Part shown: one piece after another, positions 1-53,791 of the stretch
How positions within the stretch are numbered: the first letter of the stretch is position 1
How the letters are laid out: every line of letters starts with the position of its first letter
Origin: Escherichia phage mEp010
Length of the DNA stretch: 53,791 nucleotides
Reading direction: 5' to 3' (one strand)
Sequence record: PP180001
The notes under the pieces: generated by a model
Told to the model about the DNA's origin: nothing
Databases searched by the model: none
The model's input: only the letters and a program-made list of their open reading frames with translations
Program-made: the position numbers and the translations under genes

Positions 1-48
1 AGTTTTTCGTCAGTCTACCCATTCAAAAGATAAGTAGGTAACGCCATT

Positions 49-144
49 TCTATCATTTCATATCGTGTCACATCGTCACCGCTTCGCGTTGATTTCAAAA
101 GAAATATTTATTCTATCGTGTCATATCGTTTTCCATCGTGTTAC
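49..144. repeat. Cluster of short direct repeats upstream of int (two ~32-bp imperfect blocks, 49-80 and 112-144, carrying ATCGTGT[CT]A-type 9-mers)
   Basis: TCTATC..TCATATCGT..CATCGT pattern occurs twice; ATCGTGTCA at 62-70 and 115-123, ATCGTGTTA at 135-143; position fits integrase arm-type or int promoter-regulatory sites. Confidence 0.45.
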
Positions 145-161
145 TATCCATGCGTAAAATG

Positions 162-185
162 TGTGTACCAAATAGTGACCAAATT
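162..185. repeat. 24-bp direct repeat, left copy (TGTGTACCAAATAGTGACCAAATT); candidate att core / prophage boundary
   Basis: Matches 53722-53745 at 23 of 24 positions; ends 1 nt before the int ATG at 186. Confidence 0.45.
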
Positions 186-1385
186 ATGCTTACAGATACC
201 AAATTACGAAACATTCACGGCAAGCCATACGACGGCCCGGAAGAAGTGCCGGACGCTGGCGGATTGTCTGCCAGGATAAGCCCGCGCGGCGTTATATCTT
301 TCCAGTATCGCTACCGATTCAACGGCAAGCCTCGACGGATGAAGATTGGCACATACGGAGAAATAACACTCAAAGAAGCGCGGGCGGCGGTGGCGGAGCA
401 TAAAGAATTGCTAAACTCAGGACGAGATCCATCGGTAGCAAAAAGAATGCACCTTTCCCGCGTTACGACACGGGCAACGGTTGAGGATATTGTAAGGGAG
501 TACATGGAATCGCCGCAGGCAAGGAACATGGTCAATTATAAGCAGGTTGAGGCCATGTTAGGTAAGCACGTCATAAAACCATACGGTAGCTATATAGTCG
601 ATGATATGGACGCTATGATGTGGGAGGGAGTTTTTAGAAAGGTAGCTAATGGCGGCGCACCAGTTCAGGCAGGTATAGTTCTCAACAGAATGAAGGCCGT
701 AATAAAATACGCCATTCGCCGCCGCCGCGTGGATCGTGACGACATATCATTACTGTGCGTTAAAGACGTAGGCAAAAAACCAGCGCAAGGCAAGCGCGTT
801 TTGTCAATACAGGAGATCCACCATCTAATCAGCCTTGTAGACAGTTCAAAAATGGCGAGGCTGAATCAGATATTGATGAAGCTGATTATATTTACCGGGT
901 GCAGGACAAGCGAACTGACAAACGCAAGGCGCGAGCATTTCGATCTTGATAGCTGCGTGTGGACTGTTCCGGGTGCATTGAGTAAGAACAGGAATGAGTT
1001 TAAACGCGGTTTATCGGACGTTAGCGTGGCTTTATTGCGTGAGGCTATGGATCTGCATAGCTTTGATTTTGTCTTCGTTCCTGTGCTTTCCGGAAGGGAT
1101 GTGGCGGTGGACAGAAGCGTGCCGAAAACAGCAGCGAGGGATTTAATGATGAGGATGGGCGGCGAGCCGTGGTCGTGTCACGATCTACGCCGCACCGTGA
1201 GGACAAACCTTTCAGCGCTTGGCGTTGCGCCTCACGTTTCGGAAAAGGTTTTGGGGCATAAGCTGGCTGGGATGTTGGCTATATACGATCAGTATGACTA
1301 TGTGAGGGAACAAATAGAGGCGATGAATAAGCTGGCTGATTATTACATGAAGCCCATTGATTTACAAAATGAAATAACGTCCTGA
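186..1385 (+). CDS. int: Tyrosine-type site-specific integrase (P4-like family)
   Basis: Track ORF 138-1385; Met17 at 186 gives the typical MLTDTKLRN N-terminus; C-terminal catalytic signature (TGCRTSEL, HDLRRT, LGHKLAGMLAIYDQYDY). Confidence 0.9.
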   Translation: MLTDTKLRNIHGKPYDGPEEVPDAGGLSARISPRGVISFQYRYRFNGKPRRMKIGTYGEITLKEARAAVAEHKELLNSGRDPSVAKRMHLSRVTTRATVEDIVREYMESPQARNMVNYKQVEAMLGKHVIKPYGSYIVDDMDAMMWEGVFRKVANGGAPVQAGIVLNRMKAVIKYAIRRRRVDRDDISLLCVKDVGKKPAQGKRVLSIQEIHHLISLVDSSKMARLNQILMKLIIFTGCRTSELTNARREHFDLDSCVWTVPGALSKNRNEFKRGLSDVSVALLREAMDLHSFDFVFVPVLSGRDVAVDRSVPKTAARDLMMRMGGEPWSCHDLRRTVRTNLSALGVAPHVSEKVLGHKLAGMLAIYDQYDYVREQIEAMNKLADYYMKPIDLQNEITS

Positions 1386-1561
1386 TAACGGTAAAGAGAT
1401 CCGCCGCGCTTTAACGCTGGCATTCCCTTAACGGGTTCAGGGAATGGAGTACCTGAATCCTTCCATTTTTTAACCAGCTTAAAAAATGCTGACTTACTTA
1501 GCCCGCCTAACATTTTTTGCACTTGCTCACGATTAATAAGAATTGCGCCGATCTTATCCAT
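1343..1561 (-). CDS. xis: Excisionase / AlpA-type HTH DNA-binding protein
   Basis: 72 aa; LSKSAFFKLVKK...FPEPVK...YRYQDVISF resembles AlpA/Xis family; sits next to int, convergent and overlapping its 3' end. Confidence 0.6.
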   Translation of the reverse strand: MDKIGAILINREQVQKMLGGLSKSAFFKLVKKWKDSGTPFPEPVKGMPALKRGGSLYRYQDVISFCKSMGFM

Positions 1562-2223
1562 TATCTTTTCCCCGTGTATTCAACGTGTCCGATACATCCA
1601 TCAATAATAGCTTGCGCCATATTGCGGTAGTCGCACGAAAAATCATTGTCGCGGTTAAAGTTAATCTCTTTTGCTGCGTCTTCACCCATTACCTTAGTAG
1701 CAAGTGCGAACGCGATTTCAGCGAGCGCCTTTTCTTTCGGGCCAATGTGAATGCGGTAAGAGTATTGTTTCCATGCTATTGCTGTTTCCGTATCTGATAC
1801 TAATTTACTGTGAGCGATAGCCCAATTATCACCTAGATATGAAAACTTGACGACATCAAGAATAGTTCCACTTGTCAGACCTACACAATCAAGCCACACA
1901 CCAACCGGAGGCTTTTCGCCTACGGCCCATTCAGTTTTTTCTGGTTGCGTTTCGCAATCACGGCGTTCATCTTCGATTAATTCATCAATGATTTCACTTT
2001 CTTTATTCATACCGTCATCATCCTTATTCGATAAATTAGCGTATTCATCAAATTTCCAGCTTGCAGCCATAACCGAATAAGTGCCGCCAGTGTCAGCGCG
2101 AACACCTAATAAATAGTATGATCCAAAATTATATTCTGTGCGGCATGTTGTTACCTCAAACGATGGGTAACACTCAGGGTTAGTTCGATGGCTAATCACG
2201 CCAATTGCTTTAAGTTTATTCAT
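1561..2223 (-). CDS. Hypothetical protein (220 aa, acidic central region)
   Basis: Track ORF; GAGGA SD 8 nt upstream of ATG; last gene of leftward operon; no motif recognised. Confidence 0.6.
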   Translation of the reverse strand: MNKLKAIGVISHRTNPECYPSFEVTTCRTEYNFGSYYLLGVRADTGGTYSVMAASWKFDEYANLSNKDDDGMNKESEIIDELIEDERRDCETQPEKTEWAVGEKPPVGVWLDCVGLTSGTILDVVKFSYLGDNWAIAHSKLVSDTETAIAWKQYSYRIHIGPKEKALAEIAFALATKVMGEDAAKEINFNRDNDFSCDYRNMAQAIIDGCIGHVEYTGKR

Positions 2224-2237
2224 TTGCTTATCCTCAA

Positions 2238-2414
2238 TTACGCCACAGTTACATTGTCAACTTTGATAAAATATTCAGGGTGGTTTTCTATTTCGTGCTT
2301 AAAGTGCGCATGACACAATCGCCAATCACGCGCCTGATTGTGAAAATAGTAAACGTATTCGCCATCAATCTTGTATAAAATACCTGTAGGTTTAGCCATG
2401 TAGTAACGAACCAT
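2238..2414 (-). CDS. Small hypothetical protein (58 aa)
   Basis: ATG overlaps the ninB stop (TAATG); fills the gap between ninB and the 220-aa gene; below ORF-track size cut-off. Confidence 0.3.
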   Translation of the reverse strand: MVRYYMAKPTGILYKIDGEYVYYFHNQARDWRLCHAHFKHEIENHPEYFIKVDNVTVA

Positions 2415-2845
2415 TATTGCCCCCAGCGTTTTATAAACTCATCGTTTAACTTCGTATCGCCTGACCACTGAACACCATGTTCAGCGCCGAACGAGTAGAT
2501 CAGTTCGATTAATTCGCTAAATTCTGCTTTACTCATCCGGCTGGTTGACGTGCCCAGCACAACAAATCCTGATTTATCCAGGTTAGGGACAACGCCATAT
2601 TTCTTAAGCCCGGCAGTGAATACCGCTTTCCAGTCTTCCGGCGACAGCTTTTTGCCGTACCAATTAACCTGATCGCTAATGTCGGTTAACAGCGCCCAAA
2701 GCAACGCATTTTGACTTAGCGAGCGGGTTTTCTCCTGGATGGTAATTATCAGCGGGCTTTTGCTATCAGGCTGGATCTCTCTTATCTGCCTGATAGCATT
2801 TTCTTTCACGGCGTCGTTTACTATCTCAAATCTAATTTGCCTCAT
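2414..2845 (-). CDS. ninB: NinB (Orf-family) recombination mediator
   Basis: 143 aa; strong resemblance to lambda NinB (IITIQEK.RSL.QN..LWA.L.D.S.QV.W.G..L..E.WK.VFTA). Confidence 0.85.
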   Translation of the reverse strand: MRQIRFEIVNDAVKENAIRQIREIQPDSKSPLIITIQEKTRSLSQNALLWALLTDISDQVNWYGKKLSPEDWKAVFTAGLKKYGVVPNLDKSGFVVLGTSTSRMSKAEFSELIELIYSFGAEHGVQWSGDTKLNDEFIKRWGQ

Positions 2846-3039
2846 AATACACCGTTGCTATTTTTCCATTGTGCCCGTGCGTACATAATCGCCTGCAAAG
2901 AAATTAGCCGCGAGCTTGTCATGAAAGCGCCTTTTAAATATTTCATGTCAACCGTGACAGGTTTATCAGGATCATCGCCGCGCATGTATTCCGCAATTGT
3001 GCTTAAGTCTTCCACGGTCAAATCTAATTCCCTATTCAT
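2842..3039 (-). CDS. Hypothetical protein (65 aa)
   Basis: Track ORF, 4-nt overlap with ninB start; operon packing. Confidence 0.5.
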   Translation of the reverse strand: MNRELDLTVEDLSTIAEYMRGDDPDKPVTVDMKYLKGAFMTSSRLISLQAIMYARAQWKNSNGVL

Positions 3040-3048
3040 GGTCGCCCC

Positions 3049-3255
3049 TTACACAATACGCATTGTGTTTCGTAATTCACCGCGCAACGCCTGCAAAGCG
3101 TAACGAATAGGCACAAAAGCCCGGTTAAATTTTACGTGCCTGTACTTGCGCATTAGTGGAGGCGTATAAACCATCGCGCCGCAAGAATTGCATGGAAATT
3201 TAAAGTGTGATTCGTCAATGAATGTTTCAACTGAATAAAAAATTACCCGTCTCAT
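3049..3255 (-). CDS. Hypothetical protein (68 aa, Cys-containing)
   Basis: Track ORF; start overlaps stop of upstream gene. Confidence 0.5.
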   Translation of the reverse strand: MRRVIFYSVETFIDESHFKFPCNSCGAMVYTPPLMRKYRHVKFNRAFVPIRYALQALRGELRNTMRIV

Positions 3256-3845
3256 AATTCCAACCCCGTTTCACCGTTAAGTTTTTCGATCTCAAATACT
3301 GGCTTATCAGGCAGAAGGCCGTTGTTTTTCCGGTATTCGCTCAGGCGACTATCAAAGTCAAACGCCAGATCATTAGCGTGACCGAATCGCCCAGGTTTAA
3401 ACAGCGAGTAAAAGTTAACCCCGTGCCTATTTGGATCAACGCAAAGCGTTTCATCAATCACCATTAAACGCAGAGTACGAGAAAGATAATTCCACGGTAT
3501 TCCCGTTTCAGCGCTAATGTCGCGCATACGCTTTTTAACGCTGTAGCCACCAAATAACGACGCGACACGCTCACGACGTTCAGCATATAACTGTTTAATA
3601 CGATAACCCAGCAGACGGCGGCGGCGTCCAAAACATGTATACACGCGCTCGACGATACCGTTTTTTATTAAGTGTTTAATTGTCTCAGGCAGTAACCCGT
3701 CTTTGTCATATCCAGCCAATAACCCCGTTTTATTGCGTAACTGGTGCATTGTTGCGATGCCATCAAGTTCAAGGATATTGATAACTTTTGTTTCAAGTTC
3801 AGCGCTCATTGCTTTTAGCCTCATTAAAAACGCGATAACAGCCAC
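3252..3845 (-). CDS. Hypothetical protein (197 aa) downstream of helicase
   Basis: Track ORF in leftward replication operon; no motif recognised. Confidence 0.55.
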   Translation of the reverse strand: MAVIAFLMRLKAMSAELETKVINILELDGIATMHQLRNKTGLLAGYDKDGLLPETIKHLIKNGIVERVYTCFGRRRRLLGYRIKQLYAERRERVASLFGGYSVKKRMRDISAETGIPWNYLSRTLRLMVIDETLCVDPNRHGVNFYSLFKPGRFGHANDLAFDFDSRLSEYRKNNGLLPDKPVFEIEKLNGETGLEL

Positions 3846-3888
3846 CAGAAAGCGGTAAACTTTCCGGTAAGCCGTTTGCTCATATTGA

Positions 3889-5304
3889 TTAAAAAGATGT
3901 GTTATTCTGATTGTTTCGTTGGTTAAAACGGCTTGTGCGATGATTCATTGACTGAATACACGCTGCGGCTGCGCGCGCCTGGTCGCATGGCAAGATATTA
4001 CCGTTGTCATCAAACCGCTGGTAAACAGTTCCAGACTTACCATGACGGTTTTTTGACACAATGATTTCCATGTATTCGCGGGCAACAGACTGCTCGTCGT
4101 AATACCCATCGCGGTAAACCATGATTATTCTGTCGGCATCTTGCTCAAGGTTGCCGGAATCACGCAGATCAGAATTATTAGGGCGCTTGTTTGGTCGTTC
4201 CTCAACTCGTCGTGATAATTGCGCTAGCGCTAACACTGGAACGCGCAATTCTTTTGCCATCATCTTCAACGACCATGACAATTGCCCAACGGCGAGATCA
4301 TGACGTTCTGCCTTAGCCAGCTTCATCAACCCTATGTAGTCAATCATTACCATACCCAGGTTGGGATGTTCCTGTTTCATCCGTTCCGTGGTGGCGCGTA
4401 TTTCCTCAACCGTTAACTGCGACGCGTCAACGATCCACACATCAAGATTAGCAAGTGCGCTCATACCCTGTCCGACATGCGCCCAACCCTCATCATCAAG
4501 TTTTACCGGATTGCGCAGGCAGTCAGTTGATAAATTACCAGCGCCAGCAATGGCCCGCTCAGTCATCTGATCGAGTGACATTTCAAGCGTGAAGAGCAAA
4601 ACGCCAACCCGCTGTTCTTTACTGCCAGGGTAAGGGCGTTCAGCGGCTGCGCGGGCAATTGCCAGCGCCAACGCAGATTTACCAGACCCAGGGCGTCCGG
4701 CGAGAAGTACCAAATCAGTAGCGTTAATGCCGCCCAACATTTCGTCGAGTGGTTCTATACCTGTTTTGATGTTGTCAGAATTGACACCGCATTCCATGCG
4801 CTTGCTTAAAACATCCGTATATTCCTGTACCGCATCGCGCAACAGAACCGGAATGATCTTATCTTTCGTTACCTTTAATTTTGAATACCGGGAATCAAAA
4901 TCTTTCATCGTCTCTTTGACGACCTCAAGCGTCCCCGTTTCCAGTTTGTAGCGCATATCGTCGATGAGTTCCAACATCTGCCGCCGCTGGTGCTCTTCAC
5001 GTAGTAGCTGTGCGTATCCCTTCAGGTTGGCAGCAGACGGGCACGATCGCGCCGTTTGCATTAGCGGTACGAAATTTTCATTACCAATCTCATCACCTAC
5101 CAGCAATGCATCGATGAGGTTCCTGTTTCTTGCTTGCGCCCGGATAATTTCAAAAGCCCGCTTATACAGCGGAATAGTGAACACTTCAGGATCAAGCGTA
5201 GCGAGAACATCTTGCGCGTTAGGAGTAAGGCCGCCCAACAGCAGCCCACCGATAACTGACGCCTCACGTTCCTGCCGTAGTGAGTTTATTTGCTCAGTTA
5301 CCAT
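3889..5304 (-). CDS. Replicative DNA helicase, DnaB family
   Basis: 471 aa; Walker A GRPGSGKSALALAIA, Walker B VMIDYIGLM, DnaB N-terminal domain. Confidence 0.9.
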   Translation of the reverse strand: MVTEQINSLRQEREASVIGGLLLGGLTPNAQDVLATLDPEVFTIPLYKRAFEIIRAQARNRNLIDALLVGDEIGNENFVPLMQTARSCPSAANLKGYAQLLREEHQRRQMLELIDDMRYKLETGTLEVVKETMKDFDSRYSKLKVTKDKIIPVLLRDAVQEYTDVLSKRMECGVNSDNIKTGIEPLDEMLGGINATDLVLLAGRPGSGKSALALAIARAAAERPYPGSKEQRVGVLLFTLEMSLDQMTERAIAGAGNLSTDCLRNPVKLDDEGWAHVGQGMSALANLDVWIVDASQLTVEEIRATTERMKQEHPNLGMVMIDYIGLMKLAKAERHDLAVGQLSWSLKMMAKELRVPVLALAQLSRRVEERPNKRPNNSDLRDSGNLEQDADRIIMVYRDGYYDEQSVAREYMEIIVSKNRHGKSGTVYQRFDDNGNILPCDQARAAAACIQSMNHRTSRFNQRNNQNNTSF

Positions 5305-5894
5305 TATGTCATTACCTCATGTTTACAAAATGTATTTTCGATTGGTAAAGAAATGCCGTGATTACTATGAAAGTTATATATTCTTTCTGCTTCTTTTCTT
5401 GCTTTCACGGCATCATCAAACGAATCACCGTAATAAACGTATATTGTTTTCTTTTTACCATCAGATCCCCTTATACCTATTTGCGCCCGCCATTTATGGG
5501 TTTTCTTGTTCCATGTAACGCCAACGCACCCACTAGTGTTATTTGATGGCATTATTTTATTTCTGTTATTTTCCTGCCTTGTTACCATTCTTAAATTTTC
5601 GATCCTATCGTCACCAGGGATATGGTTTATGTGGTCTATTTCCATTCCATCAGGAATAGGGCCGTTAAACATTTCCCAAATAATGCGGTGACGCCATGTA
5701 CAACAGATACCATTAACGCAGATAGTCCAATAGCCGCGATGATGCTTACTTCCAGCCACGCTACCTGCTTTTATTTTGTTATTTGCGCGGTTACAAGACC
5801 AATATAGAACGCCGTTCTTATAGGTAAATAAATCATCCCACATCATGACATCCCACCATTTCAGGTCTATATACAAAGCGACCAATTTCGCCAT
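5304..5894 (-). CDS. HNH homing endonuclease (HNH plus AP2-like domain)
   Basis: 196 aa; DHINHIPGDDRIENL...NNRNK HNH motif, GYW..CVNG and SGCVGVTWNKKTHKWRAQI AP2-like repeats; wedged between replication genes, overlapping both neighbours. Confidence 0.8.
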   Translation of the reverse strand: MAKLVALYIDLKWWDVMMWDDLFTYKNGVLYWSCNRANNKIKAGSVAGSKHHRGYWTICVNGICCTWRHRIIWEMFNGPIPDGMEIDHINHIPGDDRIENLRMVTRQENNRNKIMPSNNTSGCVGVTWNKKTHKWRAQIGIRGSDGKKKTIYVYYGDSFDDAVKARKEAERIYNFHSNHGISLPIENTFCKHEVMT

Positions 5895-6963
5895 AATCAG
5901 GACTGTAAATTATAACCGCCGCGCAACGTTGCGATCGCCAGCCTCCATTAGTTGAATAAGCGTCTTTTCCCGCTAACGTGCCGTGGTGTTCAACTATGCC
6001 TATAGATGATTCTATTACTGATTTATGGTGCAAATGTCCGACATGGACGTAAACATATTTCGACTTGCCAAAGTCTTCCCGCCAGTCAGACACACAAGCA
6101 GACAATAAATTTTCAGGTTTTTTGATTGTGTGTCCGTGGTGGTAAGCAAGGAATGTTTTGCCGTACTGTGTGTGGTGGACGATGGCAGGGGACACATCAA
6201 CCGTCACGCGCGGTTCATCTTCGTAAAAAGCCGCCAGCGCCGCACGTAGCCAGATCATTCCTGACTGGTCGTGATTGCCTGATAACACTTGGATCTCGAC
6301 GTCTTTGTGGTTTAACAACATCTTTCCAACAGCCCGCCGGACCGAACGGATCGCCACATAAACAAGTTTTGCGTAGCGTGAATCGCAATCAAGTACGTGA
6401 TTGCTTGATGGCGTAACTGGCAACAGTCCGTCAGTGTGAAGAACATCCCCGCCGAGAAGCAATACGGCTTTTTCAGACATCGGAGCAGCGCCTACAGCGT
6501 AGTCAAAGAAGTCATTCAATACGCGCTCAGCGATCCCAGTGTCGTAGCTCTCGCCGCATTCAGCTTTGTGGGCAAGTGCCCCGATATGCAAATCAAATAC
6601 CGGATAAAGGGCCAGGCTTTTTTGAAAATCAATTTCAGGCACTGGCACTGCCTCCGCGCGTGGTATTTCTTCCGTGAATGCGTCGCGGGCAGCTTCCATT
6701 AGCCTTTCCATTTCATCGCGGTCACGGGCTGTTTTAATCCAGCGCATGACCGTATTCCCAGCCTTATCGACAAGAACAGATTCACCAGTAACGCCAAAAC
6801 CCGGCGCGCGGCGCGTTGATAATAAACCGCGTTTCGCCAGCTTTGCGCCCAGCCGCTCGACGTTGCGTTTTGACATGCCATATTTTTCAGCGATCTGTTT
6901 ATACGTCAGACCGTTGTTATATTCAGCGATCAATTGCTCATCGCTGATTTTTCTTTGCGACAT
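5833..6963 (-). CDS. N-terminal HTH fused to calcineurin-like metallophosphoesterase
   Basis: 376 aa; HTH (LTYKQIAEKYGMSKRNVERL) then phosphoesterase motifs DLHIG, GGDVLHTDG, GNHD, GHLHH. Confidence 0.65.
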   Translation of the reverse strand: MSQRKISDEQLIAEYNNGLTYKQIAEKYGMSKRNVERLGAKLAKRGLLSTRRAPGFGVTGESVLVDKAGNTVMRWIKTARDRDEMERLMEAARDAFTEEIPRAEAVPVPEIDFQKSLALYPVFDLHIGALAHKAECGESYDTGIAERVLNDFFDYAVGAAPMSEKAVLLLGGDVLHTDGLLPVTPSSNHVLDCDSRYAKLVYVAIRSVRRAVGKMLLNHKDVEIQVLSGNHDQSGMIWLRAALAAFYEDEPRVTVDVSPAIVHHTQYGKTFLAYHHGHTIKKPENLLSACVSDWREDFGKSKYVYVHVGHLHHKSVIESSIGIVEHHGTLAGKDAYSTNGGWRSQRCAAVIIYSPDYGEIGRFVYRPEMVGCHDVG

Positions 6964-7124
6964 AATGTTAATTCCTCCGGTTTACAGAATGTATATTTAT
7001 TTTCCGTAAAACGCGCTACAACGCAAAAATCCACCGCGTAACCCACTTGTAAGGGTGCAGTGTCTTTTTTGCGCCAGAAGCGCAATCAGGTGGCTAATTT
7101 TTGATTTACAGACTGGTAGGTAGG

Positions 7125-7226
7125 TTATGGATTGACAAGAAGGAACAAACCGCCGAACAAAACCACGTTAACAGCGATTGCAGCGGCGATGGCAAAAGCC
7201 AGGGCGAAAACGTGTTTACCGTCCAT
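7125..7226 (-). CDS. Possible 33-aa hydrophobic micropeptide (MDGKHVFALAFAIAAAIAVNVVLFGGLFLLVNP)
   Basis: Small ORF with AGAGG-type SD in the 400-bp gap between replication genes; speculative. Confidence 0.2.
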   Translation of the reverse strand: MDGKHVFALAFAIAAAIAVNVVLFGGLFLLVNP

Positions 7227-7360
7227 TTTCGAAATCCTCTCTGTAACGCTCTATAACGAGCTAATCGCAAAAAGGTAAGCAAGTGTAGCACCACATGCGA
7301 TTTATCTCGCTGGCGAGCTTGTTTTGCGGGTTATTTTGGGTTTTTGTGGATCGTGGTTGG

Positions 7361-8368
7361 TCAAAGAGCGCCACATCGTGTATCACGTAGCGTTTTTGGT
7401 TTAAGCAGGAAATCAAGTGTCGCTATGAAGCCATTGCCGAAGTAAAAATCTGAAGCCGTGTTTTTGAACGTTTCAAAGTAGGCGACAAAGCCGTTGATGC
7501 TTTTGTCTTTCAGGTAGTCAGTGAACGCATAAATCTTGCGTTCAAGATCCCGATCCAGTTCGGCAGGTGGCAACAGGCCATCAAACGTGCTGTTAAATGC
7601 CTCCACTACGTCGGCAGCGTTTGCAGTGGCTGACAGTTTGCGCCATTTTTCAGCATCAGCCAGATACCCATCAAATTTAGTTACCCGGCAAATGTTTATA
7701 GGCTTAGGTGTTCCACCACGGCTACGCCATTGTGTTAAAGCCCACTCAATCACTAACGTGATCTCACCCTCCGTATACGCTTTACGTGTTTTTGTTTCTG
7801 TCAGTAGTTCTACGAATGGCTTAGCATCACGACATTTGCATCCTGCCTTGTCGTTGTAGAAGGCCAGGCAACGCAATGCCGCCAGGTTAACCTCCCGATC
7901 TTCTTCGCTGATAGACCGGTCTTTTTCCAATACACGGAGTGTATTGTTTTTAATGTTCTCTTTACTGGTTATATATGACTGGTTAGGGTGACTCTGTGAC
8001 ACTACCCCCGGTGACTCTGTGTCACTACCCCGGTGACTCTGTGTCACTACCCCCGGTGTCACTGTGACACTACCATGCAATGACGGAAGGACTATTACAT
8101 AGAAATTACTAGTTTGCTCTTTTCCTCCGATTAAATATCTTGGTTGTTTAATCAACAACCCTTTTTCACAAAGTGAGTCTACAGCCCTCATAGCTGTTCT
8201 TTTGCTGATCTCACACTCCTTTGCTATGTGATGGTAAGAAGGATAACACTCTCCGTTATCATTAGCGTTATCAGCTAACTTCAACAGCACCAGTTTGTGC
8301 ATTGGGTCGCCGACCTCAGTATGGAAGACCTCTACCATTAGCCGCATACTCATAAGCATTAACCTCAT
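7361..8368 (-). CDS. Replication initiator (O-like; winged-HTH N-domain, origin iterons inside gene)
   Basis: 335 aa; iteron array embedded in the coding sequence as in lambda O; adjacent to helicase. Confidence 0.7.
   Translation of the reverse strand: MRLMLMSMRLMVEVFHTEVGDPMHKLVLLKLADNANDNGECYPSYHHIAKECEISKRTAMRAVDSLCEKGLLIKQPRYLIGGKEQTSNFYVIVLPSLHGSVTVTPGVVTQSHRGSDTESPGVVSQSHPNQSYITSKENIKNNTLRVLEKDRSISEEDREVNLAALRCLAFYNDKAGCKCRDAKPFVELLTETKTRKAYTEGEITLVIEWALTQWRSRGGTPKPINICRVTKFDGYLADAEKWRKLSATANAADVVEAFNSTFDGLLPPAELDRDLERKIYAFTDYLKDKSINGFVAYFETFKNTASDFYFGNGFIATLDFLLKPKTLRDTRCGAL
7986..8074. repeat. Origin iterons: four tandem ~22-bp repeats (GGTGACTCTGTGTCACTACCCC), each with a GTGAC-N5-GTCAC palindrome, flanked by an AT-rich stretch (7940-7985)
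   Basis: Seen directly; encodes the GVVTQSH-repeat linker of the initiator. Confidence 0.75.
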
Positions 8369-8374
8369 GACGAA

Positions 8375-8620
8375 CTAAAACATTAACTGATAAACGCAGA
8401 AGAAACCTGGCAGCTGGCTGATTAGGCCGCTTCTTTTCAGTTGATGCAGTGCAGAGATAGTGTCGCGTAACGAAATTTCGCACATTTCCGCGATCTCTTC
8501 TGGCGTTACTTCGCTTTTGCCGTTGCATCCAGCCTTTGTTGCCAGTGCAATTAAGATGAGTTTTTGCGCCGGATCATTGTTATTCAGGCGAATATCAAAA
8601 GCCTTGCGCACGTAATACAT
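8375..8620 (-). CDS. Winged-HTH regulatory protein at the Cro position (paralogous to initiator N-domain)
   Basis: 81 aa; first gene of leftward operon, divergent from repressor; HTH segment EEIAEMCEISLRDTISALHQLKRSGLI parallels the initiator N-terminus. Confidence 0.55.
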   Translation of the reverse strand: MYYVRKAFDIRLNNNDPAQKLILIALATKAGCNGKSEVTPEEIAEMCEISLRDTISALHQLKRSGLISQLPGFFCVYQLMF

Positions 8621-8727
8621 ATTCTTTCTCCTATGATTAGAGTGAACGCGCGGGCGGGCATCCCATTAGCATTAGATAGCAGTGACTGACCGCTCAACAG
8701 ATCCCGCCGTTGCGTGATATTTGTTTT

Positions 8728-8761
8728 TCGCTTCGCAGCGACACCAGATTTTTAAAGAGCT
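8728..8761 (-). promoter_or_regulatory. nutR-like site (boxA AGCTCTTTA plus boxB-like hairpin) on the leftward transcript
   Basis: Minus strand reads GCTCTTTAAAAATCTGGT then hairpin TCGC-TGCGAA-GCGA; same 15-mer as the nutL-like site. Confidence 0.5.
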
Positions 8762-8769
8762 TAAGGAAT

Positions 8770-8923
8770 TGGCCTTTTGTGCTTTCCTTTATCTTTTTTC
8801 TTGCATCATTGCAACTATGGCCTTACCTTGTCTGCAAGTTTACATAATGGCTTTAACAGGTCAAGGCTTGAAAAACACGTTTTGTGACTTGCATCAAACT
8901 TTTTTAGGTTATAGGGTAGCGAC
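8770..8923. promoter_or_regulatory. Divergent immunity-region promoter/operator segment
   Basis: Leftward TTGACC-16-TAAACT (8837-8864, minus); repressor ATG only ~10 nt after a TTATAG -10-like hexamer (leaderless-type); repeated CTTGCATCA half-sites at 8800-8808 and 8888-8896. Confidence 0.4.
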
Positions 8924-9571
8924 ATGAAAACAAAATGGTATGACTTAGCAAAGCAGCTCATGCGGGCGCAGGGCATGAGTCAGGATTCATTGGCTGATCT
9001 CATGGGGATAACCAAAGGTGGCCTTTCGCACTGGCTGAACGGTCGCCGTGAGCCAAATCTTGAAGATATTGCGCGGATCATGCGGGCGCTTGGGCGTCGG
9101 CAGTTTACTGTCACACATGACGGGATGGTTATCGATGATTCTGTTTCTAACACGTTACCGGGAGCGCCACCGCGTGATTTAGGCAGTTACCCGGTTGTTG
9201 ACTGGAAGGATGTAGCAAACAATATGGAAGGCACATGCCGATCAACATTGCCACACATTACTACTAGCGTTATTTGTTCGGATGATAGTTATTGGCTGGT
9301 TGCTAAAGGTGAATCAATGAACGCACCGCAGGGGTTAAGCATCCCGGCGGGGACTATGATACTCGTTGACCCGCACGCGCCAGCTATTGACGGAAAACTT
9401 GTTATAGCACAACTGGAGGAAGGGCAGATACCTACGTTTAAACAGTTGATTATTGATGGAGGCCGAAAACTTTTGCGTTCACTGAATCCGTTGTATCCGC
9501 CGATCCCTATGAATCCAGAATCAAAAATCATAGGCGTGGTGGTTGATGCGAAGATCGTAAACCTGCCATAA
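8924..9571 (+). CDS. cI: CI/C2-type lysogeny repressor (HTH plus S24 LexA-like peptidase domain)
   Basis: 215 aa; C-terminal domain resembles P22 C2/lambda CI (GESMNAPQGLSIPAGTMILVDP, KLVIAQLEEGQIPTFKQL, KIIGVVVDAKIVNLP). Confidence 0.9.
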   Translation: MKTKWYDLAKQLMRAQGMSQDSLADLMGITKGGLSHWLNGRREPNLEDIARIMRALGRRQFTVTHDGMVIDDSVSNTLPGAPPRDLGSYPVVDWKDVANNMEGTCRSTLPHITTSVICSDDSYWLVAKGESMNAPQGLSIPAGTMILVDPHAPAIDGKLVIAQLEEGQIPTFKQLIIDGGRKLLRSLNPLYPPIPMNPESKIIGVVVDAKIVNLP

Positions 9572-9577
9572 ACAATA

Positions 9578-9601
9578 GCCGCCGGATGGCGGCTTTTCTT
9601 T
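9578..9601 (+). terminator. Rho-independent terminator after repressor gene
   Basis: GCCGCC-GGAT-GGCGGC hairpin followed by TTTTCTTT. Confidence 0.7.
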
Positions 9602-9695
9602 GTCTGAAAAAACACCAAAACGTAAACAGAAAACGCTATTTATTGTTTAAATATCAATAGCATATAAAATATTTTAAAAAAGTATACAAAATGGA

Positions 9696-9724
9696 TTGAC
9701 TTGGTGTTTTACGGGGCGTATATT
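9696..9724 (+). promoter_or_regulatory. Rightward early promoter (PL-equivalent): TTGACT-17 bp-TATATT
   Basis: Near-consensus sigma-70 hexamers with 17-bp spacer; recurrent motif GTATACAAAATGG abuts the -35. Confidence 0.65.
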
Positions 9725-9978
9725 GCGAATCAAAGGAAGGGCGTAGGTAACAAAAGCAGCTTCCTGGCACTTTAAAAATCAGGCTTAACACCTTGTCAAC
9801 CGTGGAGTAACTCCCCAATGGGGGACCGAAAGCGGCACTGATAACAAGGCGCATGGGGTGTTTAAAGCGTTACATCCCCCACGAAACCGCACGCAGGGCG
9901 ACGAGTCAGCTTGCTTGGAGTGAGCAAGGTCACGCCGGGAACGGCGATGATTGCGGGATTAGTTGAAAGATGTTAAGC

Positions 9979-10016
9979 CGCTCATTAAAAATCTGGTCAG
10001 CCGCTGGAAGTGCGGC
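9979..10016 (+). promoter_or_regulatory. nutL-like site (boxA CGCTCATTA plus boxB-like hairpin GCCGC-TGGAAGT-GCGGC)
   Basis: 58 nt upstream of the N-like gene; shares GCTC(A/T)TTAAAAATCTGGT with the nutR-like site. Confidence 0.55.
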
Positions 10017-10073
10017 AATTAACGAAGATGATTTTTTTATTAAGTATCATCAAGGATATACGGAGATCAGATT

Positions 10074-10364
10074 ATGAGCGTTACAATTATGTATGGAAAA
10101 TGTGATAGCAAAATGAACGCCAGGGAACGCAGAAGGATAAAAAGAGAAAACGAAAGAAAATCATCACCTGCAATTAATAAAACAGACAATGTGGATAAAG
10201 CTATTCGATTTGCAAACGAGGAAAGGTGCAAACCAAATAGCATTAAAGAACGTCGCAAAGGTTCAGTAAAATGGTATACGGAAAATGAAAGCGGCAACTA
10301 CTACCACGCAACGCAACCACGCCATTTAGGGGAGAAACCCCTGGATAAAGTCCGTTACCATTAA
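10074..10364 (+). CDS. N: N-like antitermination protein (arginine-rich motif)
   Basis: 96 aa; N-terminus MSVTIMYGK..NARERRRIKRENERK parallels P22 gp24 / lambda N ARM; first gene after the nutL-like site. Confidence 0.7.
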   Translation: MSVTIMYGKCDSKMNARERRRIKRENERKSSPAINKTDNVDKAIRFANEERCKPNSIKERRKGSVKWYTENESGNYYHATQPRHLGEKPLDKVRYH

Positions 10365-10513
10365 TACAAAATGTAAACATTCGGAGGTTACATTATGGTT
10401 ATCGAGGCGCTTCAATTCAAACTGGCAGTAGCGGAAATGCTTCATGATGCCGAAATGTGGAGCGCCGCGAATAAAGCCTTATACATAGTGTTAACAGCGA
10501 AGGAGATTAAAGA

Positions 10514-11155
10514 GTGAAAACAGAGTTACACAAAAAGCTGTGGACGATTCAACAAACGTTGAACGCGCCGAAAAATCAGCGTAATAATTTCGGTGGGTAC
10601 AATTACAGGTCGGCGGAGGATATTTTAGAGGCGGTTAAGCCACTGCTTCAAAATATCACGCTGACTGTTAGCGATGAAATCGTCCTGATCGGCAATCGCT
10701 ATTATGTGAAGGCCACAGCTACGCTAAGCGACGGCGAAGATGAAATTGCGGTAACTGCTTACGCCAGGGAAGAAGAAAGCAAGAAGGGAATGGACGCAAG
10801 CCAGTTAACTGGCGCGACATCAAGTTATGCGCGTAAATACGCGTTGAACGGATTGTTCTGTATTGATGATGCGCGAGATCCTGATACTGACGCATACGCC
10901 AAGCAGACAGGCCAGCAGCCTCGCCAACAGAAAAATCCACCAAAACAACAACCACAGCCGCCGAAAGCGCCGCCAAATCCTGATGAAGTATTAGCACGTT
11001 TCTGTGATGCGGCAGCGAAAGCGCCGGACGCTAATAAGTTGCGCGAGATATTCGGGAAGTGCTGGAAGCTACTTCCTAAAGATTCAGAGCAGCAACAGAA
11101 AGCAAAAGACTGTTATGACATTCGCTTAAAAGAGCTTAAAGGGGAGATCAGTTAA
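10514..11155 (+). CDS. erf: Erf single-strand annealing protein
   Basis: 213 aa, GTG start after AAGGAG; close match to remembered P22 Erf (LNAPKNQ..F..Y.YRS.EDILE.VKPLL, DEIVLIG.RYYVKATAT, QLTGATSSYARKY). Confidence 0.9.
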   Translation: MKTELHKKLWTIQQTLNAPKNQRNNFGGYNYRSAEDILEAVKPLLQNITLTVSDEIVLIGNRYYVKATATLSDGEDEIAVTAYAREEESKKGMDASQLTGATSSYARKYALNGLFCIDDARDPDTDAYAKQTGQQPRQQKNPPKQQPQPPKAPPNPDEVLARFCDAAAKAPDANKLREIFGKCWKLLPKDSEQQQKAKDCYDIRLKELKGEIS

Positions 11156-11574
11156 TGAGCTTAAATTCAATCACGCTGGGCGGTAATATCGGGAATGATA
11201 TGGAGGTTCGCTACACGCAAAACGGTAAAGCTATTGGTAGCTTTCCGTTGGCTGTAACGAATGGCTACGGTGATAATAAACGGACTATGTGGATCACTTG
11301 CCTGGTATTTGGCGAGCGTGCGGAAAAATTAGCGCCACATATCCGTAAAGGTGGAAAAATAGTGGTAAGCGGTCGCCTGGATGTTCGGCAATATGACCGG
11401 AACGACGGCACGAAGGGGACTGCGGTAGAAGTGGCAGTCAATGAGTTTGAGTTCATGGCTGTTAACCAGCAAGGTCAGCAGCAAGGTCAGCAGCATAAAG
11501 CGCAGCCGCAGCAGAATCATAGCGGTGGATATAAAGAACCACCAATGGATTTCGATGACTCGATTCCGTTTTAA
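11155..11574 (+). CDS. ssb: Single-stranded DNA-binding protein
   Basis: 139 aa; OB-fold N-terminus, Gln/Gly-rich linker, acidic tail DFDDSIPF; ATGA-coupled to erf. Confidence 0.9.
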   Translation: MSLNSITLGGNIGNDMEVRYTQNGKAIGSFPLAVTNGYGDNKRTMWITCLVFGERAEKLAPHIRKGGKIVVSGRLDVRQYDRNDGTKGTAVEVAVNEFEFMAVNQQGQQQGQQHKAQPQQNHSGGYKEPPMDFDDSIPF

Positions 11575-11589
11575 ATCAATAGGTTAGCG

Positions 11590-11868
11590 ATGGTTGATTA
11601 TTTAAAAACGCCACCGCCACCGCGAACAAAAGAGCAAGTTCTCAAAGAAGCCCGTGATCATATCGATCATGGGCTTTTTTTATGCGGAACGGCAGCGGAA
11701 CGGATGGCAAAAAGATTTAGTGACCTGTACGCAAAACAAATATGGTTCGACAACTGGCAGGCAAGTTTTTACCCACTGCAAAGAAAACCGGATATGCATT
11801 GGCCTGAATATGTCGATCCACGTATGCGCAAATATCGCGGGCGTATGGGCCAGGTTATTAACGATTAA
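11590..11868 (+). CDS. Hypothetical protein (92 aa)
   Basis: Track ORF in rightward early operon. Confidence 0.5.
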   Translation: MVDYLKTPPPPRTKEQVLKEARDHIDHGLFLCGTAAERMAKRFSDLYAKQIWFDNWQASFYPLQRKPDMHWPEYVDPRMRKYRGRMGQVIND

Positions 11869-11882
11869 TGAGGTATTAAATC

Positions 11883-12107
11883 ATGATCGAAGATAAAGAA
11901 GTTGACGTAGAAATTCCTGACAGCGCTGATGAGCTTATCACTTTCGGCGGCGGGCTGTACGAATTCGAGACGTCTGCGGGCTGGGTTGATAAATGGCCTT
12001 TCCCTACTCGACAGGAATTAAGCGAACGTAAATCATTTGGCGAAGATGCCGAACGCCTGGCGAATAATAAATGGCTGGATAAATTCATTGCGGAGGGTGG
12101 CAAATGA
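11883..12107 (+). CDS. Hypothetical protein (74 aa, acidic)
   Basis: Track ORF in rightward early operon. Confidence 0.5.
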   Translation: MIEDKEVDVEIPDSADELITFGGGLYEFETSAGWVDKWPFPTRQELSERKSFGEDAERLANNKWLDKFIAEGGK

Positions 12108-12217
12108 ATATTGCAAAAATTGCCGCATTGGCGGCGGCGTTGGCTGTCGCGGCGATATATCTTAGCGTATCGCTTTATATTACGGTGGCGATCATCAAGC
12201 TGATTACTACTATGTGA
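12104..12217 (+). CDS. Possible 37-aa single-pass membrane peptide
   Basis: ATGA-overlapped with upstream stop; MNIAKIAALAAALAVAAIYLSVSLYITVAIIKLITTM. Confidence 0.35.
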   Translation: MNIAKIAALAAALAVAAIYLSVSLYITVAIIKLITTM

Positions 12218-12225
12218 GGTTAATC

Positions 12226-12345
12226 ATGAAAGTCGGTAAGGATATTGTGACTGTAGCGTTTTGCATTATTTGCTTCCTGTTTGTGGTTGTTTTTTGTGGC
12301 GCATTTGCTGCGCTGGTTAGCTTTATTTTTAGAGGGTTGCTGTGA
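12226..12345 (+). CDS. Possible 39-aa single-pass membrane peptide
   Basis: 8 nt after previous stop; stop overlaps next gene start; MKVGKDIVTVAFCIICFLFVVVFCGAFAALVSFIFRGLL. Confidence 0.35.
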   Translation: MKVGKDIVTVAFCIICFLFVVVFCGAFAALVSFIFRGLL

Positions 12346-12617
12346 TGAAAACATGGGATGCAAAGGCTGGTGATCTTGTTGTGTTGCCTGAATATCGTGA
12401 TGACCCTGGCATGGTTGTACTGAATAAGATGTATAACGATCTCGAGCGCCCGCTAGTGGTTAAATACCTGGACGGAACAATCATAGAACCGCGCTACTTT
12501 GATGAGATTGAACTGAAGGCCCGCAATGTTCGCGTTAAGCCATTCCGGGCTTATGTTGAAGACCACTGGCGGAAATTGTTCGCCGGACTGAATGGGATGT
12601 ACGGCGTATGGCAATGA
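12342..12617 (+). CDS. Hypothetical protein (91 aa)
   Basis: Track ORF, operon packing. Confidence 0.5.
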   Translation: MMKTWDAKAGDLVVLPEYRDDPGMVVLNKMYNDLERPLVVKYLDGTIIEPRYFDEIELKARNVRVKPFRAYVEDHWRKLFAGLNGMYGVWQ

Positions 12618-12799
12618 AAGAAGTAAAGGTTAAACACCTGAAAGGTGGGGAGCGCTTAAAGGCGTGGTGGGGCCGTGAATTTACAGCTACTGCTTTCAAA
12701 TTCAGGCAAGGCGGAGAGGTCATTATATACGACGAAAACATGGATGAAGTTGGTAAATGGCATCTTGAGCAATACGTCGAGGTGTTAAATGAAAATTAA
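12608..12799 (+). CDS. Hypothetical protein (63 aa)
   Basis: Track ORF, operon packing. Confidence 0.45.
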   Translation: MAMKEVKVKHLKGGERLKAWWGREFTATAFKFRQGGEVIIYDENMDEVGKWHLEQYVEVLNEN

Positions 12800-13121
12800 A
12801 TTCCATAAAGCATATGATAGCGAAACAAACAAGCTATCACTATTTATCGAATTCGAACGCCGGATCGTGGTTGTGCCCTGGGCGCGGCGCTTCAATGACG
12901 CTGGCGGTCGGCGGCAATTTGCGGTCGATATGCTGTTACGCGGTTGCGGCCTTATGCGTCCGCTATCTGATTTAAAACGAATGATGCCAGGATCGTTCGG
13001 TCAGATTGATGAAATAGAAATAAGCCAGGAAGAACTGAAACGGGCGCGTGATTTGTTCCTTTCAAGCGAAGGAAACCCGTTCAATCCAGAAACTGAAATG
13101 AAATGGCATCACCCACTATAA
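12789..13121 (+). CDS. Hypothetical protein (110 aa)
   Basis: Track ORF, operon packing. Confidence 0.5.
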   Translation: MKIKFHKAYDSETNKLSLFIEFERRIVVVPWARRFNDAGGRRQFAVDMLLRGCGLMRPLSDLKRMMPGSFGQIDEIEISQEELKRARDLFLSSEGNPFNPETEMKWHHPL

Positions 13122-13134
13122 AAGGATAAATATC

Positions 13135-13755
13135 ATGAACGACATCAAAACAGCTTATTCACTCGGCAGCGAAGGCATGTTAATCACTCGCTACACTGAA
13201 GACGCAAGTTTTCATGAAGTGGAAACGAAGGATTATCACGAAGTATTGAAAGATATGGAAGCTGGCAAGTATGACGCTGATTTGAATCTGGCGTTACACA
13301 TTGTTGATATTATGATGGACGCATCGATCCGCGATTATGTGTCTTTAAACGCTGAAGAAAAAACGGCTGTAGCTCGTTATGTCTTCTGCCTTACTTTCGT
13401 GAAACGCATGGAAGAGGAATTTGGTCGCGTGCCAGTTCCGGAAGAAATTGACCCGCTGGCGTTCGGAAGCGCTGTTATTTTCCCGTTAGATGAAAATCAT
13501 ACTGGTAGCGTTGCGCTGCATTCTATGCGCGGCGTAATGAAAAGTGTCTTTGAGGCTAAGGCGCTACAGAAGTGCGTTGATGAAGGGCACAACGAGGAAG
13601 ACGTAAAGGCGATCATGCCGTTGTTTTATGGCGAAATGGTTGGTAATAACATGCGCGCAAATGATTTAGGTGTGCAGGCGGCTATATCTGTGCTTAATGA
13701 AGCGCGGAAAATGGCACAGCCAATGCCGGAACCGGAAAAACGTGTACTGCATTAA
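13135..13755 (+). CDS. Hypothetical protein (206 aa, acidic)
   Basis: Track ORF with SD; no motif recognised. Confidence 0.6.
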   Translation: MNDIKTAYSLGSEGMLITRYTEDASFHEVETKDYHEVLKDMEAGKYDADLNLALHIVDIMMDASIRDYVSLNAEEKTAVARYVFCLTFVKRMEEEFGRVPVPEEIDPLAFGSAVIFPLDENHTGSVALHSMRGVMKSVFEAKALQKCVDEGHNEEDVKAIMPLFYGEMVGNNMRANDLGVQAAISVLNEARKMAQPMPEPEKRVLH

Positions 13756-13854
13756 CAGCGTGATTGCGATCACATAAATATACATTTTGTGTTGTGATCG
13801 CGTATCCGTTTTGTGAACTGAAATCAAAAGGTTTACAGCGCGGAGGAAAGCAAG

Positions 13855-14073
13855 ATGGAACGTGAATACATGCTTTATTGCGTTGAGGGTGGCGTAGGTA
13901 GCGATGCCTACGTCGCAGGGAAAAGCTATCCAGCCGATGAAGTGCTTTCTAATATGCACTTCCGGGAAAATGAAAGCCGGGTGTCTGTGTGGAAACGGTG
14001 CATTGATGGTATTGAGGTTGTAAGCATCGAACGGTATTTAGGCACGTTTGATTACGGTGTTATTGAGGCTTAA
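13855..14073 (+). CDS. Hypothetical protein (72 aa)
   Basis: Track ORF with GGAGGAAAG SD; preceded by 100-bp gap carrying the recurrent motif and a GCGATCACA/TGTGATCGC inverted repeat. Confidence 0.5.
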   Translation: MEREYMLYCVEGGVGSDAYVAGKSYPADEVLSNMHFRENESRVSVWKRCIDGIEVVSIERYLGTFDYGVIEA

Positions 14074-14171
14074 TTATGGACGACACATTGTTTTATATGT
14101 GCTGTTGCTGGGGTTTTATTGCCTTATGCCTGTTTATCAGGTGGTTTATTGAATACCATATGAGGTGATAT

Positions 14172-14366
14172 ATGAAAAAGGTTGGCGGTTATACGTTGCC
14201 TGATAACGCTAAATTGGCGGGAATTGGTTTTAGCGGCTGTTATTACTACAACAATGTAGGCGATATTTATTGCGTGCGTTTTGTCGATGGTGTACAGCAT
14301 TTTCGCAGACTACCAGACATTGAATTGAGTAAACTTATCCGTGAGGTGTCATTACATGCGGTTTAA
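14172..14366 (+). CDS. Hypothetical protein (64 aa)
   Basis: Track ORF. Confidence 0.45.
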   Translation: MKKVGGYTLPDNAKLAGIGFSGCYYYNNVGDIYCVRFVDGVQHFRRLPDIELSKLIREVSLHAV

Positions 14367-14559
14367 ACATTACAGAGAATGGATGATTCCAGAATCAGCA
14401 ACAAAGGCAGCGCCCGGAATATTTTCGGGCGTTTATTTTTATATGGAAGGTAAATGGTATTTCGGCAGCAGGCCGGATCACTATTATCAAGAATTATGCA
14501 AGCCTCACACATGGGATATTAATGAACGCGTGCAAGGTGGTGTAATAGACGAGGTTTAA
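14341..14559 (+). CDS. Hypothetical protein (72 aa)
   Basis: Track ORF. Confidence 0.45.
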   Translation: MRCHYMRFKHYREWMIPESATKAAPGIFSGVYFYMEGKWYFGSRPDHYYQELCKPHTWDINERVQGGVIDEV

Positions 14560-14560
14560 A

Positions 14561-14797
14561 ATGGTTAAGAGCTTTTTGAACTGGTTAAAGGTGTGGCTTT
14601 TGGCTACGCTTTTTGTTTTTTTGGTGTTCAGCGGCGTCATCGTCATATTTACGCTGGCTGTGATGTTTGTTACATGGTCAGTACCTGAATTTAACGACTT
14701 TGGAGCTATTATTGCCATCGCCCGCGCTTTATTGGCTGGTAGCGCATTTATTGGTTTTTGCTGGACTGTAGCGCCTGATTGGGGTGATGAATGGTGA
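14561..14797 (+). CDS. Hypothetical membrane protein (78 aa, two hydrophobic segments)
   Basis: Track ORF. Confidence 0.5.
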   Translation: MVKSFLNWLKVWLLATLFVFLVFSGVIVIFTLAVMFVTWSVPEFNDFGAIIAIARALLAGSAFIGFCWTVAPDWGDEW

Positions 14798-15035
14798 TCC
14801 TATGGCTTTGTTCAATATGTCAGAACTGCAATTTAATGCCGTAAAAGCTGCCGCCCGCGCAGCGCTTTCTGCCTGCAAAGCGGAGGTAGAGAAAAACGGC
14901 TACAGCGATAAAGCTACGCGGATGATATTAGAAAAGCATTATCGCAAGGTCGCACCACTAATCAGCATTGAGCGTTTTGTCTGGTTGGTGGGATATTTAA
15001 ACAACCGTTGGGGAACGGAACAGGACTATTTCTAG
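14784..15035 (+). CDS. Hypothetical protein (83 aa)
   Basis: Track ORF. Confidence 0.5.
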   Translation: MMNGDPMALFNMSELQFNAVKAAARAALSACKAEVEKNGYSDKATRMILEKHYRKVAPLISIERFVWLVGYLNNRWGTEQDYF

Positions 15036-15047
15036 TGGGTGGTTATA

Positions 15048-15587
15048 ATGAAAAATGATTTTGGAGGCAGCAGCACGCCGAAGGAAATTAAAGACCTGTG
15101 GCAGACACCTAAACCAGTTTTTAGAGGAATGGACCGCGAGTTTGAATTTGTCGCTGACGTGGCGGCAAACAAGGCAAACGCATTAATCCCGCGATATATA
15201 ACCGAAGAAATGGACACGCTGCATTATCCGTGGGGAGCGGTGGCAATGCCTGGTGAATATGTCTGGATGAATCCGCCATACTCAAACCCAGGGCCATTCG
15301 TTGATAAAGCGGCGCTTGAACATCAACGAAATCACATTGGTTGCGTAATGTTGTTGCCCGCTGACGTTTCTGTTAGCTGGTTCATGAACGGCGTTGAGAC
15401 GGCAAACGAATGCAGATTAATAACGCGCGGGCGGCTGGCGTTTATCAATGCTGCGACTGGTAAGCCAGTGAGCGGAAACAATAAAGGTAGCTTGTTTTTG
15501 ATCTGGCATCCACGGTGCAGACATGAATGTATTTTCACACACATAACGCGTAAAGAGCTATATGCAAGAGGTGCAGATAATGACTAG
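15048..15587 (+). CDS. Phage-type DNA N6-adenine methyltransferase (Dam family)
   Basis: LWQTPKPVF, WMNPPYS (motif IV), VMLLPADVSVSWF, GRLAFIN; ATG at 15048 after GGTGG SD. Confidence 0.8.
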   Translation: MKNDFGGSSTPKEIKDLWQTPKPVFRGMDREFEFVADVAANKANALIPRYITEEMDTLHYPWGAVAMPGEYVWMNPPYSNPGPFVDKAALEHQRNHIGCVMLLPADVSVSWFMNGVETANECRLITRGRLAFINAATGKPVSGNNKGSLFLIWHPRCRHECIFTHITRKELYARGADND

Positions 15588-16077
15588 TGCAGCAGATTTA
15601 TTACGACTTGCAGCGGAAACAATCGAGCAAAGGGGTAAACAAAACGGCTACGACAGAAAAGAGGAAAAATCAGCGCCAAAAATAGCCACTATATATAACG
15701 CTAAGAAGGGGACAAATTTAACTCCACTTGATGTATGGGATCTATTGATTTGTCTTAAGGAGGCGCGTTTAGAGGCCATTTTAGTTAATGAAAGCGATCC
15801 TACTGACACTTTGGTTGACTTGATTAGCTACAGCGCACTAAAAGCGGAGCAAATATTGAACGATCAGGAGGAAGAGAAAAAGAAAAAGCAGTTCACTGCC
15901 GCCAATATTGCTGATGGAATAATAAATGATGGGGCTATAACAAGCTGTAAGGGATTGCCGCCTTCTATGCTTAATCCTCAATGTGGTTGTATTTCAACTC
16001 GGCTTGATTTGAATTTTGATAGATCTGAAGCTGTTCGCGACAAGAGGTATGACCCAAATGAAAAAGGTGGCAATTGA
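15580..16077 (+). CDS. Hypothetical protein, possible MazG-like nucleotide pyrophosphohydrolase-related N-domain
   Basis: LRLAAETIEQRGKQNGYD...IATIYNA...LTPLDVWDLLICLKEARL resembles phage dATP/dGTP diphosphohydrolase N-terminal domains; tentative. Confidence 0.35.
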   Translation: MTSAADLLRLAAETIEQRGKQNGYDRKEEKSAPKIATIYNAKKGTNLTPLDVWDLLICLKEARLEAILVNESDPTDTLVDLISYSALKAEQILNDQEEEKKKKQFTAANIADGIINDGAITSCKGLPPSMLNPQCGCISTRLDLNFDRSEAVRDKRYDPNEKGGN

Positions 16078-16561
16078 CAGGTTATTAGCCTGCGTTTATG
16101 TCGCCGTTTTCGTGATCATCAACCTTATTGTTAACCATTGCGGCCCGTGGGTAATTCCGATCACCACGGTAGCCGCTGTGTGTGTCAATATGATGATCCG
16201 TGACTTCTTGTTATATGACGGCGGCCTAAAATGGTCGGCTACAACATGCGCCGCCGCTGGCGCAATCACGGTGCTGATAAATTACGACGCCGGAATGGTA
16301 GCGATCGCGTCATTCGTTGCGGTTGTTTCCGGTGCGCTTATTTCTGGCGGCGTTTACCGGGTTTTACCTGGTGACTTTGATTCGAAACGCTGGCCTGCAA
16401 ATATAGCGTCCGCCATTGGCGATGCGTTAATTTTTCCTACGCTATCGTTTATGGCATTTATGCCTGAAATATCAGCTATGCAATTCATCTCAAAAATGGC
16501 AGCGGTAACGGTGATCACTATCATCATGCGCCGCTATTTCACGTTTGAAGGCAGAAAATGA
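16049..16561 (+). CDS. Multi-pass inner-membrane protein, possibly VUT/YhhQ-like (queuosine-precursor transporter family)
   Basis: About five predicted TM helices; loose resemblance only; ATGA-coupled to the cytosine methyltransferase gene. Confidence 0.35.
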   Translation: MTQMKKVAIDRLLACVYVAVFVIINLIVNHCGPWVIPITTVAAVCVNMMIRDFLLYDGGLKWSATTCAAAGAITVLINYDAGMVAIASFVAVVSGALISGGVYRVLPGDFDSKRWPANIASAIGDALIFPTLSFMAFMPEISAMQFISKMAAVTVITIIMRRYFTFEGRK

Positions 16562-17340
16562 GCAAGGCTAAACACTGGTTTAATAATTGGCTTAGAAGTT
16601 GGGTGGTATGGTCGCTGTACGACGGCAGCGGGTACGCAGTTAAAGATTGGGCGGAAGCTGGATATAAGTGCTATTGCTTCAACTATGACGGCGCAAATCA
16701 CGGCGATTATGAAGGCGTTAAAATCATTCATCCAAACATTGAATACGTTAACGTATGGATTGACAGCCATTTCCTGGTAATGTTCTCCCCTGAATTGTCT
16801 GTTTATCCAGAGCCTGACATTATCTTGGGCTTCCCTCCATGCGACGATCTCGCTGTGTCTGGCGCTCGCTGGTTCGCTGATAAACGGAAAAAAGATCCTG
16901 ACTTCCAGGTGAAGGCGGCGAATAGCGCAAAACTGGTAGAAAAACTGGCGGATATGCACAACGTGCCGTGGATGGTGGAAAATCCGGTGGGAGCACTGTC
17001 AACGCTATGGCGCAAACCTGATTTTATCTTCAACCCGTGCGCTTACGGTGGCTACCTGCCTGAAGATGACAAACATCCTGCTTTCCCTGATGTTTACCCG
17101 CCGCGAGACGCGTACACGAAGAAAACTTGTATTTGGTGCGGCAACGGACTTAAACAGCCGCTTTTTAGACCTGTAGATCTTAACTCTGGTGATAACCCTG
17201 GGTGGGCGAAAACCGGAGGCAGGACGAAACGAACAAAGATGATCCGCTCACTAACGCCGCGTGGCTTTGCCCGTGCTGTATTCCTGGCTAACGACCGGGC
17301 CATCAATCGTACTACGCTCAACCGCGTTTTACCGGACTGA
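16558..17340 (+). CDS. DNA cytosine-5 methyltransferase (short form)
   Basis: Motif I-like LYDGSG, PC motif GFPPCDDLAVSG, ENV motif MVENPVGAL. Confidence 0.65.
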   Translation: MSKAKHWFNNWLRSWVVWSLYDGSGYAVKDWAEAGYKCYCFNYDGANHGDYEGVKIIHPNIEYVNVWIDSHFLVMFSPELSVYPEPDIILGFPPCDDLAVSGARWFADKRKKDPDFQVKAANSAKLVEKLADMHNVPWMVENPVGALSTLWRKPDFIFNPCAYGGYLPEDDKHPAFPDVYPPRDAYTKKTCIWCGNGLKQPLFRPVDLNSGDNPGWAKTGGRTKRTKMIRSLTPRGFARAVFLANDRAINRTTLNRVLPD

Positions 17341-17499
17341 AGTTTACAAAATGGCGTCATTGCGTGATGTGGATCACATAATGGCGCTTTTCACCTTGTT
17401 CTGGTGTATCCATTTTGTATACTTCAAACAAGCAAAATGCTCTTTAAAAATCCGGCAGCGCTGAAATGCGTAGAAATCACCTGAAAAGGAGAGAGCATT

Positions 17500-17676
17500 A
17501 TGCCTTTTGATAATTACCAATGGCATGACGACTATGAACGAGAAAGCGTCATGCGTGCAATGTGCAATGTATGCAGCACGAAGAAAGGAGACTGCAACGA
17601 GTGCAACGAATGTTTAGATCATTGGCTAAGGGCCGGACACGCCGAAAGGCTGAACGAAACAGAGAATCAAAAATAA
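17500..17676 (+). CDS. Small Cys-rich protein (58 aa; CNVC..CNECNEC)
   Basis: AAGGAG SD 7 nt upstream; below ORF-track cut-off; immediately upstream of ninG. Confidence 0.4.
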   Translation: MPFDNYQWHDDYERESVMRAMCNVCSTKKGDCNECNECLDHWLRAGHAERLNETENQK

Positions 17677-17690
17677 TCGGGGTGGTTTTT

Positions 17691-18296
17691 ATGAAAAACC
17701 CTAAAAAACCCATAAAACGCCGTTGCAAATGCTGCGGCGTTTTTTTTGAGCCTAAATATCACAATCAAACGTGGTGCAGTGATGAATGTCTGGAAGAACT
17801 GAAGTTTGACCAGCTATGCCGCGACCGTGAAAAGGCTATGAAGGCTATGGAGCGGAAGAAACGCCGTGATAGCCAGAGGGAAGAACGCAACCGGAAGCGG
17901 AAGCAGTTACACCCGCGAAGTTACTGGATTCACCAGGCGCAAACTGTATTTAACGCATACATACGCGAACGTGATGCAGGACAACCGTGTATATCTTGCG
18001 GGACTTACTACGGTGATCAATGCGGTTGGGATGCTGGGCATTACAGGACAGTAGCGGCGGCTGGGCATCTTCGATTCAACGAGGATAACGTGCATCGTCA
18101 ATGCAAACAATGCAATCAGAGACTGGACGGTAACATATCTGCTTATCGCCCAGCGCTGATTAGAAAAATTGGCCTGGCTAGGGTGGAAGCGCTGGAGAAC
18201 AACAACGAAATTCACAAATGGACTATCGAAGAATGTAAGGAGATCGCAAAAGTTTATCAGGCTAAGTTAAACGCCTTAAGGAGAAAGGCGGCATGA
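17691..18296 (+). CDS. ninG: NinG / Rap recombination protein
   Basis: Close match to lambda NinG (RRCK..C...F.P, PRSYWI.QAQ..NA.IRERD...PCISCGT, WDAGHYRT.AAA..LRFNE.N.H.QC..CN, WTIEECK); Met44 of track ORF 17562-18296. Confidence 0.9.
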   Translation: MKNPKKPIKRRCKCCGVFFEPKYHNQTWCSDECLEELKFDQLCRDREKAMKAMERKKRRDSQREERNRKRKQLHPRSYWIHQAQTVFNAYIRERDAGQPCISCGTYYGDQCGWDAGHYRTVAAAGHLRFNEDNVHRQCKQCNQRLDGNISAYRPALIRKIGLARVEALENNNEIHKWTIEECKEIAKVYQAKLNALRRKAA

Positions 18297-18694
18297 ATGA
18301 ATATTCTTTTAGCCTACCTTACCCGCCATCGAATAACCGCTATTACCGACATTCGCGCGGTTTTCACTATATCAGCAAAGTGGGGAAGGAATACCGGGAA
18401 CAAGTAAAAGACATCATCGAGCTATTAAATTTAAACATCAACCTATCTTGCCGACTGGCAATTACCATTCATGCTGCGCCGCCGGATAACCGGATCAGAG
18501 ATCTGGATAATATCCCAAAATGCCTTTTTGATAGCCTTACTTACGCCGGATTCTGGAATGATGACGGACAAATCGACGCAATAAAAATTGTTCGCTGCCG
18601 GAAGGTAAAAGGCGGGCGATTGTTTATTAAGGTGCGCGAACGCGGCGACCTGTTACCGGATATTGGTGAATACGAAACTAATATGTGGGGGTGA
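18293..18694 (+). CDS. rusA: RusA Holliday-junction resolvase
   Basis: LPYPPSNNRYYRH.RG, RDLDN..K...D.LT.AGFW.DD, KGGRL match RusA. Confidence 0.95.
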   Translation: MNEYSFSLPYPPSNNRYYRHSRGFHYISKVGKEYREQVKDIIELLNLNINLSCRLAITIHAAPPDNRIRDLDNIPKCLFDSLTYAGFWNDDGQIDAIKIVRCRKVKGGRLFIKVRERGDLLPDIGEYETNMWG

Positions 18695-18697
18695 CAA

Positions 18698-18880
18698 ATG
18701 AAAAACGAAATTAAAGATCTGCAAATAGATATTCAGCGCGATGAGCATGATTTAGAGACTGTGCGACAAATACAGGCTTTTCACATGAGAGAATTGCTTG
18801 CACTTAAAGAGCTTGAAATAAAGTTGGTGCAGGCAATATCTGATCGCAAAAGACTGGTTGCGCGTTACGGGGGCAAATAA
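18698..18880 (+). CDS. Hypothetical coiled-coil protein (60 aa)
   Basis: Track ORF. Confidence 0.45.
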   Translation: MKNEIKDLQIDIQRDEHDLETVRQIQAFHMRELLALKELEIKLVQAISDRKRLVARYGGK

Positions 18881-19608
18881 TGAATCTGGAATCAATTCTG
18901 AAATTCCACTTTCCAAAATCTCCGCGTTTATCAGATGAGAGCCGGGGCACGTCCCCGGATGCGCTTAATACTACGGATGCACTAACCGCTGCGGGTATGG
19001 CGCAATCGCGCGTGGAGCTTGGCTACAGCGCTTTTTTGGGGAAGATGGAACTATCACAAGCCGAAAAACATAAGGCCGTGGTTTTGCTTACAGAGCGTTT
19101 AAGTGCTATGGCAAAAGACTACGAATATGTTATGGAACTGGACGAGGCCAAACGCAATGATCTCATTATTCTTGTTGCCGTTTTCGCGTTTCGGGATTAT
19201 TGCCAGAGTGCAGCGACAGAAAAAGTTTGTCCTAAGTGCGGCGGTCACGGGCATTTACCAAATCCATATTGCGAATACACATCAACAATTTGCGCACGGT
19301 GCGGCGGCAAAGGCTACGTTAAAAACCATTGCCAGCGGTGCAAGGGCCGTGGCGAAGTACCGGATAAAGCAGCCAGCGAAGCGGCGGAAATGCCAGTGTT
19401 CAAAACGTGCCAGCATTGCGGCGGGCGCGGGTACTCGCGTTTCCCTGTAGATCTTGTCCGGCAGGCGGTTAATCAGCTTGTTTTTCCGGTAAGCCGATCA
19501 ACGTGGTGGAAGAAATACCGTGCTTTCTATGAAGACGCCATTGGTGAATTGTTCAAAGAAGAGGCGCGGGCTGATAACGAAATTAAACGAGTGACGCGGG
19601 GTGAATAA
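18880..19608 (+). CDS. DnaJ-type zinc-finger protein (four CxxCxGxG repeats) at the Q-antiterminator position
   Basis: CPKCGGHG, CARCGGKG, CQRCKGRG, CQHCGGRG; follows ninG-rusA as Q does in lambdoid phages, but Q identity unproven. Confidence 0.5.
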   Translation: MNLESILKFHFPKSPRLSDESRGTSPDALNTTDALTAAGMAQSRVELGYSAFLGKMELSQAEKHKAVVLLTERLSAMAKDYEYVMELDEAKRNDLIILVAVFAFRDYCQSAATEKVCPKCGGHGHLPNPYCEYTSTICARCGGKGYVKNHCQRCKGRGEVPDKAASEAAEMPVFKTCQHCGGRGYSRFPVDLVRQAVNQLVFPVSRSTWWKKYRAFYEDAIGELFKEEARADNEIKRVTRGE

Positions 19609-19811
19609 TGGATAAGCTGGAAATAAACGATCAGTTTGCCGTTATTTTGTTTGAAGATAAAACGGGCGGCGCATGGTGTAAGAAAGTCACTGGCGCAGAA
19701 GCGCGTTTGGTATTGGGTATGGCAAGCGCGTTAAATGATGGTGAATTGCCAGCCGTGCCAATTGAGCCGGTTCATATTTACGGGCGGAGTAACGACAATG
19801 AAAATACTTAA
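19608..19811 (+). CDS. Hypothetical protein (67 aa)
   Basis: Track ORF, ATG overlaps upstream stop. Confidence 0.45.
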   Translation: MDKLEINDQFAVILFEDKTGGAWCKKVTGAEARLVLGMASALNDGELPAVPIEPVHIYGRSNDNENT

Positions 19812-20145
19812 TATTGGGTGGCTGTATTGCGAAAACTGCGACGATGACGGCATGGTAGTAAAAACTGAAAAAGGTTGCGGCTTCATGCTGTATCAAGACG
19901 ATAAGTTTGTTTGCCCGCGATGCGGTGGTCGTGGTGAGATAGAAATCGTTTATGATATTGCTACCGCACCTAAGCCATCGCGTATTGTCCTTGACGAAAA
20001 AATAAAAATTCATCCTGCTTTATTGCAGCAAATTATCGATCACGTATCGGCAGCCGCAATCTATAGCGATAACAATTATCAGCGTGAAATGAACGTCAAA
20101 CGTGCGATTGAGCAGTATTTCGAGGGTGGTGATAATGAAGCCTAA
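19798..20145 (+). CDS. Hypothetical zinc-ribbon protein (CENC...CPRCGGRG)
   Basis: Met22 of track ORF 19735-20145. Confidence 0.5.
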   Translation: MKILNIGWLYCENCDDDGMVVKTEKGCGFMLYQDDKFVCPRCGGRGEIEIVYDIATAPKPSRIVLDEKIKIHPALLQQIIDHVSAAAIYSDNNYQREMNVKRAIEQYFEGGDNEA

Positions 20146-20407
20146 ATTAAAAGAACATATTTACCGCCAGTTGGTTAACGATCTGACGGAAACGGCGCGC
20201 CATTACGCTGGAACACAACAGTTACGCGGGCGGTTGTCTTCAGTTGTCAACCGTTACATTGATGCAGGATGTCACCGCAAAGGTGAAATAACGATGGATG
20301 ATGCCATCAAGCGCCGTTCGGCTGATTGGTCAGTTAGTAACACAGGGTTAACCGGATACATTGAAGGATATAACGACTGTTTACAGGAACATAGCAATGA
20401 AAAGTAA
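20135..20407 (+). CDS. Hypothetical protein (~90 aa)
   Basis: Met12 of track ORF 20102-20407. Confidence 0.45.
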   Translation: MKPKLKEHIYRQLVNDLTETARHYAGTQQLRGRLSSVVNRYIDAGCHRKGEITMDDAIKRRSADWSVSNTGLTGYIEGYNDCLQEHSNEK

Positions 20408-20609
20408 CCGCAAGCGCCTTGTAAGGGCGTACGACAAAGCATTAAAGGCTTTTGATGATCTGCGACACAATAAACGCCAGCGCCGTAAATGGGCGCGTAT
20501 GCTTGTAAGAGAATGGCATAGCGAGGACTATTTCCTTGATGCCAGACACATGACGCAGGATGTAGCTGACATGTTAGCTGACGAGAACGTTTATTATATG
20601 ATGTGGTGA
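20397..20609 (+). CDS. Hypothetical basic protein (~70 aa)
   Basis: Met13 of track ORF 20361-20609. Confidence 0.45.
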   Translation: MKSNRKRLVRAYDKALKAFDDLRHNKRQRRKWARMLVREWHSEDYFLDARHMTQDVADMLADENVYYMMW

Positions 20610-20613
20610 TAAC

Positions 20614-20979
20614 ATGAAAATAATCATTGATTATCTTTGTCATGCTGTGAATACGCTTTTTGGTTTTTATCAACAACCATTCCTCAAAGAATGGGATGAA
20701 ATGCTCAATGACATCATTGACAAAGGGTTAATAATGGAGGTTGACGATCTCACAATCAAATTTAATTACGATGGTAAAGAATATCAAATTTGGGTAGGTA
20801 ATAGATGGTATGCATACGGACATATTTATTCAATTGGCGGTAAATACATTAAACGAAGCCAGGAGTTCAGGCCGCGATTCAGAACAATGCGCAGACTGCA
20901 TGACCTGCATATGAATATATTTGAAGATCAGGAAGAGCGCGAACTATTTAAGATCTACGGGGATAAATCATGGAGCTAA
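20614..20979 (+). CDS. Hypothetical protein (121 aa)
   Basis: Track ORF. Confidence 0.5.
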   Translation: MKIIIDYLCHAVNTLFGFYQQPFLKEWDEMLNDIIDKGLIMEVDDLTIKFNYDGKEYQIWVGNRWYAYGHIYSIGGKYIKRSQEFRPRFRTMRRLHDLHMNIFEDQEERELFKIYGDKSWS

Positions 20980-21200
20980 AAATCTGGTGTGCTATCGACG
21001 TTGTTGATAATGAATTGTCTATGTTCGCCACTAACGGGAAACGCGTTGTGATCGCTACATGGACACGTAACCATGATGATATTGCTTTCCGTCGCGCGGC
21101 GGCTGAATTGCTTTTCGCTGATGGCGGCTACACGATGAACATCGCACAGCTTGCCAGAATGAAAGATGAAATACTGACTGACAGCTACACAACTGCATAA
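20970..21200 (+). CDS. Hypothetical protein (76 aa)
   Basis: Track ORF. Confidence 0.45.
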   Translation: MELKIWCAIDVVDNELSMFATNGKRVVIATWTRNHDDIAFRRAAAELLFADGGYTMNIAQLARMKDEILTDSYTTA

Positions 21201-21215
21201 CTTGGGTGGGTTGAT

Positions 21216-21449
21216 ATGCGTATCTATGAACACAAGCGCGACAAAACGCGCTTTTTTGTCCGTGCTGGCGTGGCGTACCAGTATCACGAATGCGGTTACA
21301 TTGAGGCGCTTGCTTACGATCTGGATTTTGAGCAAGAAAAGGCATGGTTCGATTTTAAAATTTACCGGAAACGCAAACCAACGCGCGACGAGCGACACGC
21401 TATCCGTGACTTTTTAATCAGTATTGAGCGCTGGGGGACAGAGGAATGA
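21216..21449 (+). CDS. Hypothetical protein (77 aa)
   Basis: Track ORF. Confidence 0.45.
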   Translation: MRIYEHKRDKTRFFVRAGVAYQYHECGYIEALAYDLDFEQEKAWFDFKIYRKRKPTRDERHAIRDFLISIERWGTEE

Positions 21450-21739
21450 GAACTAAGAAAACAGCAGATCAGAAAGCGTTAGTTATAGCCACAACGGATG
21501 TTTCGTTATTCACGAAGGGTGAAGAGATAGAACTTAAATTGCTTTTCGGCATGTTTGAGCCACACGAAAAGCCGTGGTTCGTGCATGAAGATAAACAAGG
21601 CAATATGCGCGTAGTAGTGCCTGACAGTAAAAGCGATATATTTTTTGGTATTCCAGATCCGTTACATGACGGTGAGATGTTGGCGGTATTGTTGATCTCT
21701 GATGCTGTTACTTACAAGGGAAAGAAACATGAAAGTTAA
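21446..21739 (+). CDS. Hypothetical protein (97 aa)
   Basis: Track ORF. Confidence 0.5.
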   Translation: MRTKKTADQKALVIATTDVSLFTKGEEIELKLLFGMFEPHEKPWFVHEDKQGNMRVVVPDSKSDIFFGIPDPLHDGEMLAVLLISDAVTYKGKKHES

Positions 21740-21956
21740 ATTCTTGCACGATCACGGTTATCCGTCACTGAAACAGGTTGTTGGTAAGGTGGTTGCCGTC
21801 GTTCATAGTGATAATGTCACATGCATGATTAACGGTGCTGACCTCATTGCCGCTGGCGCTGATGACCATTACATCAATCCGGCATGGTCGTATACGTTCA
21901 GCCTGGCAGAGTTCGTAGGCGACAAGGGGCGAGGGCTGGAAGTAGTCGAGGGTTAA
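21729..21956 (+). CDS. Hypothetical protein (~75 aa)
   Basis: Met10 of track ORF 21702-21956. Confidence 0.45.
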   Translation: MKVKFLHDHGYPSLKQVVGKVVAVVHSDNVTCMINGADLIAAGADDHYINPAWSYTFSLAEFVGDKGRGLEVVEG

Positions 21957-21960
21957 AATC

Positions 21961-22209
21961 ATGGACGTTTACGAAGATCTATACCTCCAGACAAACACTT
22001 GCACTTTTTATTTTCTGAAAAACGGCGTCGTATATCGCAGCGATGACGGGGTAATAATGAAAGAGTGGTTATTCAAGCGTAAAGACCTACTCGACGATCT
22101 GGTTTTTGCCGGGATATTCCGTAAACGTCCTGCCAACCTGGAAGAAGAAATGTTGATAGAGGTATTTCAAAATGAAAATCAGGGTAAGTTATTTCCGGGC
22201 GAAAGATAA
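21961..22209 (+). CDS. Hypothetical protein (82 aa)
   Basis: Track ORF. Confidence 0.45.
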   Translation: MDVYEDLYLQTNTCTFYFLKNGVVYRSDDGVIMKEWLFKRKDLLDDLVFAGIFRKRPANLEEEMLIEVFQNENQGKLFPGER

Positions 22210-22423
22210 GGCAACGGGAAAGCAGATGGCGATCCTGGTTAACGAGGCGCAATACATGTTTGTCCTTCAGCCGTGGTGTGTTGTAGACCTTAACGACAAT
22301 TGCCGCCGTCACGCTGCGCGGAGTGCTGTAGGTATGAAAGGCTGGCAACCGCGCGACATGGAAAGCTATTGTGAATGGAAATTGGTAGCAAAATATACGG
22401 TAGACTATAAAGGGGTTTTCTGA
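22172..22423 (+). CDS. Hypothetical protein (83 aa)
   Basis: Track ORF. Confidence 0.45.
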   Translation: MKIRVSYFRAKDKATGKQMAILVNEAQYMFVLQPWCVVDLNDNCRRHAARSAVGMKGWQPRDMESYCEWKLVAKYTVDYKGVF

Positions 22424-22425
22424 TT

Positions 22426-22641
22426 ATGTTTGCAAGGTGCGTTTATTCTGACACTGTGTGCTTTACTGTTGGGGAATTGTATAGCGTTGACCTTCTTAAC
22501 GGGTGTAAGCGCGGCGCTGGCGGTATTCATTATGTAAAAGATAATGATGGCGATGCGTGGCAATTTTACGGCGATTATGCAAAAGGGGTTGTTAAGGGTA
22601 GTTTTGATAATCGTGTAATGGCGCGTTTCGTTAAGTGGTGA
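22426..22641 (+). CDS. Hypothetical protein (71 aa)
   Basis: Track ORF. Confidence 0.45.
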   Translation: MFARCVYSDTVCFTVGELYSVDLLNGCKRGAGGIHYVKDNDGDAWQFYGDYAKGVVKGSFDNRVMARFVKW

Positions 22642-22650
22642 GGTAGTGTC

Positions 22651-22890
22651 ATGAGCCGGAATCAGAGATACCAGTGCACATATTCACGATGTAGCGCGTT
22701 TTTTAAGAATGGCAAGATCTACGAAGTCGGCGCGGCATTGGTTGACGCAAAGAATCAGGAATATATTCACGCCATTACTGACGACCAGGGCCAGTTATGG
22801 CGATTTTATAAGATGGGGTGTGGCACGGCGCTTGTTTATGCGCGTGCTGGTGGTGGCGCTTTTGCTGCGTTTTCGTATGTGGGGTATTAG
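22651..22890 (+). CDS. Hypothetical protein (79 aa)
   Basis: Track ORF. Confidence 0.45.
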   Translation: MSRNQRYQCTYSRCSAFFKNGKIYEVGAALVDAKNQEYIHAITDDQGQLWRFYKMGCGTALVYARAGGGAFAAFSYVGY

Positions 22891-22891
22891 A

Positions 22892-23110
22892 ATGACTATT
22901 TTAACGTGTCACGGATCTGATCTTGATTGTTTCGAAGACGGTTGCCAGTACGAAGCGGAAAAACCAGGCGGATTACCGAAAAACCCGTTTTTAGTAGTTA
23001 CAGACACTTACGGTCACTTATGGTATGCAGCGCCCAGCAAGGCGCGCGGCTGGTGGCTGATTCAGAATGACGATCGCGAGGTTGTAGTGGCCTTTAAGCA
23101 GGATGAATGA
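22892..23110 (+). CDS. Hypothetical protein (72 aa, Cys-containing)
   Basis: Met62 of track ORF 22709-23110, starting 1 nt after previous stop. Confidence 0.45.
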   Translation: MTILTCHGSDLDCFEDGCQYEAEKPGGLPKNPFLVVTDTYGHLWYAAPSKARGWWLIQNDDREVVVAFKQDE

Positions 23111-23209
23111 AAAGCGTGATCTACCTCGCAAAGTATACGAAATGGCATTGTTTCGGCAGTGCCGTTTTGTTATATATAAGTCAAAGAAGACGGAAGGGGA
23201 GACAAGAAA

Positions 23210-23335
23210 ATGAACGCTAACGCTAAATATCCGGCCTGGGTTTTTGAGTTATATGCCCGCTATTTTGAATTGCTTGCACCAGATGAAGAAGCATTAAGCA
23301 TTGACGAATACGCTGAGTGTTTAGGGTTCAAATGA
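23210..23335 (+). CDS. Small hypothetical protein (41 aa)
   Basis: GGAGACAAG SD; preceded by TTGTTT-17-TATATA promoter-like element (23148-23176) and the recurrent motif. Confidence 0.3.
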   Translation: MNANAKYPAWVFELYARYFELLAPDEEALSIDEYAECLGFK

Positions 23336-23393
23336 GACAAAGAAGAATAAAGCACGGGGCCGGATGGCCCCATCAAACAAGAAGGTTGCAATC

Positions 23394-23693
23394 ATGAAAA
23401 GCGATAAATTCATTGCTTGCTGTTTTGTTGAAGTGCCTAAATGTGATGTTTTCTGCAATTATGAATTTAAAGACAGTTTAGGACGATCTCATGTTGTTGT
23501 CGGCAAGCGCGGAGAATGGTTATATATAACAGACGACGACATGATTTTTACCAGAAATCAACTATTTCACATCAACTCATTAAATAATTATGCGCCAGTT
23601 GCCGCTATATCCATGATGGATCTTAAATCTAATATGTGGCTTGAAAAGGACACTGTGAATAAAGCGCGTAGCTTACCTGGTGCGGAGTTTTAA
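23394..23693 (+). CDS. Hypothetical protein (~99 aa)
   Basis: Met11 of track ORF 23364-23693. Confidence 0.5.
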   Translation: MKSDKFIACCFVEVPKCDVFCNYEFKDSLGRSHVVVGKRGEWLYITDDDMIFTRNQLFHINSLNNYAPVAAISMMDLKSNMWLEKDTVNKARSLPGAEF

Positions 23694-23695
23694 TT

Positions 23696-23953
23696 ATGGT
23701 TGTGTTCAGACTGTGGCGCGGTAATAGCATACTTGATGGCGAGTACAGCCGCGTTATTGAAGATGTTAATCGCGGTCGCTTTTATGAACTGGCATACAGG
23801 GAGGCAATGGAGAACACCTATTTTGATGAGTCGATCCCTATGTGGCGGAAGATGTCTGGCGAAATAGCTTTCGCAATGCGTCACGGGTTTTATACAGATC
23901 ACAACACGTTAACAGATGCAGAACTGGTAACAATTCTTTACGAAGGAGAATAA
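23696..23953 (+). CDS. Hypothetical protein (85 aa)
   Basis: Track ORF. Confidence 0.5.
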   Translation: MVVFRLWRGNSILDGEYSRVIEDVNRGRFYELAYREAMENTYFDESIPMWRKMSGEIAFAMRHGFYTDHNTLTDAELVTILYEGE

Positions 23954-23956
23954 CAA

Positions 23957-24280
23957 ATGTCTAAATTTATCAGTGTTAAAGTTTTCCGTGGCACTTTTCC
24001 AGAAGATGAAAAAAATGGACAATTCGCCGGACAGCCTGGCGCATGTTTCCGTGTAGCCACTGACGACGAGGCGGGCGTTAAATGCTTCCACGTAGCTGAA
24101 CCTCCTTTTGACGTGAAAGACCTTGATAATGCAGATCACGTTAAATTTTTTATCTTAGTATCATTGGAACTTAATCCGTTCCCTGGTGCTGAAGTGGAAT
24201 TGATTGGTGCTGAACTGGTGGCGGAATACAAAATGACTGAAGGTGTGACAGGGGGAATTGACATTGAGCGCATCAAATAA
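23957..24280 (+). CDS. Hypothetical protein (107 aa)
   Basis: Track ORF with AGGAG SD. Confidence 0.5.
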   Translation: MSKFISVKVFRGTFPEDEKNGQFAGQPGACFRVATDDEAGVKCFHVAEPPFDVKDLDNADHVKFFILVSLELNPFPGAEVELIGAELVAEYKMTEGVTGGIDIERIK

Positions 24281-24509
24281 GCTATATAAGATCAGGTGTA
24301 AAGGCGAATATCCTGGCTTTACGACTGGATGCGAATACCTGGGAAATATTGGGTATGGCCCTTTCGGTGAATTAGGGATGAACACGATGGACGACGACGG
24401 CGACAGCAGGACGCTTGATCTTGATTCTGATGATTTCGAATACATCCCGCCGATAACTTACCGCGACGTTGATGATTTCATGGCTGAACATGACGACGAG
24501 GACGATTAA
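24258..24509 (+). CDS. Hypothetical acidic protein (83 aa)
   Basis: Track ORF. Confidence 0.45.
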   Translation: MTLSASNKLYKIRCKGEYPGFTTGCEYLGNIGYGPFGELGMNTMDDDGDSRTLDLDSDDFEYIPPITYRDVDDFMAEHDDEDD

Positions 24510-24567
24510 ATGGAAGAGTGGTATAAAAATTTATTAATCATGTTTCTTTCTGAAAATTGGGCGCTAT

Positions 24568-24831
24568 TTGAGCGTTTTTGCGAGGAACATGGTGAAGACC
24601 CTAACGATATTTATCACGATCTTGGTGGTGAAGATGACTGAATGCCTTATTGTTGCGGTAGTTATAATTTACCTGGCTGGTGTCATTTTAATGGGCGCTT
24701 TTCAGAAGGCTGTTGATAGTGACGGCGTTATTTGGTTCGAGCTAGTCTTCTGGCCTTTCATTACGATATACGCATTCAGTGATGCTATGCGTATTAACAT
24801 CATGCGAGCCATTAAGGAGCGCAAAAAATGA
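24568..24831 (+). CDS. Hypothetical membrane protein (87 aa, 2 TM)
   Basis: Track ORF. Confidence 0.5.
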   Translation: MSVFARNMVKTLTIFITILVVKMTECLIVAVVIIYLAGVILMGAFQKAVDSDGVIWFELVFWPFITIYAFSDAMRINIMRAIKERKK

Positions 24832-25010
24832 TTGAAGATGGGGTGTACGCAGCAACAGTAGTCGACGGGTTGTTTTACCGCGTGGAAGGTGATGATATTC
24901 GTATCCGTGTTGGCGGTGGCGAGTGGGTAGCGCCAATCATTAAGACGACGCGAGAAACAATTAAAATATTTCTTGATGCTGGTGAACTGGTAAAGGTTAG
25001 CGACCTATGA
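24828..25010 (+). CDS. Hypothetical protein (60 aa; MIEDGVY... paralog A)
   Basis: Track ORF; N-terminus paralogous to next gene. Confidence 0.45.
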   Translation: MIEDGVYAATVVDGLFYRVEGDDIRIRVGGGEWVAPIIKTTRETIKIFLDAGELVKVSDL

Positions 25011-25183
25011 ACGAGATCGAAGATGGCATCTATTTGCATAAGGTATTTGACATCGCCTATTTGGTAAGAGGCGAAGAGGTGATGATAAGGAATGAAGATG
25101 TTCCTTATTGGGAATTAAGCGACATGGATCGCGAACACATGCAAACATTGCTTGATAACGGACTGATATACAGAACTGCGTAA
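25007..25183 (+). CDS. Hypothetical protein (58 aa; MNEIEDGIY... paralog B)
   Basis: ATGA-coupled to previous gene; below ORF-track cut-off. Confidence 0.4.
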   Translation: MNEIEDGIYLHKVFDIAYLVRGEEVMIRNEDVPYWELSDMDREHMQTLLDNGLIYRTA

Positions 25184-25191
25184 AGCCGTAT

Positions 25192-25220
25192 TTGTGGGTC
25201 GAAAACAAACAGATTAAAAT
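25192..25220 (+). promoter_or_regulatory. Candidate late promoter (PR'-like): TTGTGG-17 bp-TAAAAT
   Basis: Lies 8 nt after the last small gene and ~30 nt before a terminator hairpin, i.e. promoter then short terminated leader upstream of lysis genes, as at lambda PR'-tR'. Confidence 0.45.
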
Positions 25221-25248
25221 ATTACCTAACAATGCGAAACTGTAACTA

Positions 25249-25270
25249 CCCGGCCCCGCGCCGGGTTTTT
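25249..25270 (+). terminator. Rho-independent terminator (tR'-like) upstream of holin
   Basis: CCCGGC-CCCGC-GCCGGG hairpin plus TTTTT. Confidence 0.6.
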
Positions 25271-25290
25271 GCTTTGTTGGAGGAAAATCT

Positions 25291-25491
25291 ATGTTCGACA
25301 GAATACGGGAGGCGTGTGCGTATGTGACTGGGGCCGTAACTGCTTTTTTCGGCGCTATAACCATCAATGACGTCGCTGTTTTCGTTGGTATCTTATCAAC
25401 CATAGGCACATTTGCCGTTAATTATTACTTCAAATCACAGGAGAACAAGCGGGCGCAAGAGGAACACGACGCGCGAATGGGGAATAAGTAA
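25291..25491 (+). CDS. Holin, two-TMD pinholin type (S21-like)
   Basis: 66 aa, two TM segments, C-terminus NYYFKSQENKRAQEE resembles phage 21 S; GGAGGA SD. Confidence 0.75.
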   Translation: MFDRIREACAYVTGAVTAFFGAITINDVAVFVGILSTIGTFAVNYYFKSQENKRAQEEHDARMGNK

Positions 25492-25983
25492 ATGATTAGC
25501 CAATCGCTGAAAAACAAGATTGTTGCGGCGGCGGCTGGTGGGGCGATCGCTATTGCGGCGGTGATGATTAAGCCATTAGAGGGCGTGGAATACGATCCTT
25601 ATCGTGATGTTGTTGGCGTATGGACTGTTTGCTACGGTCACACCGGAAAAGACATCATGCTTGGGAAGACTTACACGCAATCAGAATGCGATGCTTTGTT
25701 GAACAAAGATCTACATAAGACCGCAAAAGCGATTGACCCATATATCAAAGTCGAAATATCAGATTTTACCCGCGCTGCACTTTATTCATTCGCCTATAAC
25801 GTAGGCGCAACCAACTTCAAAACATCAACCTTATTAAAGCTACTCAATGACGGCAAGAAATCAGAGGCGTGCGCACAGCTTAAGCGCTGGGTATACGCTG
25901 GCGGTAAGAAGTGGCAAGGCCTGGTTAACCGCCGCGAGGTTGAATATGCCGTTTGCGAATGGGGTGAGAAATGGACAAGGTGA
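25492..25983 (+). CDS. SAR endolysin (GH24 lysozyme with N-terminal signal-anchor-release domain)
   Basis: Strong resemblance to phage 21 R: Gly/Ala-rich SAR helix, EGV.Y.PY.D.VGVWTVC.GHTG, YSF.YNVGA.NF.TSTLL. Confidence 0.9.
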
Positions 25984-26441
25984 AGACGTTAATCATCGCC
26001 GTTGTTGTTTGCATTATTGCCGGACTGATCGCCGTAACGTGTTATTACCAGGGTGAAACGGCAAGGTTACAGGAAGAAGTCACGGTGACGAAAGGCGCAC
26101 TGAAGACAGCAAGTAACACTATTCAGCAGATGAAGGAGCGATACGCCGAACTGTCAAAACTTGATAAGAGGTATCACGATGAGATTAAAGCTATCAGATC
26201 TGACATTGCCGATCTGCGCACTGGCATTGATAACGGCACTATCAGGCTGCGCGTCAACGCAATACCCGTGCGAGTGTCCGACTCCGCCGAATCCGCCAGC
26301 CGCATTGATGGAGCCTCCTGTAGACTCACTCCCGACGCTGAATCGGCTTATCTATCCCTCAGAGAACAACTAAAAGAGAAAGATGCGAAGATAACCGCGC
26401 TTCAGGGCTACATCAAAACACAGTGCTTACGCAAAGAATAA
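25971..26441 (+). CDS. Rz: Rz-type i-spanin
   Basis: 156 aa; N-terminal TM then coiled-coil periplasmic domain; follows endolysin. Confidence 0.75.
26179..26373 (+). CDS. Rz1: Rz1-type o-spanin lipoprotein, embedded in +1 frame inside Rz
   Basis: Lipobox LSGC, Pro-rich mature part; AAGAGG SD; Met7 of track ORF 26161-26373. Confidence 0.75.
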   Translation: MRLKLSDLTLPICALALITALSGCASTQYPCECPTPPNPPAALMEPPVDSLPTLNRLIYPSENN

Positions 26442-26777
26442 CAGTGCGTTGACGTGTCGCCGTTTCTGCCAGCCAGCCATAACCGGGCCAATCCTTCCCG
26501 CGAGCGACGGCGGAAATTCAAAAACACGTAATACCGGATCAACAGTCCCATTAACAGGTCGGGCGCTACCTGGGTAGAAGAAAGCGCCATTACTCACCTG
26601 CCACGCGTAGGACGAGCGCCCGGATCTGTTTATCAGAGATGTTAAGCAGGTCCAGTTTTATAAAATTCTGCAAACGGTACTCACTAAGCGCCGTTTTCAG
26701 TGTTTTATAGCTGTTTTCACTCCCTGCGGTGTCGAGTTTTGCGGGGGTTATATTTTTCAGGATAGAGGAATATTCTG

Positions 26778-27335
26778 ATGGCTAAGGGTAAAGGCATTAA
26801 GTTGCCTCAATTCAAAGTCCCGCTCTTTGAGCATACAACAGTTTTCTTCTGCCCGACTCGCGACATGTTCTATGAATTTTGCGAAAAGGCAGGGATTCCG
26901 ATCGAACCTGATTTTGAACTGGCTGGAGGATTAACACTTACTTGCACTGGCGAGAAAGGCGGTAACTTCTACGTGATCGCAGTATTCGATAATGAGCTTG
27001 GTACGCTGGTCCATGAAGCGGCCCACACTACGTTCCACGTTTTAAGTGATGTAGGCGTCGTGGCGACCACTGATCCCAGCCATCCGGCAAACGAGACTTA
27101 TGCTTACATGGTAGGCCGTATCTTTGATGCTTTCTTCCCCATCCTGGCAGAATCAAATGAAGCACAGGTGGCAGCAATGCAGGCAGAAGAAATAACCGAA
27201 CGTCTTAGCGCACAAGAGGCAAGGGATATTGCTAATGAGGCAAAAGACAAGCAAAAGCCAGCTAAGAAAGGCAAACGTAAGCCTAAAGCAAAAGAGGCGC
27301 TTGTGCCGCGTGTTATGAGCTTTAAACGGGGGTGA
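26778..27335 (+). CDS. Hypothetical protein with HExxH motif and Lys-rich C-terminal tail
   Basis: 185 aa; LVHEAAHTTFH; C-terminus KDKQKPAKKGKRKPKAK. Confidence 0.55.
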   Translation: MAKGKGIKLPQFKVPLFEHTTVFFCPTRDMFYEFCEKAGIPIEPDFELAGGLTLTCTGEKGGNFYVIAVFDNELGTLVHEAAHTTFHVLSDVGVVATTDPSHPANETYAYMVGRIFDAFFPILAESNEAQVAAMQAEEITERLSAQEARDIANEAKDKQKPAKKGKRKPKAKEALVPRVMSFKRG

Positions 27336-27337
27336 TT

Positions 27338-28162
27338 ATGGGTATCCTTCTGGTATGTGTATTTATTGCTTTAGTTGCGATGGAGGTATTGCTCCCCATT
27401 TGGGCGGCAACCTGGATGATGCAAGATGATTGACCCGCTCATTATCCTTTCTGCCTGCGTCGCTGTATGGCTGGCGATCATGATATTCATTGAAAGTTAA
27501 AGGTTCTCATCATGAATATTTACGATCTAATCTGGTGGTCGTTGGTCGCCGTCATTATCTATTTCTGGTGGAAGAATGTTGTATAGGTGACGGCATGGAT
27601 ATATTCGAATTACTGGCGATTATGTTCGGAATGATGTTAAGCATTGTCGCCATAATTATCATCATCGGCCTTGTTATGGGTAGCATCAAATGAACGCATA
27701 CGAAATGCTATTGCTGGTGGCTGTTATTACAGTTATCGCCGTAGATTTTTATCGAGGGTTGAAAAGATGAGAGAAGCAGACTTCTTTTGCATGATTATAG
27801 TGATCGTCATCGTTGCCGTGCTTTTAAGCGTTAACTGAATCGCAGGAGGTTAAAAATGAAATTGCTTGATTTCTTTTTCCTGATTGTTGCGATTGTTCTT
27901 ACCATGACCGCGCTGACTCAATAGGTGAATATATGGAAACTATCGAAGCAGTATTATTCGTGTGCATCGCTGCGGTTGTTATTGTTGGGTTTATTATCAA
28001 TGTCTGACGTCGATTTCTTAATCATAGCTATAAGTTCGCTGTTAGTCGTTATCGTTTTCTTCGCATAAAGGGTAAGCAATGAAAGAGCTATTCGACTGGT
28101 TGGAAGTATTAACATACTGCGCAAGTTTTGTGGCTTGCGTATATATCATCAATAAATATTGA
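27338..28162 (+). other. Tandem array of ten micro-ORFs (22-32 codons each) encoding paralogous single-pass membrane micropeptides
   Basis: ORFs 27338-27433, 27426-27500, 27512-27586, 27595-27693, 27690-27770, 27767-27838, 27856-27924, 27933-28007, 28000-28068, 28079-28162; together fill the 837-bp gap exactly; SD sequences and ATGA couplings. Confidence 0.6.
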
Positions 28163-28172
28163 GAGGTGAATT

Positions 28173-28658
28173 ATGGCCCGCACTAAAAAGGCAAAAGCTG
28201 ACGATAAAAAGCCAGCCGCAAAAAGGGTGGGCCGTCCGCATGGTTATACCGAAGAAAAAGCATTAGAAATCTGTGAGCTGGTGGCGGACGGTCAGAGTGT
28301 TAACAAAATTTCGAAGATGCCTGGTATGCCTACCCGTTCAACAATTCTTAAATGGTTCAGAGACGTGCCGGAATTCTCGGACATGTACATGCGCGCGAAG
28401 GAAATCGGCTTCGAGGTGTTAGCTGATGAGATCCTCGATATAGCTGATGATGCTAAGAACGTTGATAAAGACCAACTACGCCGCCACCAACTAATGATTG
28501 AAACGCGTAAATGGTTACTGGCAAAACTGCAACCGCGCAAATATGGCGAACGCGTCACACAGGAGATCGTCGGCAACAAGGAAGAAGCGCCCGTCCAGGT
28601 TGAAGTCACGAAAGAAGAGATCGCCCGCATCGTCCAGGAAGTAGAAGACGAGGTGTGA
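28173..28658 (+). CDS. Terminase small subunit
   Basis: 161 aa; Lys-rich N-terminus, HTH (EICELVADGQSVNKISKMPGMPTRSTILKW), overlaps terL start. Confidence 0.8.
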   Translation: MARTKKAKADDKKPAAKRVGRPHGYTEEKALEICELVADGQSVNKISKMPGMPTRSTILKWFRDVPEFSDMYMRAKEIGFEVLADEILDIADDAKNVDKDQLRRHQLMIETRKWLLAKLQPRKYGERVTQEIVGNKEEAPVQVEVTKEEIARIVQEVEDEV

Positions 28659-30139
28659 TTATGTTGTCCATCAAAGAAAGGGTTATTCAGTCAAAATGTG
28701 AAAACGATGGCCTGTTTTTCAATCGCTATTTCTATAAACAAGCGAACGGAACGAAGATGTTAATATCAGGCCATCATTTAGCCATCCGTGATGCACTGCA
28801 ACGCGTTATTAATGGTGAGATAACCCGCCTCATCATTAACATTCCCCCAGGGTACGGTAAAACCATGATCGCTACTATCAACATGATGGCGCGGTCCCTC
28901 GCAATAAATCCCCGCACAAGATTCCTTCACGTTTCCTATTCCAACAACCTGGCATTACTCAATTCCTCGACTGTAAGAAACATGATCTGTACGCCTGAAT
29001 ATCAGGCAATGTGGCCCATGAAGATCCGCAACGATGCCAACAGTAAATCGATGTGGTGGACTGAATACGGTGGCGGTGTGTATGCAACGTCATCGCTTGG
29101 TCAGGTTACTGGGTTCCGTGCAGGGTATATGGAGCCAGGATTTAACGGCGCGTTAATCATCGACGACCCATTAAAACCCGCTGATGCTTACTCTGACGTG
29201 GTGAGAAAGCAGGTAAACACAAACTACAACGACACGCTTGCTTCACGTCTGGCAGTGCAAACAACGCCTGTTATCGTCATCATGCAGCGCATCCACTACG
29301 ATGATTTGTCCGGCTACCTGCTACGCGGTGGGAGCGGTGAAAAGTGGTATCACCTTAATCTGCCAGTAAAGATAGACAATAGCCTGGACTACTGGGATCT
29401 GTACCCTGAAAACGAATTCGCAATCCCTATTCCTCACAACCTGCCGGACGGCTGGCTATGGCCTAAAAAGCACAATGACGCCCATGAAGCTGGACTGAAA
29501 GCACACAGACGGTCATTTGAGGCCCAGTACATGCAGCGCCCGCGTAAATTCGACGAAGATGGTGCATTGTGGACTGAAGCCATGATAACCGCAGCGCACA
29601 GGATGCAGATAACGCAGGATAAGGTTCGCACGGTGATAGCCATCGACCCGGCGACAACGTCATCTGACGAATCTGACGAAACGGGGATCGTGGCATGTTC
29701 AGCCTATGGTGGCGGCAAGTATGCCCAATACTCAGTAGACGGTGACTATTCAGGCCGTATGTCTCCTAACGACTGGGCGCAAGCCTCAATAAACGCCTAC
29801 AACATCCATGAAGCTGACGCGATAGTTATCGAAACCAACCAGGGCGGTGAAATGGCAGAGGCAACGTTGCGTAATGCCGGATTTAAGGGCCGCATTGTTA
29901 AGGTGCATGCAAGCAAAGGTAAATTCGCCCGTGCCGAACCAATATCTGCACTGTATGCACAAGGAAGGGTAGCCCACACTGGCGAACTGTACACGCTGGA
30001 AAATCAAATGATGGAATACGTGCCAGCCACCGCCAAAAAATCCCCTGACCGTATGGACGCAATGGTATGGGGTATCACCGAACTAAGCCAGCCACAGGCA
30101 ATGGGCCTCATGTTACCGAAGCGCCTGCGCGGATTTTAA
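28655..30139 (+). CDS. Terminase large subunit
   Basis: 494 aa; Walker A-like PPGYGKT, nuclease domain; typical position. Confidence 0.85.
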   Translation: MIMLSIKERVIQSKCENDGLFFNRYFYKQANGTKMLISGHHLAIRDALQRVINGEITRLIINIPPGYGKTMIATINMMARSLAINPRTRFLHVSYSNNLALLNSSTVRNMICTPEYQAMWPMKIRNDANSKSMWWTEYGGGVYATSSLGQVTGFRAGYMEPGFNGALIIDDPLKPADAYSDVVRKQVNTNYNDTLASRLAVQTTPVIVIMQRIHYDDLSGYLLRGGSGEKWYHLNLPVKIDNSLDYWDLYPENEFAIPIPHNLPDGWLWPKKHNDAHEAGLKAHRRSFEAQYMQRPRKFDEDGALWTEAMITAAHRMQITQDKVRTVIAIDPATTSSDESDETGIVACSAYGGGKYAQYSVDGDYSGRMSPNDWAQASINAYNIHEADAIVIETNQGGEMAEATLRNAGFKGRIVKVHASKGKFARAEPISALYAQGRVAHTGELYTLENQMMEYVPATAKKSPDRMDAMVWGITELSQPQAMGLMLPKRLRGF

Positions 30140-30217
30140 AATCTGCCTCACAATCACCCGCAAGTTTTTCTATTTTTCGCGTAGCAACGCGTAAACATGT
30201 ATTCAGGAGTAAACATT

Positions 30218-31588
30218 ATGCCATCCAATTTAGAATTGGCGGTTAATGCTGCCTTGTCACAACGCCAGGCTGCCTATGCCCGCTATGCCGCAGCCAACCC
30301 ATTCACTATGGGGATAGATGCAAAACGTGATGCCGCATGGAGTGAATACGGATTCAAAGAAGAGATCACGTATGACGATTTATACAAACTGTATCGTCGA
30401 GGCGGTATAGCTCACGGTGCTGTGGAAAAGATTGTTACAACTTGCTGGCGCACCATGCCAACGCTAATTGAAGGAACGGAAGACGAGAAAGCCGAAAAGG
30501 AAACACCATGGGAAAGAGAAATCAAGAAACAATTCGACAACAGATTTTGGCGCATTATTGCCGAATGTGACCGCCGCCGCCTCATTGGTCGTTATGCTGG
30601 TCTGTTGATTCATGTCAGAGATAACCAGCCGTGGGATCGTCCTGTGACAAAAGGCGTAGGCATTGCCAAATTTACCCCGGCATGGGCTGGTGCTCTTACT
30701 CCGAAGGAGTTCGAAGAAGACCCGAACAGTGAAAACTATGGCCTGCCGACGTGGTGGGAATACAAAGAACGCATTAACAGTAAGACCATAGCCAGAAGGA
30801 TCCACCCTGACAGAATATTCATATTTGGTGACTATTCTGATGATGCTATCGCTTTTCTTGAGCCGTCCTATAACGCCTTTGTGTCACTGGAGAAAGTGGA
30901 AGGCGGTAGCGGTGAATCGTTCCTGAAAAACGCTGCCCGTCAGCTTGCTATCTCATTCGATAAGGAAATTGATTTCCGCTCCCTGGCCGCTACATACGAT
31001 TGCGACGTTACAGAGTTACGCGAAAGATTTAATGAGGCAGCGGCTGAAATGAATAAGGGTAACGATGTGATGATGGCATTACAAGGGGCAACAGTAAGCC
31101 CGCTGGTGACTGCCGTATCTGACCCTTCAGCAACCTATGACGTCAACCTGCAAACCGCCGCCGCTGGTATTGATATTCCGACCCGCATCCTGGTTGGGAA
31201 CCAGCAGGGAGAACGCGCATCAACCGAAGACCTGCGCTACTTCAACAGCCGCTGTATGACCCGCAGGGAGGAAATCGGTGGTGAGCTTGAAGATCTGTTT
31301 AGCAAGATGGCAGCGCTACGCCTTATCAGTATGCCAGTTGATATATCAGTGATATGGGACGACCTGAACGCCATTACCAAAGCCGAACTACTGGAAGCGG
31401 CATACAAAATGGCACAAATCAATCAGGCTTGTCTGGCTACTGGTGAAGAAATATTTAGCGGCGATGAGATCCGTGAGGCCGCCGGATACGATGGCCCAGC
31501 CAGTGAAGTAGAAACGGAAGAGGAGGACGATGATGAGGGTGAAGAAGATAATCAGGCGAATACCTCCAGCCGCGATAATGCCATCTAA
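30218..31588 (+). CDS. Portal protein
   Basis: ~456 aa after AGGAG SD; acidic C-terminal tail; position after terL. Confidence 0.7.
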   Translation: MPSNLELAVNAALSQRQAAYARYAAANPFTMGIDAKRDAAWSEYGFKEEITYDDLYKLYRRGGIAHGAVEKIVTTCWRTMPTLIEGTEDEKAEKETPWEREIKKQFDNRFWRIIAECDRRRLIGRYAGLLIHVRDNQPWDRPVTKGVGIAKFTPAWAGALTPKEFEEDPNSENYGLPTWWEYKERINSKTIARRIHPDRIFIFGDYSDDAIAFLEPSYNAFVSLEKVEGGSGESFLKNAARQLAISFDKEIDFRSLAATYDCDVTELRERFNEAAAEMNKGNDVMMALQGATVSPLVTAVSDPSATYDVNLQTAAAGIDIPTRILVGNQQGERASTEDLRYFNSRCMTRREEIGGELEDLFSKMAALRLISMPVDISVIWDDLNAITKAELLEAAYKMAQINQACLATGEEIFSGDEIREAAGYDGPASEVETEEEDDDEGEEDNQANTSSRDNAI

Positions 31589-31604
31589 CACCGAAGACCC
31601 GACA

Positions 31605-32474
31605 ATGACAGGGAAGTTAAGGTCTGGTGCTATTAAGCGTTTTAAAGCCTGCCTGAAGAAAGTTGCAGATCCGTATATCGCCATACTGGACAGAATACAA
31701 TATACCCTGGCTGTTAATAAGAAATACACTTTCCAGATCTACATTGACGAATTACATGACTTGCTGGAAGACGCCAGCGACATGATTGATGAGATATTCG
31801 AGTTAACCGACCCGGAAAACTTCTGGTTCTGGCAGGAATACGTGAAGGTGGCATATCAACGCGGCACTTCACAGGAATATGCCAACCTCGCTAACCAGTC
31901 AGTCACATATTCCAGGGTTTACCCTGAAGTGTCGGCGGTATTAACCAGTCAGACCTATCGCACACGCCTTGCCCTTGTTCGGACCCGTGTATTTGAAGAG
32001 ATGCGCGGGCTGACCGCACAGATCAAGAAGGACATGGCCCGCAGATTAACCGAAGGCATGGCCCGTGGCTTAAACCCACTCGAAATAGCGCGCACATTGC
32101 AGCAGGAAACGCAATTGCCGCTATACAGGTGCAAACGTATTGCCCGTACTGAAATATGCACAGCGTTGCGCACAGCGCGTATGGATGAGGCAGAAGCGGC
32201 GACGGAAGAGCTTAACTTGCGCACTATGCAGATGCATATTTCGGCATTATCACCGACTACCAGGCTGTCACATGCACAGCGTCACGGGAAAACGTACACC
32301 ATAGAAGAGCAGCGAGAATGGTGGAGCAGATCCCCTAATTCAATTAACTGCAAATGTAGCACGATTACCGTATTAGTTGATGAAGACGGTAATATATTAA
32401 ACAAACGAATATTAGATCGGGCGCAAGAAAACTATAAGGTTGCGCACGCTAAATATGGCGAAGATTGGGAGTAA
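31605..32474 (+). CDS. Head morphogenesis protein (Mu F / SPP1 gp7-like)
   Basis: Position after portal; size and composition typical; start uncertain (track ORF from 31530). Confidence 0.6.
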   Translation: MTGKLRSGAIKRFKACLKKVADPYIAILDRIQYTLAVNKKYTFQIYIDELHDLLEDASDMIDEIFELTDPENFWFWQEYVKVAYQRGTSQEYANLANQSVTYSRVYPEVSAVLTSQTYRTRLALVRTRVFEEMRGLTAQIKKDMARRLTEGMARGLNPLEIARTLQQETQLPLYRCKRIARTEICTALRTARMDEAEAATEELNLRTMQMHISALSPTTRLSHAQRHGKTYTIEEQREWWSRSPNSINCKCSTITVLVDEDGNILNKRILDRAQENYKVAHAKYGEDWE

Positions 32475-32479
32475 AAACC

Positions 32480-33748
32480 GTGAGTAAAGAATTGATTCAG
32501 GTTAATACCAAATTAACCGCTAACACCATCCGCCGGGAAACATATAACGGGCGTGAACACATTGTAGTCCCGTCATATACGTTGCCCTTCAATATCGTTA
32601 TGAATCGGGAATATTACCCGGAAGCTGAAATCATTGCTAATTATCAATCTCTGGAAGGCACGCTCGCACCGCTGGGCCATCCTACGGTTGACGGCGAATT
32701 TGTTTCCGCATTTAGCCCGGAAGGTCTGAATATTGGCTTTTGTGGAGCGTGGAACAGAAATGTTGAATTACGCGGCAACCGTGTTTATGTGGAAAAATGG
32801 GTGGATGTGGAAACCGCCAGCCATTCAGAACAAGGACGCGAATTATTAAGCCGACTGGAAGCGCTGGAAAAAGGCGAAAGCAAAGATCCGATCTGGTCAT
32901 CTGTTGCCGTATATCGTCAGCGTATGCCAGCTACTGAAGAAATGAAAGCCCAGGGTGCTGACAGCGTGGTAAAAATCATGTCAATCGACCATGACGCTAT
33001 CCTGCTTCACGAACCGCCTGCCGCATCACCTGAACAGGGAGTTGGCCTGATGGTTAACACTGACCAGGCGAAGCCGTTAATGGCGGTAGCAATGAAAGAA
33101 AACAGCTATCGCACGCTTGAAAGACAATTGGAAGAAGCTGCGCGTGAACTGTTCCCCGATGCAGATTATGTCTATGTTGTGGACTTCACCGATAAAGAAG
33201 TGACGATTGCCACTAATACCGAAAGTGCTCAAGTTTGCACATATGAAAAACAGGCTGATAAAATTATTCTCAATAATGGCGAGCTTGCAACCAATGAGGA
33301 AAGTAAATCCTGGTTCGCTCAGTTCGCTGAACACTTGTCTAATCTTTTCTCCCTGAATGAAAAAATTAAGGCCAATAAATCGGAGGACGATCCCATGCCT
33401 TTGACTAAAGAAGAACGCGCCGAACTGGTAAAAGAAATTAACGAAGGTTTATCCGCTAATATCGCCAGTGCAGTAGCTGAAGCACTTAAACCAGTACAGG
33501 CAAGCGTAGAAGAATTACAGACAAATCAGAAAGCGATTAAAGAAGAGATCGCAGCAAACGCAGATAAAGAAGTAGCAGAAAAACGCGCCGCAGTAGCAAA
33601 AGTGCACGGCGAAATTGTTGCTAACGCATTAAGTGGTGAAGCGTTAGAAGCAATGTTTAAATCCCTGGGAAAAGCGTCGCCAATGGCAACCAACGCAGCA
33701 AGCGAAGGTAAAAAAGGCGAAGTACCAGACTTTAACACTTATTTCTAA
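32480..33748 (+). CDS. Prohead protease / scaffolding fusion-type protein
   Basis: GTG start after GGGAG; N-terminal globular part and C-terminal Ala/Lys/Glu-rich coiled coil; precedes capsid genes. Confidence 0.55.
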   Translation: MSKELIQVNTKLTANTIRRETYNGREHIVVPSYTLPFNIVMNREYYPEAEIIANYQSLEGTLAPLGHPTVDGEFVSAFSPEGLNIGFCGAWNRNVELRGNRVYVEKWVDVETASHSEQGRELLSRLEALEKGESKDPIWSSVAVYRQRMPATEEMKAQGADSVVKIMSIDHDAILLHEPPAASPEQGVGLMVNTDQAKPLMAVAMKENSYRTLERQLEEAARELFPDADYVYVVDFTDKEVTIATNTESAQVCTYEKQADKIILNNGELATNEESKSWFAQFAEHLSNLFSLNEKIKANKSEDDPMPLTKEERAELVKEINEGLSANIASAVAEALKPVQASVEELQTNQKAIKEEIAANADKEVAEKRAAVAKVHGEIVANALSGEALEAMFKSLGKASPMATNAASEGKKGEVPDFNTYF

Positions 33749-33764
33749 TTAAAAGGGGATCACA

Positions 33765-34193
33765 ATGTTTCGTTTTCGTCGTGTAAATATTGATGGTAAG
33801 TCAATTACCGAAACCCGCCTCGCTGGTGCTGAATTAAAACCAGGCGAACTGGTTAAACTGGCTGAAGGTAAATTTGTTAAAGCGGCCCTTGCAGATGTTG
33901 GCAAGGCCCAACTTTTCATTGTTAACCCGGCATTCCATGAAGGCAAAACCATTGCTGATGCAATCTCTGCAAATGCAACCGTTGTAGCCGATTATGTGGA
34001 ACAGGGGCGTGAGTTTGCTCTTCGTGTTCCTGCTGCAACCTACACCAAAGGCGCAGCTATTGCTCTCTCTGCCACTGGCATCAAGCTGTTTACCGCGCCT
34101 AGTGGTGATGATGCTGCGGACCCAATCATCGCATACTGCCAGGAAGACGTAACCCTGGATGCGGAAGACTTCATCCGCGTTCGCGTTGCTTAA
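33765..34193 (+). CDS. Capsid-associated structural protein (decoration/cement candidate)
   Basis: 142 aa, immediately upstream of major capsid gene. Confidence 0.5.
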   Translation: MFRFRRVNIDGKSITETRLAGAELKPGELVKLAEGKFVKAALADVGKAQLFIVNPAFHEGKTIADAISANATVVADYVEQGREFALRVPAATYTKGAAIALSATGIKLFTAPSGDDAADPIIAYCQEDVTLDAEDFIRVRVA

Positions 34194-34210
34194 TTTAAAA
34201 GGGGAAAAAC

Positions 34211-35263
34211 ATGTACTTTACCAAAGAAAACCTTGCTACCAACGCCCGTATGCAGGGCCATTGGAGCGAACTGTGGGCGCAGCGCAATATCTTCAACGCT
34301 CAGCATGACGCCATGATTGCAGCAAATAAAGCAAACATGACTTCTGAAATGCTTGCCTGCAACGCTGTTGGTGGCTTCGCAAAAGAGTTCTGGAAAGAAA
34401 TTGATAACCAGATCATCGAACTGAACACCGAGGAGATCGGTATTGAGATTGTCAACGACCTGATGGGTGTGCAAACCGTACTGCCTATCGGTAAAACGCT
34501 GAAAATGTACAGCGTATCCGGCGACATCAACGATGAAGTCGTAATGTCTATGGATGGTCAGGCGCCTCACGGCTATGATCACACAGAATACGGCAGCGAT
34601 GGCGACCCGATCCCGATGTTCGCAGCGGGTTACGGTGTTAACTGGCGTTTAGCCCAGGGCTTAAATACTGTAGGCATCGACCTTGCCCTGGACAGTCAGC
34701 GCCTGAAACTGAAAAAATTCAACAAAGCACGCGTTAAATTCTACCTTGAAGGTAACGAAAACATCGTGGTTGATGGTCATAAAGCTATGGGTATTAAAAA
34801 ACATAAAAACACCCAGCAACTGACTCTGACCGCTGACCTTACCACTGCAAAATTTGACGCACTGATCGACTTCTTCACCGTTGGTGAATTTGGTGTTCTG
34901 GCCCGCAATAACTTCGTTGCTAAATATGATGTTATGTGGGTATCACCTGAAATCATGGCTAACCTGGCCCGCCCGCACATCGTTAACGGTGCTGTAGTTG
35001 GCAGCGTGCTCAATACGGTTATGCCGTTCGCCCCGGTTGGTGAAATCCGCCAGACCTTTGCACTGAAAGGCAACGAAATCATTGCTTATCAGCGCCGCCG
35101 TGACGTTATCACCCCGCTGATCGGTATGACCACTGGCGTAGTACCTGTACCGCGCACCATGCCTACCGATAACTACAATTTCAAAATCATGTCTGCCGAA
35201 GGTTTACAAATCACCTGCGACATGTTAGGCCGTTCCGGTGTCGTTTACGGCAAAAATTCTTAA
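34211..35263 (+). CDS. Major capsid protein
   Basis: 350 aa; strong SD; followed by strong terminator, typical of major capsid genes. Confidence 0.75.
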   Translation: MYFTKENLATNARMQGHWSELWAQRNIFNAQHDAMIAANKANMTSEMLACNAVGGFAKEFWKEIDNQIIELNTEEIGIEIVNDLMGVQTVLPIGKTLKMYSVSGDINDEVVMSMDGQAPHGYDHTEYGSDGDPIPMFAAGYGVNWRLAQGLNTVGIDLALDSQRLKLKKFNKARVKFYLEGNENIVVDGHKAMGIKKHKNTQQLTLTADLTTAKFDALIDFFTVGEFGVLARNNFVAKYDVMWVSPEIMANLARPHIVNGAVVGSVLNTVMPFAPVGEIRQTFALKGNEIIAYQRRRDVITPLIGMTTGVVPVPRTMPTDNYNFKIMSAEGLQITCDMLGRSGVVYGKNS

Positions 35264-35283
35264 TTAGAACGTTTCCTGTAACT

Positions 35284-35311
35284 CCCCGGCGCAATGCCGG
35301 GGATTTTTTTT
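35284..35311 (+). terminator. Rho-independent terminator after major capsid gene
   Basis: CCCCGGCGCAATGCCGGGG hairpin plus T8. Confidence 0.8.
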
Positions 35312-35328
35312 GTATGTGGAGAAGACAA

Positions 35329-35715
35329 ATGGTCACTACAGAACAGGCGCGGGAATATCTTGAAAGCCAGGGTATTGACCTGCCAGACGTTATCTTATCC
35401 TTGCTGGTGGAGCAGGCAAACAGCGTTAATGAATGCCTTGATGCCAACTATCCGGCCTCCACTGCAACATTGGTTCAACTTTATCTGATTGGCCTGCTAG
35501 GACTCACACAGGCGAATAAATACGTTTCCTCACACACAGGTCCGAACGGTGCAAGCCAGTCTTACCGCTATGTCGATTTCAATAAAAAATGGAAGGCGGC
35601 CTATTCGTTGCTTTACTCACTGGACAAACACCATTGCACAGCAGAACTGATTCCGCCGGATCCAGAAAACACCGCGCACGCCGGGCTGTGGATAGGTAAA
35701 AGCGGGAGGATGTGA
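35329..35715 (+). CDS. Head-tail connector / head completion protein (putative)
   Basis: Met6 of track ORF 35314-35715 with GGAGAAG SD; position. Confidence 0.5.
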   Translation: MVTTEQAREYLESQGIDLPDVILSLLVEQANSVNECLDANYPASTATLVQLYLIGLLGLTQANKYVSSHTGPNGASQSYRYVDFNKKWKAAYSLLYSLDKHHCTAELIPPDPENTAHAGLWIGKSGRM

Positions 35716-35903
35716 CGATGTGGAACGACCTGACATTACCGGATCCGCTATTGCCGAAACTGTTTACCCGCGTGTGGGTGAAGACTGACACCGGGCGACA
35801 GGTGGCGGCCTACCTCAATGATGCTGGTGAATGGGTAATTCTTTGCCCGCGCGTGGCGAAAACCCATCCGAAAATCGTTAAATGGAGCTATGGCTATGAG
35901 TAA
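35712..35903 (+). CDS. Hypothetical head-tail joining protein (63 aa)
   Basis: Track ORF, coupled. Confidence 0.45.
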   Translation: MTMWNDLTLPDPLLPKLFTRVWVKTDTGRQVAAYLNDAGEWVILCPRVAKTHPKIVKWSYGYE

Positions 35904-36264
35904 GATCGCGAGATTCAGTTATAAGGCATTAGCCACCATTTACCCAGTGACGCGTGACGACTGGACAAACTCCGACGTATACGGAACGCCATACCTGATT
36001 GATTGTGCATGGGAACGCACTGACGGAACCGCAACAGACGCAAACGGGAATGAGGTTAGCAACACGATAACCGTATATACCGAACTGCTTCACAAGATGC
36101 AGCCAGTACAGCGCCCGGAAAAAGGGTGGATGCTTGCCACTGGTGACACTACTGCTATTTCCGACCCGCTGGCGGCTGGGGCCAACTTTATAACCGGGAT
36201 CGTTGAATGGGACATGAGCATGTTTAACGATACGCCTGATTATAAGATCGTCACAGGAGGTTAA
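35890..36264 (+). CDS. Head-tail joining protein (putative)
   Basis: Track ORF 124 aa; position. Confidence 0.5.
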   Translation: MAMSKIARFSYKALATIYPVTRDDWTNSDVYGTPYLIDCAWERTDGTATDANGNEVSNTITVYTELLHKMQPVQRPEKGWMLATGDTTAISDPLAAGANFITGIVEWDMSMFNDTPDYKIVTGG

Positions 36265-36266
36265 TC

Positions 36267-36740
36267 ATGCCACTAAAAGGCGTCAAACGCGTCCGTATGA
36301 AAATGACGGAGGAAATCAGGAATATAGCAGACAAAAAGACTTATGAAGTGCTATGGATTGTTGGCAATGTCGCGTCCGGCCTTGCATCTGGAATGACGCC
36401 AGTTGATACGGGTTTTTTAATTAACAGCATGTACCAGACTGTCGAGAAAAACGGTAACGGCCTTTGTCTCATGGTTGGATATACCGCCCGCTATGCTGAA
36501 TGGGTGCATGACATGCCGGGGACATTAATGGGACAGCCTCGCGAGCATTTCGGGAAAACCAATAACCTTTCAGATTTCGGCCCGAAACAGGTAGTTGAGT
36601 TCGGCGGCGGTACTGGGAAGGGTTATTACTGGGATCCAAACGCGGAACCTGAATTTTTGCGCAAGGCGTTCGAGGAACCAGATAATTTCAATGAGATCTG
36701 GAACACGATTAAACTTGGGTACTGGACGAAACAATCATGA
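36267..36740 (+). CDS. Tail completion / neck protein (putative)
   Basis: Track ORF 157 aa; position. Confidence 0.5.
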   Translation: MPLKGVKRVRMKMTEEIRNIADKKTYEVLWIVGNVASGLASGMTPVDTGFLINSMYQTVEKNGNGLCLMVGYTARYAEWVHDMPGTLMGQPREHFGKTNNLSDFGPKQVVEFGGGTGKGYYWDPNAEPEFLRKAFEEPDNFNEIWNTIKLGYWTKQS

Positions 36741-37123
36741 AACGCAGCGAAGTATATGACGAAATAAGGGATTGGATTAAATCCCACGGGTACGACGAAG
36801 GTTATATTTTGCAGGCCCGTTTCTGGAATGAGCGATCCAATTCGAATAACAGCAGATATATTGTCATACAGCAAAACGGCGGTGCGGCTGGTGAAGAAGC
36901 AGTAACCCGTGACTATTTTCGCATCCTGGTTATTTCAGCGCGGAATGACGCAAATATCAGTGAAGTGGAAGATCTCGCCGACGCAATACGCCAGAGTATG
37001 ATAACAGAATATAAAACTGATAAAATTACACACATGAAACCAATTGGCGCGATTCCCGCAATGCAGACAAGGGAAGGGCGCTTCATCTTTACCGTAGCTT
37101 TCCAAACCATCATATCCAGATAA
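36737..37123 (+). CDS. Tail terminator-like protein (putative)
   Basis: Track ORF 128 aa; position before major tail gene. Confidence 0.5.
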   Translation: MKRSEVYDEIRDWIKSHGYDEGYILQARFWNERSNSNNSRYIVIQQNGGAAGEEAVTRDYFRILVISARNDANISEVEDLADAIRQSMITEYKTDKITHMKPIGAIPAMQTREGRFIFTVAFQTIISR

Positions 37124-37136
37124 GAGGTAACTAAAC

Positions 37137-37613
37137 ATGTCTCAGACTTGCGAAAAAGGTTCGTTTTTAGGCCGTGACGTTGCCGCATTCTATGCTATCG
37201 CCTGCCCTAATGCGAAACCTGAAGAAGGCGCTTATAAAGCGTTAGGCATGATGCGTGGCAAATCGCTTTCCGTAGAATGGGAAACCGCAGACGCCACCGC
37301 TGATAAATCAGCAGACTATACCAAAGAATCAATGGTAACTTACAAGTCCGTTTCTTTCTCCGGCGACGGCGTATCCCGCACCGAAGAAATCCACAACCAG
37401 AAAGCACTTAAACGCCATGTTATTAACCCTGGCGAAACAACTGGTGCGCAGCCTTACGTCTGGCTAAAACTTGTTTCCCCGCTCGACGTAACCGAAGGCC
37501 CATTCCTTTGCACCTCCTTTAAAGAAGAAGATCCGCACGACGATGTGTCCACTTGGTCCATTGAGTGCGAAAGCGCTGGCAAGGTCACAGTAGGTGACGT
37601 TCCGTCAATGTAA
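37137..37613 (+). CDS. Major tail (tube) protein
   Basis: 158 aa; position upstream of chaperone and tape measure genes. Confidence 0.6.
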   Translation: MSQTCEKGSFLGRDVAAFYAIACPNAKPEEGAYKALGMMRGKSLSVEWETADATADKSADYTKESMVTYKSVSFSGDGVSRTEEIHNQKALKRHVINPGETTGAQPYVWLKLVSPLDVTEGPFLCTSFKEEDPHDDVSTWSIECESAGKVTVGDVPSM

Positions 37614-37658
37614 CAGTAAATATTAACATCGGGGCCATTTGGCCCCTTTATTTTTAGG

Positions 37659-38348
37659 GTGACAGTTATGATTCATGTTCGAACAGGACAATTTGCGGTT
37701 GTGGTTGATGGCAGACGTTACGAGTTCAATCCCTGCTTTGCTGCAATGGCTAAGATCGGCAGCGACAGGGAGCTGGTAGAATACTTCGCAACGGTGCACG
37801 GTGGCAGATACCCACAACGTTTGCCAACTGATTCAGACCTCCGCAATCGCATTCTGGCGCGTTGTTATGGTGAACTTGTGCAAACGTCCATCCACGTACT
37901 GAAATGTTGCTCAGAATGCGAAATAGGCCCGTTATTGGGCGAATGCAGCTTTACCCCTTCTGGTAAGTTAAGACTAAAACCTGGATTGATGCCCACCAGC
38001 GACGTTATCACACTGGCGCAACACTGCATGTATCACGGTTTAATTGGTGACGGACCAGATGAGGACACTGGCGAGGAGCAGGAAGGCGACTATAAACAGA
38101 CGTTTGACATCCTTGAATACGTTTACTCCGCCGTTGCTCACCTGGGGTTATCTGAATCTGAAGCATGGGGCATGACAATGACCGGATATAGGGCAGCTGT
38201 ACGCGCTAAAACGCCACCAGACGAAAGAAAAGAGACAGGTAAGCCAAACGTTCATATAAATAAACGTGATTATGATGAGCAAATGGAGGCCGCTAAAAGG
38301 GTGCTGGAATTGATGAAAAAACGCGAGCAAGAAAAAGCCCGGGGTTAG
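37659..38348 (+). CDS. Tail assembly chaperone (putative)
   Basis: Position between major tail and tape measure genes; acidic segment; no frameshift site identified. Confidence 0.4.
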   Translation: MTVMIHVRTGQFAVVVDGRRYEFNPCFAAMAKIGSDRELVEYFATVHGGRYPQRLPTDSDLRNRILARCYGELVQTSIHVLKCCSECEIGPLLGECSFTPSGKLRLKPGLMPTSDVITLAQHCMYHGLIGDGPDEDTGEEQEGDYKQTFDILEYVYSAVAHLGLSESEAWGMTMTGYRAAVRAKTPPDERKETGKPNVHINKRDYDEQMEAAKRVLELMKKREQEKARG

Positions 38349-38388
38349 CCGGGCGTTATATGTCGATGATGCTTTTTGATAGTGCCTA

Positions 38389-38805
38389 TTATCTGAACCT
38401 TACTATTTCAATTCTGCCGTTGCCCAAGTCAATGATGGCATGATTTTTTATACCCGCGCCGCCTTCGTTAAATATTCTTTCAGCAAATGCGGCTTTATCA
38501 GCGTTACACTCATTGGCTATTCTGTTTCTTATTTCATCGTTGCCTTCGAATACGACGCCTACAGCAGCCTCCTTCACAAGTCCCCAGTTAAACCATCTTG
38601 CGTAAACTGGTTTACCTTCGAAATGATCGTCAATTGCTTTATAAAAAACCTTGATAGCTGCGGGTTCCTTCTTGAAGATTTTGTGGTATTCGGCAACATT
38701 ATTAGCTACATCATCGCAGTTTATATTCATCACATCGTTTGCGTTGGCGTTGAATGCTAAACCTACCATTACCGCCATCACTGCCGCTTTAATTAGCCGT
38801 TTCAT
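38389..38805 (-). CDS. Secreted/periplasmic protein with signal peptide (moron)
   Basis: 138 aa; N-terminal MKRLIKAAVMAVMVGLAFNANA; opposite strand inside tail module. Confidence 0.6.
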   Translation of the reverse strand: MKRLIKAAVMAVMVGLAFNANANDVMNINCDDVANNVAEYHKIFKKEPAAIKVFYKAIDDHFEGKPVYARWFNWGLVKEAAVGVVFEGNDEIRNRIANECNADKAAFAERIFNEGGAGIKNHAIIDLGNGRIEIVRFR

Positions 38806-38817
38806 ACCCCACCCCGC

Positions 38818-38904
38818 TTATTTTTTGTTTTTAAGTGCTTTCAGCATTTCTTCGATAAAGTCGGCATAGTGCTCATGCTCGTTGGGTCGGTAGTAGTTTT
38901 TCAT
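38818..38904 (-). CDS. Possible 28-aa leader peptide upstream of secreted protein gene
   Basis: AAGAGG SD; MKNYYRPNEHEHYADFIEEMLKALKNKK; coordinates +/-1. Confidence 0.25.
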   Translation of the reverse strand: MKNYYRPNEHEHYADFIEEMLKALKNKK

Positions 38905-39060
38905 TTTCTTATCCTCTTTTGCTTCCTCCGGTTAATCCGGCCTTCTAAATCCCTTTACTCTATCCCTTTCCTTTAGCCTCTTTATACAAAATGTATTCGT
39001 TGAAGTGAAGCCATTTTGTATAAAATAGAGATCAGGATCACACTTTTACGAGGTTAAATC

Positions 39061-41409
39061 ATGTCCACCAGTTTAGGTACAATTTATTACGAAGTTGATG
39101 CAAAAACTGGTCAACTTCTGGTCGCTCAGCGACAGGCTGACCAGGCTTTTGACAGTATCGAGCGTGGCGCAAAACGCGCTGACCGCCAGGTGAACACGCT
39201 TAAGACTTCAATCAAAGCACTATCCAGGGTTATTCATCTGTTACTTGCTGCGGAGGCTGTACGCCAGTTTATTGACATGGCGGAGCAAGCAAAAATGCTT
39301 CGCGTAAAAATCAAATTGCTTACAGGTGAAGCGGAGGCAACGGAACGCGTTTTCAATAGACTGAAAGAAATATCAAAAGAAACAGGCCAAAGCCTCAAGG
39401 ATACTGGCGACCTGTGGCAAGGGCTTGCTATATCGCTAAAAAACACATCCGCTACGGAAGGCCAGGTCCTCAACCTGGTTAGCACGCTGCAAAAACTCGG
39501 CAACCTGGGCGGCGTATCTGCGGAACAACTATCAAACTCCATGCGCCAGTTCCGCCAGGCTATTGATGCTGGCGTATTGCAGGCGGAAGAATTTAACTCA
39601 ATACGTGACAACACCCCAACAATCATACAGGAAATGGCCCGACAGATGGGGTTGTCAATGGGTCAGTTCCGCGCTGAAATGCTGGACGGCAAGATCACGG
39701 CTGAAAGGATGCTCAACGCGATCCAGGCCGCCACGCAGGAAACAAACGAGAAGTTTGCGCAGTTGCCGCGCACATCCGGCATGGCCTTCAACGAGCTTAA
39801 AGTTGAGGTGATGGGACTTGTCGAACAGCTAGACGATCTTTTCGGCATATCAGATGGCGTTGTGTCGGCAATAGACTTAATCACTGGTGGCGTTGAGGGA
39901 TTAGGTAAATGCGCAAAATTCGCCGCAACATGTTTCAATACACTAAAAACTGCTGGCAGCGAATTTATCGACATGTTTGACGATGTTGCTGTTAAGGCTG
40001 GCGAGGTGGCGGAAGAAATCATCAGAATGGTAACGCCAATCAAGGCGCTAATGGATGGCTACAAATGGATGAAGGAAATCATTGACAAGCGCAAGGAAGA
40101 GCTAAATAGCAACAACGAGAAGAAATTTGGCCCCACCATTGGCAAATTCATGACGTTTAAGAATGACATCGAAAAAGCTACAGCCGCTTATGATGAGTTC
40201 ATGCAGAAACAGGGTGAGGCTGACGACGGCAAGATCACCGGATTCGATCAGCCAGTTGGTAAACCGAAAAAAGGGAAAAAGGGCAAAAAGGACAAGAAAT
40301 CCGAAGCTGATCGGCTTGGTGATGAAGGTATAAACGTCTCTGACCAGTACAACAAAGACGCCGCCGCTATGCGTAAAGCACTGGAGAACGGCAAGGCCAT
40401 TGACGCTGCGTTTGCTCAGGGCAAAATAACCCTCCTTGAGTACAAGGCCGCGCAAAAGGGGATAGGCAAGGAACTGAAGGACGAATTAGCACAAATCCCG
40501 GTGGAAGAATTGCAAGACAAATGGGCGCACATAGTAAGCCCGATGGATCAGCTTAAGGGCGAAATTGACCCAATAAAACAGGTTCAGAATGAATGGGCAG
40601 TAAGGAAACAAATGCTATTGGACCTGGGCGCTACAGAGGCGCAACAAAGACAGGCACAGTTGGAATACGAACAACAGATCAGAGATCTGAAATGGGAACA
40701 ATGGCAGGCGCAAAGCGACACAAACGGCCTGATTGGAGCGTGCGTCAGCGGCCTGAAAGGTGGCATGGGTAATGCCCTTACCGGACTGCTAAACGGTACT
40801 CAATCGCTAAGTGAGGTTTTCGCCAACCTGGGAAGCAGCATACTCAATACTGTTGGCAATAAACTATCAGAAATTGCCGCAAACTGGATAGCAGATCAGT
40901 TGATGATGGAAACACAAAGCAAGGCCACGCAAGCAAGTACCACGGCTGGCGCGGTAGCGGCACAAGGCCAGATTGCAGCGGCGGCGGCCCCGGCGGCTGC
41001 GGCAACGGCTGCGTCAACTGGTGGTAGCTGGGCTGCGGCTGGTGCTGCGGCGCTTTCTGCGATCATGTCGCTGGCAACGTCAATTTTTGGCGGCGGGCGT
41101 TATAATGGTGGTTCTGTTAATGGTGGTAGTCTGTATCGCGTAGGTGAACACGGGATTCCTGAGCTATTCCAGACGAGCAACGGGCGTCAGTATATGATTC
41201 CTGGCGAGAATGGTAGGGTGATTCCTGGCCGTGATCTCTTCAATGGTGGCGGCATCAATATGCCTGTTAACATCAACGTCCATACCACAAACGGGTTTAG
41301 CGACGAAGACGGTCGCAGACTTGAACAGACTATGGAGCGCGTAGCAATGAAGATGATGGCAAGGGAATCACAACGACCTGGAGGAATGTTGCAACCGCGC
41401 CGCAAATAA
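39061..41409 (+). CDS. Tail tape measure protein
   Basis: 782 aa, coiled-coil rich, Gly/Ala-rich C-terminal region; position. Confidence 0.85.
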   Translation: MSTSLGTIYYEVDAKTGQLLVAQRQADQAFDSIERGAKRADRQVNTLKTSIKALSRVIHLLLAAEAVRQFIDMAEQAKMLRVKIKLLTGEAEATERVFNRLKEISKETGQSLKDTGDLWQGLAISLKNTSATEGQVLNLVSTLQKLGNLGGVSAEQLSNSMRQFRQAIDAGVLQAEEFNSIRDNTPTIIQEMARQMGLSMGQFRAEMLDGKITAERMLNAIQAATQETNEKFAQLPRTSGMAFNELKVEVMGLVEQLDDLFGISDGVVSAIDLITGGVEGLGKCAKFAATCFNTLKTAGSEFIDMFDDVAVKAGEVAEEIIRMVTPIKALMDGYKWMKEIIDKRKEELNSNNEKKFGPTIGKFMTFKNDIEKATAAYDEFMQKQGEADDGKITGFDQPVGKPKKGKKGKKDKKSEADRLGDEGINVSDQYNKDAAAMRKALENGKAIDAAFAQGKITLLEYKAAQKGIGKELKDELAQIPVEELQDKWAHIVSPMDQLKGEIDPIKQVQNEWAVRKQMLLDLGATEAQQRQAQLEYEQQIRDLKWEQWQAQSDTNGLIGACVSGLKGGMGNALTGLLNGTQSLSEVFANLGSSILNTVGNKLSEIAANWIADQLMMETQSKATQASTTAGAVAAQGQIAAAAAPAAAATAASTGGSWAAAGAAALSAIMSLATSIFGGGRYNGGSVNGGSLYRVGEHGIPELFQTSNGRQYMIPGENGRVIPGRDLFNGGGINMPVNINVHTTNGFSDEDGRRLEQTMERVAMKMMARESQRPGGMLQPRRK

Positions 41410-41441
41410 ACAAAAACCCCGGTACAATGCCGGGGTTATCT
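41410..41441. terminator. Bidirectional rho-independent terminator
   Basis: CCCCGG-TACAAT-GCCGGGG hairpin with A-run upstream and T-rich downstream; separates tape measure gene from minus-strand cassette. Confidence 0.7.
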
Positions 41442-41624
41442 TTATTCAATTTCATCATTATTAAATTCGCCGCTTGCATAAAGCTGTAATGCTCTTATCA
41501 GTTCGTCAGCTTGCTTTTTGTTTATTACAATCATCTCGCAGTCGCTAACGATCCATAATCTTCCATCATCTTCAACACTAAGATCAATCCTTCTGCATTC
41601 TTCAGTCTCGTGAATAATCATCAT
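41442..41624 (-). CDS. Hypothetical protein (60 aa, acidic C-terminus)
   Basis: Track ORF; last gene of minus-strand cassette. Confidence 0.5.
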   Translation of the reverse strand: MMIIHETEECRRIDLSVEDDGRLWIVSDCEMIVINKKQADELIRALQLYASGEFNNDEIE

Positions 41625-41662
41625 AAACCTTCATTATGTTATTAATTTACTGAATAAATTTA

Positions 41663-41830
41663 CTAAAATCTTGTATATCCTCTCTCAATTTTCCCTCCGT
41701 GTACACTTCTGGCAAATACCGCGTCAGTATACCTGAAAAATGGACATGTATATGTATCCCCTTTGCTATCCATATATTTTAGCACCCATGCCATGCGTTT
41801 TACGTTGCTTTTGTTTGCCTGATTTTTCAT
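41663..41830 (-). CDS. Hypothetical protein (55 aa)
   Basis: GGAGG SD 10 nt upstream; Met12 of track ORF 41663-41863. Confidence 0.45.
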   Translation of the reverse strand: MKNQANKSNVKRMAWVLKYMDSKGDTYTCPFFRYTDAVFARSVHGGKIERGYTRF

Positions 41831-41849
41831 TTTTATTTTCCTCCGTAAA

Positions 41850-41942
41850 TCACAACCTGCCATTTCTTGCTATGTAGCTGCGAGCAAACATTACCTGCCA
41901 GATGTTCCAGATCTCCCGCCAGGTGAATTTATCGTCATCCAT
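41850..41942 (-). CDS. Possible 30-aa protein (MDDDKFTWREIWNIWQVMFARSYIARNGRL)
   Basis: GAGGTGA SD; 8 nt after upstream stop. Confidence 0.25.
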   Translation of the reverse strand: MDDDKFTWREIWNIWQVMFARSYIARNGRL

Positions 41943-41950
41943 ATTTCACC

Positions 41951-42205
41951 TCATTTATGCGCCCCTTTTACGCCACAGTGGCGGTTGTATTCCAGATGGT
42001 CAATAATTAACCACATCTTTAAATCTTCGCTGAATAACCGCCAATCGGGGTTGATGTCAAATTTATAGCCGTAGCCATCGCGTAATTTTTTGGGGTTGGC
42101 CTCTTTTTTCAGGAAAGAATTTAATAAAGCCTTGCCTTTTTTGATGATCCGTTCCTGTGCGTTTTTCTGTGCTTTCAGGTTTTTGCCAATCGCCACCAAT
42201 TTCAT
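41951..42205 (-). CDS. Hypothetical basic protein (84 aa)
   Basis: Track ORF, 20 nt after upstream gene. Confidence 0.5.
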   Translation of the reverse strand: MKLVAIGKNLKAQKNAQERIIKKGKALLNSFLKKEANPKKLRDGYGYKFDINPDWRLFSEDLKMWLIIDHLEYNRHCGVKGAHK

Positions 42206-42225
42206 AACTCACCCCACGCAATCAA

Positions 42226-42381
42226 TCAGTTGACCACTTTCAGGAAGAAATCACGGTATTCATCTTCTTTTGCATTCATCATGAATTGACCGTATTTGAA
42301 TGCATCATCAAAACCCTTCACAATCGCAACTTCCACCTGTTCGAATGCTTTGTTTAGCATTACCACTACATAGCGTTCCAT
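42226..42381 (-). CDS. Hypothetical protein (51 aa)
   Basis: Met64 of track ORF 42226-42570 with AGGGGG SD; first gene of cassette. Confidence 0.4.
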   Translation of the reverse strand: MERYVVVMLNKAFEQVEVAIVKGFDDAFKYGQFMMNAKEDEYRDFFLKVVN

Positions 42382-42553
42382 ATTGGCCCCCTTTGTTGGT
42401 ACTGCTTTCTCTTCTTGCTTTCTGTATACATCTTGTTGCGTCCTGTGTGAAGCCATTTCGTAAACTGGGTATAATTCTTGTGACGAAGTTATCATTTTTC
42501 GCGTAGAAGCGCGTAAAGATGTATGCAATATGTAACTTATGATGGGGGAAATC

Positions 42554-42907
42554 ATGCCTGAAGTTTTCAAATGGACGCCGCAAAGAAGCTACAGCGTAAA
42601 CACTGAACCAAACGTGTCCGTCGTTAAACTTGGTGACGGTTATGAGCAGCGCCAGGCGAAAGGGATCAACACGTTACTTGATACTTATACCCTGGTTTTC
42701 AAAGGAAGTAGTGCAGGATGCGGTGCAGCCGGAAATGTCGCGCTACAGGTTGACGCATTTTTAAGGGCGCGCGGCGCGGTCGAGGCGTTTTACTGGACTC
42801 CATCGACCGACGGGGTGCAAAGGCTTTTCGTTTGTCGTAGCTGGAGTATGACCAAAGACGGGCCTGTTTGCACGCTAAACGCAACGTTTGAACAAGTTGT
42901 TGGCTAA
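42554..42907 (+). CDS. M: Minor tail protein M
   Basis: Resembles lambda gpM (F.W.P.....SV...V.FGDGY.QR); Met6 of track ORF. Confidence 0.75.
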   Translation: MPEVFKWTPQRSYSVNTEPNVSVVKLGDGYEQRQAKGINTLLDTYTLVFKGSSAGCGAAGNVALQVDAFLRARGAVEAFYWTPSTDGVQRLFVCRSWSMTKDGPVCTLNATFEQVVG

Positions 42908-42921
42908 TGGTGGGGGTTGTT

Positions 42922-43107
42922 ATGTACGGTTTTTGTGTGGTTGATAAGACTGAATCTTTTACATTATTTGCAGACTATGAGATCAACGACCTTGCTGTAA
43001 GAGCTGACAATGGCGATACATGGTATTTGCATGATATGGGTGACGGGTATGTCGGGTGCAGATCCAGGGAGGGTAAGGAGGTTTTATTTTTGGTTGATGG
43101 CGTATAA
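42922..43107 (+). CDS. Hypothetical protein (61 aa) between M and L
   Basis: Met6 of track ORF 42907-43107; GGGGG SD. Confidence 0.45.
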   Translation: MYGFCVVDKTESFTLFADYEINDLAVRADNGDTWYLHDMGDGYVGCRSREGKEVLFLVDGV

Positions 43108-43137
43108 AAACAACCCCGCGCGAAGCGGGGTTTTTCT
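43108..43137. terminator. Bidirectional rho-independent terminator (same hairpin as at 51247-51263, inverted)
   Basis: CCCCGC-GCGAA-GCGGGG hairpin plus TTTTT. Confidence 0.7.
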
Positions 43138-43139
43138 TG

Positions 43140-43277
43140 TCAGTAGTGGATATACAGCAAGCTCATTGGGTGAGCGTGCGCCATGTTGTTTGCTATTGCC
43201 GCCCAGTCCCAATCAGCAGCGTGAATGCCAAATACTATCAGTCCCATTATTATTAGCGCCAAAACTTCTATTTTCAT
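43140..43277 (-). CDS. Possible 45-aa hydrophobic membrane peptide
   Basis: MKIEVLALIIMGLIVFGIHAADWDWAAIANNMAHAHPMSLLYIHY; 10 nt after upstream stop. Confidence 0.3.
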   Translation of the reverse strand: MKIEVLALIIMGLIVFGIHAADWDWAAIANNMAHAHPMSLLYIHY

Positions 43278-43287
43278 AATCTGTCAC

Positions 43288-43536
43288 CTATAAGTTATCA
43301 CGCAGATAATTAACGCCTTTATCAGTGACGAATGAATGATTGACCTGGTTTTCGTCCGTCATGATTATGAATAGCTTTTCCTGTAGGTATTTCGCTTTCG
43401 GGTACAGCGTTAAACAGACCTGGTACAGTATCCCGCGCTCAATCAGCAAATCAATAAATTCGTGCTCATGATAACCGACGAGGCGGGCGGCCTGTTTTAA
43501 CGTGTACACATAATCGCCGTGATTGCGCCGCCCCAT
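43288..43536 (-). CDS. Hypothetical protein (82 aa)
   Basis: Track ORF. Confidence 0.5.
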   Translation of the reverse strand: MGRRNHGDYVYTLKQAARLVGYHEHEFIDLLIERGILYQVCLTLYPKAKYLQEKLFIIMTDENQVNHSFVTDKGVNYLRDNL

Positions 43537-43544
43537 GTTGCCGC

Positions 43545-43895
43545 CTATTTATCGAATGCAGACAAATTGTCGATACAGAAGTCTTTAGCAGCCTTTTCGT
43601 ATTCGCGTTTTGCTTCTGGATTGTCAGCCGGGAAACCTTTTGCGTGTATTTCACCAGGGCAAGATTGATCCATAGAGTCTGCAAAGTTAACATTGGCGTT
43701 GAAGTTAATATCTTTCGGGTTCATCTCTTCCACCTTATCCGGCACTTGGACCGGAGTAATATCAAAATCACGAGCGTTAGACCAACAGCGAAGTAATTCA
43801 CGACCTTCATCACGAGCTGCGACATATGTATCAAACAGCCCCATGCGCTCCCATTCACATTTATCAGTCCATATTTCTAAACTGTATTTTTGCAT
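43545..43895 (-). CDS. Hypothetical protein (116 aa)
   Basis: Track ORF; start codon embedded in recurrent motif GTTTAACAAAATGC. Confidence 0.55.
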   Translation of the reverse strand: MQKYSLEIWTDKCEWERMGLFDTYVAARDEGRELLRCWSNARDFDITPVQVPDKVEEMNPKDINFNANVNFADSMDQSCPGEIHAKGFPADNPEAKREYEKAAKDFCIDNLSAFDK

Positions 43896-43907
43896 TTTGT
43901 TAAACTC

Positions 43908-44063
43908 TCATTTGACAGGTTCGATCCTGTACCCTAAAACTCGTTCGTCTTCAGCGAGTAAAAGCGCGTCAGTAAGTGCCTCGCCTTCATCTTTATACAG
44001 GGCCACAGTCATTTTTCTGCCATCCGCCAGGAATACCGTCAACCTCCACACCTTATCATCCAT
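43908..44063 (-). CDS. Hypothetical protein (51 aa; may start at 44081)
   Basis: GGAGGTG SD before Met26 of track ORF 43908-44138; alternative Met20 lies in recurrent motif. Confidence 0.4.
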   Translation of the reverse strand: MDDKVWRLTVFLADGRKMTVALYKDEGEALTDALLLAEDERVLGYRIEPVK

Positions 44064-44191
44064 ATCACACCTCCGCGCCATTTTGTTAACCCTGCTTCCT
44101 TTTGAGTACAATATACATATTGTAAAAAACGCGATCAACCGTTTTGGTATGATTTGGCGTGACAGCGATCACAAAATGACAAGGTGAAAAA

Positions 44192-44896
44192 ATGCGCAGC
44201 ATACCTACAGAAATGATTATTGATTCCGTCGATGCTGGAGTCGGCGCGGTAATTGACTTGTTTGAATTAGACCTCACGCCCCTGGGTGGCGAGGTTATCC
44301 GCTTCCATTCCGGCGCGAATGGCTATTACGGCCCGGTTATCTGGAAGGGAGTGACTTACAACAGCTACCCTATCGAGGCCACTGGCTTCGAAATGAAAAA
44401 CGAAGGCGTTTACTCGCGCCCGCAAATGGTAGTAGCCAACATTGGCGGGCTAATCACCGGGATGAACAACGATTTTAACGACCTGCGAGGAATGAAGGTT
44501 ACGCGCCGCCAGGTGGAAGTAAAATATCTGGACGCTGTCAACTTCCCCAATGGCAACCCGGATGCAGATCCGTCTATCGAGGCTGTATCTTTTTACGTCG
44601 TTGAGGCGATGAGCGAAGAAACAGCCGACCAGGTGCAATATGAACTTTCAACGCCAATTGATGCCGACAAGGCGGTTATCCCTGGGCGCACAATCCTCGC
44701 TGACGTTTGCCAGTGGCAATACCGGGGCGACGGTTGCGGATACAGTGGCGGCCCTGTAGCTACAGATAAAGACGAATCGACCAGTGATCCAAAACTGGAT
44801 AAATGCAGCCACCGCCTGAGCGGTTGCCGTTTGCGTTTCCCGCACCCCAATCCGTTACCAATTTCATGTTTCCCCGGATCAAGCAAGGTCGGTTAA
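44192..44896 (+). CDS. L: Minor tail protein L
   Basis: Resembles lambda gpL, including Cys cluster CQWQYRGDGCGYSG. Confidence 0.85.
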   Translation: MRSIPTEMIIDSVDAGVGAVIDLFELDLTPLGGEVIRFHSGANGYYGPVIWKGVTYNSYPIEATGFEMKNEGVYSRPQMVVANIGGLITGMNNDFNDLRGMKVTRRQVEVKYLDAVNFPNGNPDADPSIEAVSFYVVEAMSEETADQVQYELSTPIDADKAVIPGRTILADVCQWQYRGDGCGYSGGPVATDKDESTSDPKLDKCSHRLSGCRLRFPHPNPLPISCFPGSSKVG

Positions 44897-44898
44897 TT

Positions 44899-45630
44899 AT
44901 GGCACTTGAAGATAAAATGATTCGCTATGCGGCAGCCCACCCGCGCGAGGAAGTGTGCGGGCTGGTGATAGATAACGATTATTTTTACCCGTGCGCTAAC
45001 GTGTCTGAAACGCCGCACAACAGCTTTAAAATCTCGCCTGACGATTATATCAAAGCTGACGAATTAGGCGTTATAACAGCCGTTTTCCACTCCCATACTG
45101 ACAATTCATTGGTATTGTCAGCACGGGATCGACAACAGCAGGTTATTTCCGGCCTGCCGTGGTTTTTATGCTCCGGTGGCAGGGTTAGAAAATTCCGCCC
45201 GGTAGCGCACCTGTTAGGCCGTAAATTTGAGCACGGGAAAACGGATTGTTACTCGCTTTTCCGTGACGCCTATCACCTTTGCGGCGTGGATCTTCCTAAC
45301 TTTGAGCGCCACGATGGGTGGTGGCTGCGTGGGGAAAACCTGTACATAAAGAACCTGCCATTGAACGGTTTTTTCATGGTTGACGCGCAAAGCATTCAGC
45401 CAGGTGACGTGATTATTCGCCAGCCGTTTAAAGGCGCTGACCCATGCCACGCGATGATTTACCTGGGCGATAACACTGTTTTGCATCATGACAATGCCGG
45501 ACTGTTAAGCCGCCGAGAGCAAATGCGGCCCGCGTATGTTCGACAGACCAATTCAATATGGAGATCTGACAAATGCTCAAATTTAGACTTACGGGCAATC
45601 TTCGAAGATATTACGGCAAGGTGTGTTTAA
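44899..45630 (+). CDS. K: Tail assembly protein K (JAB/MPN plus NlpC/P60-like)
   Basis: Resembles lambda gpK; Met33 of track ORF. Confidence 0.8.
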   Translation: MALEDKMIRYAAAHPREEVCGLVIDNDYFYPCANVSETPHNSFKISPDDYIKADELGVITAVFHSHTDNSLVLSARDRQQQVISGLPWFLCSGGRVRKFRPVAHLLGRKFEHGKTDCYSLFRDAYHLCGVDLPNFERHDGWWLRGENLYIKNLPLNGFFMVDAQSIQPGDVIIRQPFKGADPCHAMIYLGDNTVLHHDNAGLLSRREQMRPAYVRQTNSIWRSDKCSNLDLRAIFEDITARCV

Positions 45631-46103
45631 ACGTTGATACGCCAGCACAAGGACTTCGCTTATTGACCGCACAGAATCAGGAGTTCAAGAAGGCTTTTTT
45701 AAGCACACCATTGCGCTTACGAATTGCCGGGAAAGATTATGACGAAAAGACCGCGCCAGCAGCGGTTAACAGTAAATACCCTGACGGGACTACCGTCATT
45801 GTTGCGCCAGTGGTGGAAGGCGGTATTGCAGGGATTGGCGTTGTAGGCTGGATTTTGATCGGTGTTTCGGTTGTTAGCGTTGCGTTCTCGATCTTCATGT
45901 CACGCAACATGAAGATAAAAACATCAGCAGAAAGCGCACAAGATAACACCATATCTAACAACACATACACCAGCGTTGAAAACAAGGTTGGCCAGGGTAG
46001 ACCAGTGCCGATCCTGTTGGGTGAAATGAAAATAGGTTCAAACGTCGGATCGTTAGGCATAGACACAAGTAATAACAAAGACGCCTTAGACGTTGTAAGT
46101 TAA
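45573..46103 (+). CDS. I: Tail assembly protein I
   Basis: Resembles lambda gpI, Gly/Ala/Ile-rich hydrophobic centre; overlaps K as in lambda. Confidence 0.75.
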   Translation: MLKFRLTGNLRRYYGKVCLNVDTPAQGLRLLTAQNQEFKKAFLSTPLRLRIAGKDYDEKTAPAAVNSKYPDGTTVIVAPVVEGGIAGIGVVGWILIGVSVVSVAFSIFMSRNMKIKTSAESAQDNTISNNTYTSVENKVGQGRPVPILLGEMKIGSNVGSLGIDTSNNKDALDVVS

Positions 46104-46116
46104 CAGGAGAAAAGCC

Positions 46117-49100
46117 ATGAGTAGCGGCGGCGGCAAAGCCAAAACACCAACATTATTAAACGATAACCTGTATCATAAACAGTTTTATCGTGTTTTAGAC
46201 ATTCTCAGTGAGGGGCCAATATACGGCCCTGTAAACCAGAAAGCGCCATTAAACAGCGTAATGCTTAATGACACGCCTATCACTGACGCCAACGGTAATA
46301 CATCAGTCCCCGGCGTTAGCGTGGCGTGGCGCAATGGTACGGCTGACCAGTCACCAATCAACGGCTTCAACGCCATTGAATCAACCGTTATTGTCAACGC
46401 AAAAGTAACTCACGATACACCAATAATCAGGACCATTTCAGATCCCAACGTTAACCGCGTAAGGCTGAATCTTGGCGTCGATTCTCTGGTTCAGTCAGAT
46501 GATAAGGGCAATCAGTACAATACATCCGTCACGTTGATGGTTGATGTTAAGCCTTCATCTTCAACAACGTGGTCACTGGTTAAAGATATTCACATCGGCC
46601 CGGGTAAACAAAGCGGCGAGTACCTCGAAGCGCACATCATCAAAGCGCCGGATGAAAAACCGTTTGATATTCGCGTTCGTCGCGTAACGCCGGACAGCAC
46701 GGGAGATCTTCTTCACAATGATACCAGGTGGAGCAGTTACAGCGAGATAATCGACGATAATTTATCTTATCCTCACACCGCTGTAGCAGGCGCGGTAATT
46801 GACCACGATCAGTATACTGACACGCCGACACGCACCTATCACATGCGTGGTCTGATTGTTGATGTCCCTGATAACTACGACCCGGAAACGCGCACGTACT
46901 CAGGTTTATGGCTTGGTGGCTTTAAAAAGGCGTACACCAATAACCCTGCATGGCTTTTCCGGTATCTGGTTAAAAATGAACGCTTCGGGCTTGCCCGCCA
47001 CGCTGGTTACATCGACATTGATGACGGAGCACTGTATACGCTTTCTCAATACTGCGACCAGTTGGTAAACGACGGTTACGGCGGCTTTGAACCTCGCATG
47101 ACGCTTAATGCTTACATCACTGAGCAAATGAGCGCCCGCGACCTACTGGATAATATTGCAGGCATGTTCCGTGGTATCGCGTTATGGGACGGGCAGCGCC
47201 TTACGGTGATGATTGATGCACCGCAGGATCCAATTGCCACCATCACAAATGCCAATGTCGTTGATGGCGCGTTTACTCGTTCAAGTATCGCCCGCGCAGA
47301 ATCTTACAACGCCGTGATCGTGTCATGGACTGACCCGGAAAACGGTTGGGAACAATCAAAAGAATACGTGGCAGATGACGAACTGATCGCCCGCGATGGT
47401 TACAACGAAACCACGTTGGAGGCTTTCGGTTGCACGTCACGCGGGCAGGCGTACCGCGCTGGCAAATGGCTGATAGAAACAGCAAAGCGCGAACCATCAA
47501 AATTCACGTTTAAAATGGCCCGTGACGCAATTCACTTCACACCAGGGGATATTATCGAGATACTCGACAATAACCGCGCTGGCGCTCGTTTGGGCGGTCG
47601 TATCGTGGCGAATAACGGGAAGGTTATAACTGTAGACAAGGTTGATTCTGACCTGGTGGCGGCTGGTGACACTATCAGCTTGCTGGATAGCGACGGCAAG
47701 TTTAAAAAACATCAGATCACTGGAGTTAACGGAAACAATATTACCCTTGCAGCCGCGCCAGCATGGATTCGCAACGGAACCGTATTTGCTGTTTCTACTG
47801 AATCCGCAAAACCTGTTCTGTGTCGAATCACCAGCGTAGCAGAAACCGAAAATAACAGCGTGTACACCATCGAGGCTGCGCAGCATGATACGCACAAACA
47901 GGCCGTAGTTGATGAAGGCGCGATCTTCGAGGTAAACAACGACACGCTTAATCACTTCCGCGTGCCGAACATTGAAAACCTGAAGGTGTTAAATGTTGGT
48001 TCTGAAACTGTTCAATGTCGCGCTACATGGGAAACACAGACGACAACGCATCGCCTGACCTTTGAGATCCGCGTATATAACGCGGAAGGCCGAGTGGTGG
48101 CAGCTTATGAAACAACGAATTACCGCTATGATTTTTATGGCCTCGATGCTGGCAGCTACACGCTTGGTATTCGCGGTCGTAATGACACTGGCATGAAGGG
48201 GGCGGAAAGTATTGTGGACCTAGTTATTGGTGCGCCAGCGGCCCCGATTGGAGTTAATTGGGTTCCCGGTGTTTTCCAGGCAACAGTGTACCCAATCAGC
48301 AAAACAACCCTGACCACTGATACGGCATATGAGTTCTACTTCTCAGGTGAAAACCAGATCACAGACCCATCAAAAGTAACCACGCTGGCGCAGTTCACCG
48401 GGCGCGGCTACCAATGGACGTTTGGCGGCATGAATACGGGCCACACATATTACGTTTATGTGCGCACACGCAATGCTTTTGGCGTGTCTGACTTTGTGGA
48501 GGCATCAGGTAAGCCTACAGAGAATTTTGATGAAATCAGTGACTACGTCACAAAAGACGTGATTAATTCAGAACAGTTTAAAGGGATGATTGGCGACATT
48601 AAAGATCTAGGCGACCGCGCAGACCTTATCGAAAGCGCTACAAATGACCTTAAAAACGCTACTGACAGCCTCAAAACTGCAACTGATAACCTGACAAACA
48701 TCACTGAAGATTTGAGGACTGACACGGACGGCCTAATCACAGAAACTGGGGCCATAAAAGCTGATACGGACACACTGAAAAAAGAAACGGAAGATCTTTA
48801 TAAAAAGGTTGGGGAAAACACCGATGGTATTGGACAACATGAGGTAAGAATTGACTCGCTAGAGGTATCCAGCGAAAGAATCGACAGCGAACTGGCGCAA
48901 GCAAAAGCAAGCCTGCAAAACGCATCTTTGGCGCTAATCAATAACTCGCTTGCACAGACCAACACGCGGGTTACGCTCACTGCACAGTACAAGAAAGGGA
49001 AATCAGAAACCAACGCGCAAATTGACCGCATTGACAACGTTATTGCTGAAGAGAAAAAGGCTACAGCTGAATCACTGAAAACCATCACTGCAGAAATGAA

Positions 49101-51240
49101 CACGATGGATTCTAACCTCAAAAGTCAGATCTCCAGTGTGGAACGTGCAGTGGCTGACGAAACAAGTGCCCGCGCTGAAGCAATTAACAGCGTGAACGCA
49201 TCAATAAGCAATCTCGACAAGAAAACCGACGCCAGCGTGAACCGCCTTGATCAAGCCATCGCAGACGAAACAAGCGCCCGCTCACAGGCTATCAGCGGCG
49301 TGAATGCGTCAATAAGCAATCTTGAAAGCAAAACAGACGCCAGCGTTTCACGTCTTGATAAGGCAATATCTGACGAAACGCAGGCAAGAAGCGACGCAAT
49401 AACAGAGGTCAAAGCTGATTTAACAACGCTCGAAAGTAACACAAACGCCAGCGTTAAACGCTTAGACCAGGCTATTGCTGACGAATCAAGCGCCCGTGCT
49501 CAGGCTATATCTGGAATCAGCGCCGAACTTGGCAAGGTTGAAAATAACGTTGACAAGAACAGCGACGAAATAAGCCAGACCAAAGCAAGCCTGCAAAACG
49601 CCTCGATTGCGCTGATTAACAACTCAATCGCTCAAACCAACACGCGTGTTACGCTTACGGCCCAATACAAGAAAGGACGCAGCGAAACCAACGCGCAAAT
49701 TGACCGCATTGACAACGTTATTGCTGAAGAGAAAAAGGCTACAGCGGAAGCAGTTAGCGTGGTGAAAGCATCGATCACGGATCTTGATAAGAAGACTGAC
49801 GCGAGTGTTTCCCGTCTCGACAAGGCTATCGCTGACGAAACCAGCGCACGCAGCGAGGCGGTAAGCGACGTTAACGCAAGCGTTTCAGCGCTCGACAAGA
49901 AAACCGACGCCAGCGTTAAACGCCTGGACCAGGCAATTGCAGATGAGACAAGCGCAAGAACTGAAGCTATCAGCGGTGTGAACGCAAGCATTAACACGCT
50001 TGAAAGCAACACTGAATCTGAAGTTAACAGAATTGACCAGGCAATCGCTGACGAGGCCAGCGCCCGCGCTCAGGCCATCAGCGGCGTGAACGCATCAATT
50101 TCCACGCTTGATAGCAAGGTTACAAGCAACGTGACCCGCATCGACAAGGCCATTGCAGACGAAACGAAGGCACGCACTGACGCAATAAGTAGCCTTAATT
50201 CATCGCTTACCAGTACGATTAACTCGAAGGTGTCTGAGGTATCAACGGCGCTTTCTACACATGAAGCATCAAGCGCGGAAAAATTCGGCCAGATCTCAGC
50301 GTCTTTCGAATCCGTAAACTCAAGTATTACAGAATGGTCGCAGGCCATGACAACCGCTGACGATGCATTGTCAACCAAAATTGATCAGTTAACAGTAACC
50401 GTTAACGGGAACACAACGGCGATAGAGACAACATCGAAAGCGTTAACAGACTTCAAAGGCAATGTTGATGCGTCGTACTCTATCAAGCTGGCAACCGACA
50501 ACAACGGCATGAAGTACGCGACAGGTATGTCGCTTGGCCTTACTGGTGACGGCACTAACTTTCAATCGCAGTGTATTTTCCTGGTTGACAGGTTCGCGCT
50601 AATGACTGCGGCAAACGGCACATATCAAACGCCTTTCTATATCGAAAATGGTGCAATGTATGTACGGGAAGCGTTTATTAAAAACGGTTCAATCGACAAT
50701 GCAAAAATAGGCAATGTCATAACGTCCTACAACTGGAACGGCAACGATCAAGGGTGGGCGATAGTTAAAGATGGCTGGGCTGTATTTAACAACGTTACAG
50801 TACGCGGCACGGTATACGCTAATGCTGGGGTGTTTAACGGTACTGTTTACGCAAATGACGGTAAATTCTCTGGAACAGTGGAGGCAAATTCATTTATCGG
50901 TGATGTTGCAAATATGTACACAGGATCTGACGTTAGCAGGTCAAACAATGGTGTACTTCAAAAAGTAATTACATATACAGACACAACAGCAGCAGCCCAC
51001 AGGAGACATATTTGCGTTATGGCAAACGTTAAAGGTAACGGTGCTTGCACAGTAAACATTAACGGATCAGAAAAGGGCTTGTCTGTAAATGATAATGAAC
51101 GGCTTATCATGCACTCTGCGGCGGTATATGGACAGAACGTTACAGTAGTGATTAGCATATCCGCTCAGAATGGTAGGGGTGCGTATATATTCTCACCGAC
51201 CGTTATAGTATCGCGCGGCTCTGGTTCATTCTCTGGATAA
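46117..51240 (+). CDS. J: Central tail fibre / host specificity protein J (expanded, 1707 aa)
   Basis: N-terminal and C-terminal thirds resemble lambda gpJ; ~540-aa internal coiled-coil repeat insertion. Confidence 0.85.
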   Translation: MSSGGGKAKTPTLLNDNLYHKQFYRVLDILSEGPIYGPVNQKAPLNSVMLNDTPITDANGNTSVPGVSVAWRNGTADQSPINGFNAIESTVIVNAKVTHDTPIIRTISDPNVNRVRLNLGVDSLVQSDDKGNQYNTSVTLMVDVKPSSSTTWSLVKDIHIGPGKQSGEYLEAHIIKAPDEKPFDIRVRRVTPDSTGDLLHNDTRWSSYSEIIDDNLSYPHTAVAGAVIDHDQYTDTPTRTYHMRGLIVDVPDNYDPETRTYSGLWLGGFKKAYTNNPAWLFRYLVKNERFGLARHAGYIDIDDGALYTLSQYCDQLVNDGYGGFEPRMTLNAYITEQMSARDLLDNIAGMFRGIALWDGQRLTVMIDAPQDPIATITNANVVDGAFTRSSIARAESYNAVIVSWTDPENGWEQSKEYVADDELIARDGYNETTLEAFGCTSRGQAYRAGKWLIETAKREPSKFTFKMARDAIHFTPGDIIEILDNNRAGARLGGRIVANNGKVITVDKVDSDLVAAGDTISLLDSDGKFKKHQITGVNGNNITLAAAPAWIRNGTVFAVSTESAKPVLCRITSVAETENNSVYTIEAAQHDTHKQAVVDEGAIFEVNNDTLNHFRVPNIENLKVLNVGSETVQCRATWETQTTTHRLTFEIRVYNAEGRVVAAYETTNYRYDFYGLDAGSYTLGIRGRNDTGMKGAESIVDLVIGAPAAPIGVNWVPGVFQATVYPISKTTLTTDTAYEFYFSGENQITDPSKVTTLAQFTGRGYQWTFGGMNTGHTYYVYVRTRNAFGVSDFVEASGKPTENFDEISDYVTKDVINSEQFKGMIGDIKDLGDRADLIESATNDLKNATDSLKTATDNLTNITEDLRTDTDGLITETGAIKADTDTLKKETEDLYKKVGENTDGIGQHEVRIDSLEVSSERIDSELAQAKASLQNASLALINNSLAQTNTRVTLTAQYKKGKSETNAQIDRIDNVIAEEKKATAESLKTITAEMNTMDSNLKSQISSVERAVADETSARAEAINSVNASISNLDKKTDASVNRLDQAIADETSARSQAISGVNASISNLESKTDASVSRLDKAISDETQARSDAITEVKADLTTLESNTNASVKRLDQAIADESSARAQAISGISAELGKVENNVDKNSDEISQTKASLQNASIALINNSIAQTNTRVTLTAQYKKGRSETNAQIDRIDNVIAEEKKATAEAVSVVKASITDLDKKTDASVSRLDKAIADETSARSEAVSDVNASVSALDKKTDASVKRLDQAIADETSARTEAISGVNASINTLESNTESEVNRIDQAIADEASARAQAISGVNASISTLDSKVTSNVTRIDKAIADETKARTDAISSLNSSLTSTINSKVSEVSTALSTHEASSAEKFGQISASFESVNSSITEWSQAMTTADDALSTKIDQLTVTVNGNTTAIETTSKALTDFKGNVDASYSIKLATDNNGMKYATGMSLGLTGDGTNFQSQCIFLVDRFALMTAANGTYQTPFYIENGAMYVREAFIKNGSIDNAKIGNVITSYNWNGNDQGWAIVKDGWAVFNNVTVRGTVYANAGVFNGTVYANDGKFSGTVEANSFIGDVANMYTGSDVSRSNNGVLQKVITYTDTTAAAHRRHICVMANVKGNGACTVNINGSEKGLSVNDNERLIMHSAAVYGQNVTVVISISAQNGRGAYIFSPTVIVSRGSGSFSG
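48880..50250 (+). repeat. In-frame tandem repeats inside J (about ten ~36-aa/~110-bp units; plus a ~170-bp block duplicated 678 bp apart at ~48904 and ~49582)
   Basis: Units of form DASV.RLD.AIADETSAR..AISGVNASIS.L.SKT; antisense track ORFs here are repeat artefacts. Confidence 0.7.
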
Positions 51241-51270
51241 ACAAAACCCCGCTTCGCGCGGGGTTTTCTT
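51241..51270. terminator. Bidirectional rho-independent terminator between J and the lipoprotein gene
   Basis: CCCCGCTTCGCGCGGGG hairpin plus TTTTCTTT. Confidence 0.75.
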
Positions 51271-51519
51271 TTAGTAGTTAGCTACACAATTAGAAGGGCT
51301 ACCGATGCGGCGCATATTGTGATCGAGTTCATGACACCATTGACCAGTATAAGGCAGTTTTTCAGTGTCATAGACAAGATGACCACTACCATCATAAACA
51401 ACATCCTGTGGAATTACTCCGCTATTCGGCAGGTTATGCAATGCAGCCTCTTTGTCAACAGCACAACCAGTAAGAGCTACAGCCGCAGCGAACAAAACCA
51501 CTTTGAATACGTTTTTCAT
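51271..51519 (-). CDS. Small lipoprotein (moron; candidate superinfection-exclusion or outer-membrane factor)
   Basis: 82 aa; signal peptide with lipobox LTGC; opposite strand between J and side tail fibre gene, the slot where lambdoid phages carry lom/cor-type morons. Confidence 0.65.
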   Translation of the reverse strand: MKNVFKVVLFAAAVALTGCAVDKEAALHNLPNSGVIPQDVVYDGSGHLVYDTEKLPYTGQWCHELDHNMRRIGSPSNCVANY

Positions 51520-51696
51520 CTTTGAATCCTCATTCTTGTTGGTTCATCCGGTTTATCCGGTGACTTGAATATCCGACAAAACCACATTTCGTATATTGAT
51601 ATAAATCAACAAATACATTTTGTGTAAGCAGAAAATGCAACATAGATCACAAAATGGTAGAATTATTCCGTTAATTAACATAATGGAGTCATTGCG

Positions 51697-53664
51697 ATGA
51701 TTTACACAACTGGAACAATTGCCATCAACGGCAACACTGTTACAGGCACGGGGACAAACTTTTCCGCGCCGCTTTCCCTCATCCGTGTAGGGTGCACGCT
51801 CATTGCCATCGGCAATCCTGTACAGATCTTTACCATTACGGAAATCAAAAACGGTACTGAACTATCAGTGACGCCAGCGGCTAACCCTGCGATCCCTGCC
51901 GGAACAAAATTTAGTATTCTGCTTTCTGATTCGATCTCAGTTGATGGGCTTGCCCAGGACGTAGCTGAAACGTTGCGCTACTATCAGAGTAAAGAAACAG
52001 AAGTAGCTGAGGCGCTTGAATGGAGTCAGGACCATATCGCAGACAAGATTGGGCTTGGTGCTGAACACCGAAACTGGCCTGATTGCAACGATCCTACTGG
52101 TTATATAGGTTTTTGTCGTGCTGTAGAAGCTGAATCACGTAACTTTCCGTCGATTGCATCTGGCGAAGTTTACTTGGTGGGTTGGCTTGCGCGTGGTGAC
52201 AATGCCGTTATTAACGGCTGTTTCGTTGGTACTATAAGCCTTTCACTGTACACATACAGATATAACCCAACAGATGGTACGAAAGTATGGACACGACACG
52301 CAAGAAAAGATGAGGTAAGCAGATTGACCCAGAGTGTATCTGAAACTGCTTTGCGGGCCGCAGGAGGGAAGCAAAAATTTGTTCTGTGGGATGGGGGTGA
52401 TGGGAATACTCTATCTTGGGGTGTTTGGGATGATGATGTTAGTCAATGGAGTCCGTTAGCAATAGCGCAGGGCGGTACTGGTGCGCTTGATGCTTTAACT
52501 GCTAGGAACAATCTAGGGGTGGGCGTGGGTGACAGTCCTCAATTCAGGGATGTGACTCTATCACGCTCAACAGATAACTCATCTGGCTGGGTATCTGGTG
52601 GTATACAAAGATCCGTACTTTTGGGATCTGACGGTACTACACGTGCAGAAGGTTTATTTTATGCAGAATACCAACAAGGTGAACCAACACAAATAACGCT
52701 TGCTGTACATGGAGTTAACGAAGGTTATGGCTATTTATGCTTCAATACAAGGGGGCAGATTTTAGCAGAGACAGCCATTTTAAGATCAACATACAATAAT
52801 CCACTTCTTATTAAAAGCAGCACACCAACAATCTGCTTCAATGAAGTGGAACGCCCTGACGGATCACCTTTTTACAACTTAATTTTTGATAGTGGTAACT
52901 GGCGCATTCAGAAAAACGGTGATGGGTATAATGGTGAATATGTAATAAGCTACAACTATACTTTTGATGAAATGGAGCTTCCCAACCTGCTTACAAAGGA
53001 TATTAAATTAAAATCAAATAATAGCGAAAAATCATTGGGGATTAAAGTAGAAGATAGCACAAATGTTAGCTCGTCAATAAGAGTATTTGGTTACGAAGCA
53101 GAAGGAAGGGAATCAGTTTTTGAGTTCGGTTATCTTAATAAAGAAACATCTGAATACGATAAATACGGCTTTTACTGCCAGCTTAACACTGACAATTCAA
53201 TTCATTTTCAGGTTAACGGCGCTGTAAATTGTACAACCTTAAATCAATCATGTGACCGCGACCTGAAAGACAACATCCAGGTTATAGATGATGCAACTGA
53301 AGCCATCCGCAAAATGAACGGGTACACCTACACGCTTAAGGAAAACGGCCTGCCTTACGCTGGTGTTATCGCTCAAGAGGTCATGGAGGCGCTGCCGGAG
53401 GCTGTAGGATCGTTTACTCATTACGGTAAAGCATTGCAAGGCCCGACCATTGACGGCAACGAGCTACGCGAAGAAACGCGTTACCTCAATGTTGACTATG
53501 CTGCAGTGACTGGCTTACTTGTCCAGGTGGCACGCGAAACAGATAATCGCGTCACCGAACTGGAAGAGGAAAACGCCAGCCTACGCGCCAACATTGCCGC
53601 AATGGATGAGCGGATCGCAAAACTTGAAGCGCTTGTCCTACAGTTAACCGGAAGCGAAAAATAA
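51697..53664 (+). CDS. Side tail fibre with C-terminal intramolecular chaperone (peptidase S74-type) domain
   Basis: 655 aa; C-terminal CDRDLKDNIQ...GVIAQEVMEALPEAV then coiled coil, typical self-cleaving chaperone module. Confidence 0.75.
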   Translation: MIYTTGTIAINGNTVTGTGTNFSAPLSLIRVGCTLIAIGNPVQIFTITEIKNGTELSVTPAANPAIPAGTKFSILLSDSISVDGLAQDVAETLRYYQSKETEVAEALEWSQDHIADKIGLGAEHRNWPDCNDPTGYIGFCRAVEAESRNFPSIASGEVYLVGWLARGDNAVINGCFVGTISLSLYTYRYNPTDGTKVWTRHARKDEVSRLTQSVSETALRAAGGKQKFVLWDGGDGNTLSWGVWDDDVSQWSPLAIAQGGTGALDALTARNNLGVGVGDSPQFRDVTLSRSTDNSSGWVSGGIQRSVLLGSDGTTRAEGLFYAEYQQGEPTQITLAVHGVNEGYGYLCFNTRGQILAETAILRSTYNNPLLIKSSTPTICFNEVERPDGSPFYNLIFDSGNWRIQKNGDGYNGEYVISYNYTFDEMELPNLLTKDIKLKSNNSEKSLGIKVEDSTNVSSSIRVFGYEAEGRESVFEFGYLNKETSEYDKYGFYCQLNTDNSIHFQVNGAVNCTTLNQSCDRDLKDNIQVIDDATEAIRKMNGYTYTLKENGLPYAGVIAQEVMEALPEAVGSFTHYGKALQGPTIDGNELREETRYLNVDYAAVTGLLVQVARETDNRVTELEEENASLRANIAAMDERIAKLEALVLQLTGSEK

Positions 53665-53694
53665 GAGGTGATGTGCGAAGAACATCGCCGCGCG

Positions 53695-53721
53695 AAACGA
53701 GGCTAACGCCTCGTTTCTTTT
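53695..53721 (+). terminator. Rho-independent terminator after tail fibre gene
   Basis: ACGAGGC-TAAC-GCCTCGT hairpin plus TTTCTTTTT. Confidence 0.7.
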
Positions 53722-53745
53722 TGTGTACCAAATTGTGACCAAATT
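53722..53745. repeat. 24-bp direct repeat, right copy (TGTGTACCAAATTGTGACCAAATT); candidate att core / prophage boundary
   Basis: 23 of 24 identity with 162-185; directly follows the tail-fibre terminator. Confidence 0.45.
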
Positions 53746-53791
53746 GATAAATCAAAAACAAAAACAAAGCATAAGATGTTGAATACAAATT

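Follow-up and report, generated by a model that had tools for sequence, protein, structure and literature searches.

The DNA between the HExxH gene and terS in the phage genome studied here raises the question of whether it encodes proteins and, if so, what these might do. With the HExxH stop codon at 27335 and the terS start codon at 28173 of the window (the whole 53,791-nt stretch that was analyzed), the gap measures 837 nt. A sequence-only reading had filled it with ten tandemly duplicated membrane peptide genes and had treated the phage as lambdoid. The window belongs to a gut coliphage of the mEpimmI group, and its array is 98.6% identical to that of phage mEp554. Phages of this group are Nus-dependent but non-lambdoid (PMC11893012), and the lambdoid label therefore does not apply.

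Coding content of the HExxH-terS gap

Renewed inspection of the gap revealed ten + strand ATG micro-ORFs of 22–32 aa, which cover 771 of its 837 nt (Table 1); the coordinates, overlaps, spacers, and SD sequences first assigned to them were all confirmed. The junctions comprise ATGA overlaps at 27690 and 27767 and 8-nt overlaps at 27426 and 28000, the other spacers being 8–17 nt. SD sequences are present before 27338 (GGGGGTGA), before 27856 (AGGAGG), and before 27595 and 27933 (TAGGTGA in both cases). The mean SD pairing energy was −5.25 kcal/mol at the called starts versus −2.2 kcal/mol at the 14 other ATG codons in the gap (Mann-Whitney p = 0.007). At the upstream border, the TGA stop codon of the HExxH gene lies inside the SD sequence of the first micro-gene, and at the downstream border, the SD sequence of terS (GAGGTGA) comes after the ORF10 stop codon. 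The HExxH gene, the ten micro-genes, and terS thus appear, from their sequence, to be translationally coupled.

Table 1. Features of the window between the lysis cassette and the end of terS
Feature	Position	Strand	Product	Length (aa)	Family	Remarks
Spacer, Rz/Rz1 to HExxH gene	26442..26777	+				Non-coding; terminator-like hairpins
HExxH gene	26778..27335	+		185		From the ORF list; directly 5′ of the array in all cases
ORF1	27338-27433	+	MGILLVCVFIALVAMEVLLPIWAATWMMQDD	31	21	Alternative "first gene"; SD −9.9 kcal/mol
ORF2	27426-27500	+	MIDPLIILSACVAVWLAIMIFIES	24	1, core	Intact in 47/50 genomes; pN/pS 0.30
ORF3	27512-27586	+	MNIYDLIWWSLVAVIIYFWWKNVV	24	7	Intact in 31 genomes; pN/pS 0.24; related to families 15 and 4
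ORF4	27595-27693	+	MDIFELLAIMFGMMLSIVAIIIIIGLVMGSIK	32	8	pN/pS 0.12; annotated as mEp554_75, hypothetical protein
ORF5	27690-27770	+	MNAYEMLLLVAVITVIAVDFYRGLKR	26	4, core	ATGA overlap with ORF4; intact in 48/50; pN/pS 0.27
ORF6	27767-27838	+	MREADFFCMIIVIVIVAVLLSVN	23	11	ATGA overlap with ORF5; paralogue of ORF7; pN/pS 0.17
ORF7	27856-27924	+	MKLLDFFFLIVAIVLTMTALTQ	22	0, core	AGGAGG SD, −11.0 kcal/mol; intact in 46/50; pN/pS 0.13
ORF8	27933-28007	+	METIEAVLFVCIAAVVIVGFIINV	24	5	Intact in 36 genomes; pN/pS 0.37
ORF9	28000-28068	+	MSDVDFLIIAISSLLVVIVFFA	22	6	8-nt overlap with ORF8; intact in 33 genomes; pN/pS 0.29
ORF10	28079-28162	+	MKELFDWLEVLTYCASFVACVYIINKY	27	3	Intact in 49/50; pN/pS 0.09; best-conserved member
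terS	28173..28658	+	Sf6-type small terminase subunit			Pfam PF20901, E=1.3e-37

As a chance model, 2000 dinucleotide-preserving shuffles of the gap were prepared. A chain of at least 10 ORFs, as observed, was reached in none of the 2000 (maximum 8), and hydrophobic ORFs, of which 9 are observed, averaged 0.57 per shuffle with a maximum of 3. The minus strand of the gap holds six ORFs, none of them hydrophobic. Among array copies in 50 related genomes, pooled pN/pS was 0.24 in the called frames versus 0.95 and 1.53 when the frame was shifted, with per-family values of 0.09–0.37 (16 families). Variable sites were distributed 117/71/214 over the three codon positions, a three-base periodicity. 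Despite a pS of ∼0.27 across array copies, 440 of the 478 cassette copies in the 50 genomes (92%) are intact. Starts, lengths, and frames are conserved in related phages, and purifying selection is specific to the called frame. The start codon of ORF9 is mutated to ACG in four related genomes. ORF1 is without comparative support because only near-identical copies of it exist: within the comparison set it occurs in the window and mEp554, and an identical peptide is found in mEp010. The ten micro-ORFs are very probably genuine protein-coding genes.

Most of the array region is skipped by gene callers, and for the nearest phage only two of the genes are correct in the public annotation, consistent with the earlier remark that ordinary ORF cut-offs miss them. 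The longer TTG ORF at 27490–27693 (67 aa) extends ORF4 in frame at its 5′ end and overlaps ORF3 in a different frame. In one related genome (L030), the family-8 gene starts 3 nt past the preceding stop codon, which makes this extension impossible there. Small membrane proteins are common and under-annotated. Given that 8 of the 10 products are absent from a collection of 15 billion proteins and that the nearest annotation contains two correct calls, the array illustrates concretely how much coding capacity length cut-offs leave out.

Variation and relatedness of the micro-genes

The slot between the HExxH gene and terS was compared across the 50 related genomes. It measures 318–1154 nt and is tiled to 78–95% by 3–13 + strand micro-ORFs, which fall into ∼20 peptide families arranged in one colinear order, each family occurring once per genome. 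An array with this conserved order is thus found upstream of terS in related phages. Most genomes retain 8–11 genes, and five families are found in at least 44 of the 50.

The limits of each gain or loss of a gene coincided exactly with start/stop boundaries, and every time a junction was re-formed, either an ATGA overlap or TAGGTGA-N4-ATG. ORF4 is present or absent among relatives as a whole gene with exact boundaries, and insertion or deletion of the ORF6 unit runs precisely from start codon to start codon. ORF10 (family 3) is always last before terS, except where a soluble family-16 gene comes next. Natural variants with 5, 10, and 11 genes occur among the mEp phages. That individual members are dispensable follows from mEp021, a viable phage with only five members, and from the decay of some array copies.

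A distant DNA search of a phage collection matched only the six mEpimmI records, and a scan of IMG/VR for the family-4 gene pattern recovered the same phage group only. A protein search with family 13, the sole member of at least 40 aa, returned only close relatives at 70–91% identity.

The description of the array as a tandemly duplicated paralogous family stands in part. Relatedness is supported only within subgroups (in the window, ORF6 with ORF7, and ORF3 with ORF5); there is no tandem repeat at the DNA level, TRF having found no array, and most pairs are not demonstrably related. The best internal DNA repeat, between ORF6 and ORF7, spans 29 nt at 76%. In a zone-preserving shuffle test, z exceeded 3 for 9% of 190 family pairs, and clear subgroups were formed by families {4,15,7}, {0,10,11}, and {9,14}; the z value of ORF6 (family 11) against family 0 was 4.6. 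The members share one design, with only some of them being demonstrable paralogues. Gain and loss of units occurs between similar 5′ ends, and part of the set may have arisen by local duplication and unequal crossing-over.

Predicted membrane design of the products

The products are likely to be membrane-inserted single-helix peptides, as judged from a common design: a single helix, hydrophobic throughout, is flanked by an acidic N-tail and by a C-tail that is neutral or, in several of the ten, basic. The motif first proposed (Met, polar residues, Asp/Glu, and then the helix) fits nine of the ten; ORF1 (MGILLVC...) lacks the acidic N-tail and, like the other alternative first genes, is an exception to this feature. 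An Asp or Glu residue occurs within residues 2–7 in 19 of 22 families, as compared with a permutation mean of 8.7 and a maximum of 17 in 10,000 trials. Net charge summed over families was −23 for the N-tails and +10 for the C-tails. The best 17-residue windows were comparable in hydrophobicity to those of YohP, KdpF, and IbsC, those of ORFs 3, 5, and 10 being weaker. Together with the N-tail permutation test, this hydrophobicity supports the prediction of single-pass membrane peptides of shared design. Lysines are almost absent from the helices, and the helices conserve sequence-specific residues, aromatic and polar ones among them.

The helical moment was 0.2–0.7 versus 1.8–2.2 for PSM-alpha3 and delta-toxin. 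In Gram-positive bacteria, the psm-alpha and aureocin A70 loci encode several leaderless peptides of 20–30 aa consecutively in one operon, a layout of short genes that the array shares. However, the psm-alpha and aureocin A70 products, amphipathic or cationic in character, leave the cell through a dedicated exporter as cytolysins or bacteriocins, whereas the array peptides are uniformly hydrophobic with a low moment, and no exporter gene was noticed in the part of the neighbourhood that was read.

By the positive-inside rule, an acidic N-tail and a basic C-tail together predict an N-out/C-in orientation, and the peptides would thus span the inner membrane once, with the N terminus outside and the C terminus inside. 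In the Pf3 coat protein, the acidic N-tail is translocated outward and the basic C-tail stays inside; here too, the membrane potential may help the acidic tail across. The array peptides resemble the Pf3 coat and M13 procoat proteins, which YidC inserts, in being phage-encoded and single-span, with (by prediction) the acidic N-tail out and the basic C-tail in. By contrast, the Pf3 and M13 proteins are structural virion proteins of 44–50 aa encoded by single genes of filamentous phages, whereas the array specifies ten peptides of 22–32 aa in a tailed temperate phage whose virion is without a membrane. Insertion would be post-translational, via SRP with YidC or SecYEG, the insertion route of very small membrane proteins having been described (PMC12648545).

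Expression and candidate functions

The lysis cassette at 25291–26441 (a class II holin, a lysozyme, and Rz/Rz1) is already complete, and its lysozyme, which carries a hydrophobic N-terminal stretch, may be SAR-like in our own reading of its sequence. Between this cassette and the array lie the HExxH gene and a spacer of 335 nt; of the original placement between the lysis region and terS, the position directly before terS holds, but the array does not adjoin the lysis genes. No + strand promoter was predicted in the spacer, minus-strand ORF remnants within it gave no Pfam match, and the mEp021 annotation carries TERM_6 at the corresponding place. Inside the array, a simple consensus scan, which is not proof of absence, found no + strand promoter or terminator; its two minus-strand promoter-like matches were below shuffle expectation. 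Rfam and tRNA scans of the region gave no match. In mEp021, a Q gene is located upstream. Expression of the array late, as part of the late operon, seems fairly likely: the HExxH gene, the ten micro-genes, terS, and terL would form one coupled string read only from a Q-dependent late transcript. That expression is late only is something we infer, because the promoter scan was of the simple consensus kind.

The HExxH gene matches phrog_1365, a PHROG labelled as of unknown function, and its pN/pS is 0.09 (0.11 for terS). An AF2 model of its product (pLDDT 77.5) gave no significant match in a PDB structure search. Homologues include Orf129 of phages L and ST64T, which occupies the same pre-terS slot. 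This P22-like slot (Orf129 + Dec; phages L, ST64T, and epsilon34) is alike in position and in having the HExxH homologue (∼43–46% identity) upstream, but there Dec capsid decoration or other soluble proteins are encoded. A functional link between the array and the HExxH gene was considered and rejected, as none of 13 distant homologues examined, in P22-like and other phages, is followed by a hydrophobic micro-ORF array.

The account that best explains the locus as a whole, held with less than even confidence, is that of real coupled micro-genes whose membrane peptides tune the membrane state late in infection. The function itself, lysis or membrane-state tuning, is a leading guess that we regard as possible. 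The peptides would act in the cytoplasmic membrane during late infection, either through contacts between helices or through the load that they jointly impose, and what is tuned would be the membrane state that times the pinholin/SAR-endolysin lysis programme. The genes are accessory and modular, with whole-gene gain and loss that keeps the coupling to terS. Against a link to lysis, the array is coupled to terS and not to the lysis genes. In nearly all genomes, the holin is 91–100% and the endolysin 90–100% identical (the holin diverges in two genomes and the endolysin in one), yet the number of array genes ranges from 3 to 13, which argues against a tight one-to-one partnership.

Like the holins and antiholins (pinholin S21, T4 RI, and Mu releasin), the products would be small late phage membrane proteins encoded near lysis genes. 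They are, however, much shorter, lack a charged cytoplasmic C-domain and homology to holin families, and are encoded outside the lysis cassette. That the array peptides mimic helices of the holin, the SAR domain, or Rz of this phage was rejected, as comparison with these gave no similarity beyond chance. Ipe, the haemolysis-inducing protein of mEp021, was likewise rejected as a candidate; it is encoded at 17562–17795 of mEp021, outside the array. Searches of PHROGs, Pfam, NCBIfam, and PADLOC with the ten peptides and family representatives gave nothing significant, the weak match to phrog_920 (E=0.04) being that of family 13, a family not represented in the window. For the roles proposed in the sequence-only reading (holin or antiholin modulation, superinfection exclusion, or toxin-like action), these searches thus gave no match to holin, toxin, or defence families. 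In the literature, neither a paper describing such an array nor Ribo-seq or peptidomics data on it were found, and the paper on the mEpimmI phages is silent on the region. The statement that no described function is built this way therefore agrees with both literature and family searches.

It is also conceivable, although doubtful, that each peptide binds the TM domain of an inner-membrane protein of the host or of a rival phage and blocks or triggers it. Candidate targets would include transporters, membrane-anchored defence effectors, and components of DNA entry, and the variable set would reflect an arms race. The whole-gene presence/absence polymorphism between otherwise very similar phages would fit such a role, as would the sequence-specific conservation within the helices and the use of the slot for accessory genes, Dec standing there in phages L and ST64T. 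One source labels a homologue of the neighbouring HExxH protein "PolyVal metallopeptidase superfamily," and PolyVal-type metallopeptidases have been proposed to serve counter-defence. Tiny TM viral proteins are known to act by helix binding, examples being BPV E5, a single-helix protein that binds a larger membrane protein, and, among phages, the single-gene lysis proteins by which MraY or MurJ is inhibited. On the other side, expression of the array seems to be late only, whereas exclusion usually acts from the prophage and counter-defence acts early; selection is purifying and not diversifying (pN/pS 0.09–0.37); and matches to PADLOC or other families are lacking.

Bacterial proteins of similar build are KdpF, AcrZ, MgtS, CydX, and MgrB, each a single helix of 20–50 aa that binds a larger membrane protein (PMC12648545). 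The array peptides are like these small regulators in single-helix size and hydrophobicity profile, but the KdpF-type regulators and E5 are single genes with known partners, whereas here a variable cassette array of 3–13 genes is present, an organization for which no counterpart was found. With similarly low confidence, the locus might be read as a library of single-helix miniproteins, reshufflable as cassettes, each evolved to dock on the TM domain of a specific inner-membrane protein of the host or a rival phage, with combinations (3–13 of ∼20 families) that differ between phages. This would be a new kind of accessory module; if true, it would be the prokaryotic counterpart of animal-virus TM miniproteins such as BPV E5.

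An improbable alternative is that the ORFs are translated but functionless, being kept open so that ribosomes reach terS, with selection merely keeping the products harmless; the locus would then be a nursery in which hydrophobic micro-genes arise de novo. The preservation of terS coupling at every gain and loss would be expected on these grounds, and so would the dispensability and occasional decay of individual members and a pN/pS of 0.24 that is weaker than the 0.09–0.11 of the flanking genes. T-rich sequence can, moreover, yield TM-like peptides (PMC11188072). Yet a phage with headful packaging should lose 0.8 kb of useless DNA, and most genomes keep 8–11 genes, with the five most widespread families in at least 44 of 50. 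Several members have pN/pS values of 0.09–0.17, as low as that of terS, and composition does not account for the conserved design with an acidic N-tail.

Generic membrane toxins of the Ibs or type I-like kind, which depolarize or permeabilize the membrane on accumulation, are quite improbable products of this locus, even though their size, hydrophobicity, and tandem layout are similar and the hydrophobicity profile is near that of IbsC. The ibs/sib, ldr/rdl, and zor/orz loci encode tandem peptides of <70 aa with one hydrophobic helix that often go unannotated, and each toxin gene there has a long leader and is served by a promoter and an antisense RNA of its own, the units being set apart and the DNA repeats extending beyond the ORFs (PMC2887945). 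The array shares with them the side-by-side single-helix TM peptides of <70 aa missed by annotation. Unlike type I loci, its genes abut or overlap in a coupled operon, the junctions (spacers of 8–17 nt or overlaps) offer neither the room nor the signals that a promoter or antisense RNA for each gene would need, and neither a DNA-level repeat nor an NCBIfam or Pfam toxin match was found. In pinholin/SAR-endolysin systems, uncontrolled depolarization leads to premature lysis. Strong toxins in the same operon would thus be counter-selected, given the pinholin and the SAR-type endolysin as we read them.

The notion that the region is not genic at all, but a non-coding pac/cos segment or spacer with chance ORFs, or the frameshifted wreck of a polytopic membrane-protein gene, is extremely improbable and, on the sequences at hand, is already contradicted by the comparative data: the region is T-rich and of lower GC content (0.38–0.41) and is mostly passed over by gene callers, but dinucleotide shuffles never give the pattern, substitutions are frame-specific with three-base periodicity, 92% of copies are intact despite the pS, the variation of the slot from 318 to 1154 nt and in gene content is incompatible with a fixed packaging site, the Sf6-type terS implies headful packaging, and each unit, which starts with an ATG of its own and has either an SD or ATGA coupling, is gained and lost independently, unlike the parts of a decayed single gene.

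The preferred reading therefore remains that of coupled micro-genes for membrane peptides that may tune the membrane state late in infection. A described phage operon of ten consecutive coupled genes of 22–32 codons that varies by whole-gene cassettes between close relatives was not found. Because the mEp phages grow on E. coli K-12 and exist as natural variants in gene number, the role and insertion of such micropeptides and the birth and shuffling of their genes are directly testable in this group.

Organization and coding capacity of the HExxH-terS interval

The HExxH gene (185 amino acids) ends at position 27335 and terS starts at 28173, which leaves a gap of 837 nt. Inspection of the sequence over 27000-28500, together with an ORF listing at a threshold of at least 20 amino acids, revealed ten plus-strand ATG ORFs of 22-32 amino acids (ORF1-ORF10) that cover 771 of the 837 nt. 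Two of the joins are ATGA overlaps (27690 and 27767), two are overlaps of 8 nt (27426 and 28000), and the others are spacers 8-17 nt long; at several junctions the SD sequence of the next gene contains the preceding stop codon (TAGGTGA-N4-ATG). Mean SD pairing was -5.25 kcal/mol at the called starts versus -2.2 kcal/mol at the remaining 14 ATGs in the gap (p = 0.007). A 67-amino acid TTG ORF (27490-27693) is ORF4 extended upstream in frame and overlaps ORF3 out of frame. The anatomy proposed by the sequence-only reading is borne out, and its observation of the array is confirmed and strengthened.

The interval is T-rich (GC 0.38-0.41, negative AT skew), and the sequence-only reading had allowed that this alone might account for the hydrophobic translations. 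When the interval was shuffled 2000 times with its dinucleotide content preserved, at least ten chained ORFs were never obtained (maximum of 8), and the nine strongly hydrophobic ORFs observed compare with a shuffle mean of 0.57 and a maximum of 3. The minus strand carries six ORFs, none hydrophobic. T-richness alone is therefore insufficient to produce the pattern. Across the whole 53.8-kb window, 16 hydrophobic micro-ORFs lie outside long ORFs, eight of them within the 0.84-kb array stretch.

The interval was compared in 50 genomes: the window, three phage records and 46 IMG/VR contigs retrieved as far as terS. Between the HExxH gene and terS they have 318-1154 nt, and in every genome 3-13 plus-strand micro-ORFs (mean GRAVY of 1.2-1.8) tile 78-95% of this gap. 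Clustering of the products yielded about 20 hydrophobic peptide families and a few artefacts of wrong-frame calls. Each family is present in at most one copy per genome, in the conserved order (12/9/14/21/20)-2-(18/15)-1-7-8-4-11-0-5-6-10-13-3-(16), with slashes separating alternatives; the order in the window is 21-1-7-8-4-11-0-5-6-3. Substitution among orthologues is frame-specific, with variable sites distributed 117/71/214 by codon position. pN/pS was 0.09-0.37 in 16 families; the pooled value was 0.24 in the called frames versus 0.95 and 1.53 in the shifted frames, with reference values of 0.09 for the HExxH gene and 0.11 for terS. Intact ORFs of the expected length were found for 440 of 478 homologous cassette copies, and families 3, 4, 1, 0 and 2 are each present in 44-49 of the 50 genomes. 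ORF1 (family 21) was seen only in near-identical genomes, and the comparative support does not extend to it. By these comparisons the micro-ORFs are, with little doubt, real genes under purifying selection.

Peptide design and modular evolution

An Asp or Glu lies within residues 2-7 in 19 of 22 families (permutation mean of 8.7 and maximum of 17 in 10,000), and net charge summed over families is -23 for N-tails and +10 for C-tails. Families without an acidic N-tail are alternative first genes, ORF1 among them. Given the positive-inside rule, this charge distribution predicts single-pass peptides with an N-out/C-in orientation. In the Pf3 coat protein, translocation of an acidic N-tail is driven by the membrane potential. 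Insertion of proteins of this size is post-translational and proceeds via SRP with YidC or SecYEG, or by mRNA targeting (PMC12648545). On a hydrophobicity scale the helices resemble those of YohP, KdpF and IbsC, which are bona fide small membrane proteins, and they have a low helical moment (0.2-0.7), in contrast to the amphipathic PSM-alpha3, delta-toxin and TisB. Tails and core are conserved to a similar degree, and within the helices aromatic and polar positions are often invariant. The design agrees with the earlier proposal of single-pass membrane peptides, and the products are likely single-helix membrane peptides.

Two adjoining hydrophobic micro-ORFs elsewhere in the window have basic N-termini, a charge design opposite to that of the array. 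The first is probably the equivalent of mEp021_16 (12098-12211 of mEp021), a gene for a 37-amino acid “hypothetical protein” annotated immediately after the repressor gene with its terminator.

Gene gain and loss occur precisely at gene boundaries, with coupling re-formed each time. Where family 11 is present, the family-4 stop overlaps its ATG (ATGA); where it is absent, the same overlap joins the family-4 stop to the family-0 ATG. Family 8 is lost between TAGGTGA and the following ATG. ORF6 and ORF7 (families 11 and 0) have similar 5' ends with a common 29-nt DNA repeat (76%), which is the mark left by local duplication and unequal crossing-over. In a shuffle test that kept the composition of N-tail, core and C-tail, relatedness was supported within {4,15,7}, {0,10,11} and {9,14} (9% of pairs at z > 3) but not across all families, and no DNA-level tandem repeat was found in the array. 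The description of the genes as paralogous is thus backed within subgroups and by the ORF6/ORF7 repeat but not demonstrably for the array as a whole, and the interpretation given by the sequence-only reading finds support in part.

Decayed or fused copies occur in five relatives: frameshifted cassettes in L006 and L034, family 8 fused to an out-of-frame family-4 remnant in L027, a truncated family 13 in L030, and, in L037, families 2 and 1 fused by read-through (60 amino acids; family 23). Family 6 starts with ACG in four genomes. Individual array members are therefore dispensable. In five relatives (L013, L017, L030, L050 and L031) the membrane micro-genes are separated from terS by an inserted micro-gene (about 3847-3990 in L030) with its own SD, GAGGTGA, whose product is soluble, acidic and helical and has 40-47 amino acids (family 16; e.g. 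MNDEELKIADEIRKTLDSAENNETIYLSEQEVEKMMNEFKLRFGKDD); family searches with this peptide gave no match.

Genomic setting and expression

The local order is class II holin, lysozyme, Rz/Rz1, spacer, HExxH gene, array, Sf6-type terS and terL. The endolysin N-terminus resembles a signal-anchor-release (SAR) domain, as read from sequence type; Pfam support covers the lysozyme and holin families only. Its pairing with the small holin points to pinholin/SAR lysis of the phage 21 kind. The spacer contains terminator-like hairpins followed by T-runs near 26660-26760, and its overall fold stability is not unusual (z = -1.5). Minus-strand ORF fragments at the spacer resemble broken-gene remnants and had no Pfam match.

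Features in the window outside the individual array genes
Feature	Coordinates	Strand	Remarks
Hydrophobic micro-ORF, 37 aa, MNIAKIAALAAALAVAAIYLSVSLYITVAIIKLITTM	12104-12217	+	Scan outside long ORFs
Hydrophobic micro-ORF, 39 aa, MKVGKDIVTVAFCIICFLFVVVFCGAFAALVSFIFRGLL	12226-12345	+	Adjoins preceding ORF
Class II holin, 66 aa	25291-25491		Pfam holin family
Endolysin (lysozyme)	25492-25983		Pfam lysozyme family; hydrophobic stretch at N-terminus
ORF fragment	26427-26597	-	At the spacer
Spacer, Rz/Rz1 to HExxH gene	26442-26777		335 nt, GC-richer (about 0.5)
ORF fragment	26590-26673	-	At the spacer

The mEp021 genome has a Q-type late regulator upstream, and its annotated terminators precede the holin and HExxH genes. 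No plus-strand promoter or terminator was predicted inside the array, and from this arrangement we infer that an antiterminated late transcript carries it. Late-operon, translationally coupled expression is probable on this anatomy.

The HExxH protein belongs to phrog_1365. Its core (HExxH, DVGV and NETY.Y motifs) is common to Orf129, which occupies the same pre-terS slot in P22-like phages; the protein also contains an mEp-specific acidic helix and a conserved, strongly basic tail (KPAKKGKRKPKAKEALVPRVMSFKRG). An AF2 model (pLDDT 77.5) gave no significant PDB fold match. A second homologue, hkcC, lies between gene 16 and the tailspike gene in P22 and HK620, a stretch that stands under the sieA promoter feature in P22 records. 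In the P22-like homologues examined, the genes after Orf129 encode Dec or other soluble proteins and in no case form a micro-ORF array; the array therefore looks specific to the mEpimmI group and its position like a general accessory slot. This group, to which the phage belongs, is described as Nus-dependent and non-lambdoid (PMC11893012), contrary to the lambdoid label of the sequence-only reading; the HExxH-terS region is not discussed in that paper. The interval is 98.6% identical to that of Escherichia phage mEp554, and matched only five other phage records, all mEp021-like. Of 5426 complete E. coli genomes, 35 contain matching prophages.

The ten peptides and family representatives had no significant match in Pfam, PHROGs, NCBIfam or PADLOC. 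Exact sequences of eight of the ten were absent from a 15-billion-protein collection, in which only ORF1 and ORF4 appear, each labelled “hypothetical protein” and assigned to mEp010 and mEp554. In the public annotation of mEp554, made with PHANOTATE (PP180005.1, 3039-3768), these two are called correctly, ORF3, ORF5/6 and ORF8/9 are overlaid by three ORFs that are over-extended or mis-framed, and the rest are missing; in mEp021 the whole interval is without annotation. Small phage membrane proteins as such are already known; no description was found in the literature of an array in which 3-13 coupled genes, each 20-35 codons long, vary as cassettes.

Candidate functions

The leading guess, speculative and tentatively held, is lysis or membrane-state tuning. 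The peptides would adjust the state of the membrane on which firing of the pinholin/SAR-endolysin system depends, through specific helix contacts or their combined load, and the number of genes would be a dial that evolution can turn. Three observations speak against this guess: the holin and endolysin hardly differ across genomes whereas the array is variable, the physical coupling of the array is to terS and not to the lysis genes, and no mimicry of the phage's own holin/SAR helices was found among its peptides. Nor do they match holins, and the lysis cassette is already complete.

It is doubtful, though conceivable, that the peptides are target-binding miniproteins for exclusion or counter-defence. 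That the ORFs are translated but serve only as a relay without function, or are a nursery for de novo genes, is unlikely. Generic depolarising toxins are a slightly less likely alternative still. The products of PSM and aureocin operons are amphipathic secreted peptides, and the array peptides are not of this kind. Type I toxins are similar in size, hydrophobicity and tandem habit, but the array shows none of their hallmarks, namely a promoter and antisense RNA per gene, DNA-level repeats and isolation from neighbours (PMC2887945). Non-coding DNA or a decayed single gene is scarcely credible beside the frame-specific substitution.

A divergent holin (56% identity) occurs in only two genomes, L014 and L034, and their arrays are likewise the most unusual, without families 0, 5 and 6 and with rare families 30, 20 and 24, a coincidence (n = 2) that may reflect overall divergence only.

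Follow-up and report, generated by a model that had tools for sequence, protein, structure and literature searches.

Between the tail genes of Escherichia phage mEp010 (PP180001) lies a short stretch that is read on the opposite strand to the operon around it, and the question is what a backward gene does at this position and whether its product serves the virion, the lytic cycle or the prophage. The sequence analysed is the whole 53,791-nt stretch, referred to here as the window. It carries an integrase gene at its start, a CI-like repressor gene (8924-9571), an N-like gene (10074-10364) and a full tail cluster. Over the 1.7 kb around the locus, its identity is 96.5% to Enterobacteria phage mEp021 (MH706966) and 81-94% to MagusPhagus, mEp044 and mEp554. 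The window phage is an mEp021-like (mEpimmI) temperate siphophage. The mEpimmI phages were recently described as a Nus-dependent, non-lambdoid group of temperate E. coli siphophages, and the authors call them prevalent in the human gut (PMC11893012). The locus, termed the cassette below, is flanked on the left by the plus-strand DUF6246 gene (37659-38348; PF19759, E 5e-57), which is assigned to the tail-assembly-chaperone position because it is placed after the tail tube gene, and on the right by the plus-strand tape measure gene (39061-41409). The G+C content of the cassette is 0.41 (38250-39150) as compared to 0.46-0.55 in the flanking tail genes, and its GC and AT skews are reversed. Another comparison gives about 41% in the cassette and 47-50% in the flanks.

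The initial annotation placed a gene for a 138-aa protein antisense to the tail operon, between the chaperone-position gene and the tape measure gene, and this placement was borne out. The ORF at 38389-38805 on the minus strand, a homologue of mEp021_63, encodes a protein that starts with MKRLIKAAVMAVMVGLAFNANA. Codon alignments against six homologous loci gave dN/dS values of 0.06-0.23 for this frame, with synonymous sites near saturation, and a dN/dS of about 1.8 for the overlapping plus-strand ORF (38440-38760). Judged by the selection on its frame, the 138-aa ORF is a real gene. The mEp021 record annotates mEp021_63 as a "hypothetical protein" and also annotates the terminator downstream of it; the small ORF that precedes it is absent from that record. 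A search of 5.8 billion clustered proteins retrieved 17 homologues with 68-94% identity, all from E. coli or Caudoviricetes, and an HMM scan across all 1.84 billion representatives added no further relatives.

The 138-aa protein features a predicted Sec (SPase I) signal peptide encoded by codons 1-22 (38740-38805, minus strand), in agreement with the initial annotation. The n-region contains K2, R3 and K6. The h-region has a 12-residue hydrophobic core and lies in residues 3-22, the sole segment of the protein that exceeds 1.6 on the Kyte-Doolittle scale. The c-region reads A20-N-A22 before N23, which places Ala at positions -3 and -1, and it has no lipobox Cys. The AFNANA sequence is invariant in 16 homologues, and the c-region tolerates expansion of its NA repeat. 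The mature part is 116 aa long, contains the invariant residues C30 and C100, and is predicted to form five helices and a C-terminal beta-hairpin; hydropathy analysis found no TM segment in it. Based on these features, the product is predicted to be an exported, most likely periplasmic, soluble protein that would be cleaved after A22 and could form a C30-C100 disulfide.

The 138-aa protein is without a sequence or fold relative of known function. Searches of Pfam, PHROGs, NCBIfam, PADLOC and PDB sequences with this protein and with the product of the small ORF gave nothing beyond noise. A Pfam match to a BgaA-like CBM (E 0.14) was set aside as noise, as was an NCBIfam argB match (E 0.0025) that was confined to the signal-peptide region and lay far below the cut-off. 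An AlphaFold2 model was obtained with a pLDDT of 77 and a pTM of 0.74, and Foldseek searches with this model against PDB and BFVD gave E values above 0.4. Besides the family itself, the profile search of the 1.84 billion representatives retrieved only eukaryote-like EF-hand repeat proteins, and the stretch of residues 38-74 is similar to the helix-loop-helix of an EF-hand (hhalign probability of 85% over 37 residues). The EF-hand criterion is a 12-residue loop with Asp, Asn or Ser at positions 1, 3 and 5 and Glu at position 12. The corresponding loop, D59-R70, has a variable residue at position 3 (H/Y/Q/N/I/K), Pro at position 8 and R, T or K at position 12. An EF-hand identity was rejected, since the Ca2+ ligand positions are not conserved and there is no Pfam EF-hand match.

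A role in the virion was also considered. Homology to a tail assembly factor, named by the initial annotation as evidence that would count against its reading, was not found in the family searches, in which the 138-aa protein had no similarity to such factors. In the mEp021 annotation, mEp021_63 lies outside the MS-supported entries, and the MS-detected neighbours are the ones labelled "virion structural protein". mEp021 and MagusPhagus both have the gene; in the infectious relatives mEp044, mEp554 and mEp515 it is replaced. A tail chaperone or virion structural role was rejected on the grounds that the gene is antisense, is replaced in infectious relatives and is annotated as hypothetical rather than as a virion component.

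Part of the region was found in 35 of 5426 complete E. coli genomes, always in a prophage and always between the DUF6246 and tape measure genes. The cargo survey covered 34 loci in all and revealed at least five unrelated cargo sets in the same slot and on the same (minus) strand. Set A is the 138/137-aa secreted protein; set B consists of a 35-aa TM peptide and a 100-aa two-TM protein; set C comprises a 219-aa VasI/TagO-like lipoprotein (PF11319, E 2e-16) together with either a 124-aa BamE/OsmE-like lipoprotein or a 106-aa protein; set D is a 165-aa secreted protein; and set E consists of 116/119-aa secreted proteins. Combinations also occur, with A and B together in locus L012 and E and B together in locus L007. 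Apart from the 106-aa protein, all cargos are envelope-targeted, and exactly two Cys are present in the mature part of each Sec or lipoprotein cargo. PADLOC defence models gave no match for the 138-aa protein, the small ORF product or the alternative 100-aa and 35-aa cargos. There is no correlation between cargo type and outer-membrane receptor, as mEp021 and mEp515 both have OmpA as receptor and carry different cargos.

Cross-comparison of the cargos revealed that the signal peptide is the sole part shared by sets A, D and E, so that one signal peptide is joined to three unrelated mature domains, each with a Cys pair. The window gene and the 116-aa cargo share 92% nucleotide identity across the 66 nt of the signal peptide and about 40% directly after, and BLAST matches of the 138-aa gene to other cargos end at this same boundary. 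The signal-peptide codons are the 5' recombination junction common to unrelated cargos. On the 3' side, an intrinsic terminator consisting of GCCCGGCTAACCCCGGGC followed by TTTTTCTTGC (38327-38354, minus strand) corresponds to TERM_9 on the minus strand in mEp021. It features a hairpin with 6 GC pairs and TTTTTCTT, overlaps the 3' end of the DUF6246 gene, and has only a poor T-tract when read on the plus strand. The hairpin and the T-tract are kept at the 3' end of every cargo type. The slot is very likely a recombination hot spot with swappable cargos between constant arms. As aligned here, the constant arms are the promoter, the leader and the small ORF, plus the signal-peptide codons, on the 5' side and the terminator on the 3' side. 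With the signal-peptide codons in the constant arm, cargos can be exchanged within a reading frame. The searchable literature yielded no account of the hot spot, of the small conserved ORF or of the breakpoint at the signal peptide, and the mEpimmI paper does not discuss the mEp021_63 gene (PMC11893012).

A sigma-70-like cassette promoter is predicted inside a conserved inverted repeat (38981-39024, minus strand). It consists of a -35 element TTCACT (39009-39004), a 17-nt spacer and a -10 element TATAAA (38986-38981), with a predicted TSS near 38974. The TTCACT-17-TATAAA arrangement is conserved in 34 aligned loci and the two elements match the consensus at 4/6 and 5/6 positions. An automated promoter scan left this candidate uncalled, below its threshold, because the -10 element ends in A. 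Two inverted copies of a recurrent motif had been noted in the promoter region, and both are present as 18-nt arms (38981-38998 and 39007-39024) that are 89% complementary and contain the core TTTATACAAAATG exactly. Of 23 unique sequences, 20 have identical 13-nt palindrome cores and three (loci L009, L011 and L032) have one substituted arm each; the spacer between the cores varies among relatives.

One base upstream of the -35 element lies TATACAAAATGG (39022-39011, minus strand). The 9-mer CATTTTGTA occurs 10 times in the window as compared to 0.91 occurrences expected, and the composite TATACAAAATGGnTTnACT has one further copy in the window (9683-9724) with zero expected by chance. This second copy fronts TTGACT-17-TATATT (9696-9724), which lies upstream of the N-like gene and is the best early-promoter-like site. 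It is possible that the recurrent motif serves as an UP-like element or a regulator site. An identity as the Rep repressor operator is not supported, given that the motif does not resemble the TTGCA...TGCAA-type palindromes seen by eye in two immunity-region intergenic stretches. Additionally, a conserved TGTGATC (39042-39036) and a degenerate right half after it make up a TGTGA-N6-TCTCT element (39027-39042, minus strand). This element is centred ~60.5 bp upstream of the predicted TSS and is possibly a CRP class-I-like site; it also lies inside the 5' UTR of the tape measure gene.

These promoter features bear on when the cassette would be used. One alternative is that the cassette works in the lytic cycle or at infection, for example in lysis, receptor masking or tail or DNA entry, and that it is shut off in the lysogen through the inverted repeat, which would serve as its operator. 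This would fit with an invariant inverted repeat that overlaps the -10 element, an upstream 12-mer that is common to the presumptive early promoter before the N-like gene, and a cassette that adjoins the tape measure gene. However, the cassette is antisense to a strong late operon, because of which poor late expression is expected; the gene is dispensable and replaced in infectious relatives; its product is not an annotated virion protein; and no operator-like sequence is common to the core promoter spacers and the early promoter. A lytic role is very improbable. Expression in the lysogen is considered somewhat more probable than not. The repeat over the -10 element and the motif common to the early promoter could mean regulation, even repression, and these are points against expression in the lysogen; so are the incomplete consensus matches of the promoter and its absence from the automated calls.

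The predicted transcript begins with a purine-rich 5' leader of about 70 nt (38905-38974, minus strand) that contains tandem AAAGGGAT units and a small hairpin, CCGGATTAACCGG (38940-38928, minus strand). The 76-nt stretch at 38905-38980 is about 80% purine and has 7 GGA, the highest GGA density in the window, and one of these overlaps the SD of the small ORF. The GGA enrichment is borderline once the purine content is kept (P about 0.05), and a reading of GGA triplets in the leader as CsrA sites is borderline too. The RNA of the leader and small ORF is less structured than its shuffles (z +1.38) and the leader has no Rfam match. Riboswitch and sRNA identities were ruled out by folding and Rfam.

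The small ORF (sORF; 38818-38904, minus strand) encodes a 28-aa peptide, MKNYYRPNEHEHYADFIEEMLKALKNKK. Its SD, AGAGGA (38917-38912), lies 7 nt before the ATG, and its start is fixed by an upstream in-frame TAA (38933-38931). The 28-codon ORF with a good SD had been put forward only as a possible reading frame, and codon analysis upheld it: the dN/dS of the frame is 0.02-0.14, with, for example, 9 synonymous and 3 non-synonymous changes relative to MagusPhagus. Between the window and MagusPhagus lineages, the sORF is 92% identical, as compared to 86% for the DUF6246 protein, 90% for the tube, 92% for the TMP and 72% for the 138-aa protein. Relatives of the sORF were sought with a degenerate DNA pattern and with a 46-aa N-extended annotation. 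In the 20 database entries, the C-terminal 20 residues (NEHERYADFIEEMLKALKNK) are almost invariant, and two of the entries (P0021 and P0026) are in-frame tandem duplications of the leader-plus-sORF unit. The sORF is unchanged whichever cargo comes after it and is present in 14 of the 16 loci that were retrieved independently of it; the other two, L006 and L012, have a short leader without the sORF. Judging by the E. coli genomes surveyed, a short, sORF-less leader is also present in about a dozen prophages of the TagO type. The peptide is hydrophilic and is without a signal peptide or TM segment. On this pattern of substitution, the sORF is a real gene under strong purifying selection that is conserved like the core tail genes.

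The initial annotation regarded the 28-codon ORF as a possible leader peptide, and this part of its reading was not upheld. There is no terminator or antiterminator structure between the sORF and the 138-aa gene, where the 12-nt spacer (38806-38817, minus strand) has a G-rich SD-like GGGGTGGGG and no hairpin, and the sORF has no regulatory codon run. A classical attenuation role was rejected because the leader is unstructured, without alternative hairpins and less stable than its shuffles, and belongs to no Rfam family; the peptide is moreover selected and constant across cargos. A related alternative holds that the sORF is a regulatory uORF, acting by coupling, by unmasking of the cargo SD or as part of a CsrA-titrated leader, and that the peptide is not a functional product. 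The sORF is always first in the transcript and, in most loci, is separated by 11-13 nt from the next start, which would suit translational coupling, and the GGA density of the leader, the GGA over the sORF SD and the tandem duplications in P0021 and P0026 can be read in the same way. The constraint on the peptide itself speaks against this alternative, as the sORF is conserved at the level of the core tail proteins (86-92%) and not of the cargo. Further points against it are the lack of an alternative RNA structure, the 68 nt between sORF and cargo in MagusPhagus-type loci, the cargos without a sORF in L006 and L012, and the borderline GGA enrichment. A purely regulatory uORF is rather unlikely. 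Because of the selection on the frame, its constancy across cargos, the lack of an attenuator and the two sORF-less loci, the sORF is taken to encode a conserved small protein or, at most, to aid translation; on this sequence evidence, a small protein with a function of its own is preferred to a uORF with a purely translational role.

The initial annotation described the gene as a moron, and this description is supported in the sense of Juhala and Hendrix. The cassette has variable presence between conserved genes, with presence, absence and replacement in close relatives, as well as its own promoter-like site, its own terminator and a distinct base composition with lower G+C. Judged from these features, the region is very probably a real two-gene moron with a predicted exported product. 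It lies in a classic moron position, and what is new is the constant expression module, the swappable envelope cargos and the two uncharacterised proteins. Temperate phages and satellites such as P2 and P4 have accessory hot spots with conserved flanks and interchangeable cargo. The cassette resembles these hot spots in its syntenic flanks enclosing swapped cargo. It differs from them in that the cargos are envelope proteins and the constant arm consists of the promoter, the sORF and the signal-peptide codons.

The closest precedent for the position is HK97 gene 15, the first moron to be described, which lies between the chaperone and tape measure genes, is expressed from the prophage and encodes gp15, a YebO-like inner-membrane superinfection-exclusion protein that blocks DNA entry from the envelope (PMC3594210). 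HK97 gene 15 and the cassette share an identical slot and a terminator of their own; gene 15 is an independent transcription unit, as is predicted for the cassette. Both gp15 and, by prediction, the 138-aa protein are small and envelope-targeted, and their genes are missing from close relatives. In contrast to the cassette, gene 15 runs in the same direction as the tail operon, with a single 62-aa membrane protein as its product and no sORF ahead of it, whereas the 138-aa product is predicted to be soluble and periplasmic. BLASTP of HK97 gp15 against the 138-aa and 100-aa cargos gave no alignment at E <=100. Membership of the 138-aa protein in the HK97 gp15/YebO family was rejected on this result and on the lack of a TM segment in its mature part.

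In the mEpimmI group, exclusion by the envelope lipoproteins Lpp021 and Lpp010 was shown experimentally (PMC11893012). These proteins and Cor-type lipoproteins resemble the cassette products in being accessory envelope proteins encoded among tail genes in the same phage group. Lpp021 and Lpp010 are lipobox lipoproteins from another locus (gp81 in mEp021), whereas the 138-aa protein features an SPase I site instead of a lipobox, and the lipoprotein cargos found in the slot of other strains are proteins different from Lpp021 and Lpp010. T4 Spackle (Sp) is a periplasmic protein that stops phage genome entry. The HXS periplasmic effector is reported to block phage DNA entry (PMC13128918). Both T4 Spackle and the HXS effector are, as predicted for the 138-aa protein, small Sec-exported periplasmic proteins.

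The explanation that best accommodates the cassette, with a rough probability of 0.4 for the whole including its function, is an autonomous backward moron whose exported product protects the lysogen at the envelope. The sigma-70-type promoter in the inverted repeat would fire leftwards, and the cassette would be expressed from the repressed prophage. The transcript would consist of the unstructured purine-rich leader, the coding sequence of the 28-aa cytoplasmic peptide and that of the 138-aa preprotein, and would stop at the strong intrinsic terminator. During lytic growth, head-on late transcription would silence the cassette owing to its antisense orientation. The preprotein would be exported, cut after Ala22 and disulfide-bonded through C30-C100 in the periplasm, and the sORF would act as a separate conserved small protein or translation helper. 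The periplasmic protein would then block a post-adsorption step of superinfecting phages, for example periplasmic transit or DNA entry.

Lysogen protection is a good candidate role for the 138-aa protein because the slot holds different envelope proteins in relatives. The initial annotation suggested a lysogenic-conversion, exclusion or inhibitor protein, and what the comparative data strengthen is an action in the envelope rather than a specific activity. Superinfection exclusion is favoured in view of the HK97 gene 15 slot, the mEpimmI exclusion lipoproteins, the small inner-membrane cargos and the rapid turnover of cargos, and rapid turnover is typical of defence genes. Exclusion specifically, at a post-adsorption step, is suggested by these analogies and is put somewhat below even odds. 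There are points against exclusion, namely that the 138-aa protein has no homology to known exclusion proteins and that the selection on its gene is purifying, not diversifying. Additionally, mEp021 already self-excludes via Lpp021, which is encoded elsewhere, and the cargo carried does not follow the receptor used.

The features of the protein can also be read as those of an immunity or inhibitor protein. In this alternative, the 138-aa protein would act in the periplasm against envelope-targeting toxins, such as colicins, T6SS amidase or muramidase effectors, or lysozyme, and would provide "orphan immunity" for the lysogen. Many periplasmic immunity proteins are small, Sec-exported, disulfide-bonded and helical, and the 138-aa protein is predicted to be all of these, the disulfide being probable. 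One alternative cargo belongs to the T6SS-associated lipoprotein family VasI/TagO (PF11319), and the rapid cargo turnover between strains is also consistent with toxin immunity. This function is distinctly unlikely for the 138-aa protein.

Another alternative is a lysogenic-conversion or host-fitness factor outside defence, acting in envelope stress, adhesion, serum resistance or nutrient handling. Bor and Lom of lambda are tail-region morons that act as lysogenic-conversion factors. The moron anatomy and the envelope destination of the product would suit such a factor, the hosts come from human, animal and food sources and include STEC strains, and the possible CRP-like site and the GGA-rich leader hint at physiological control. 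On the other side, nothing indicates a specific phenotype, the EF-hand-like stretch is without Ca2+ ligands, and no more than 8 of the 5426 complete E. coli genomes contain the 138-aa family. A conversion factor of this kind is quite improbable.

Returning to lysogen protection, an extended form of this explanation would make the cassette a dedicated envelope-cargo expression platform. The platform would consist of the palindromic promoter, the GGA- and purine-rich leader, the 28-aa peptide, and the signal peptide and terminator common to the cargos. Periplasmic, lipoprotein and membrane effectors would be swapped by homologous recombination within the signal-peptide codons in an integron-like manner, the sORF and leader would tie expression to host physiology or prophage state, and the 138-aa protein would be the founding member of a new fold of periplasmic genome-entry blockers. 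This extended form is unlikely as a whole. If lysogen protection at the envelope holds, the slot would amount to a small natural collection of prophage proteins with envelope activity (periplasmic, lipoprotein and inner-membrane) under one control module, and the cargo set could yield new mechanisms of superinfection exclusion or envelope immunity and a new periplasmic fold. The sharp breakpoint at the signal-peptidase site illustrates how phages can direct new domains to the periplasm by swapping the mature part alone. The 28-aa peptide is an example of a selected phage small protein, and most records miss or mis-annotate it. Its annotation is sporadic, as it is recorded as mEp515_84 and, in an N-extended form, as WP_165394119. 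By eye, the near-invariant C-terminal segment of the peptide has an amphipathic-helical look.

The moron promoter features sequence elements that recur elsewhere in the window. The 9-mer CATTTTGTA (TACAAAATG) occurs 10 times versus 0.91 expected, at positions 1363, 5324, 9685, 10365, 17345, 17411, 24227, 31403, 38985 and 39012, and the + strand reads TACAAAATG in eight of these copies. The copies at 17345 and 17411 form a second inverted pair, with a 260-aa ORF on one side and the NinG-like gene on the other. Of the early-promoter-like sites, the best (TTGACT-17-TATATT) is found on the + strand in the interval that separates the repressor gene from the N-like gene (9683-9724, including an upstream 12-mer). 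This 12-mer, TATACAAAATGG, precedes both the early-promoter-like site and the moron promoter, and its distance to the -35 hexamer is identical in both, which suggests that the two promoters share an upstream element or a regulator.

Further upstream on the minus strand (39027-39042), a conserved TGTGATC is followed by a degenerate right half, and the centre of this element lies ~60.5 bp ahead of the predicted TSS. Class I CRP sites have this spacing. The element contains a GATC and is located within the 5' UTR of the tape measure gene. Downstream of the promoter, the moron leader (38905-38980, minus strand) is 80% purine and features seven GGA triplets, which makes it the most GGA-dense 76-nt stretch of the window, and the leaders of the homologous loci L013, L028 and L029 carry an additional purine/GGA-rich insertion of roughly 110 nt. 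A CsrA-type interaction with the leader is conceivable.

The leader and the sORF that follows it are annotated inconsistently across public records. Plus-strand ORFs have been annotated over this region as mEp044_93 (L002, 3177-3356), mEp515_85 (L035, 1588-1707) and MagusPhagus CDS0038 (L003, 3275-3379), and one record features an N-extended 46-aa version of the sORF on the minus strand (L009, 819-959). The selection pattern supports only a minus-strand ORF of 27-29 aa. Some assemblies carry two tandem copies of the leader-plus-sORF unit with in-frame read-through, resulting in "double" peptides of 66 aa and 55 aa (sORF relatives P0021 and P0026).

Two homologues of the 138-aa protein, P0011 and P0012, have a signal-peptide c-region lengthened by NA dipeptide repeats (AFNANANA...), an expansion which implies that the GCNAAC repeats at the cleavage site are prone to slippage. 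The only matches of the 138-aa profile outside the family are P0018 and P0019, very long eukaryote-like proteins with tandem EF-hand-containing repeats; the summed E-value of 8e-20 adds up 14 weak repeat matches, with no single strong one.

A second antisense accessory island (41415-42205, minus strand) is located immediately 3' of the tape measure gene. It contains minus-strand ORFs of 60 aa (41442-41624), 66 aa (41663-41863) and 84 aa (41951-42205), and it ends in a terminator that is bidirectional (41415-41437). At the corresponding place mEp021 features a hypothetical gene, mEp021_65, which is likewise on the minus strand.

Follow-up and report, generated by a model that had tools for sequence, protein, structure and literature searches.

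A putative reverse-oriented accessory island at the TMP/M junction of mEpimmI-group temperate coliphages, with a RelE/ParE-superfamily protein in its core

In the tail gene cluster of Escherichia phage mEp010 (sequence record PP180001, of which the whole 53,791-nt stretch was analyzed and is called the window here), the tape measure gene (TMP) and gene M are 1144 bp apart (41410-42553), in good agreement with the gap of about 1.1 kb given in the original prediction, and the ORF list together with the sequence bore out the five minus-strand genes predicted to lie between them (Table 1). The start of M was placed at 42554 in preference to an in-frame upstream ATG at 42539, because the SD motif GGGGGA precedes the former. 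From A51 to p60, SD-like motifs were read before all five ORFs (AAGGGGG, GGGGTGAG, GAGGTG, GGAGGA, and GAAGG, respectively), as had been proposed for each gene individually. A51 and T84 are separated by 20 nt, the start codon of p30 lies 8 nt past the stop codon of T84, and p55 has an alternative 66-aa reading from 41863 that lacks an SD motif. The 1.4-kb region that holds the island is 99.9% identical in phage mEp044 (PP180004.1), whose GenBank record lists the same five CDS, all labelled as hypothetical proteins, and 82-93% identical in mEp554, mEp515, mEp013, mEp021, and MagusPhagus; it is also matched by prophages in 35 complete E. coli genomes. GC content is 36-42% within the island versus 49-58% in the TMP and M/L flanks. 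An Rfam search found no RNA family in the window.

Table 1. Coordinates of the island, its flanking genes, and its candidate regulatory elements (positions in the window)
Feature	Position	Strand	Basis
Tape measure gene (TMP)	39061-41409	+	ORF list and sequence
Bidirectional intrinsic-terminator hairpin	41415-41437	both	Folding; GenBank terminator T13
p60, acidic, variable cargo, 60 aa (59 aa from second ATG)	41624-41442	-	ORF list
p55, variable cargo, 55 aa	41830-41663	-	ORF list; SD GGAGGA
p30, Trp-rich micro-protein, 30 aa	41942-41850	-	ORF list
T84, island anchor gene, PF24732 (ParE_like), 84 aa	42205-41951	-	Pfam
A51, acidic, first island gene, 51 aa	42381-42226	-	phrog_29810 match
A51-M intergenic region, about 170 bp	42382-42553		Conserved across 47 unique sequences
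Candidate minus-strand promoter (TTCACA, 17-nt spacer, TATACA)	42451-42446, 42428-42423	-	Conserved hexamers
Candidate plus-strand promoter (TATAAT towards M)	42470-42475	+	Invariant, perfect hexamer
Gene M, start	42554	+	ORF list and sequence

A set of 56 related loci with the TMP-M context was assembled, drawing on the records of six phages, on prophages of E. coli, and on 45 IMG/VR contigs, and dN/dS was estimated pairwise by the Nei-Gojobori method. The ratios were 0.065 for A51, 0.081 for T84, 0.038 for p30, 0.138 for p55, and 0.177 for p60, compared with 0.077 for gene M, and p30 is strongly constrained despite its 30 codons (pS 0.70, pN 0.07). Since dN/dS is low and homologues occur in up to 56 related loci, all five ORFs are considered genuine protein-coding genes under purifying selection.

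The hairpin between the island and TMP has a GC-rich stem of 8-10 bp and folding energies of -16.9 kcal/mol on the plus strand (z -4.7) and -15.3 kcal/mol on the minus strand (z -2.2), and the minus-strand copy is directly followed by UUUUUGUUUAUUU, a good U-tract. This strong hairpin serves both the plus-strand TMP gene, whose transcript it terminates, and the reversed island, which it closes. A bidirectional terminator had been placed at 41417-41435, and it was indeed found there, with slightly wider limits.

At the opposite end, the A51-M intergenic region is far better conserved than neutral sites, with a mean pairwise identity of 87% among the unique sequences, while the synonymous sites of the genes that flank it differ by 46-49% (51-54% identical). 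It contains two candidate promoters, the hexamers of which are invariant or near-invariant across the intergenic sequences. The minus-strand candidate matches the consensus at 9 of 12 positions and lacks the -7 T, and the TATAAT of the plus-strand candidate is situated about 75 nt 5' of M, so that the two are back-to-back or overlapping. Neither was called in a consensus promoter scan.

The slot itself was compared among phages with homologous tail genes. In Erwinia phage Midgardsormr38, TMP and M are near-contiguous, with a single small same-strand ORF between them, and M and L are contiguous, while in Salmonella phage ES18, whose M protein is 66% identical, the slot holds an unrelated gene; the ES18 genes gp22 and gp25, on the minus strand and unrelated to those of the island, occupy the TMP/M and M/L slots, respectively, and are annotated as "possible moron". 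These two phages support the proposal that the cassette is an insertion relative to a contiguous arrangement of the tape measure gene and M. A megablast search of E. coli genomes with M as the only query gave 12 matching genomes, all with the cassette, and no relative that lacks it. In mEp044, four reversed islands are present, each starting right after a plus-strand terminator.

The gene content of the island varies considerably: with the reservation that the 56 loci were gathered by T84 homology, which biases co-occurrence counts and places T84, the search query, in all of them, A51 was present in 53/56, p30 in about 35, p55 in 29/56, and the p60 family in 24/56. At least 11 loci carry A51 and T84 only, with a distance of 685 bp between M and TMP, a spacing that reaches 2334 bp in other relatives, and p30 is missing in about 20 loci that retain both A51 and T84. 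Some p60 alleles are only 43-50% identical, and other loci have different genes 3' of T84, coding for a 49-aa protein, a 95-aa membrane protein, an HNH_3 homing-endonuclease-like protein (mEp515 and locus L056), or, in mEp013, a 436-aa protein that combines treble-clef zinc fingers with a T5orf172 domain and whose homologue in mEp021 is split into two ORFs. A51 and T84 thus form a near-constant promoter-proximal core, and everything distal of T84 is exchangeable, recombining cargo.

PADLOC assigned none of the five products to a known defence system, and in the related cargo only homing-endonuclease models were hit, by the HNH gene. For p55 and p60 the only matches were to PHROGs, all of unknown function (phrog_13627 for p60, E = 2e-7), and p60 had no Pfam, NCBIfam, or PADLOC match. 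Homologues of p30 (59% identity) and p55 (51%) were found adjacent and in unchanged order in a viral contig of 140 kb (L059), therefore these small genes circulate among unrelated phages. The p30 motif DDKFTWREIxNIW is kept in this contig, which also holds a T84 homologue 2.6 kb from the other two. A "VHGGK-IER" match between p55 and the gene downstream of that T84 homologue covers 10 residues and was judged to be due to chance.

Their position inside the tail cluster and the conservation of A51 and T84 across the phage group could indicate that the five genes code for tail-assembly accessory proteins or other late morphogenesis parts. They lie, however, on the strand opposite to all tail genes, with terminators between, relatives can do without three of the five, and in ES18 and Midgardsormr38, whose M, L, K, I, and J genes are homologous, the slot either stands empty or has other contents. 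Moreover, T84 has a toxin or nuclease fold (see below), and homologues are found in non-structural small-gene arrays of other phages. The co-orientation, co-transcription, and conservation with the tail genes that would define a tail gene were not found. The original prediction had itself named homology to conserved tail-assembly accessory genes as an outcome that would speak against it, and the content proved variable across the 56 loci. Based on orientation, terminators, and variable content, a tail-accessory role was rejected as very improbable.

The region is best read as a reverse-oriented accessory ("moron") island at a recombination hotspot, the TMP/M junction, within the tail operon of temperate coliphages of the mEpimmI group. 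It is inserted between genes that have only one small same-strand ORF between them in Midgardsormr38 and a different gene in ES18, it has its own terminator (hairpin and U-tract), and its base composition is distinct from that of its flanks. Of the terminator-gene-promoter layout that had been proposed, the insertion, the opposite strand, the low GC content, and the terminator were all recovered, whereas the promoter is a conserved candidate that the scan did not call. The mEp phages of this type make up the Nus-dependent "mEpimmI" group, and the paper on this group contains no mention of moron, ParE, opposite, antisense, or gp66-gp68, and has the word "toxin" only in a reference title (PMC11893012).

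None of the products had been assigned to a recognizable family, a statement that did not hold for T84. This protein matches Pfam PF24732 (ParE_like) with 44.5 bits (gathering threshold 24.4, E = 1.6e-11) over profile positions 2-67 of 67, its homologues also carry precomputed PF24732 assignments, and PGAP names them "ParE family toxin-like protein". The AlphaFold2 model of T84 shows the RelE/ParE-type (BECR) fold, i.e., an N-terminal helix or helices packed on a 3-4-stranded antiparallel sheet, followed by a C-terminal helix, and its best matches among predicted viral structures are "ParE-like toxin domain" proteins of the jumbo phages fHe-Yen9-04 and RaK2 (TM 0.74-0.81). No sequence match was found in NCBIfam, PADLOC, or PDB, and word-indexed phmmer, profile searches, and phmmer against 1.8 billion representatives gave no distant annotated relatives, returning the phage group itself and one lineage 47-53% identical (P0041/P0106). 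By tblastn, homologues with 28-35% identity were detected in Rak2-like jumbo phages (including K64-1 gp471, annotated as "YafQ-like ribonuclease toxin"), and further ones in the siphovirus Sortsne and in Serratia phage OS31 ("HigB-like"), all of which Pfam places in PF24732. PF24732 is absent from the 13 Pfam families of BECR toxins listed in a 2025 superfamily survey (PMC11980606). With PF24732, T84 belongs to a branch of the RelE/ParE (BECR-fold) superfamily that is borne largely by phages and is uncharacterised.

The Pfam and PGAP names suggest that T84 could be a ParE-type DNA gyrase poison. Such toxins are members of PF05016, without the catalytic residues that BECR RNases have (PMC11980606), but T84 had no match to PF05016 or PF15781 at E ≤ 1, and other annotators labelled its homologues YafQ-like or HigB-like. 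Furthermore, P38, K40, R56, H70, and N74 are invariant in seven aligned PF24732 members, although three of these share only 26-32% identity with T84. R56 falls within the strand motif that holds the "yRl" arginine in RelE, and H70 and N74 open the C-terminal helix. An invariant set of Lys, Arg, His, and Asn would be unexpected for ParE (PMC11980606). Profile alignments of T84 with E. coli RelE, YoeB, and YafQ scored an insignificant 0-4 bits and serve only as a lead. Because K, R, H, and N are invariant family-wide and ParE is without RNase residues, an RNase was favored over a gyrase poison, which we consider improbable. T84 is thus probably an mRNA nuclease, and we propose that it would act as a RelE/YafQ-like endoribonuclease, probably ribosome-associated.

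Whether such an effector would work with a dedicated antitoxin was assessed from its neighbor, A51. Several features argue for a genuine type II toxin-antitoxin (TA) module with a new antitoxin family, in which A51 would bind and neutralise T84, possibly with autoregulation of the promoter, and which would stabilise the prophage or trigger abortive infection against superinfecting phages, with p30, p55, and p60 as unrelated cargo: the two genes are on the same strand in antitoxin-first order with a short gap, a small acidic A51 is combined with a basic T84 of toxin fold, A51 accompanies T84 in nearly all loci and the two alone make up the minimal cassette, frameshifted or truncated T84 alleles occur, which is commonplace for toxins, and TA modules of the RelE/ParE family are documented as phage defences (PMC11980606). 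The comparative data, however, do not show an adjacent antitoxin that is required and co-evolves. A51 is precisely deleted in E. coli UMNK88 (locus L009, to which L027 is identical) and in L025, a distinct phage from a metagenome. In both, T84 is intact and starts at the A51 start codon behind the same leader and RBS; between these two genomes, T84 shows 7 synonymous and 2 non-synonymous codon differences, and T84 in this A51-less lineage is still under purifying selection. Distances of A51 correlate poorly with those of T84 (Spearman 0.11) compared with those of M (0.53), and a single, identical A51 sequence is found alongside all three T84 clades, the alleles of which are about 62-100% identical to that of the window. 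Searches with A51 gave 60 matches, all ≥ 76% identical and none outside the phage group, with no match in Pfam, NCBIfam, or PADLOC and no PDB relative by profile search. An AF2 model of A51-(G4S)6-T84 built with a paired alignment had a pLDDT of 48.8 and a pTM of 0.37, and the T84 part itself was degraded, so that the model speaks neither for nor against a complex.

The contexts of PF24732 homologues elsewhere also argue against an obligate pair: in four of them (Sortsne, K64-1, OS31, and L059) the neighbors are unrelated both to A51, p30, p55, and p60 and to each other, and carry no antitoxin domain; no Pfam domain was found in them apart from one protein that is ParB-like by annotation label only. 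No conserved partner accompanies these homologues, some of which belong to virulent phages, where addiction would make no sense. From the guess that the small gene pairs could be a TA module, a toxin-fold protein preceded by a small acidic gene has stood, while the comparative evidence is against an obligate cognate pair. A TA module formed by A51 and T84, the main alternative, is a possible but doubtful reading, and we infer that T84 would not be the toxin of an obligate pair. None of the 56 loci lacks both A51 and p30, therefore these two may be redundant neutralisers.

The reading that we favor, with about even chances of being correct, is that of a reversed accessory island anchored by a solo, phage-borne RelE/YafQ-like effector. 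T84 would be largely self-sufficient in host modulation or inter-phage competition, A51 and p30 may modulate it, and it would tolerate the loss of either. The island would be transcribed from its own sigma-70-type promoter, also in the lysogen, and convergent antiterminated late transcription would shut it down, as proposed for phi80. This lysogen-on/late-off model is borrowed from phi80 Tai, a reversed gene in the late operon for which expression in the lysogen, and silencing by late transcription running against it, have been proposed (PMC11364771).

Opposite-strand islands in tail operons are a known route by which temperate phages carry lysogen-expressed genes, and the architecture described here is as such unsurprising. 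Its value lies in being a well-delimited and easily tested case of a fixed two-gene core with exchangeable cargo at a defined hotspot, in a phage group reported to be prevalent in the human gut. PF24732 is without experimental characterisation and outside the superfamily survey of 2025. The natural A51-less variants and the homologues in virulent phages suggest that this branch may act without a dedicated antitoxin, which, if true, would broaden current ideas on the use of toxin folds by phages; if A51 is an antitoxin instead, a new antitoxin family would be defined.

Several known systems resemble the island in part. The lambda bor gene is an opposite-strand moron expressed in the lysogen, and HK97 gp15 is a moron in a lambdoid tail operon. 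Like the morons of lambdoid and ES18-like phages, the island has its own terminator and a lower GC content, and it shares with ES18 gp22 and gp25 the same two slots, the insertion between tail genes, and the opposite orientation. The ES18 cargo is unrelated, gp22 being a 132-aa protein with a hydrophobic N-terminus, and the island differs from morons of this type in having five genes, of which the first two form a fixed core and the distal ones are exchangeable. [quoted passage not shown]

With RelBE, YefM-YoeB, DinJ-YafQ, ParDE, and PaaA2-ParE2, the resemblance consists of the BECR fold and size of their toxins, which T84 shares, and, with type II RelE/ParE modules in general, of a small acidic gene that precedes it in the same transcription unit. 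It differs from them in that its family is outside the 13 surveyed ones, its neighbor is devoid of an antitoxin domain, can be lost in nature, and shows no co-evolution with it, and the PF24732 members of other phages are partnerless. A different comparison is offered by RegB of phage T4, an endoribonuclease that has a RelE/YoeB-like fold but no antitoxin. Extended to the whole family, it leads to a tentative and rather unlikely reading in which PF24732 would comprise phage-specific, antitoxin-free RelE-fold endoribonucleases of the RegB kind, used by virulent and jumbo phages during infection, and mEpimmI prophages would have redeployed one of them; on a reversed, lysogen-expressed island T84 may then be an exclusion or host-modulation factor, and A51 and p30 may be new dispensable modulators rather than classical antitoxins. 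T84 is, like RegB, a small phage protein of RelE-like fold that would act without a cognate antitoxin, and PF24732 homologues, too, sit among the small genes of virulent phages.

In total, the tail module carries four minus-strand islands, namely the main one between the tape measure gene and gene M and the three listed as reversed islands below, and each is directly preceded by a plus-strand intrinsic terminator (annotated in GenBank as T12, T13, T15, and T17). Late transcription in this Nus-dependent phage must therefore pass at least four terminators within the operon. The island between M and L encodes ORFs of 45, 82, 116, and 61–76 aa, the 82-aa product containing a KilAC/ANT antirepressor domain (PF03374, E = 1.3e−6), and its bounding hairpin is again bidirectional and has the same stem ends as the hairpin of the main island. 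The ORF between the tail-chaperone-like and tape measure genes encodes 138 aa with a signal-peptide-like N-terminus (MKRLIKAAVMAVMVGLAFNANA) and no match in Pfam.

Coordinates of the features in the window and in related loci
Feature	Sequence	Coordinates	Strand	Remarks
Reversed island; 138-aa ORF	window	38389-38805	-	between tail-chaperone-like gene and tape measure gene
TATAAT	window	42470-42475	+	~75 nt 5' of M
Conserved tandem CGCGTAGAAG|CGCGTAAAGA	window	42500-42519	+	putative M leader
66-aa ORF	window	42907-43107	+	directly after M
Bidirectional hairpin	window	43112-43132	both	bounds M-L island; stem ends AACCCCG...CGGGGTT
Reversed island	window	43140-44138	-	between M and L
Reversed island	PP180004.1 (mEp044)	51439-51811	-	3' of gene J
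Homing-endonuclease-like genes	L004 (mEp515)	2229-2735		
	L005 (mEp013)	183-1493		
	L006 (mEp021)	143-616 and 1001-1477		
	L056			
p30-like/p55-like genes and T84 homologue	L059	343-707 and 3001-3267		
	L012			

Relatives carry insertions of homing-endonuclease-like genes immediately 3' of the gene for T84, the 84-aa ParE_like protein of the main island. They are of two types, the first being HNH_3 and the second a protein of 436 aa that combines treble-clef zinc fingers with a T5orf172 domain and is broken into two ORFs in mEp021. Several T84 alleles from E. coli prophages and metagenomes (P0033–P0040 and P0107–P0109; e.g., E. coli Ecol_244) are frameshifted or truncated to 46–61 aa; thus, the gene decays in some lineages. 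In a 140-kb viral contig (L059, IMGVR_UViG_3300045988_159287), homologues of the distal main-island genes p30 and p55 adjoin and keep the gene order of the window. A T84 homologue of 50% identity follows 2.6 kb downstream of them, and all three genes belong to a long array of small same-strand genes.

Upstream of M, the perfect TATAAT is invariant and, together with the conserved tandem, may act as an internal promoter with an operator, serving the M-L-K-I-J segment. The 66-aa ORF on the same strand overlaps the M stop codon and is kept in relatives; although it has no match in Pfam itself, the equivalent position in Salmonella phage ES18 is occupied by a DUF1327 gene.

Follow-up and report, generated by a model that had tools for sequence, protein, structure and literature searches.

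Bidirectional intrinsic terminators of bacteria and phages have a GC-rich perfect stem between an A-tract and a T-tract, and Ju, Li and Liu (Nat Microbiol, 2019) are said to have found them to be pervasive in E. coli. Lambdoid 'boundary' or 'linker' sequences are short conserved elements placed exactly where the homology of relatives ends; the concept is reportedly found in the modular theory of Susskind and Botstein, in Juhala et al. (2000) and in Clark et al. (2001). Bidirectional terminators are also the subject of a further source (bioRxiv 10.1101/2022.10.23.513370). The morons (defined in PMC3594210) of the HK97 and HK022 late operons lie between tail genes; they are small, are lower in GC content, have a terminator of their own and vary in presence/absence. 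Inversion of a hairpin loop by template switching is a documented class of mutation, bacterial hairpins included (PMC8794818), and the pattern in which the stem is kept and the loop inverted has been described repeatedly (PMC8794818, PMC8604942, PMC2903610), the 'minute inversions' of chloroplasts being of this kind.

The DNA analysed here (53,791 nt, PP180001; the window) is the complete genome of a temperate coliphage of the mEpimmI group (mEp021-like). An initial annotation had drawn attention to two pairs of similar hairpins, and its account of the letters was accurate: CCCCGCGCGAAGCGGGG at 43114-43130 is the exact reverse complement of CCCCGCTTCGCGCGGGG at 51247-51263, and the hairpins at 35284-35302 and 41417-41435 mismatch at two of 19 positions. 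We call the latter pair family A and the former family B, and the two family-B sites the M-locus (43.1 kb) and the J-locus (51.2 kb). The family-B pair ranks top among the 121 inverted repeats of the window (I1, 43106-43141 / 51236-51271, 36 nt, 86%). With up to two mismatches allowed, the 17-mer is found in the window at these two sites only, and in none of 100 shuffles; a crude model of 11 terminators with S-only 6-bp stems gives an expected number of 0.0017 for pairs like family B and 0.011 for the family-A pair. The similarity within both pairs is not due to chance, and the family-B copies make up a two-copy terminator family particular to this lineage. Outside its loop each hairpin is perfectly palindromic, so the 'inverted' relation of the family-B copies is defined by five loop nucleotides alone. 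The hairpins and their neighbours are listed in Table 1.

Table 1. Hairpins, accessory cassettes and adjacent genes in the window
Feature	Coordinates	Strand	Remarks
Hairpin A, predicted unidirectional terminator or attenuator 3' of the major capsid gene	35284..35302	+	U8 on + only
Third, unrelated, bidirectional terminator-like hairpin	38337..38354	both	GCCCGG…CCGGGC; another convergent junction
Hairpin A, predicted bidirectional	41417..41435	both	Between tape-measure gene stop (41409) and – strand cassette stop (41442)
Accessory cassette	41442..42555	–	ORFs of 60 aa, 66 aa, 84 aa (ParE-like domain) and ~51-109 aa
66-aa ORF	42907..43107	+	Stop 6 nt upstream of hairpin B; co-segregates with GCGAA-state hairpin
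Hairpin B, M-locus	43114..43130 (with A/T tracts ~43106-43141)	both	Stem CCCCGC/GCGGGG, loop GCGAA on +
Accessory cassette	43140..44081	–	45-aa membrane peptide (43140-43277), 82-aa KilAC/ANT-domain protein (43288-43536), 116-aa ORF, 57-aa ORF
Central tail fibre / host-specificity protein J	46117..51240	+	Stop 6 nt upstream of J-locus hairpin
Hairpin B, J-locus	51247..51263 (with tracts ~51236-51271)	both	Stem as at M-locus, loop TTCGC on +
82-aa lipoprotein, 'type-C Lpp' superinfection-exclusion gene	51271..51519	–	Lipobox LTGC; matches phrog_12984 (annotated lipoprotein)

The four hairpins of the two families have perfect stems of 8-10 bp, with folding energies of –16.6 to –20.2 kcal/mol and z scores of –3.4 to –5.5 against shuffles. 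The M-locus hairpin folds with –17.2 kcal/mol on the plus and –16.6 on the minus strand, the J-locus hairpin with –18.1 and –20.2, and the hairpin at 41417 with –17.5 and –18.2. A U-rich tract follows the stem on the plus strand in all four, and on the minus strand at 41417, 43114 and 51247 but not at 35284. The stop-codon pairs 41409/41442, 43107/43140 and 51240/51271 bracket the three convergent-junction hairpins at 6-9 nt. As the initial annotation stated, the family-B hairpins adjoin the 3' ends of minus-strand cassettes, at stops 43140 (the 45-aa membrane peptide) and 51271 (the 82-aa lipoprotein); they equally adjoin the plus-strand stops 43107 and 51240, at 6 nt each.

The depositors of mEp021, mEp044, mEp013, mEp515 and mEp554 predicted terminators at matching sites: T15 of mEp044 and TERM_11/12 (both strands) of mEp021 at the M-locus, T17 (mEp044), T20 (mEp013) and T20 (mEp554) at the J-locus, T13 of mEp044 at 41417, and TERM_7 (mEp021) and T10 (mEp044) at 35284. 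A known structured RNA is ruled out as the identity of the hairpins, the Rfam search having returned no match anywhere in the window and hence none overlapping them. Fold and placement lead us to infer a compact bidirectional Rho-independent terminator at each of 41417, 43114 and 51247, between a plus-strand tail gene and a minus-strand accessory cassette. In structure these do not differ from the described bidirectional terminators; here, however, they are predicted, and the three lie within a late structural operon whose expression must continue past them.

Read on the minus strand, such hairpins would end cassette transcripts, for example the mRNA of the superinfection-exclusion lipoprotein, and keep them from running antisense into the tail genes; read on the plus strand, they would insulate the prophage. 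Strong plus-strand terminators among the tail genes would have to be read through, or transcription re-initiated behind them. The mEpimmI group possesses N-like and Q-like antitermination (PMC11893012), and during lytic growth plus-strand read-through would presumably proceed via a Q-like system of the phage, an idea whose sole basis is the published system of the group. Termination in either direction, combined with antiterminated read-through, is how we would read these elements.

The initial annotation had taken all four hairpins for moron boundaries. This agrees with what is found at 41417, 43114 and 51247, which bound variable, lower-GC minus-strand cassettes, but not at 35284: that hairpin sits between the co-directional plus-strand head genes 34211-35263 and 35314-35715 and has its U-tract on the plus strand only, so there is no minus-strand cassette boundary there. 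The cassettes have a GC content of 0.35-0.46 (0.35-0.43 for 41442..42555, 0.43-0.46 for 43140..44081) against ~0.50 in the tail genes, and their content, that of 41442..42555 included, differs among all six GenBank relatives and across IMG/VR contigs. ORF45, which specifies the 45-aa peptide, is coding, with variable sites distributed 8/4/22 over the codon positions. The 45-aa peptide and the 82-aa lipoprotein are not paralogues, showing no likeness beyond the last two codons and the stop, and the two 82-aa ORFs (43288, 51271) are likewise unrelated, one being a KilAC-domain protein and the other a lipoprotein. Phage exclusion has been shown experimentally for Lpp010, a homologue of this lipoprotein, expressed from a plasmid (PMC11893012). 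A superinfection-exclusion gene in one cassette is a further likeness to the morons of temperate phages. Unlike the morons of HK97 and HK022, the cassettes here are multi-gene and backward-facing, and their candidate promoters are consensus-level matches only (9/12, e.g. 44138-44110 on the minus strand), with total matches below shuffle expectation. The terminator does not always travel with the inserted unit either: at the J-locus, hairpin and lipoprotein segregate together, but the M-locus GCGAA hairpin segregates with the resident upstream plus-strand gene.

Comparison of about 35 distinct related genomes places homology breakpoints at the hairpins or within a few nucleotides of their stems. 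Breakpoints fall at 38357/8, 41443/4, 43156/7 and 51236/7. Homology to four relatives stops at 38354-38357/8, beside the third hairpin; at the M-locus at least six downstream contexts begin directly after GCGGGGTT; at the terminator behind the tape-measure gene (TMP; 41417) at least five begin a few nucleotides past the stem; and at the J-locus at least two unrelated families of J C-termini meet the A-tract that precedes the hairpin. Breakpoint chaining was greedy and is unreliable in the repetitive part of J (49.1-50.2 kb), where we interpret no breakpoints. The hairpins are sharp mosaic junctions at which unrelated neighbouring sequence is swapped. The proposal that cassettes entered as modular units through shared boundary elements is therefore borne out as far as varying cassette content and breakpoints at the stems go; it fails for 35284, which bounds no cassette, and for the M-locus GCGAA hairpin, which does not go with its cassette. 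Compared with the lambdoid linkers, the element here is a predicted functional terminator palindrome, and it may promote exchange or merely mark junctions that selection tolerates. That the stems are preferred joints for cassette exchange, with crossovers or template switches in the 6-10 bp arms and the loop as a heritable mark of the hairpin donor (plus-strand gene or minus-strand cassette), strikes us as rather unlikely; if true, it would explain why the GCGAA RNA reading always faces the co-segregating gene and why TTCGC is so strictly linked to ORF45 at 43.1 kb.

The loop itself is polymorphic. At the M-locus it is GCGAA in the window, mEp044 and MagusPhagus, TTCGC in mEp021, mEp515 and mEp013, and TTCGT in mEp554, with 25 GCGAA (G-state) and 10 TTCGC (T-state) copies among 35 distinct sequences; GCGAA is the majority and probably also the ancestral state. 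All 21 J-locus copies have the TTCGC orientation. Between the window and the relative L089, the M-locus flanks are identical at 113 of 120 positions and the stems throughout, while the loop agrees at 0/5 positions as written and at 5/5 as its reverse complement. Window-type genomes and L100 have both immediate flank haplotypes in common (TAAAAACAA … TTTTTCTTGT) and opposite loops, and the two loop states differ by at most 0.9 kcal/mol. The inverted orientation claimed for the family-B hairpins is thus a property of the loop, variable among closely related phages whose flanks are colinear.

TTCGC at the M-locus is confined to the ORF45 downstream context (10/13 there versus 0/22 elsewhere). In L309 an upstream haplotype of the G type is joined to TTCGC and ORF45, so the loop can move with the downstream cassette, which fits stem-arm recombination as well as flipping in situ. 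The trees of the upstream and downstream M-locus flanks conflict with each other, and therefore do not resolve the number and direction of loop events. Inversion of the hairpin loop, or crossing-over within the stem arms, is the best explanation of the dimorphism: one or a few inversions would have produced it, and we infer as the mutational mechanism either a template switch within the replicating hairpin or, to the same effect, crossovers in both stem arms. The perfect stem, the same-length reverse-complement loop and the unchanged flanks match the reported loop inversions. The present case differs in that it concerns a phage bidirectional terminator, that it is a stable population dimorphism tied to one neighbouring cassette, and that stem-arm crossovers offer an alternative route; moreover, this loop has 5 nt and no self-complementarity at all, whereas those reported in rRNA are mostly 4 nt and partly self-complementary (PMC8794818). 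Loop flipping is not a general trait of these terminators. It was seen in none of ~20 TMP terminators, in none of the 22 M-locus sequences outside the ORF45 context and, as a single candidate, in one of 32 capsid terminators (35284), where CATCACG of mEp554 reads as the majority CGCGATG reverse-complemented, with one substitution. Such scarcity makes a programmed or high-frequency switch unlikely.

How the two family-B copies came to be related can be read in other ways. One is that the terminator, whose reading in the transcript of its 'owner' gene is CCCCGC-GCGAA-GCGGGG-Un, is a portable 3'-end module that different genes acquired in opposite orientations. The owners would be the plus-strand 66-aa ORF (43.1 kb), the minus-strand lipoprotein (51.2 kb) and, in TTCGC-state relatives, the minus-strand ORF45 (43.1 kb), with cassettes joined by crossovers in common stem arms and the loop recording the hairpin donor. 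Several observations speak for it. The GCGAA-state hairpin stays with the 66-aa ORF across at least six downstream contexts, the J-locus hairpin stays with the lipoprotein across at least two J C-terminus families, even at 62% lipoprotein identity (L136), and at both loci the GCGAA reading faces the co-segregating gene. The strict tie of M-locus TTCGC to ORF45 (10 versus 0) and the L309 combination point the same way, as do the 24-25 of 32 matches, in direct orientation (p<0.0005), between the mEp013-type 3' flank of ORF45 and that of the lipoprotein. However, the cases of 'ownership' number only three, window-type genomes, which have ORF45, carry GCGAA with flanks identical to those of the TTCGC genome L100, which would need a crossover within an 8-10 bp arm, and the 17-mer occurs without any cassette gene in 36 unrelated viral contigs. 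Flank similarity bears on direct versus inverted homology in mEp013-type copies only, the flanks being uninformative elsewhere. We regard such a module as possible, though clearly not the favoured reading. Ectopic gene conversion, in which the 51.2-kb terminator, either that of the genome itself or that of a co-infecting phage, would have been the direct-orientation template for the M-locus TTCGC, could account for mEp013, L087 and L098, whose M-locus copies have the hairpin and 17 downstream nt (TTTTCTTTTAGTAGTTA) in common with the J-locus copy. It sits poorly with mEp021 and mEp515, which have TTCGC at the M-locus yet no family-B hairpin at the J-locus, and with L089 and L100, whose TTCGC copies bear the window-type rather than the J-type flank; nor do the loci co-vary in mEp044 (ATCGC at J, GCGAA at M) or in L133 (TTTGC at J, with GCGAA in the M-locus copy on its contig, L105). 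On balance we think conversion unlikely.

Independent origin is a still poorer fit. Strong terminators might converge on C4G-type stems and stable loops; CCCCG does begin four of the ~11 intergenic hairpins of the window, and the 17-mer also occurs in unrelated high-GC phages, followed in about half of them by T-tracts. But only ~0.002 pairs are expected, flank identity reaches 17 nt past the stem in some genomes, and a scan of 596 Gb of genomes gave at least 120 matches to the 17-mer, near the ~69 expected from uniform composition; among the matches listed, all were in non-enterobacterial taxa, mostly of high GC. The 36 viral contigs with the 17-mer have no genes in common with the window. 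A generic host or phage terminator motif, which would have undercut the modular idea, is ruled out by this near-chance frequency and by the sporadic, unrelated viral matches, and convergence seems to us very improbable. The initial annotation had also suggested that inverted repeats spaced 8 kb apart could recombine, with inversion isoforms between 43.1 and 51.3 kb as the product; the segment concerned is the L-K-I-J block of tail genes. The family-B pair is indeed the longest inverted repeat in the window, but its exact identity spans just 17-23 bp, the repeats are direct rather than inverted in TTCGC/TTCGC genomes, and inverted tail genes would presumably be antisense to late transcription. 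All 14 IMG/VR contigs with both loci and all five GenBank genomes have one relative gene orientation, at a spacing of ~7.4-9.0 kb, the L–J segment being inverted in 0 of these 19, which rules out the 43.1-51.3 kb inversion there and leaves isoforms with next to no plausibility. The account that we prefer, and consider quite probable as a whole, joins bidirectional terminators, loop inversion by template switch or stem-arm crossover, and hairpins as mosaic junctions.

The inverted-hairpin pattern is an ordinary feature together with a minor evolutionary curiosity. A palindromic terminator will always be scored as a direct repeat as well as an inverted one, so 'inverted reuse' that rests on a 5-nt loop is no evidence for inversion of the element or for recombination-active repeats. 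For annotation, the tail region of mEpimmI, a recently defined group of gut coliphages, can be described as blocks of late genes alternating with backward-facing accessory cassettes, each convergent junction being closed by one compact, predicted two-way terminator. For evolution, the M-locus offers a clean natural example of loop-inversion dimorphism in a predicted phage terminator, and the placement of mosaic junctions within a few bases of terminator stems bears on how morons swap.

Complete coliphage genomes of the mEp021 or 'mEpimmI' group align colinearly with the window and share its ends, its best genome match being mEp044 (91.6% identity), with further matches to mEp013, mEp021, mEp515, mEp554 and MagusPhagus. 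N-like and Q-like antitermination are present in this group (PMC11893012). The hairpin region is a + strand head-tail module broken up by four short – strand cassettes (Table), with a GC content of 0.35-0.46 in the cassettes versus ~0.50 in the tail genes. Cassette products are small accessory proteins, one with a ParE-like domain and one with a KilAC/ANT-domain, as well as a conserved 45-aa membrane peptide (ORF45, 43140-43277; 8/4/22 variable sites per codon position) and a lipoprotein. The latter is a 'type-C Lpp', whose residues K2, A11, Q38 and V40 are those listed for the mEp010 'ancestral' type-C Lpp (PMC11893012). Exclusion of superinfecting LamB-using phages has been demonstrated for its homologue Lpp010 (PMC11893012).

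Table. Genes, cassettes, repeated motif and homology breakpoints in the window
Feature	Position	Strand	Remark
Capsid gene	34211-35263	+	head-tail module
Tail tube gene		+	between capsid and tape measure in module order
Tape measure gene	39061-41409	+	head-tail module
M-like gene, then L/K/I		+	after tape measure, before J
J	46117-51240	+	head-tail module
Fibre gene	51697-53664	+	head-tail module
Cassette	38389-38805	–	
Cassette	41442-42555	–	
Cassette	43140-44081	–	
Cassette	51271-51519	–	82-aa lipoprotein
TT[AT]ACAAAATG sites	38983-39022, 42454-42464, 43893-43903, 44079-44089, 44116-44126, 51606-51627, 51675-51685		
Further TT[AT]ACAAAATG sites	1361, 5322, 6981, 8839, 9683, 17343, 17411		
Breakpoint	38357/8		versus four relatives
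Breakpoint	41443/4		versus two relatives
Breakpoints	43156/7 and 51236/7		versus MagusPhagus

As the initial annotation had it, the hairpin at 43114-43130 (CCCCGCGCGAAGCGGGG; the M-locus) is the exact reverse complement of that at 51247-51263 (CCCCGCTTCGCGCGGGG; the J-locus), and two positions separate the hairpin at 35284-35302 from that at 41417-41435. The former pair ranks first among the 121 inverted repeats of the window (36 nt, 86%); allowing up to two mismatches, the 17-mer has these two sites only in the window and none in 100 shuffles. Under a crude model of 11 terminators with S-only 6-bp stems, the chance expectation is ~0.002 for pairs of this type and ~0.01 for the other pair. Because each hairpin is a perfect palindrome outside the loop, the 'inverted' relationship rests on 5 nt.

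The hairpins at 41417, 43114 and 51247 lie 6-9 nt from each of two convergent stop codons, fold with –16.6 to –20.2 kcal/mol and carry U-tracts on both strands; they are predicted bidirectional intrinsic terminators. For the 35284 hairpin the U-tract is confined to the + strand and + strand head genes lie on both sides, so this hairpin does not mark a cassette boundary, and is predicted to be the usual post-capsid terminator or attenuator. Depositors of related genomes have predicted terminators at equivalent positions, and the mEp021 equivalent of the 43.1-kb hairpin is annotated as a terminator on both strands. The window as a whole gave no Rfam match.

The exact 17-mer is found in 76 stretches among 2.9 million viral contigs. 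M- or J-loci of the mEpimmI group account for 41, and the other 36 matches are in unrelated, mostly high-GC contigs without genes common to the window. In 596 Gb of genomes there are at least 120 matches versus ~69 expected from uniform composition, with no enterobacterial record among the matches listed. The hairpins are thus not generic elements of host and phage genomes. The suggestion that they act as recombination-active inverted repeats spaced 8 kb apart finds no support: the L–J block has the same orientation in 14/14 IMG/VR contigs and five GenBank genomes.

What does stand is the association with cassette boundaries, as homology breakpoints fall at or near the hairpins (Table). At least six unrelated downstream sequences start immediately 3' of GCGGGGTT at the M-locus, at least five downstream contexts start a few nt past the stem of the tape-measure terminator, and at least two unrelated families of J C-terminus are joined at the A-tract of the J-locus. 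Whether a hairpin is part of its cassette depends on the locus: the J-locus hairpin remains linked to the lipoprotein gene even at 62% lipoprotein identity, while the M-locus G-state (defined below) segregates with the upstream + strand gene. These few cases are suggestive of GCGAA, in the RNA sense, facing whichever gene the hairpin co-segregates with, a pattern that we treat as a rival reading.

On either side of the M-locus, all six GenBank relatives align colinearly with the window, and they have its stem in common. The window, mEp044 and MagusPhagus have the loop GCGAA, whereas it is TTCGC in mEp021, mEp515 and mEp013 (the last with one stem mismatch) and TTCGT in mEp554. Sampling via the adjoining 66-aa ORF in IMG/VR and with a loop-agnostic pattern in metagenomes yielded 35 distinct sequences: the G-state (GCGAA or GAGAA) accounts for 25 and the T-state (TTCGC, TTCGT or TTCTC) for 10. 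The window and locus L089 agree at 113/120 flank positions and throughout the stems, and their loops, which match at 0/5 positions as they stand, match at 5/5 once one of them is reverse-complemented; locus L100 carries the opposite loop to window-type sequences despite having both immediate flank haplotypes in common with them. The two states differ by at most 0.9 kcal/mol. 'Inverted orientation' therefore describes the window correctly as sequence, but not as inversion of an element: it is a 5-nt loop flip, dimorphic among relatives. Within the group the arrangement of the window predominates, and in about a quarter of genomes the two copies have the same orientation. The terminator is not found at this junction in every case: four more remote relatives of the 66-aa ORF (L117-L120 in IMG/VR, 69-70% identical) have no such hairpin within the ~90 nt inspected around the ORF 3' end.

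A single loop inversion would be the economical origin of the dimorphism, since with flank divergence of ~6% a set of five coordinated substitutions is not credible. The pattern fits documented cases in which short-range template switching inverts a hairpin loop (PMC8794818; also PMC8604942) and matches a chloroplast case (PMC2903610). From loop inversion we cannot separate crossovers inside both stem arms, given that the T-state is confined to the ORF45 downstream context (10/13 there, 0/22 elsewhere; Fisher p about 2e-6, a statistic that ignores shared ancestry), that in locus L309 TTCGC and ORF45 follow an upstream haplotype of G-type, and that upstream and downstream flank trees conflict. 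The G-state is probably ancestral at the M-locus, as it is present on deep branches and with every one of the six downstream contexts. Intragenomic conversion from the J-locus copy would explain why mEp013-type M-locus copies have 17 nt of downstream flank in common with that copy in direct orientation (24-25/32 flank positions match, p<0.0005), yet mEp021 and mEp515 combine TTCGC at the M-locus with a different terminator after J, and loop variants at the two loci do not co-vary; as a general source it is unlikely.

The J-locus loop has the TTCGC orientation in 21/21 copies (five from GenBank or the window, 16 IMG/VR loci found via the lipoprotein), with minor variants ATCGC and TTTGC. Flipping does not extend to these terminators in general: the tape-measure terminator shows none, and the capsid terminator one candidate in 32. 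In this candidate, mEp554 (L006 1497-1517, versus window 35283-35303), the centre CATCACG differs by one substitution from the majority CGCGATG when this is reverse-complemented, a possible second, independent flip.

Other repeats were also seen. The motif TT[AT]ACAAAATG is over-represented (17 sites versus 4.8±2.1 in shuffles) and present in all divergent intergenic regions next to the 5' ends of the – strand cassettes; at 38.98-39.02 kb it forms a 12-bp inverted pair, TTATACAAAATG…CATTTTGTATAA. Its ATG is a non-start codon at most sites, and the cassettes may have the motif in common as an operator or promoter element. A 34-nt direct repeat (88% identity; ATTTTTCGCGTAG[C/A]A[A/G]CGCGTAAA[C/G]ATGTAT[T/G]CA, with a small internal stem-loop) may be a common 5'-UTR or regulatory element: one copy (42494-42527) stops 11 nt short of the M-like tail gene ATG (42539), and that at 30172-30205 overlaps the first listed ATG (30197) of a 463-aa ORF, ending ~23 nt before a downstream ATG. 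Near both window ends lies a 24-nt direct repeat (162-185 and 53722-53745, 96% identity; TGTGTACCAAAT[A/T]GTGACCAAATT), the right-hand copy just 3' of a terminal hairpin (53694-53717) kept in all relatives. J contains a 108-nt periodic array (seven copies, 49105-50123) and a duplication spaced 678 nt (48904-49074 / 49582-49752, 82-97% identical); J of the relatives is 4.2-5.5 kb long, with the difference in this region, and the repeats may thus drive changes in central fibre length. In mEp021 (L002 13295-13861) and mEp515 (L004 12379-12945) a 572-nt insertion separates tail genes I and J, annotated as an HNH endonuclease in mEp021 and absent from the window (46108-46121); mEp515 also has an HNH gene within a – strand cassette.

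The hairpins are ordinary predicted bidirectional terminators, already annotated, which sit where moron-like cassettes join their neighbours in a known phage group. To this our analysis adds the demonstration, at the level of sequence comparison, that the two orientations reflect dimorphism of a 5-nt loop and that the stems are where mosaic junctions fall.

Follow-up and report, generated by a model that had tools for sequence, protein, structure and literature searches.

The J protein of Escherichia phage mEp010 is probably a lambda-type central tail fibre in which the alpha-helical segment between hub and beta-prism is expanded to ~620 residues of hierarchically arranged repeats, forms a trimeric extended rod, and changes its length in register and independently of the receptor-binding domain (RBD). 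The domains, the repeat layout, and the helical periodicity of the protein were observed in the window (the 53,791-nucleotide sequence of record PP180001), and comparison with related genomes showed polymorphism in copy number, near-isogenic pairs included. A repeat-built J shaft is in itself a well-documented, ordinary feature and not a new kind of system. The repeats have been mentioned for J proteins of the mEpimmI group, which vary in size and carry “repeats of different length (positions 950-1,475)” (PMC11893012, Front Microbiol 2025, section 3.6), and coiled-coil shafts of J-like proteins (T1 gp33, PA0641) are already documented, so the finding is not new. The repeat hierarchy, helical periodicity, and isogenic length variants are not described in PMC11893012.

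Identity and Domain Organization of the J Protein

A sequence-only reading of the window had described a J homolog of 1707 aa against ~1130 in lambda, and this description holds: lambda J has 1132 aa, and Pfam domain order and BLASTP agree (Table 1). The open reading frame (ORF) matches phrog_31 “central tail fiber J” (E = 0), and a PDB search with the protein retrieved lambda J structures (8iyk and others; E 8.5e-187) as well as T1 gp33 and F2-pyocin PA0641. The lambda order of Pfam domains is kept (FNIII-A_GpJ, Phage-tail_3, Ig_J, Ig_J_second, Phage_Tail_Tip), with the first four, FNIII-A_GpJ to Ig_J_second, above curated cut-offs; the Pfam search found no match to Ig_GpJ_C in the protein. 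Alignment to lambda J, proposed in the same reading, succeeded on both sides of the shaft: aa 1-850 are 38% identical to lambda J 1-857, aa 1432-1702 align with lambda J 841-1105 (E 1e-12), and the BLASTP alignment splits at lambda residues ~841-857, the flanks of the shaft matching lambda J 819-857 and 841-867. The Phage_Tail_Tip region also matches the lambda J fragment 8jvm_F. Over its last 140 aa, mEp010 J shares 68-74% identity with the J proteins of mEp044, mEp554, and mEp013, which are LamB-dependent phages (PMC11893012), and the C-terminal part shares 74% nucleotide identity with the tail fibre of Cronobacter phage CSP1.

The tail-module gene order L-K-I-J is present, with L, K, and I upstream of J. 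The hub, Ig/FNIII part, prism, and gene order all fit, and by sequence the protein belongs to the lambda-type tip attachment proteins (TipJ). A J homotrimer at the tail tip is known for lambda (PMC11101478), T1 (PMC11945409), and the F-pyocin (bioRxiv 10.64898/2026.02.24.707460), and J was detected in published mass spectrometry of mEp021 virions. Within this family, high N-terminal identity, synteny, and the shared variable repeat region mark mEp010 J as a mEpimmI-group protein: its aa 1-811 are 91-98.5% identical to other mEpimmI J proteins, and the genome is colinear with those of mEp021-group phages, with ~90% nucleotide identity over the first 25 kb.

Table 1. Features of the J gene of mEp010 and its neighbours, with positions in the window.
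Feature	Residues of J	Positions	Strand	Basis
Phage_tail_L (L)		44192-44896		Phage_tail_L match
Prok-JAB + NlpC/P60 (K)		44899-45630		Domain match
I homologue		45573-46103		Position and annotation of relatives
J (central tail fibre/tip attachment protein) ORF	1707 aa	46117..51240	+	ORF listing, no internal stop
Hub and FNIII/Ig part	1-811	46117..48549	+	Pfam; BLASTP to lambda J; mEpimmI J comparison
Pfam domains within aa 1-811	FNIII-A_GpJ 88-214; Phage-tail_3 335-492; Ig_J 609-707; Ig_J_second 709-811			Pfam
Alpha-helical shaft (predicted)	812-1434 (623 aa)	48550..50418	+	Between Ig_J_second and Phage_Tail_Tip
Run of nine heptads, L/I at each 7th residue, “TDxL” motif	838-900	48628..48816	+	Heptad layout; 3.52 periodicity
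57-aa block, copy 1, with helix-breaking stretch NTRVTLTAQYKKGKSE	930-986	48904..49074	+	Repeat comparison
62-nt exact direct repeat, copy 1 (in block 1)		49006..49067	+	Exact-repeat comparison
Degenerate 36-aa unit	966-1000	49012..49116	+	13.6 bits (mEp010's own HMM)
Array 1, four 36-aa units	1002-1145	49120..49551	+	Repeat search; HMMs; periodicity 3.60
57-aa block, copy 2	1156-1212	49582..49752	+	Repeat comparison
62-nt exact direct repeat, copy 2 (in block 2)		49684..49745	+	Exact-repeat comparison
Degenerate 36-aa unit	1192-1227	49690..49797	+	29 bits (mEp010's own HMM)
Array 2, four 36-aa units	1228-1371	49798..50229	+	Repeat search; HMMs; periodicity 3.60
Unique distal helical segment joining shaft to prism	1372-1434	50230..50418	+	AlphaFold2 predicted helix
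Phage_Tail_Tip (beta-prism, “central straight fibre” of lambda J)	1435-1571	50419..50829	+	Pfam, E 1.4e-38
C-terminal receptor-binding part	1572-1707 and stop codon	50830..51240	+	Similarity to LamB-dependent phages
Side tail fibre gene with Peptidase_S74 domain		51697-53664		Downstream of J

Repeat Anatomy of the Shaft

The distance from Ig_J_second to Phage_Tail_Tip is 623 aa in mEp010 J vs 26 aa in lambda J, and the Pfam search found no curated domain in this interval. The extra length, first put at ~540 residues, amounts to 575 aa by total protein length and to ~597 aa by domain boundaries. Nor does it consist of repeats and a duplicated block only, as had been supposed: the repeats at aa 930-1371 contribute 442 aa, and the remainder is made up of the run of nine heptads and unique helical segments. 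The distal segment is kept in relatives, with 85% identity in P0009-type C-terminal fragments. The in-frame duplication of the ~57-aa block was borne out, the two copies lying 678 nt apart, and the 108-nt (36-aa) repeat recurs every 108 nt in 7-8 copies, which fall into two groups separated by a 354-nt step.

The significance of the units was assessed in a non-circular manner by using an HMM built from 11 units of another prophage (PRO_A), for which the maximum score over 200 composition-matched shuffles was 7.5 bits. Eight mEp010 units scored 44-72 bits, the unit at aa 1194-1229 scored 30 bits, and that at aa 968-1001 scored 9.7 bits and was graded marginal because it lies so near the shuffle maximum. 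Of the “about ten” ~36-aa repeats originally proposed, eight are clear, while the others comprise one intermediate and one marginal unit, neither of which is additional to the 57-aa block since each overlaps its C-terminal half.

The units of the mEp010 allele share 50-74% nucleotide identity with in-register exact runs of ≤17 nt, and are by this measure old and diverged. This divergence explains why Tandem Repeats Finder, a check suggested at the outset, detected the repeats but reported just 2.1 copies, and why HMM-based counting was needed. The only exact repeats of more than ~20 nt in the shaft are the two 62-nt copies; unequal crossover between them would lead to in-frame gain or loss of exactly 678 nt (226 aa).

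Antisense ORFs within the repeats (48798-49121, 49632-50012, and 50070-50378) lack support and were taken to be shadow ORFs of the repetitive coding sequence. Local alignments to the junction of mEp010 itself and to lambda 809-900 (z = -1.1 to 0.2 vs shuffles) led to rejection of the idea that NTRVTLTAQYKKGKSE, the non-helical centre of the 57-aa block, had been copied from the prism's first beta-hairpin.

Predicted Helical Character of the Shaft

The 604 residues of aa 831-1434 contain no proline. Peaks of hydrophobic periodicity lie at 3.52 in the heptad run (power 110 vs 47+/-12 for shuffles) and at 3.60 in the 36-aa arrays (power 130 vs 50+/-12), ~5-7 SD above shuffles, with a value of 3.58 over the whole shaft; the same analysis gave no comparable peak in control regions of mEp010 J. 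A consensus built on 88 distinct units has I/L/V/M at positions 4, 7, 11, 22, 25, and 29 in 100% of cases and at position 32 in 92%, and the conserved hydrophobic positions of the unit follow a 7+11+7+11 pattern. Residues E14, A17, and R18 are invariant (88/88), and position 21 is Ala in 87/88 units. AlphaFold2, run on the single-sequence monomer (pLDDT 66, pTM 0.23), modelled the shaft at moderate confidence as helix except for aa ~902-951 and 1175-1190. The helix-breaking stretch in block copy 1 was predicted as non-helical with low confidence, and the break at aa 1175-1190 falls within copy 2.

Given the lack of proline, the all-helical prediction, and the periodicities of 3.52 and 3.60, the mEp010 shaft is most likely an elongated form of the trimeric alpha-helical shaft (AHS) of lambda. 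By analogy with the AHS of lambda and the shaft of the F-pyocin, both trimeric, we infer that three chains would pack in parallel, knobs into holes. Of the “coiled-coil repeat insertion” of the sequence-only reading, the coiled coil is supported indirectly by periodicity, AlphaFold2, and lambda-homologous flanks; the extra length is a longer version of a shaft that lambda-type J proteins already have rather than a foreign insertion.

Comparison With Known J-Like Shafts

The AHS of lambda J (residues 809-861) is a three-helix bundle located between FNIII-2 and the beta-prism (PMC11101478; PDB 8iyk, 8xcj and others), which upon LamB binding flips by ~180 degrees and partly turns into beta-strands (PMC11101478). 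The mEp010 shaft has the same position, between FNIII-2 (Ig_J_second) and beta-prism, and its flanks align; however, the AHS comprises ~53 aa without repeats, whereas the mEp010 shaft comprises 623 aa built from repeats. The term “expanded” is used here to mean longer than the AHS of lambda, with no direction of evolution implied.

The only sequence match to the mEp010 shaft in the PDB is aa 877-1022 of T1 gp33 (PDB 9l9p chain S; phmmer E 1.6e-5). This J-like protein carries related “IAxETxAR” helical repeats, although they number ~3-4 and lack the block or any higher-order duplication, and their period of 33 rather than 36 aa indicates a related module, not an identical one. The T1 fibre was modelled with AF3 at ~37 nm, with an alpha/beta-helix fold and a length exceeding that of lambda, and its repeat part is not resolved in the cryo-EM map (PMC11945409). 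In F2-pyocin PA0641 (PDB 25vf), homology is confined to the hub, which matches mEp010 J aa 4-690 (E 4.6e-126); a PDB search with the mEp010 shaft gave no PA0641 chain at E ≤ 1. Residues 907-1084 of PA0641 form a trimeric coiled-coil shaft between hub and beta-prism by cryo-EM, with a stutter proposed to act as a hinge (bioRxiv 10.64898/2026.02.24.707460). The two shafts are alike in position, but that of PA0641 is ~175 aa long, consists mostly of canonical heptads with no reported repeat arrays, and serves side-fibre docking in a protein that carries a separate adhesin. The closest counterparts of mEp010 J are the other mEpimmI J proteins, which share its N-terminal part, 36-aa units, 57-aa block, and heptad run, and from which it differs in its 4+4 layout and in an RBD that is just 68-74% identical to those of other LamB-class phages.

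Length Variation Among Relatives

The comparison set consisted of 19 J alleles of the mEpimmI group, from mEp010 and 18 other genomes. The allele census was drawn from complete E. coli genomes; the search for shaft homologues was dominated by partial J sequences, with few complete proteins among them. The same 36-aa units and 57-aa blocks occur in all 19 alleles, in shafts of 254-831 aa that contain 0-13 strong units and one or two blocks. Apart from clean 108-nt steps, 1-4 nt separate the J genes of LP26, GN04592, and MS21-1, two adjacent units of LP26 J are 100% identical, and N921 and MIN12 J are distinguished by one 108-nt indel. Between mEp021 and mEp515, the J genes show no mismatch over 4182 nt and a single in-register 1002-nt indel with 5-nt junction homology, so that their shafts measure 745 and 411 aa, respectively. 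The heptad run varies by multiples of 14 aa between alleles. These findings bear out the earlier proposal that the modules are recombination-prone and variable in copy number. In GN04592, an independent complete genome, the blocks likewise lie at aa 930 and 1156 and the units are arranged 4+4 as in mEp010, while other alleles have 11+2, 8+2, or 7+4 units or a single array. An exact-sequence look-up did not find the 1707-aa protein in public assemblies, and the mEp010 allele thus has no independent copy there.

Short and long shafts occur within each RBD class, with 3-13 units in the LamB class and 4-11 in the OmpA class (receptors taken from PMC11893012). On this basis, a link between repeat number and receptor or RBD class was ruled out, and shaft length is not tied to receptor identity. 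Nor was shaft length related to how long the side-fibre gene downstream of J is (Spearman rho 0.06, p = 0.83, n = 18). Both mEp021 and mEp515 plate on E. coli K-12 via OmpA (PMC11893012), which indicates that length is not critical on a rough laboratory strain and that its variation could be neutral.

A Proposed Long Trimeric Rod and Its Alternatives

In the shaft, a canonical heptad run is followed by two higher-order units of 226 aa, each comprising a 57-aa block, in which the predicted helix is briefly interrupted, and four 36-aa units. In the proposed model, three J chains would most likely form one extended, nearly unsupercoiled rod of up to ~90 nm if fully extended, which would hold the receptor-binding domain, together with the beta-prism, well away from the tail tip, and the interruptions in the blocks probably act as hinges. 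Shaft length changes in evolution as heptad pairs (14 aa), units (36 aa), or higher-order segments (226/334 aa) are gained or lost in frame and in register, whichever receptor-binding domain is attached. The published TEM description counts against a long rod, as it gives a tail of ~130 nm and mentions no long central fibre. So does the lambda mechanism, in which the shaft itself refolds to pass on the receptor signal: here that signal would have to cross ~90 nm.

Several other explanations were weighed. An assembly artefact in the repeat structure or its mEp010 copy number has very little probability. Illumina reads and SPAdes/Shovill assembly underlie the mEp genomes other than mEp021, which was deposited earlier, and many database J entries are partial and stop within the repeats; nevertheless, units so diverged in DNA, with such short exact runs and a longest exact repeat (62 nt) below read length, make an artefact unlikely, and the reading frame is intact, GN04592 independently shows the same layout, and the module is found in 18 other genomes. 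It is also improbable that the shaft folds back at the 57-aa blocks into a shorter, thicker antiparallel bundle instead of a single-pass rod. The break at aa 1175-1190 is flanked by predicted helices of similar length (~210 and 244 aa), and a published model of the Ur-lambda Stf side fibre has a six-chain distal coiled coil, but the grossly unequal arrays of most alleles indicate that a matched hairpin is not conserved, one fold would aim the receptor-binding domain back at the tail, and the solved F-pyocin homologue is a single-pass parallel trimer.

That the shaft serves mainly to dock further virion proteins, the side tail fibre for example, rather than as a spacer is unlikely, if somewhat less so. 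PA0641, in which side fibres attach at a kink in the coiled coil, offers a precedent, the conserved non-helical blocks are candidate docking or kink sites, and a side-fibre gene lies downstream of J. Against this, the number of blocks (1 or 2) and units differs among phages that share one side-fibre type, the mEp010 and PA0641 shafts have no sequence similarity, and docking leaves 0-13 repeated units unaccounted for. A more serious contender, though given less than even weight, is that length is neutral: the shaft would be a tolerant spacer turned over by slippage and recombination, with selection acting just on frame and helical register and not tuning reach. The isogenic mEp021 and mEp515, 334 aa apart and both infecting K-12 via OmpA, favour this explanation, as does the independence of shaft length from RBD class and side-fibre length. 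However, all 19 alleles retain a shaft of at least 254 aa, ~ten times the lambda spacer, the units are strongly conserved at E14, A17, R18, and A21, and every observed indel keeps the 36-aa or heptad register. The last observation indicates structural selection, yet it does not conflict with length itself being neutral.

Implications of a Variable J Shaft

The short J shaft of lambda couples receptor binding to tail-tip opening, and the corresponding mEpimmI element is 5-16 times longer. A long rod of this kind may be of adaptive value, for example through reach across surface polysaccharide or a larger search radius. The stronger proposition that the shaft is an evolvable molecular ruler, in which modules of 14, 36, and 226/334 aa set the projection of the tip (~38 to 125 nm), is doubtful; if it were true, the phage would adapt, whichever receptor it uses, to how thick the O-antigen or capsule of gut E. 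coli is, and the receptor signal would either travel along ~90 nm of coiled coil or rely on a mechanism different from the local refolding of lambda. The independent assortment of shaft length and RBD makes the shaft a candidate for an adjustable spacer in engineered phages or tailocins. Modular length variation among otherwise identical phages also provides a natural series for relating fibre length to adsorption through surface polysaccharide, and this series bears as well on how the trigger signal travels.

Domain Organization and Genomic Setting of J

The J gene is an intact open reading frame (46117–51240, + strand) that stays in frame across its repeats, as the sequence-only reading had held, and it encodes a central tail fiber protein of 1707 aa, compared with 1132 aa for lambda J. 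A search of PDB sequences with this protein returned lambda J, T1 gp33, F2-pyocin PA0641, and the J-like gp24. Its Pfam domain order is that of lambda J, and BLASTP aligned both ends of the two proteins: lambda residues 1–857 with aa 1–850 (38% identity) and lambda residues 841–1105 with aa 1432–1702. The spacer between Ig_J_second and Phage_Tail_Tip, which is referred to here as the shaft, comprises 623 residues in the window and 26 in lambda. The extra length, previously put at ~540 residues, was slightly underestimated: the window J exceeds lambda J by 575 aa overall and by ~597 aa when measured between domain boundaries. Lambda residues 841–857 align at either edge of this added stretch and belong to the lambda alpha-helical shaft (AHS, residues 809–861), which is a three-helix bundle beneath FNIII-2 that refolds on LamB binding (PMC11101478). 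The extra sequence is therefore an elongated version of an existing helical element and not a foreign domain.

The window is probably the complete genome of mEp010 (PP180001), and it is colinear with the genomes of mEp013 and mEp044 right from its start. Upstream of J lie L (Phage_tail_L), K (JAB and NlpC/P60), and I. The K homologue (44803–45630, +) carries Prok-JAB and NlpC/P60 together, like lambda K; its mechanical ORF start falls within L, and RefSeq prophage annotations give K homologues a length of 732 nt, matching a window start at 44899 (MALEDK...). Between I and J, the mEp021 and mEp515 loci contain a 567-nt gene (L002 2437–3003; L003 2437–3003), a putative HNH endonuclease according to the mEp021 annotation, which is absent from the window and the other relatives. 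Antisense ORFs of 102–126 aa inside the repeat arrays (48798–49121, 49632–50012, and 50070–50378, all on the − strand) seem to be shadows of the coding repeats; no evidence backs them as genes. Beyond J, an 82-aa lipoprotein (51271–51519, −; lipobox LTGC) differs from mEp013 Lpp at residue 2 only, and the Lpp010 exclusion lipoprotein is reported to differ from that of mEp013 only at this residue (PMC11893012).

Repeat Anatomy of the Shaft

DNA self-comparison revealed a 108-nt unit in 7–8 copies at exact 108-nt spacing, arranged in two groups with a 354-nt step between them, and a duplicated stretch lying 678 nt apart (48904–49074 and 49582–49752). In the protein, eight clear 36-aa units occupy aa 1002–1145 (array 1) and aa 1228–1371 (array 2). 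These were evaluated independently with an HMM built from the units of another prophage, using 200 composition-matched shuffles as the control; the eight units scored 44–72 bits, against a shuffle maximum of 7.5 bits, while a further unit at aa 1194–1229 scored 30 bits and one at aa 968–1001 was marginal at 9.7 bits. The two weak units overlap the duplicated 57-aa blocks and are not extra to them. Thus, the repeat region previously placed at ~48880–50250 was correctly located and described, and the count of about ten units stands for eight, with the remaining two being the weak ones. Tandem Repeats Finder, which had been proposed as a check, detected repeats; divergence among the units held its count to 2.1 copies. 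Overall, the repeat finding is real and was correctly interpreted. A block and its degenerate unit together are as long as two units (72 aa), which gives a higher-order unit of 10 + 72 + 4 × 36 = 226 aa (678 nt).

Domains of J and elements of its shaft
Feature	Position	Strand	Source
FNIII-A_GpJ	aa 88–214	+	Pfam
Phage-tail_3	aa 335–492	+	Pfam
Ig_J	aa 609–707	+	Pfam
Ig_J_second	aa 709–811	+	Pfam
Whole shaft	aa 812–1434; nt 48550–50418	+	
Nine heptads, L/I at every seventh position	aa 838–900	+	
Unique segment	between heptads and block 1	+	
Block 1, then degenerate unit and four 36-aa units (to aa 1145)	block aa 930–986	+	
Linker, 10 aa	between array 1 and block 2	+	
Block 2, then degenerate unit and four units (to aa 1371)	block aa 1156–1212	+	
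Unique 63-aa helix	distal end of shaft, after array 2	+	
Phage_Tail_Tip	aa 1435–1571	+	Pfam

Length Polymorphism and Potential for Recombination

The window J gene shares 82–89% nucleotide identity with those of the mEp021-group (mEpimmI) coliphages, and ~30 E. coli prophages also match. Eighteen further J genes were extracted for comparison. Among the 19 alleles, J ranges from 1358 to 1935 aa and the shaft from 254 to 831 aa, with 0–13 strong units (0–11 in array 1 and 0–5 in array 2) and one or two blocks; heptad runs differ by multiples of 14 aa. The J genes of LP26 (E. coli LP-26-E1-261), GN04592, and MS21-1 are distinguished by 1–4 nt over ~5 kb plus clean 108-nt gaps, array 2 containing five, four, and three units, respectively. 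Two adjacent LP26 units are 100% identical, which indicates a very recent tandem duplication, and one 108-nt indel separates the J genes of N921 and MIN12. The J genes of mEp021 (L002 2996–8179) and mEp515 (L003 2996–7177) have no mismatches in 4182 nt and a single in-frame indel of 1002 nt (334 aa), which keeps the repeat register and has just 5 nt (GATAA) in common at its ends. Both phages are plaque-forming, OmpA-dependent isolates (PMC11893012), and they form a natural isogenic pair in which shaft length varies. The J gene family thus has a documented record of copy-number change at three scales, bearing out the suggestion that such modules are recombination-prone.

The units of the window allele are old, and no exact in-register match between them exceeds 17 nt. 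Its sole long exact repeat, of 62 nt (49006–49067 and 49684–49745), could provide a route to a 678-nt in-frame deletion or duplication. The concern that the repeats arose by assembly collapse or expansion is fed by the many J-family database entries that are partial proteins truncated within the repeats; such an origin is nevertheless unlikely for the window, because its units are only 50–74% identical at the nucleotide level, and GN04592, an independent complete genome, matches it in block positions and in the 4+4 arrangement of units. The partial entries (P0004–P0011 and P0022 from the homologue searches begin or break off within the repeats) imply that short-read assemblies of other alleles commonly break there, and database length statistics for the J family are therefore biased.

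Predicted Helical Nature of the Shaft

A stretch of 604 residues in the shaft region (aa 831–1434) lacks proline. The heptad run has a hydrophobic periodicity peak at 3.52 residues and both arrays have one at 3.60, ~5–7 SD above shuffles; neither terminal part of J shows such a peak. The unit consensus, derived from 88 distinct units of 19 alleles, is DASVSRLDQAIADETSARTEAISGVNASISTLDSKT; positions 4, 7, 11, 22, 25, and 29 are always I/L/V/M, as is position 32 in 92% of units, while E14, A17, and R18 are invariant and A21 is Ala in 87 of the 88. The resulting hydrophobic spacing is 7+11+7+11. In coiled-coil theory, a periodicity of 3.6 corresponds to a bundle with almost no supercoiling. AlphaFold2, run on the single sequence of aa 805–1445 as a monomer, gave a model that is helical except at aa ~902–951 and 1175–1190, the second break being the NTRVTLTAQYKKGxSE core of block 2; because its confidence is moderate (pLDDT 66), the model backs secondary structure only.

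The best-supported reading is that the shaft would form an extended parallel trimeric helical rod, by analogy with the three-helix lambda AHS and with the J-like F-pyocin protein PA0641, whose trimeric coiled-coil shaft was resolved by cryo-EM and contains a stutter proposed as a hinge (bioRxiv 10.64898/2026.02.24.707460). T1 gp33, whose unresolved C-terminal fiber contains 33-aa repeats related in sequence to the window units (PMC11945409), likewise supports an extended rod by analogy. A fold-back hairpin of the shaft helices is disfavored, since most alleles have arrays of very different size. With a rise of 0.15 nm per residue, the extended rod would reach up to ~93 nm in the window and ~38–125 nm across the family, carrying the beta-prism and receptor-binding domain (RBD) outward from the tail tip, with the interruptions at the 57-aa blocks as candidate hinges.

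When the shaft was searched exhaustively against 1.84 billion cluster representatives, 151 matches had E values of 1e-3 or lower, of which 39 reached 1e-10 or lower and 6 reached 1e-30 or lower. The matches include P0028, a distinct J-like protein of 1922 aa (FNIII-A_GpJ, aa 92–219; Phage_Tail_Tip, aa 1769–1903) with related helical repeats in a still longer spacer, and long helical shafts in J-like fibers are therefore not confined to the mEpimmI group. Another protein, P0029 (2921 aa), has repeats in common with the shaft and no detected J-family domain.

Receptor-Binding Domains and Side Fibers

Clustering of the last 140 aa of J defined five RBD classes within the family, with lambda J grouping apart. 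The window RBD clusters at 68–74% identity with those of mEp013, mEp044, and mEp554, which use LamB as receptor, while mEp021 and mEp515 use OmpA (PMC11893012). As mEp010, the window phage is probably LamB-dependent. Unit numbers range widely within classes (LamB, 3–13; OmpA, 4–11; the other three, 4–13, 7–9, and 0–10), so shaft length and RBD assort independently. Shaft length also showed no co-variation with the length of the downstream side-fiber gene (rho 0.06).

In the OmpA-class J proteins (loci L002, L003, L013, and L015), the stretch that begins with Phage_Tail_Tip and runs to the C terminus is 160–171 aa long, compared with 272–294 aa in the other classes, and these proteins seem to lack a separate C-terminal Ig-like receptor-binding domain. 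The 655-aa side-fiber-like protein of the window (51697–53664, +) has a Peptidase_S74 intramolecular chaperone domain (aa 519–570) and a heptad-rich C-terminal tail; relatives encode very different fibers of 449 to ~1160 aa at the homologous position.

Implications for Fiber Function

The mEpimmI J proteins were previously described as varied in size, with “repeats of different length (positions 950-1,475)” (PMC11893012), and among J-like central fibers a coiled-coil shaft has been established in F-pyocin and is predicted in T1. A finding of this kind had thus been reported before, very probably for mEp010 as well. Added here are the three tiers of repeats in the shaft, its periodicity of 3.60, natural length variants recognized as near-isogenic, and the finding that shaft length is independent of RBD class. 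Shaft length may be adaptive, providing reach through O-antigen or capsule or a wider search radius, or it may simply be tolerated; the mEp021/mEp515 pair shows that rough K-12 can be infected without 334 aa of the shaft. The lambda fiber bends aside, and the collar-to-membrane distance shortens from 40 to 15 nm. Set against this geometry, a rod of ~90 nm raises the questions of how it fits and how the trigger gets to the hub.
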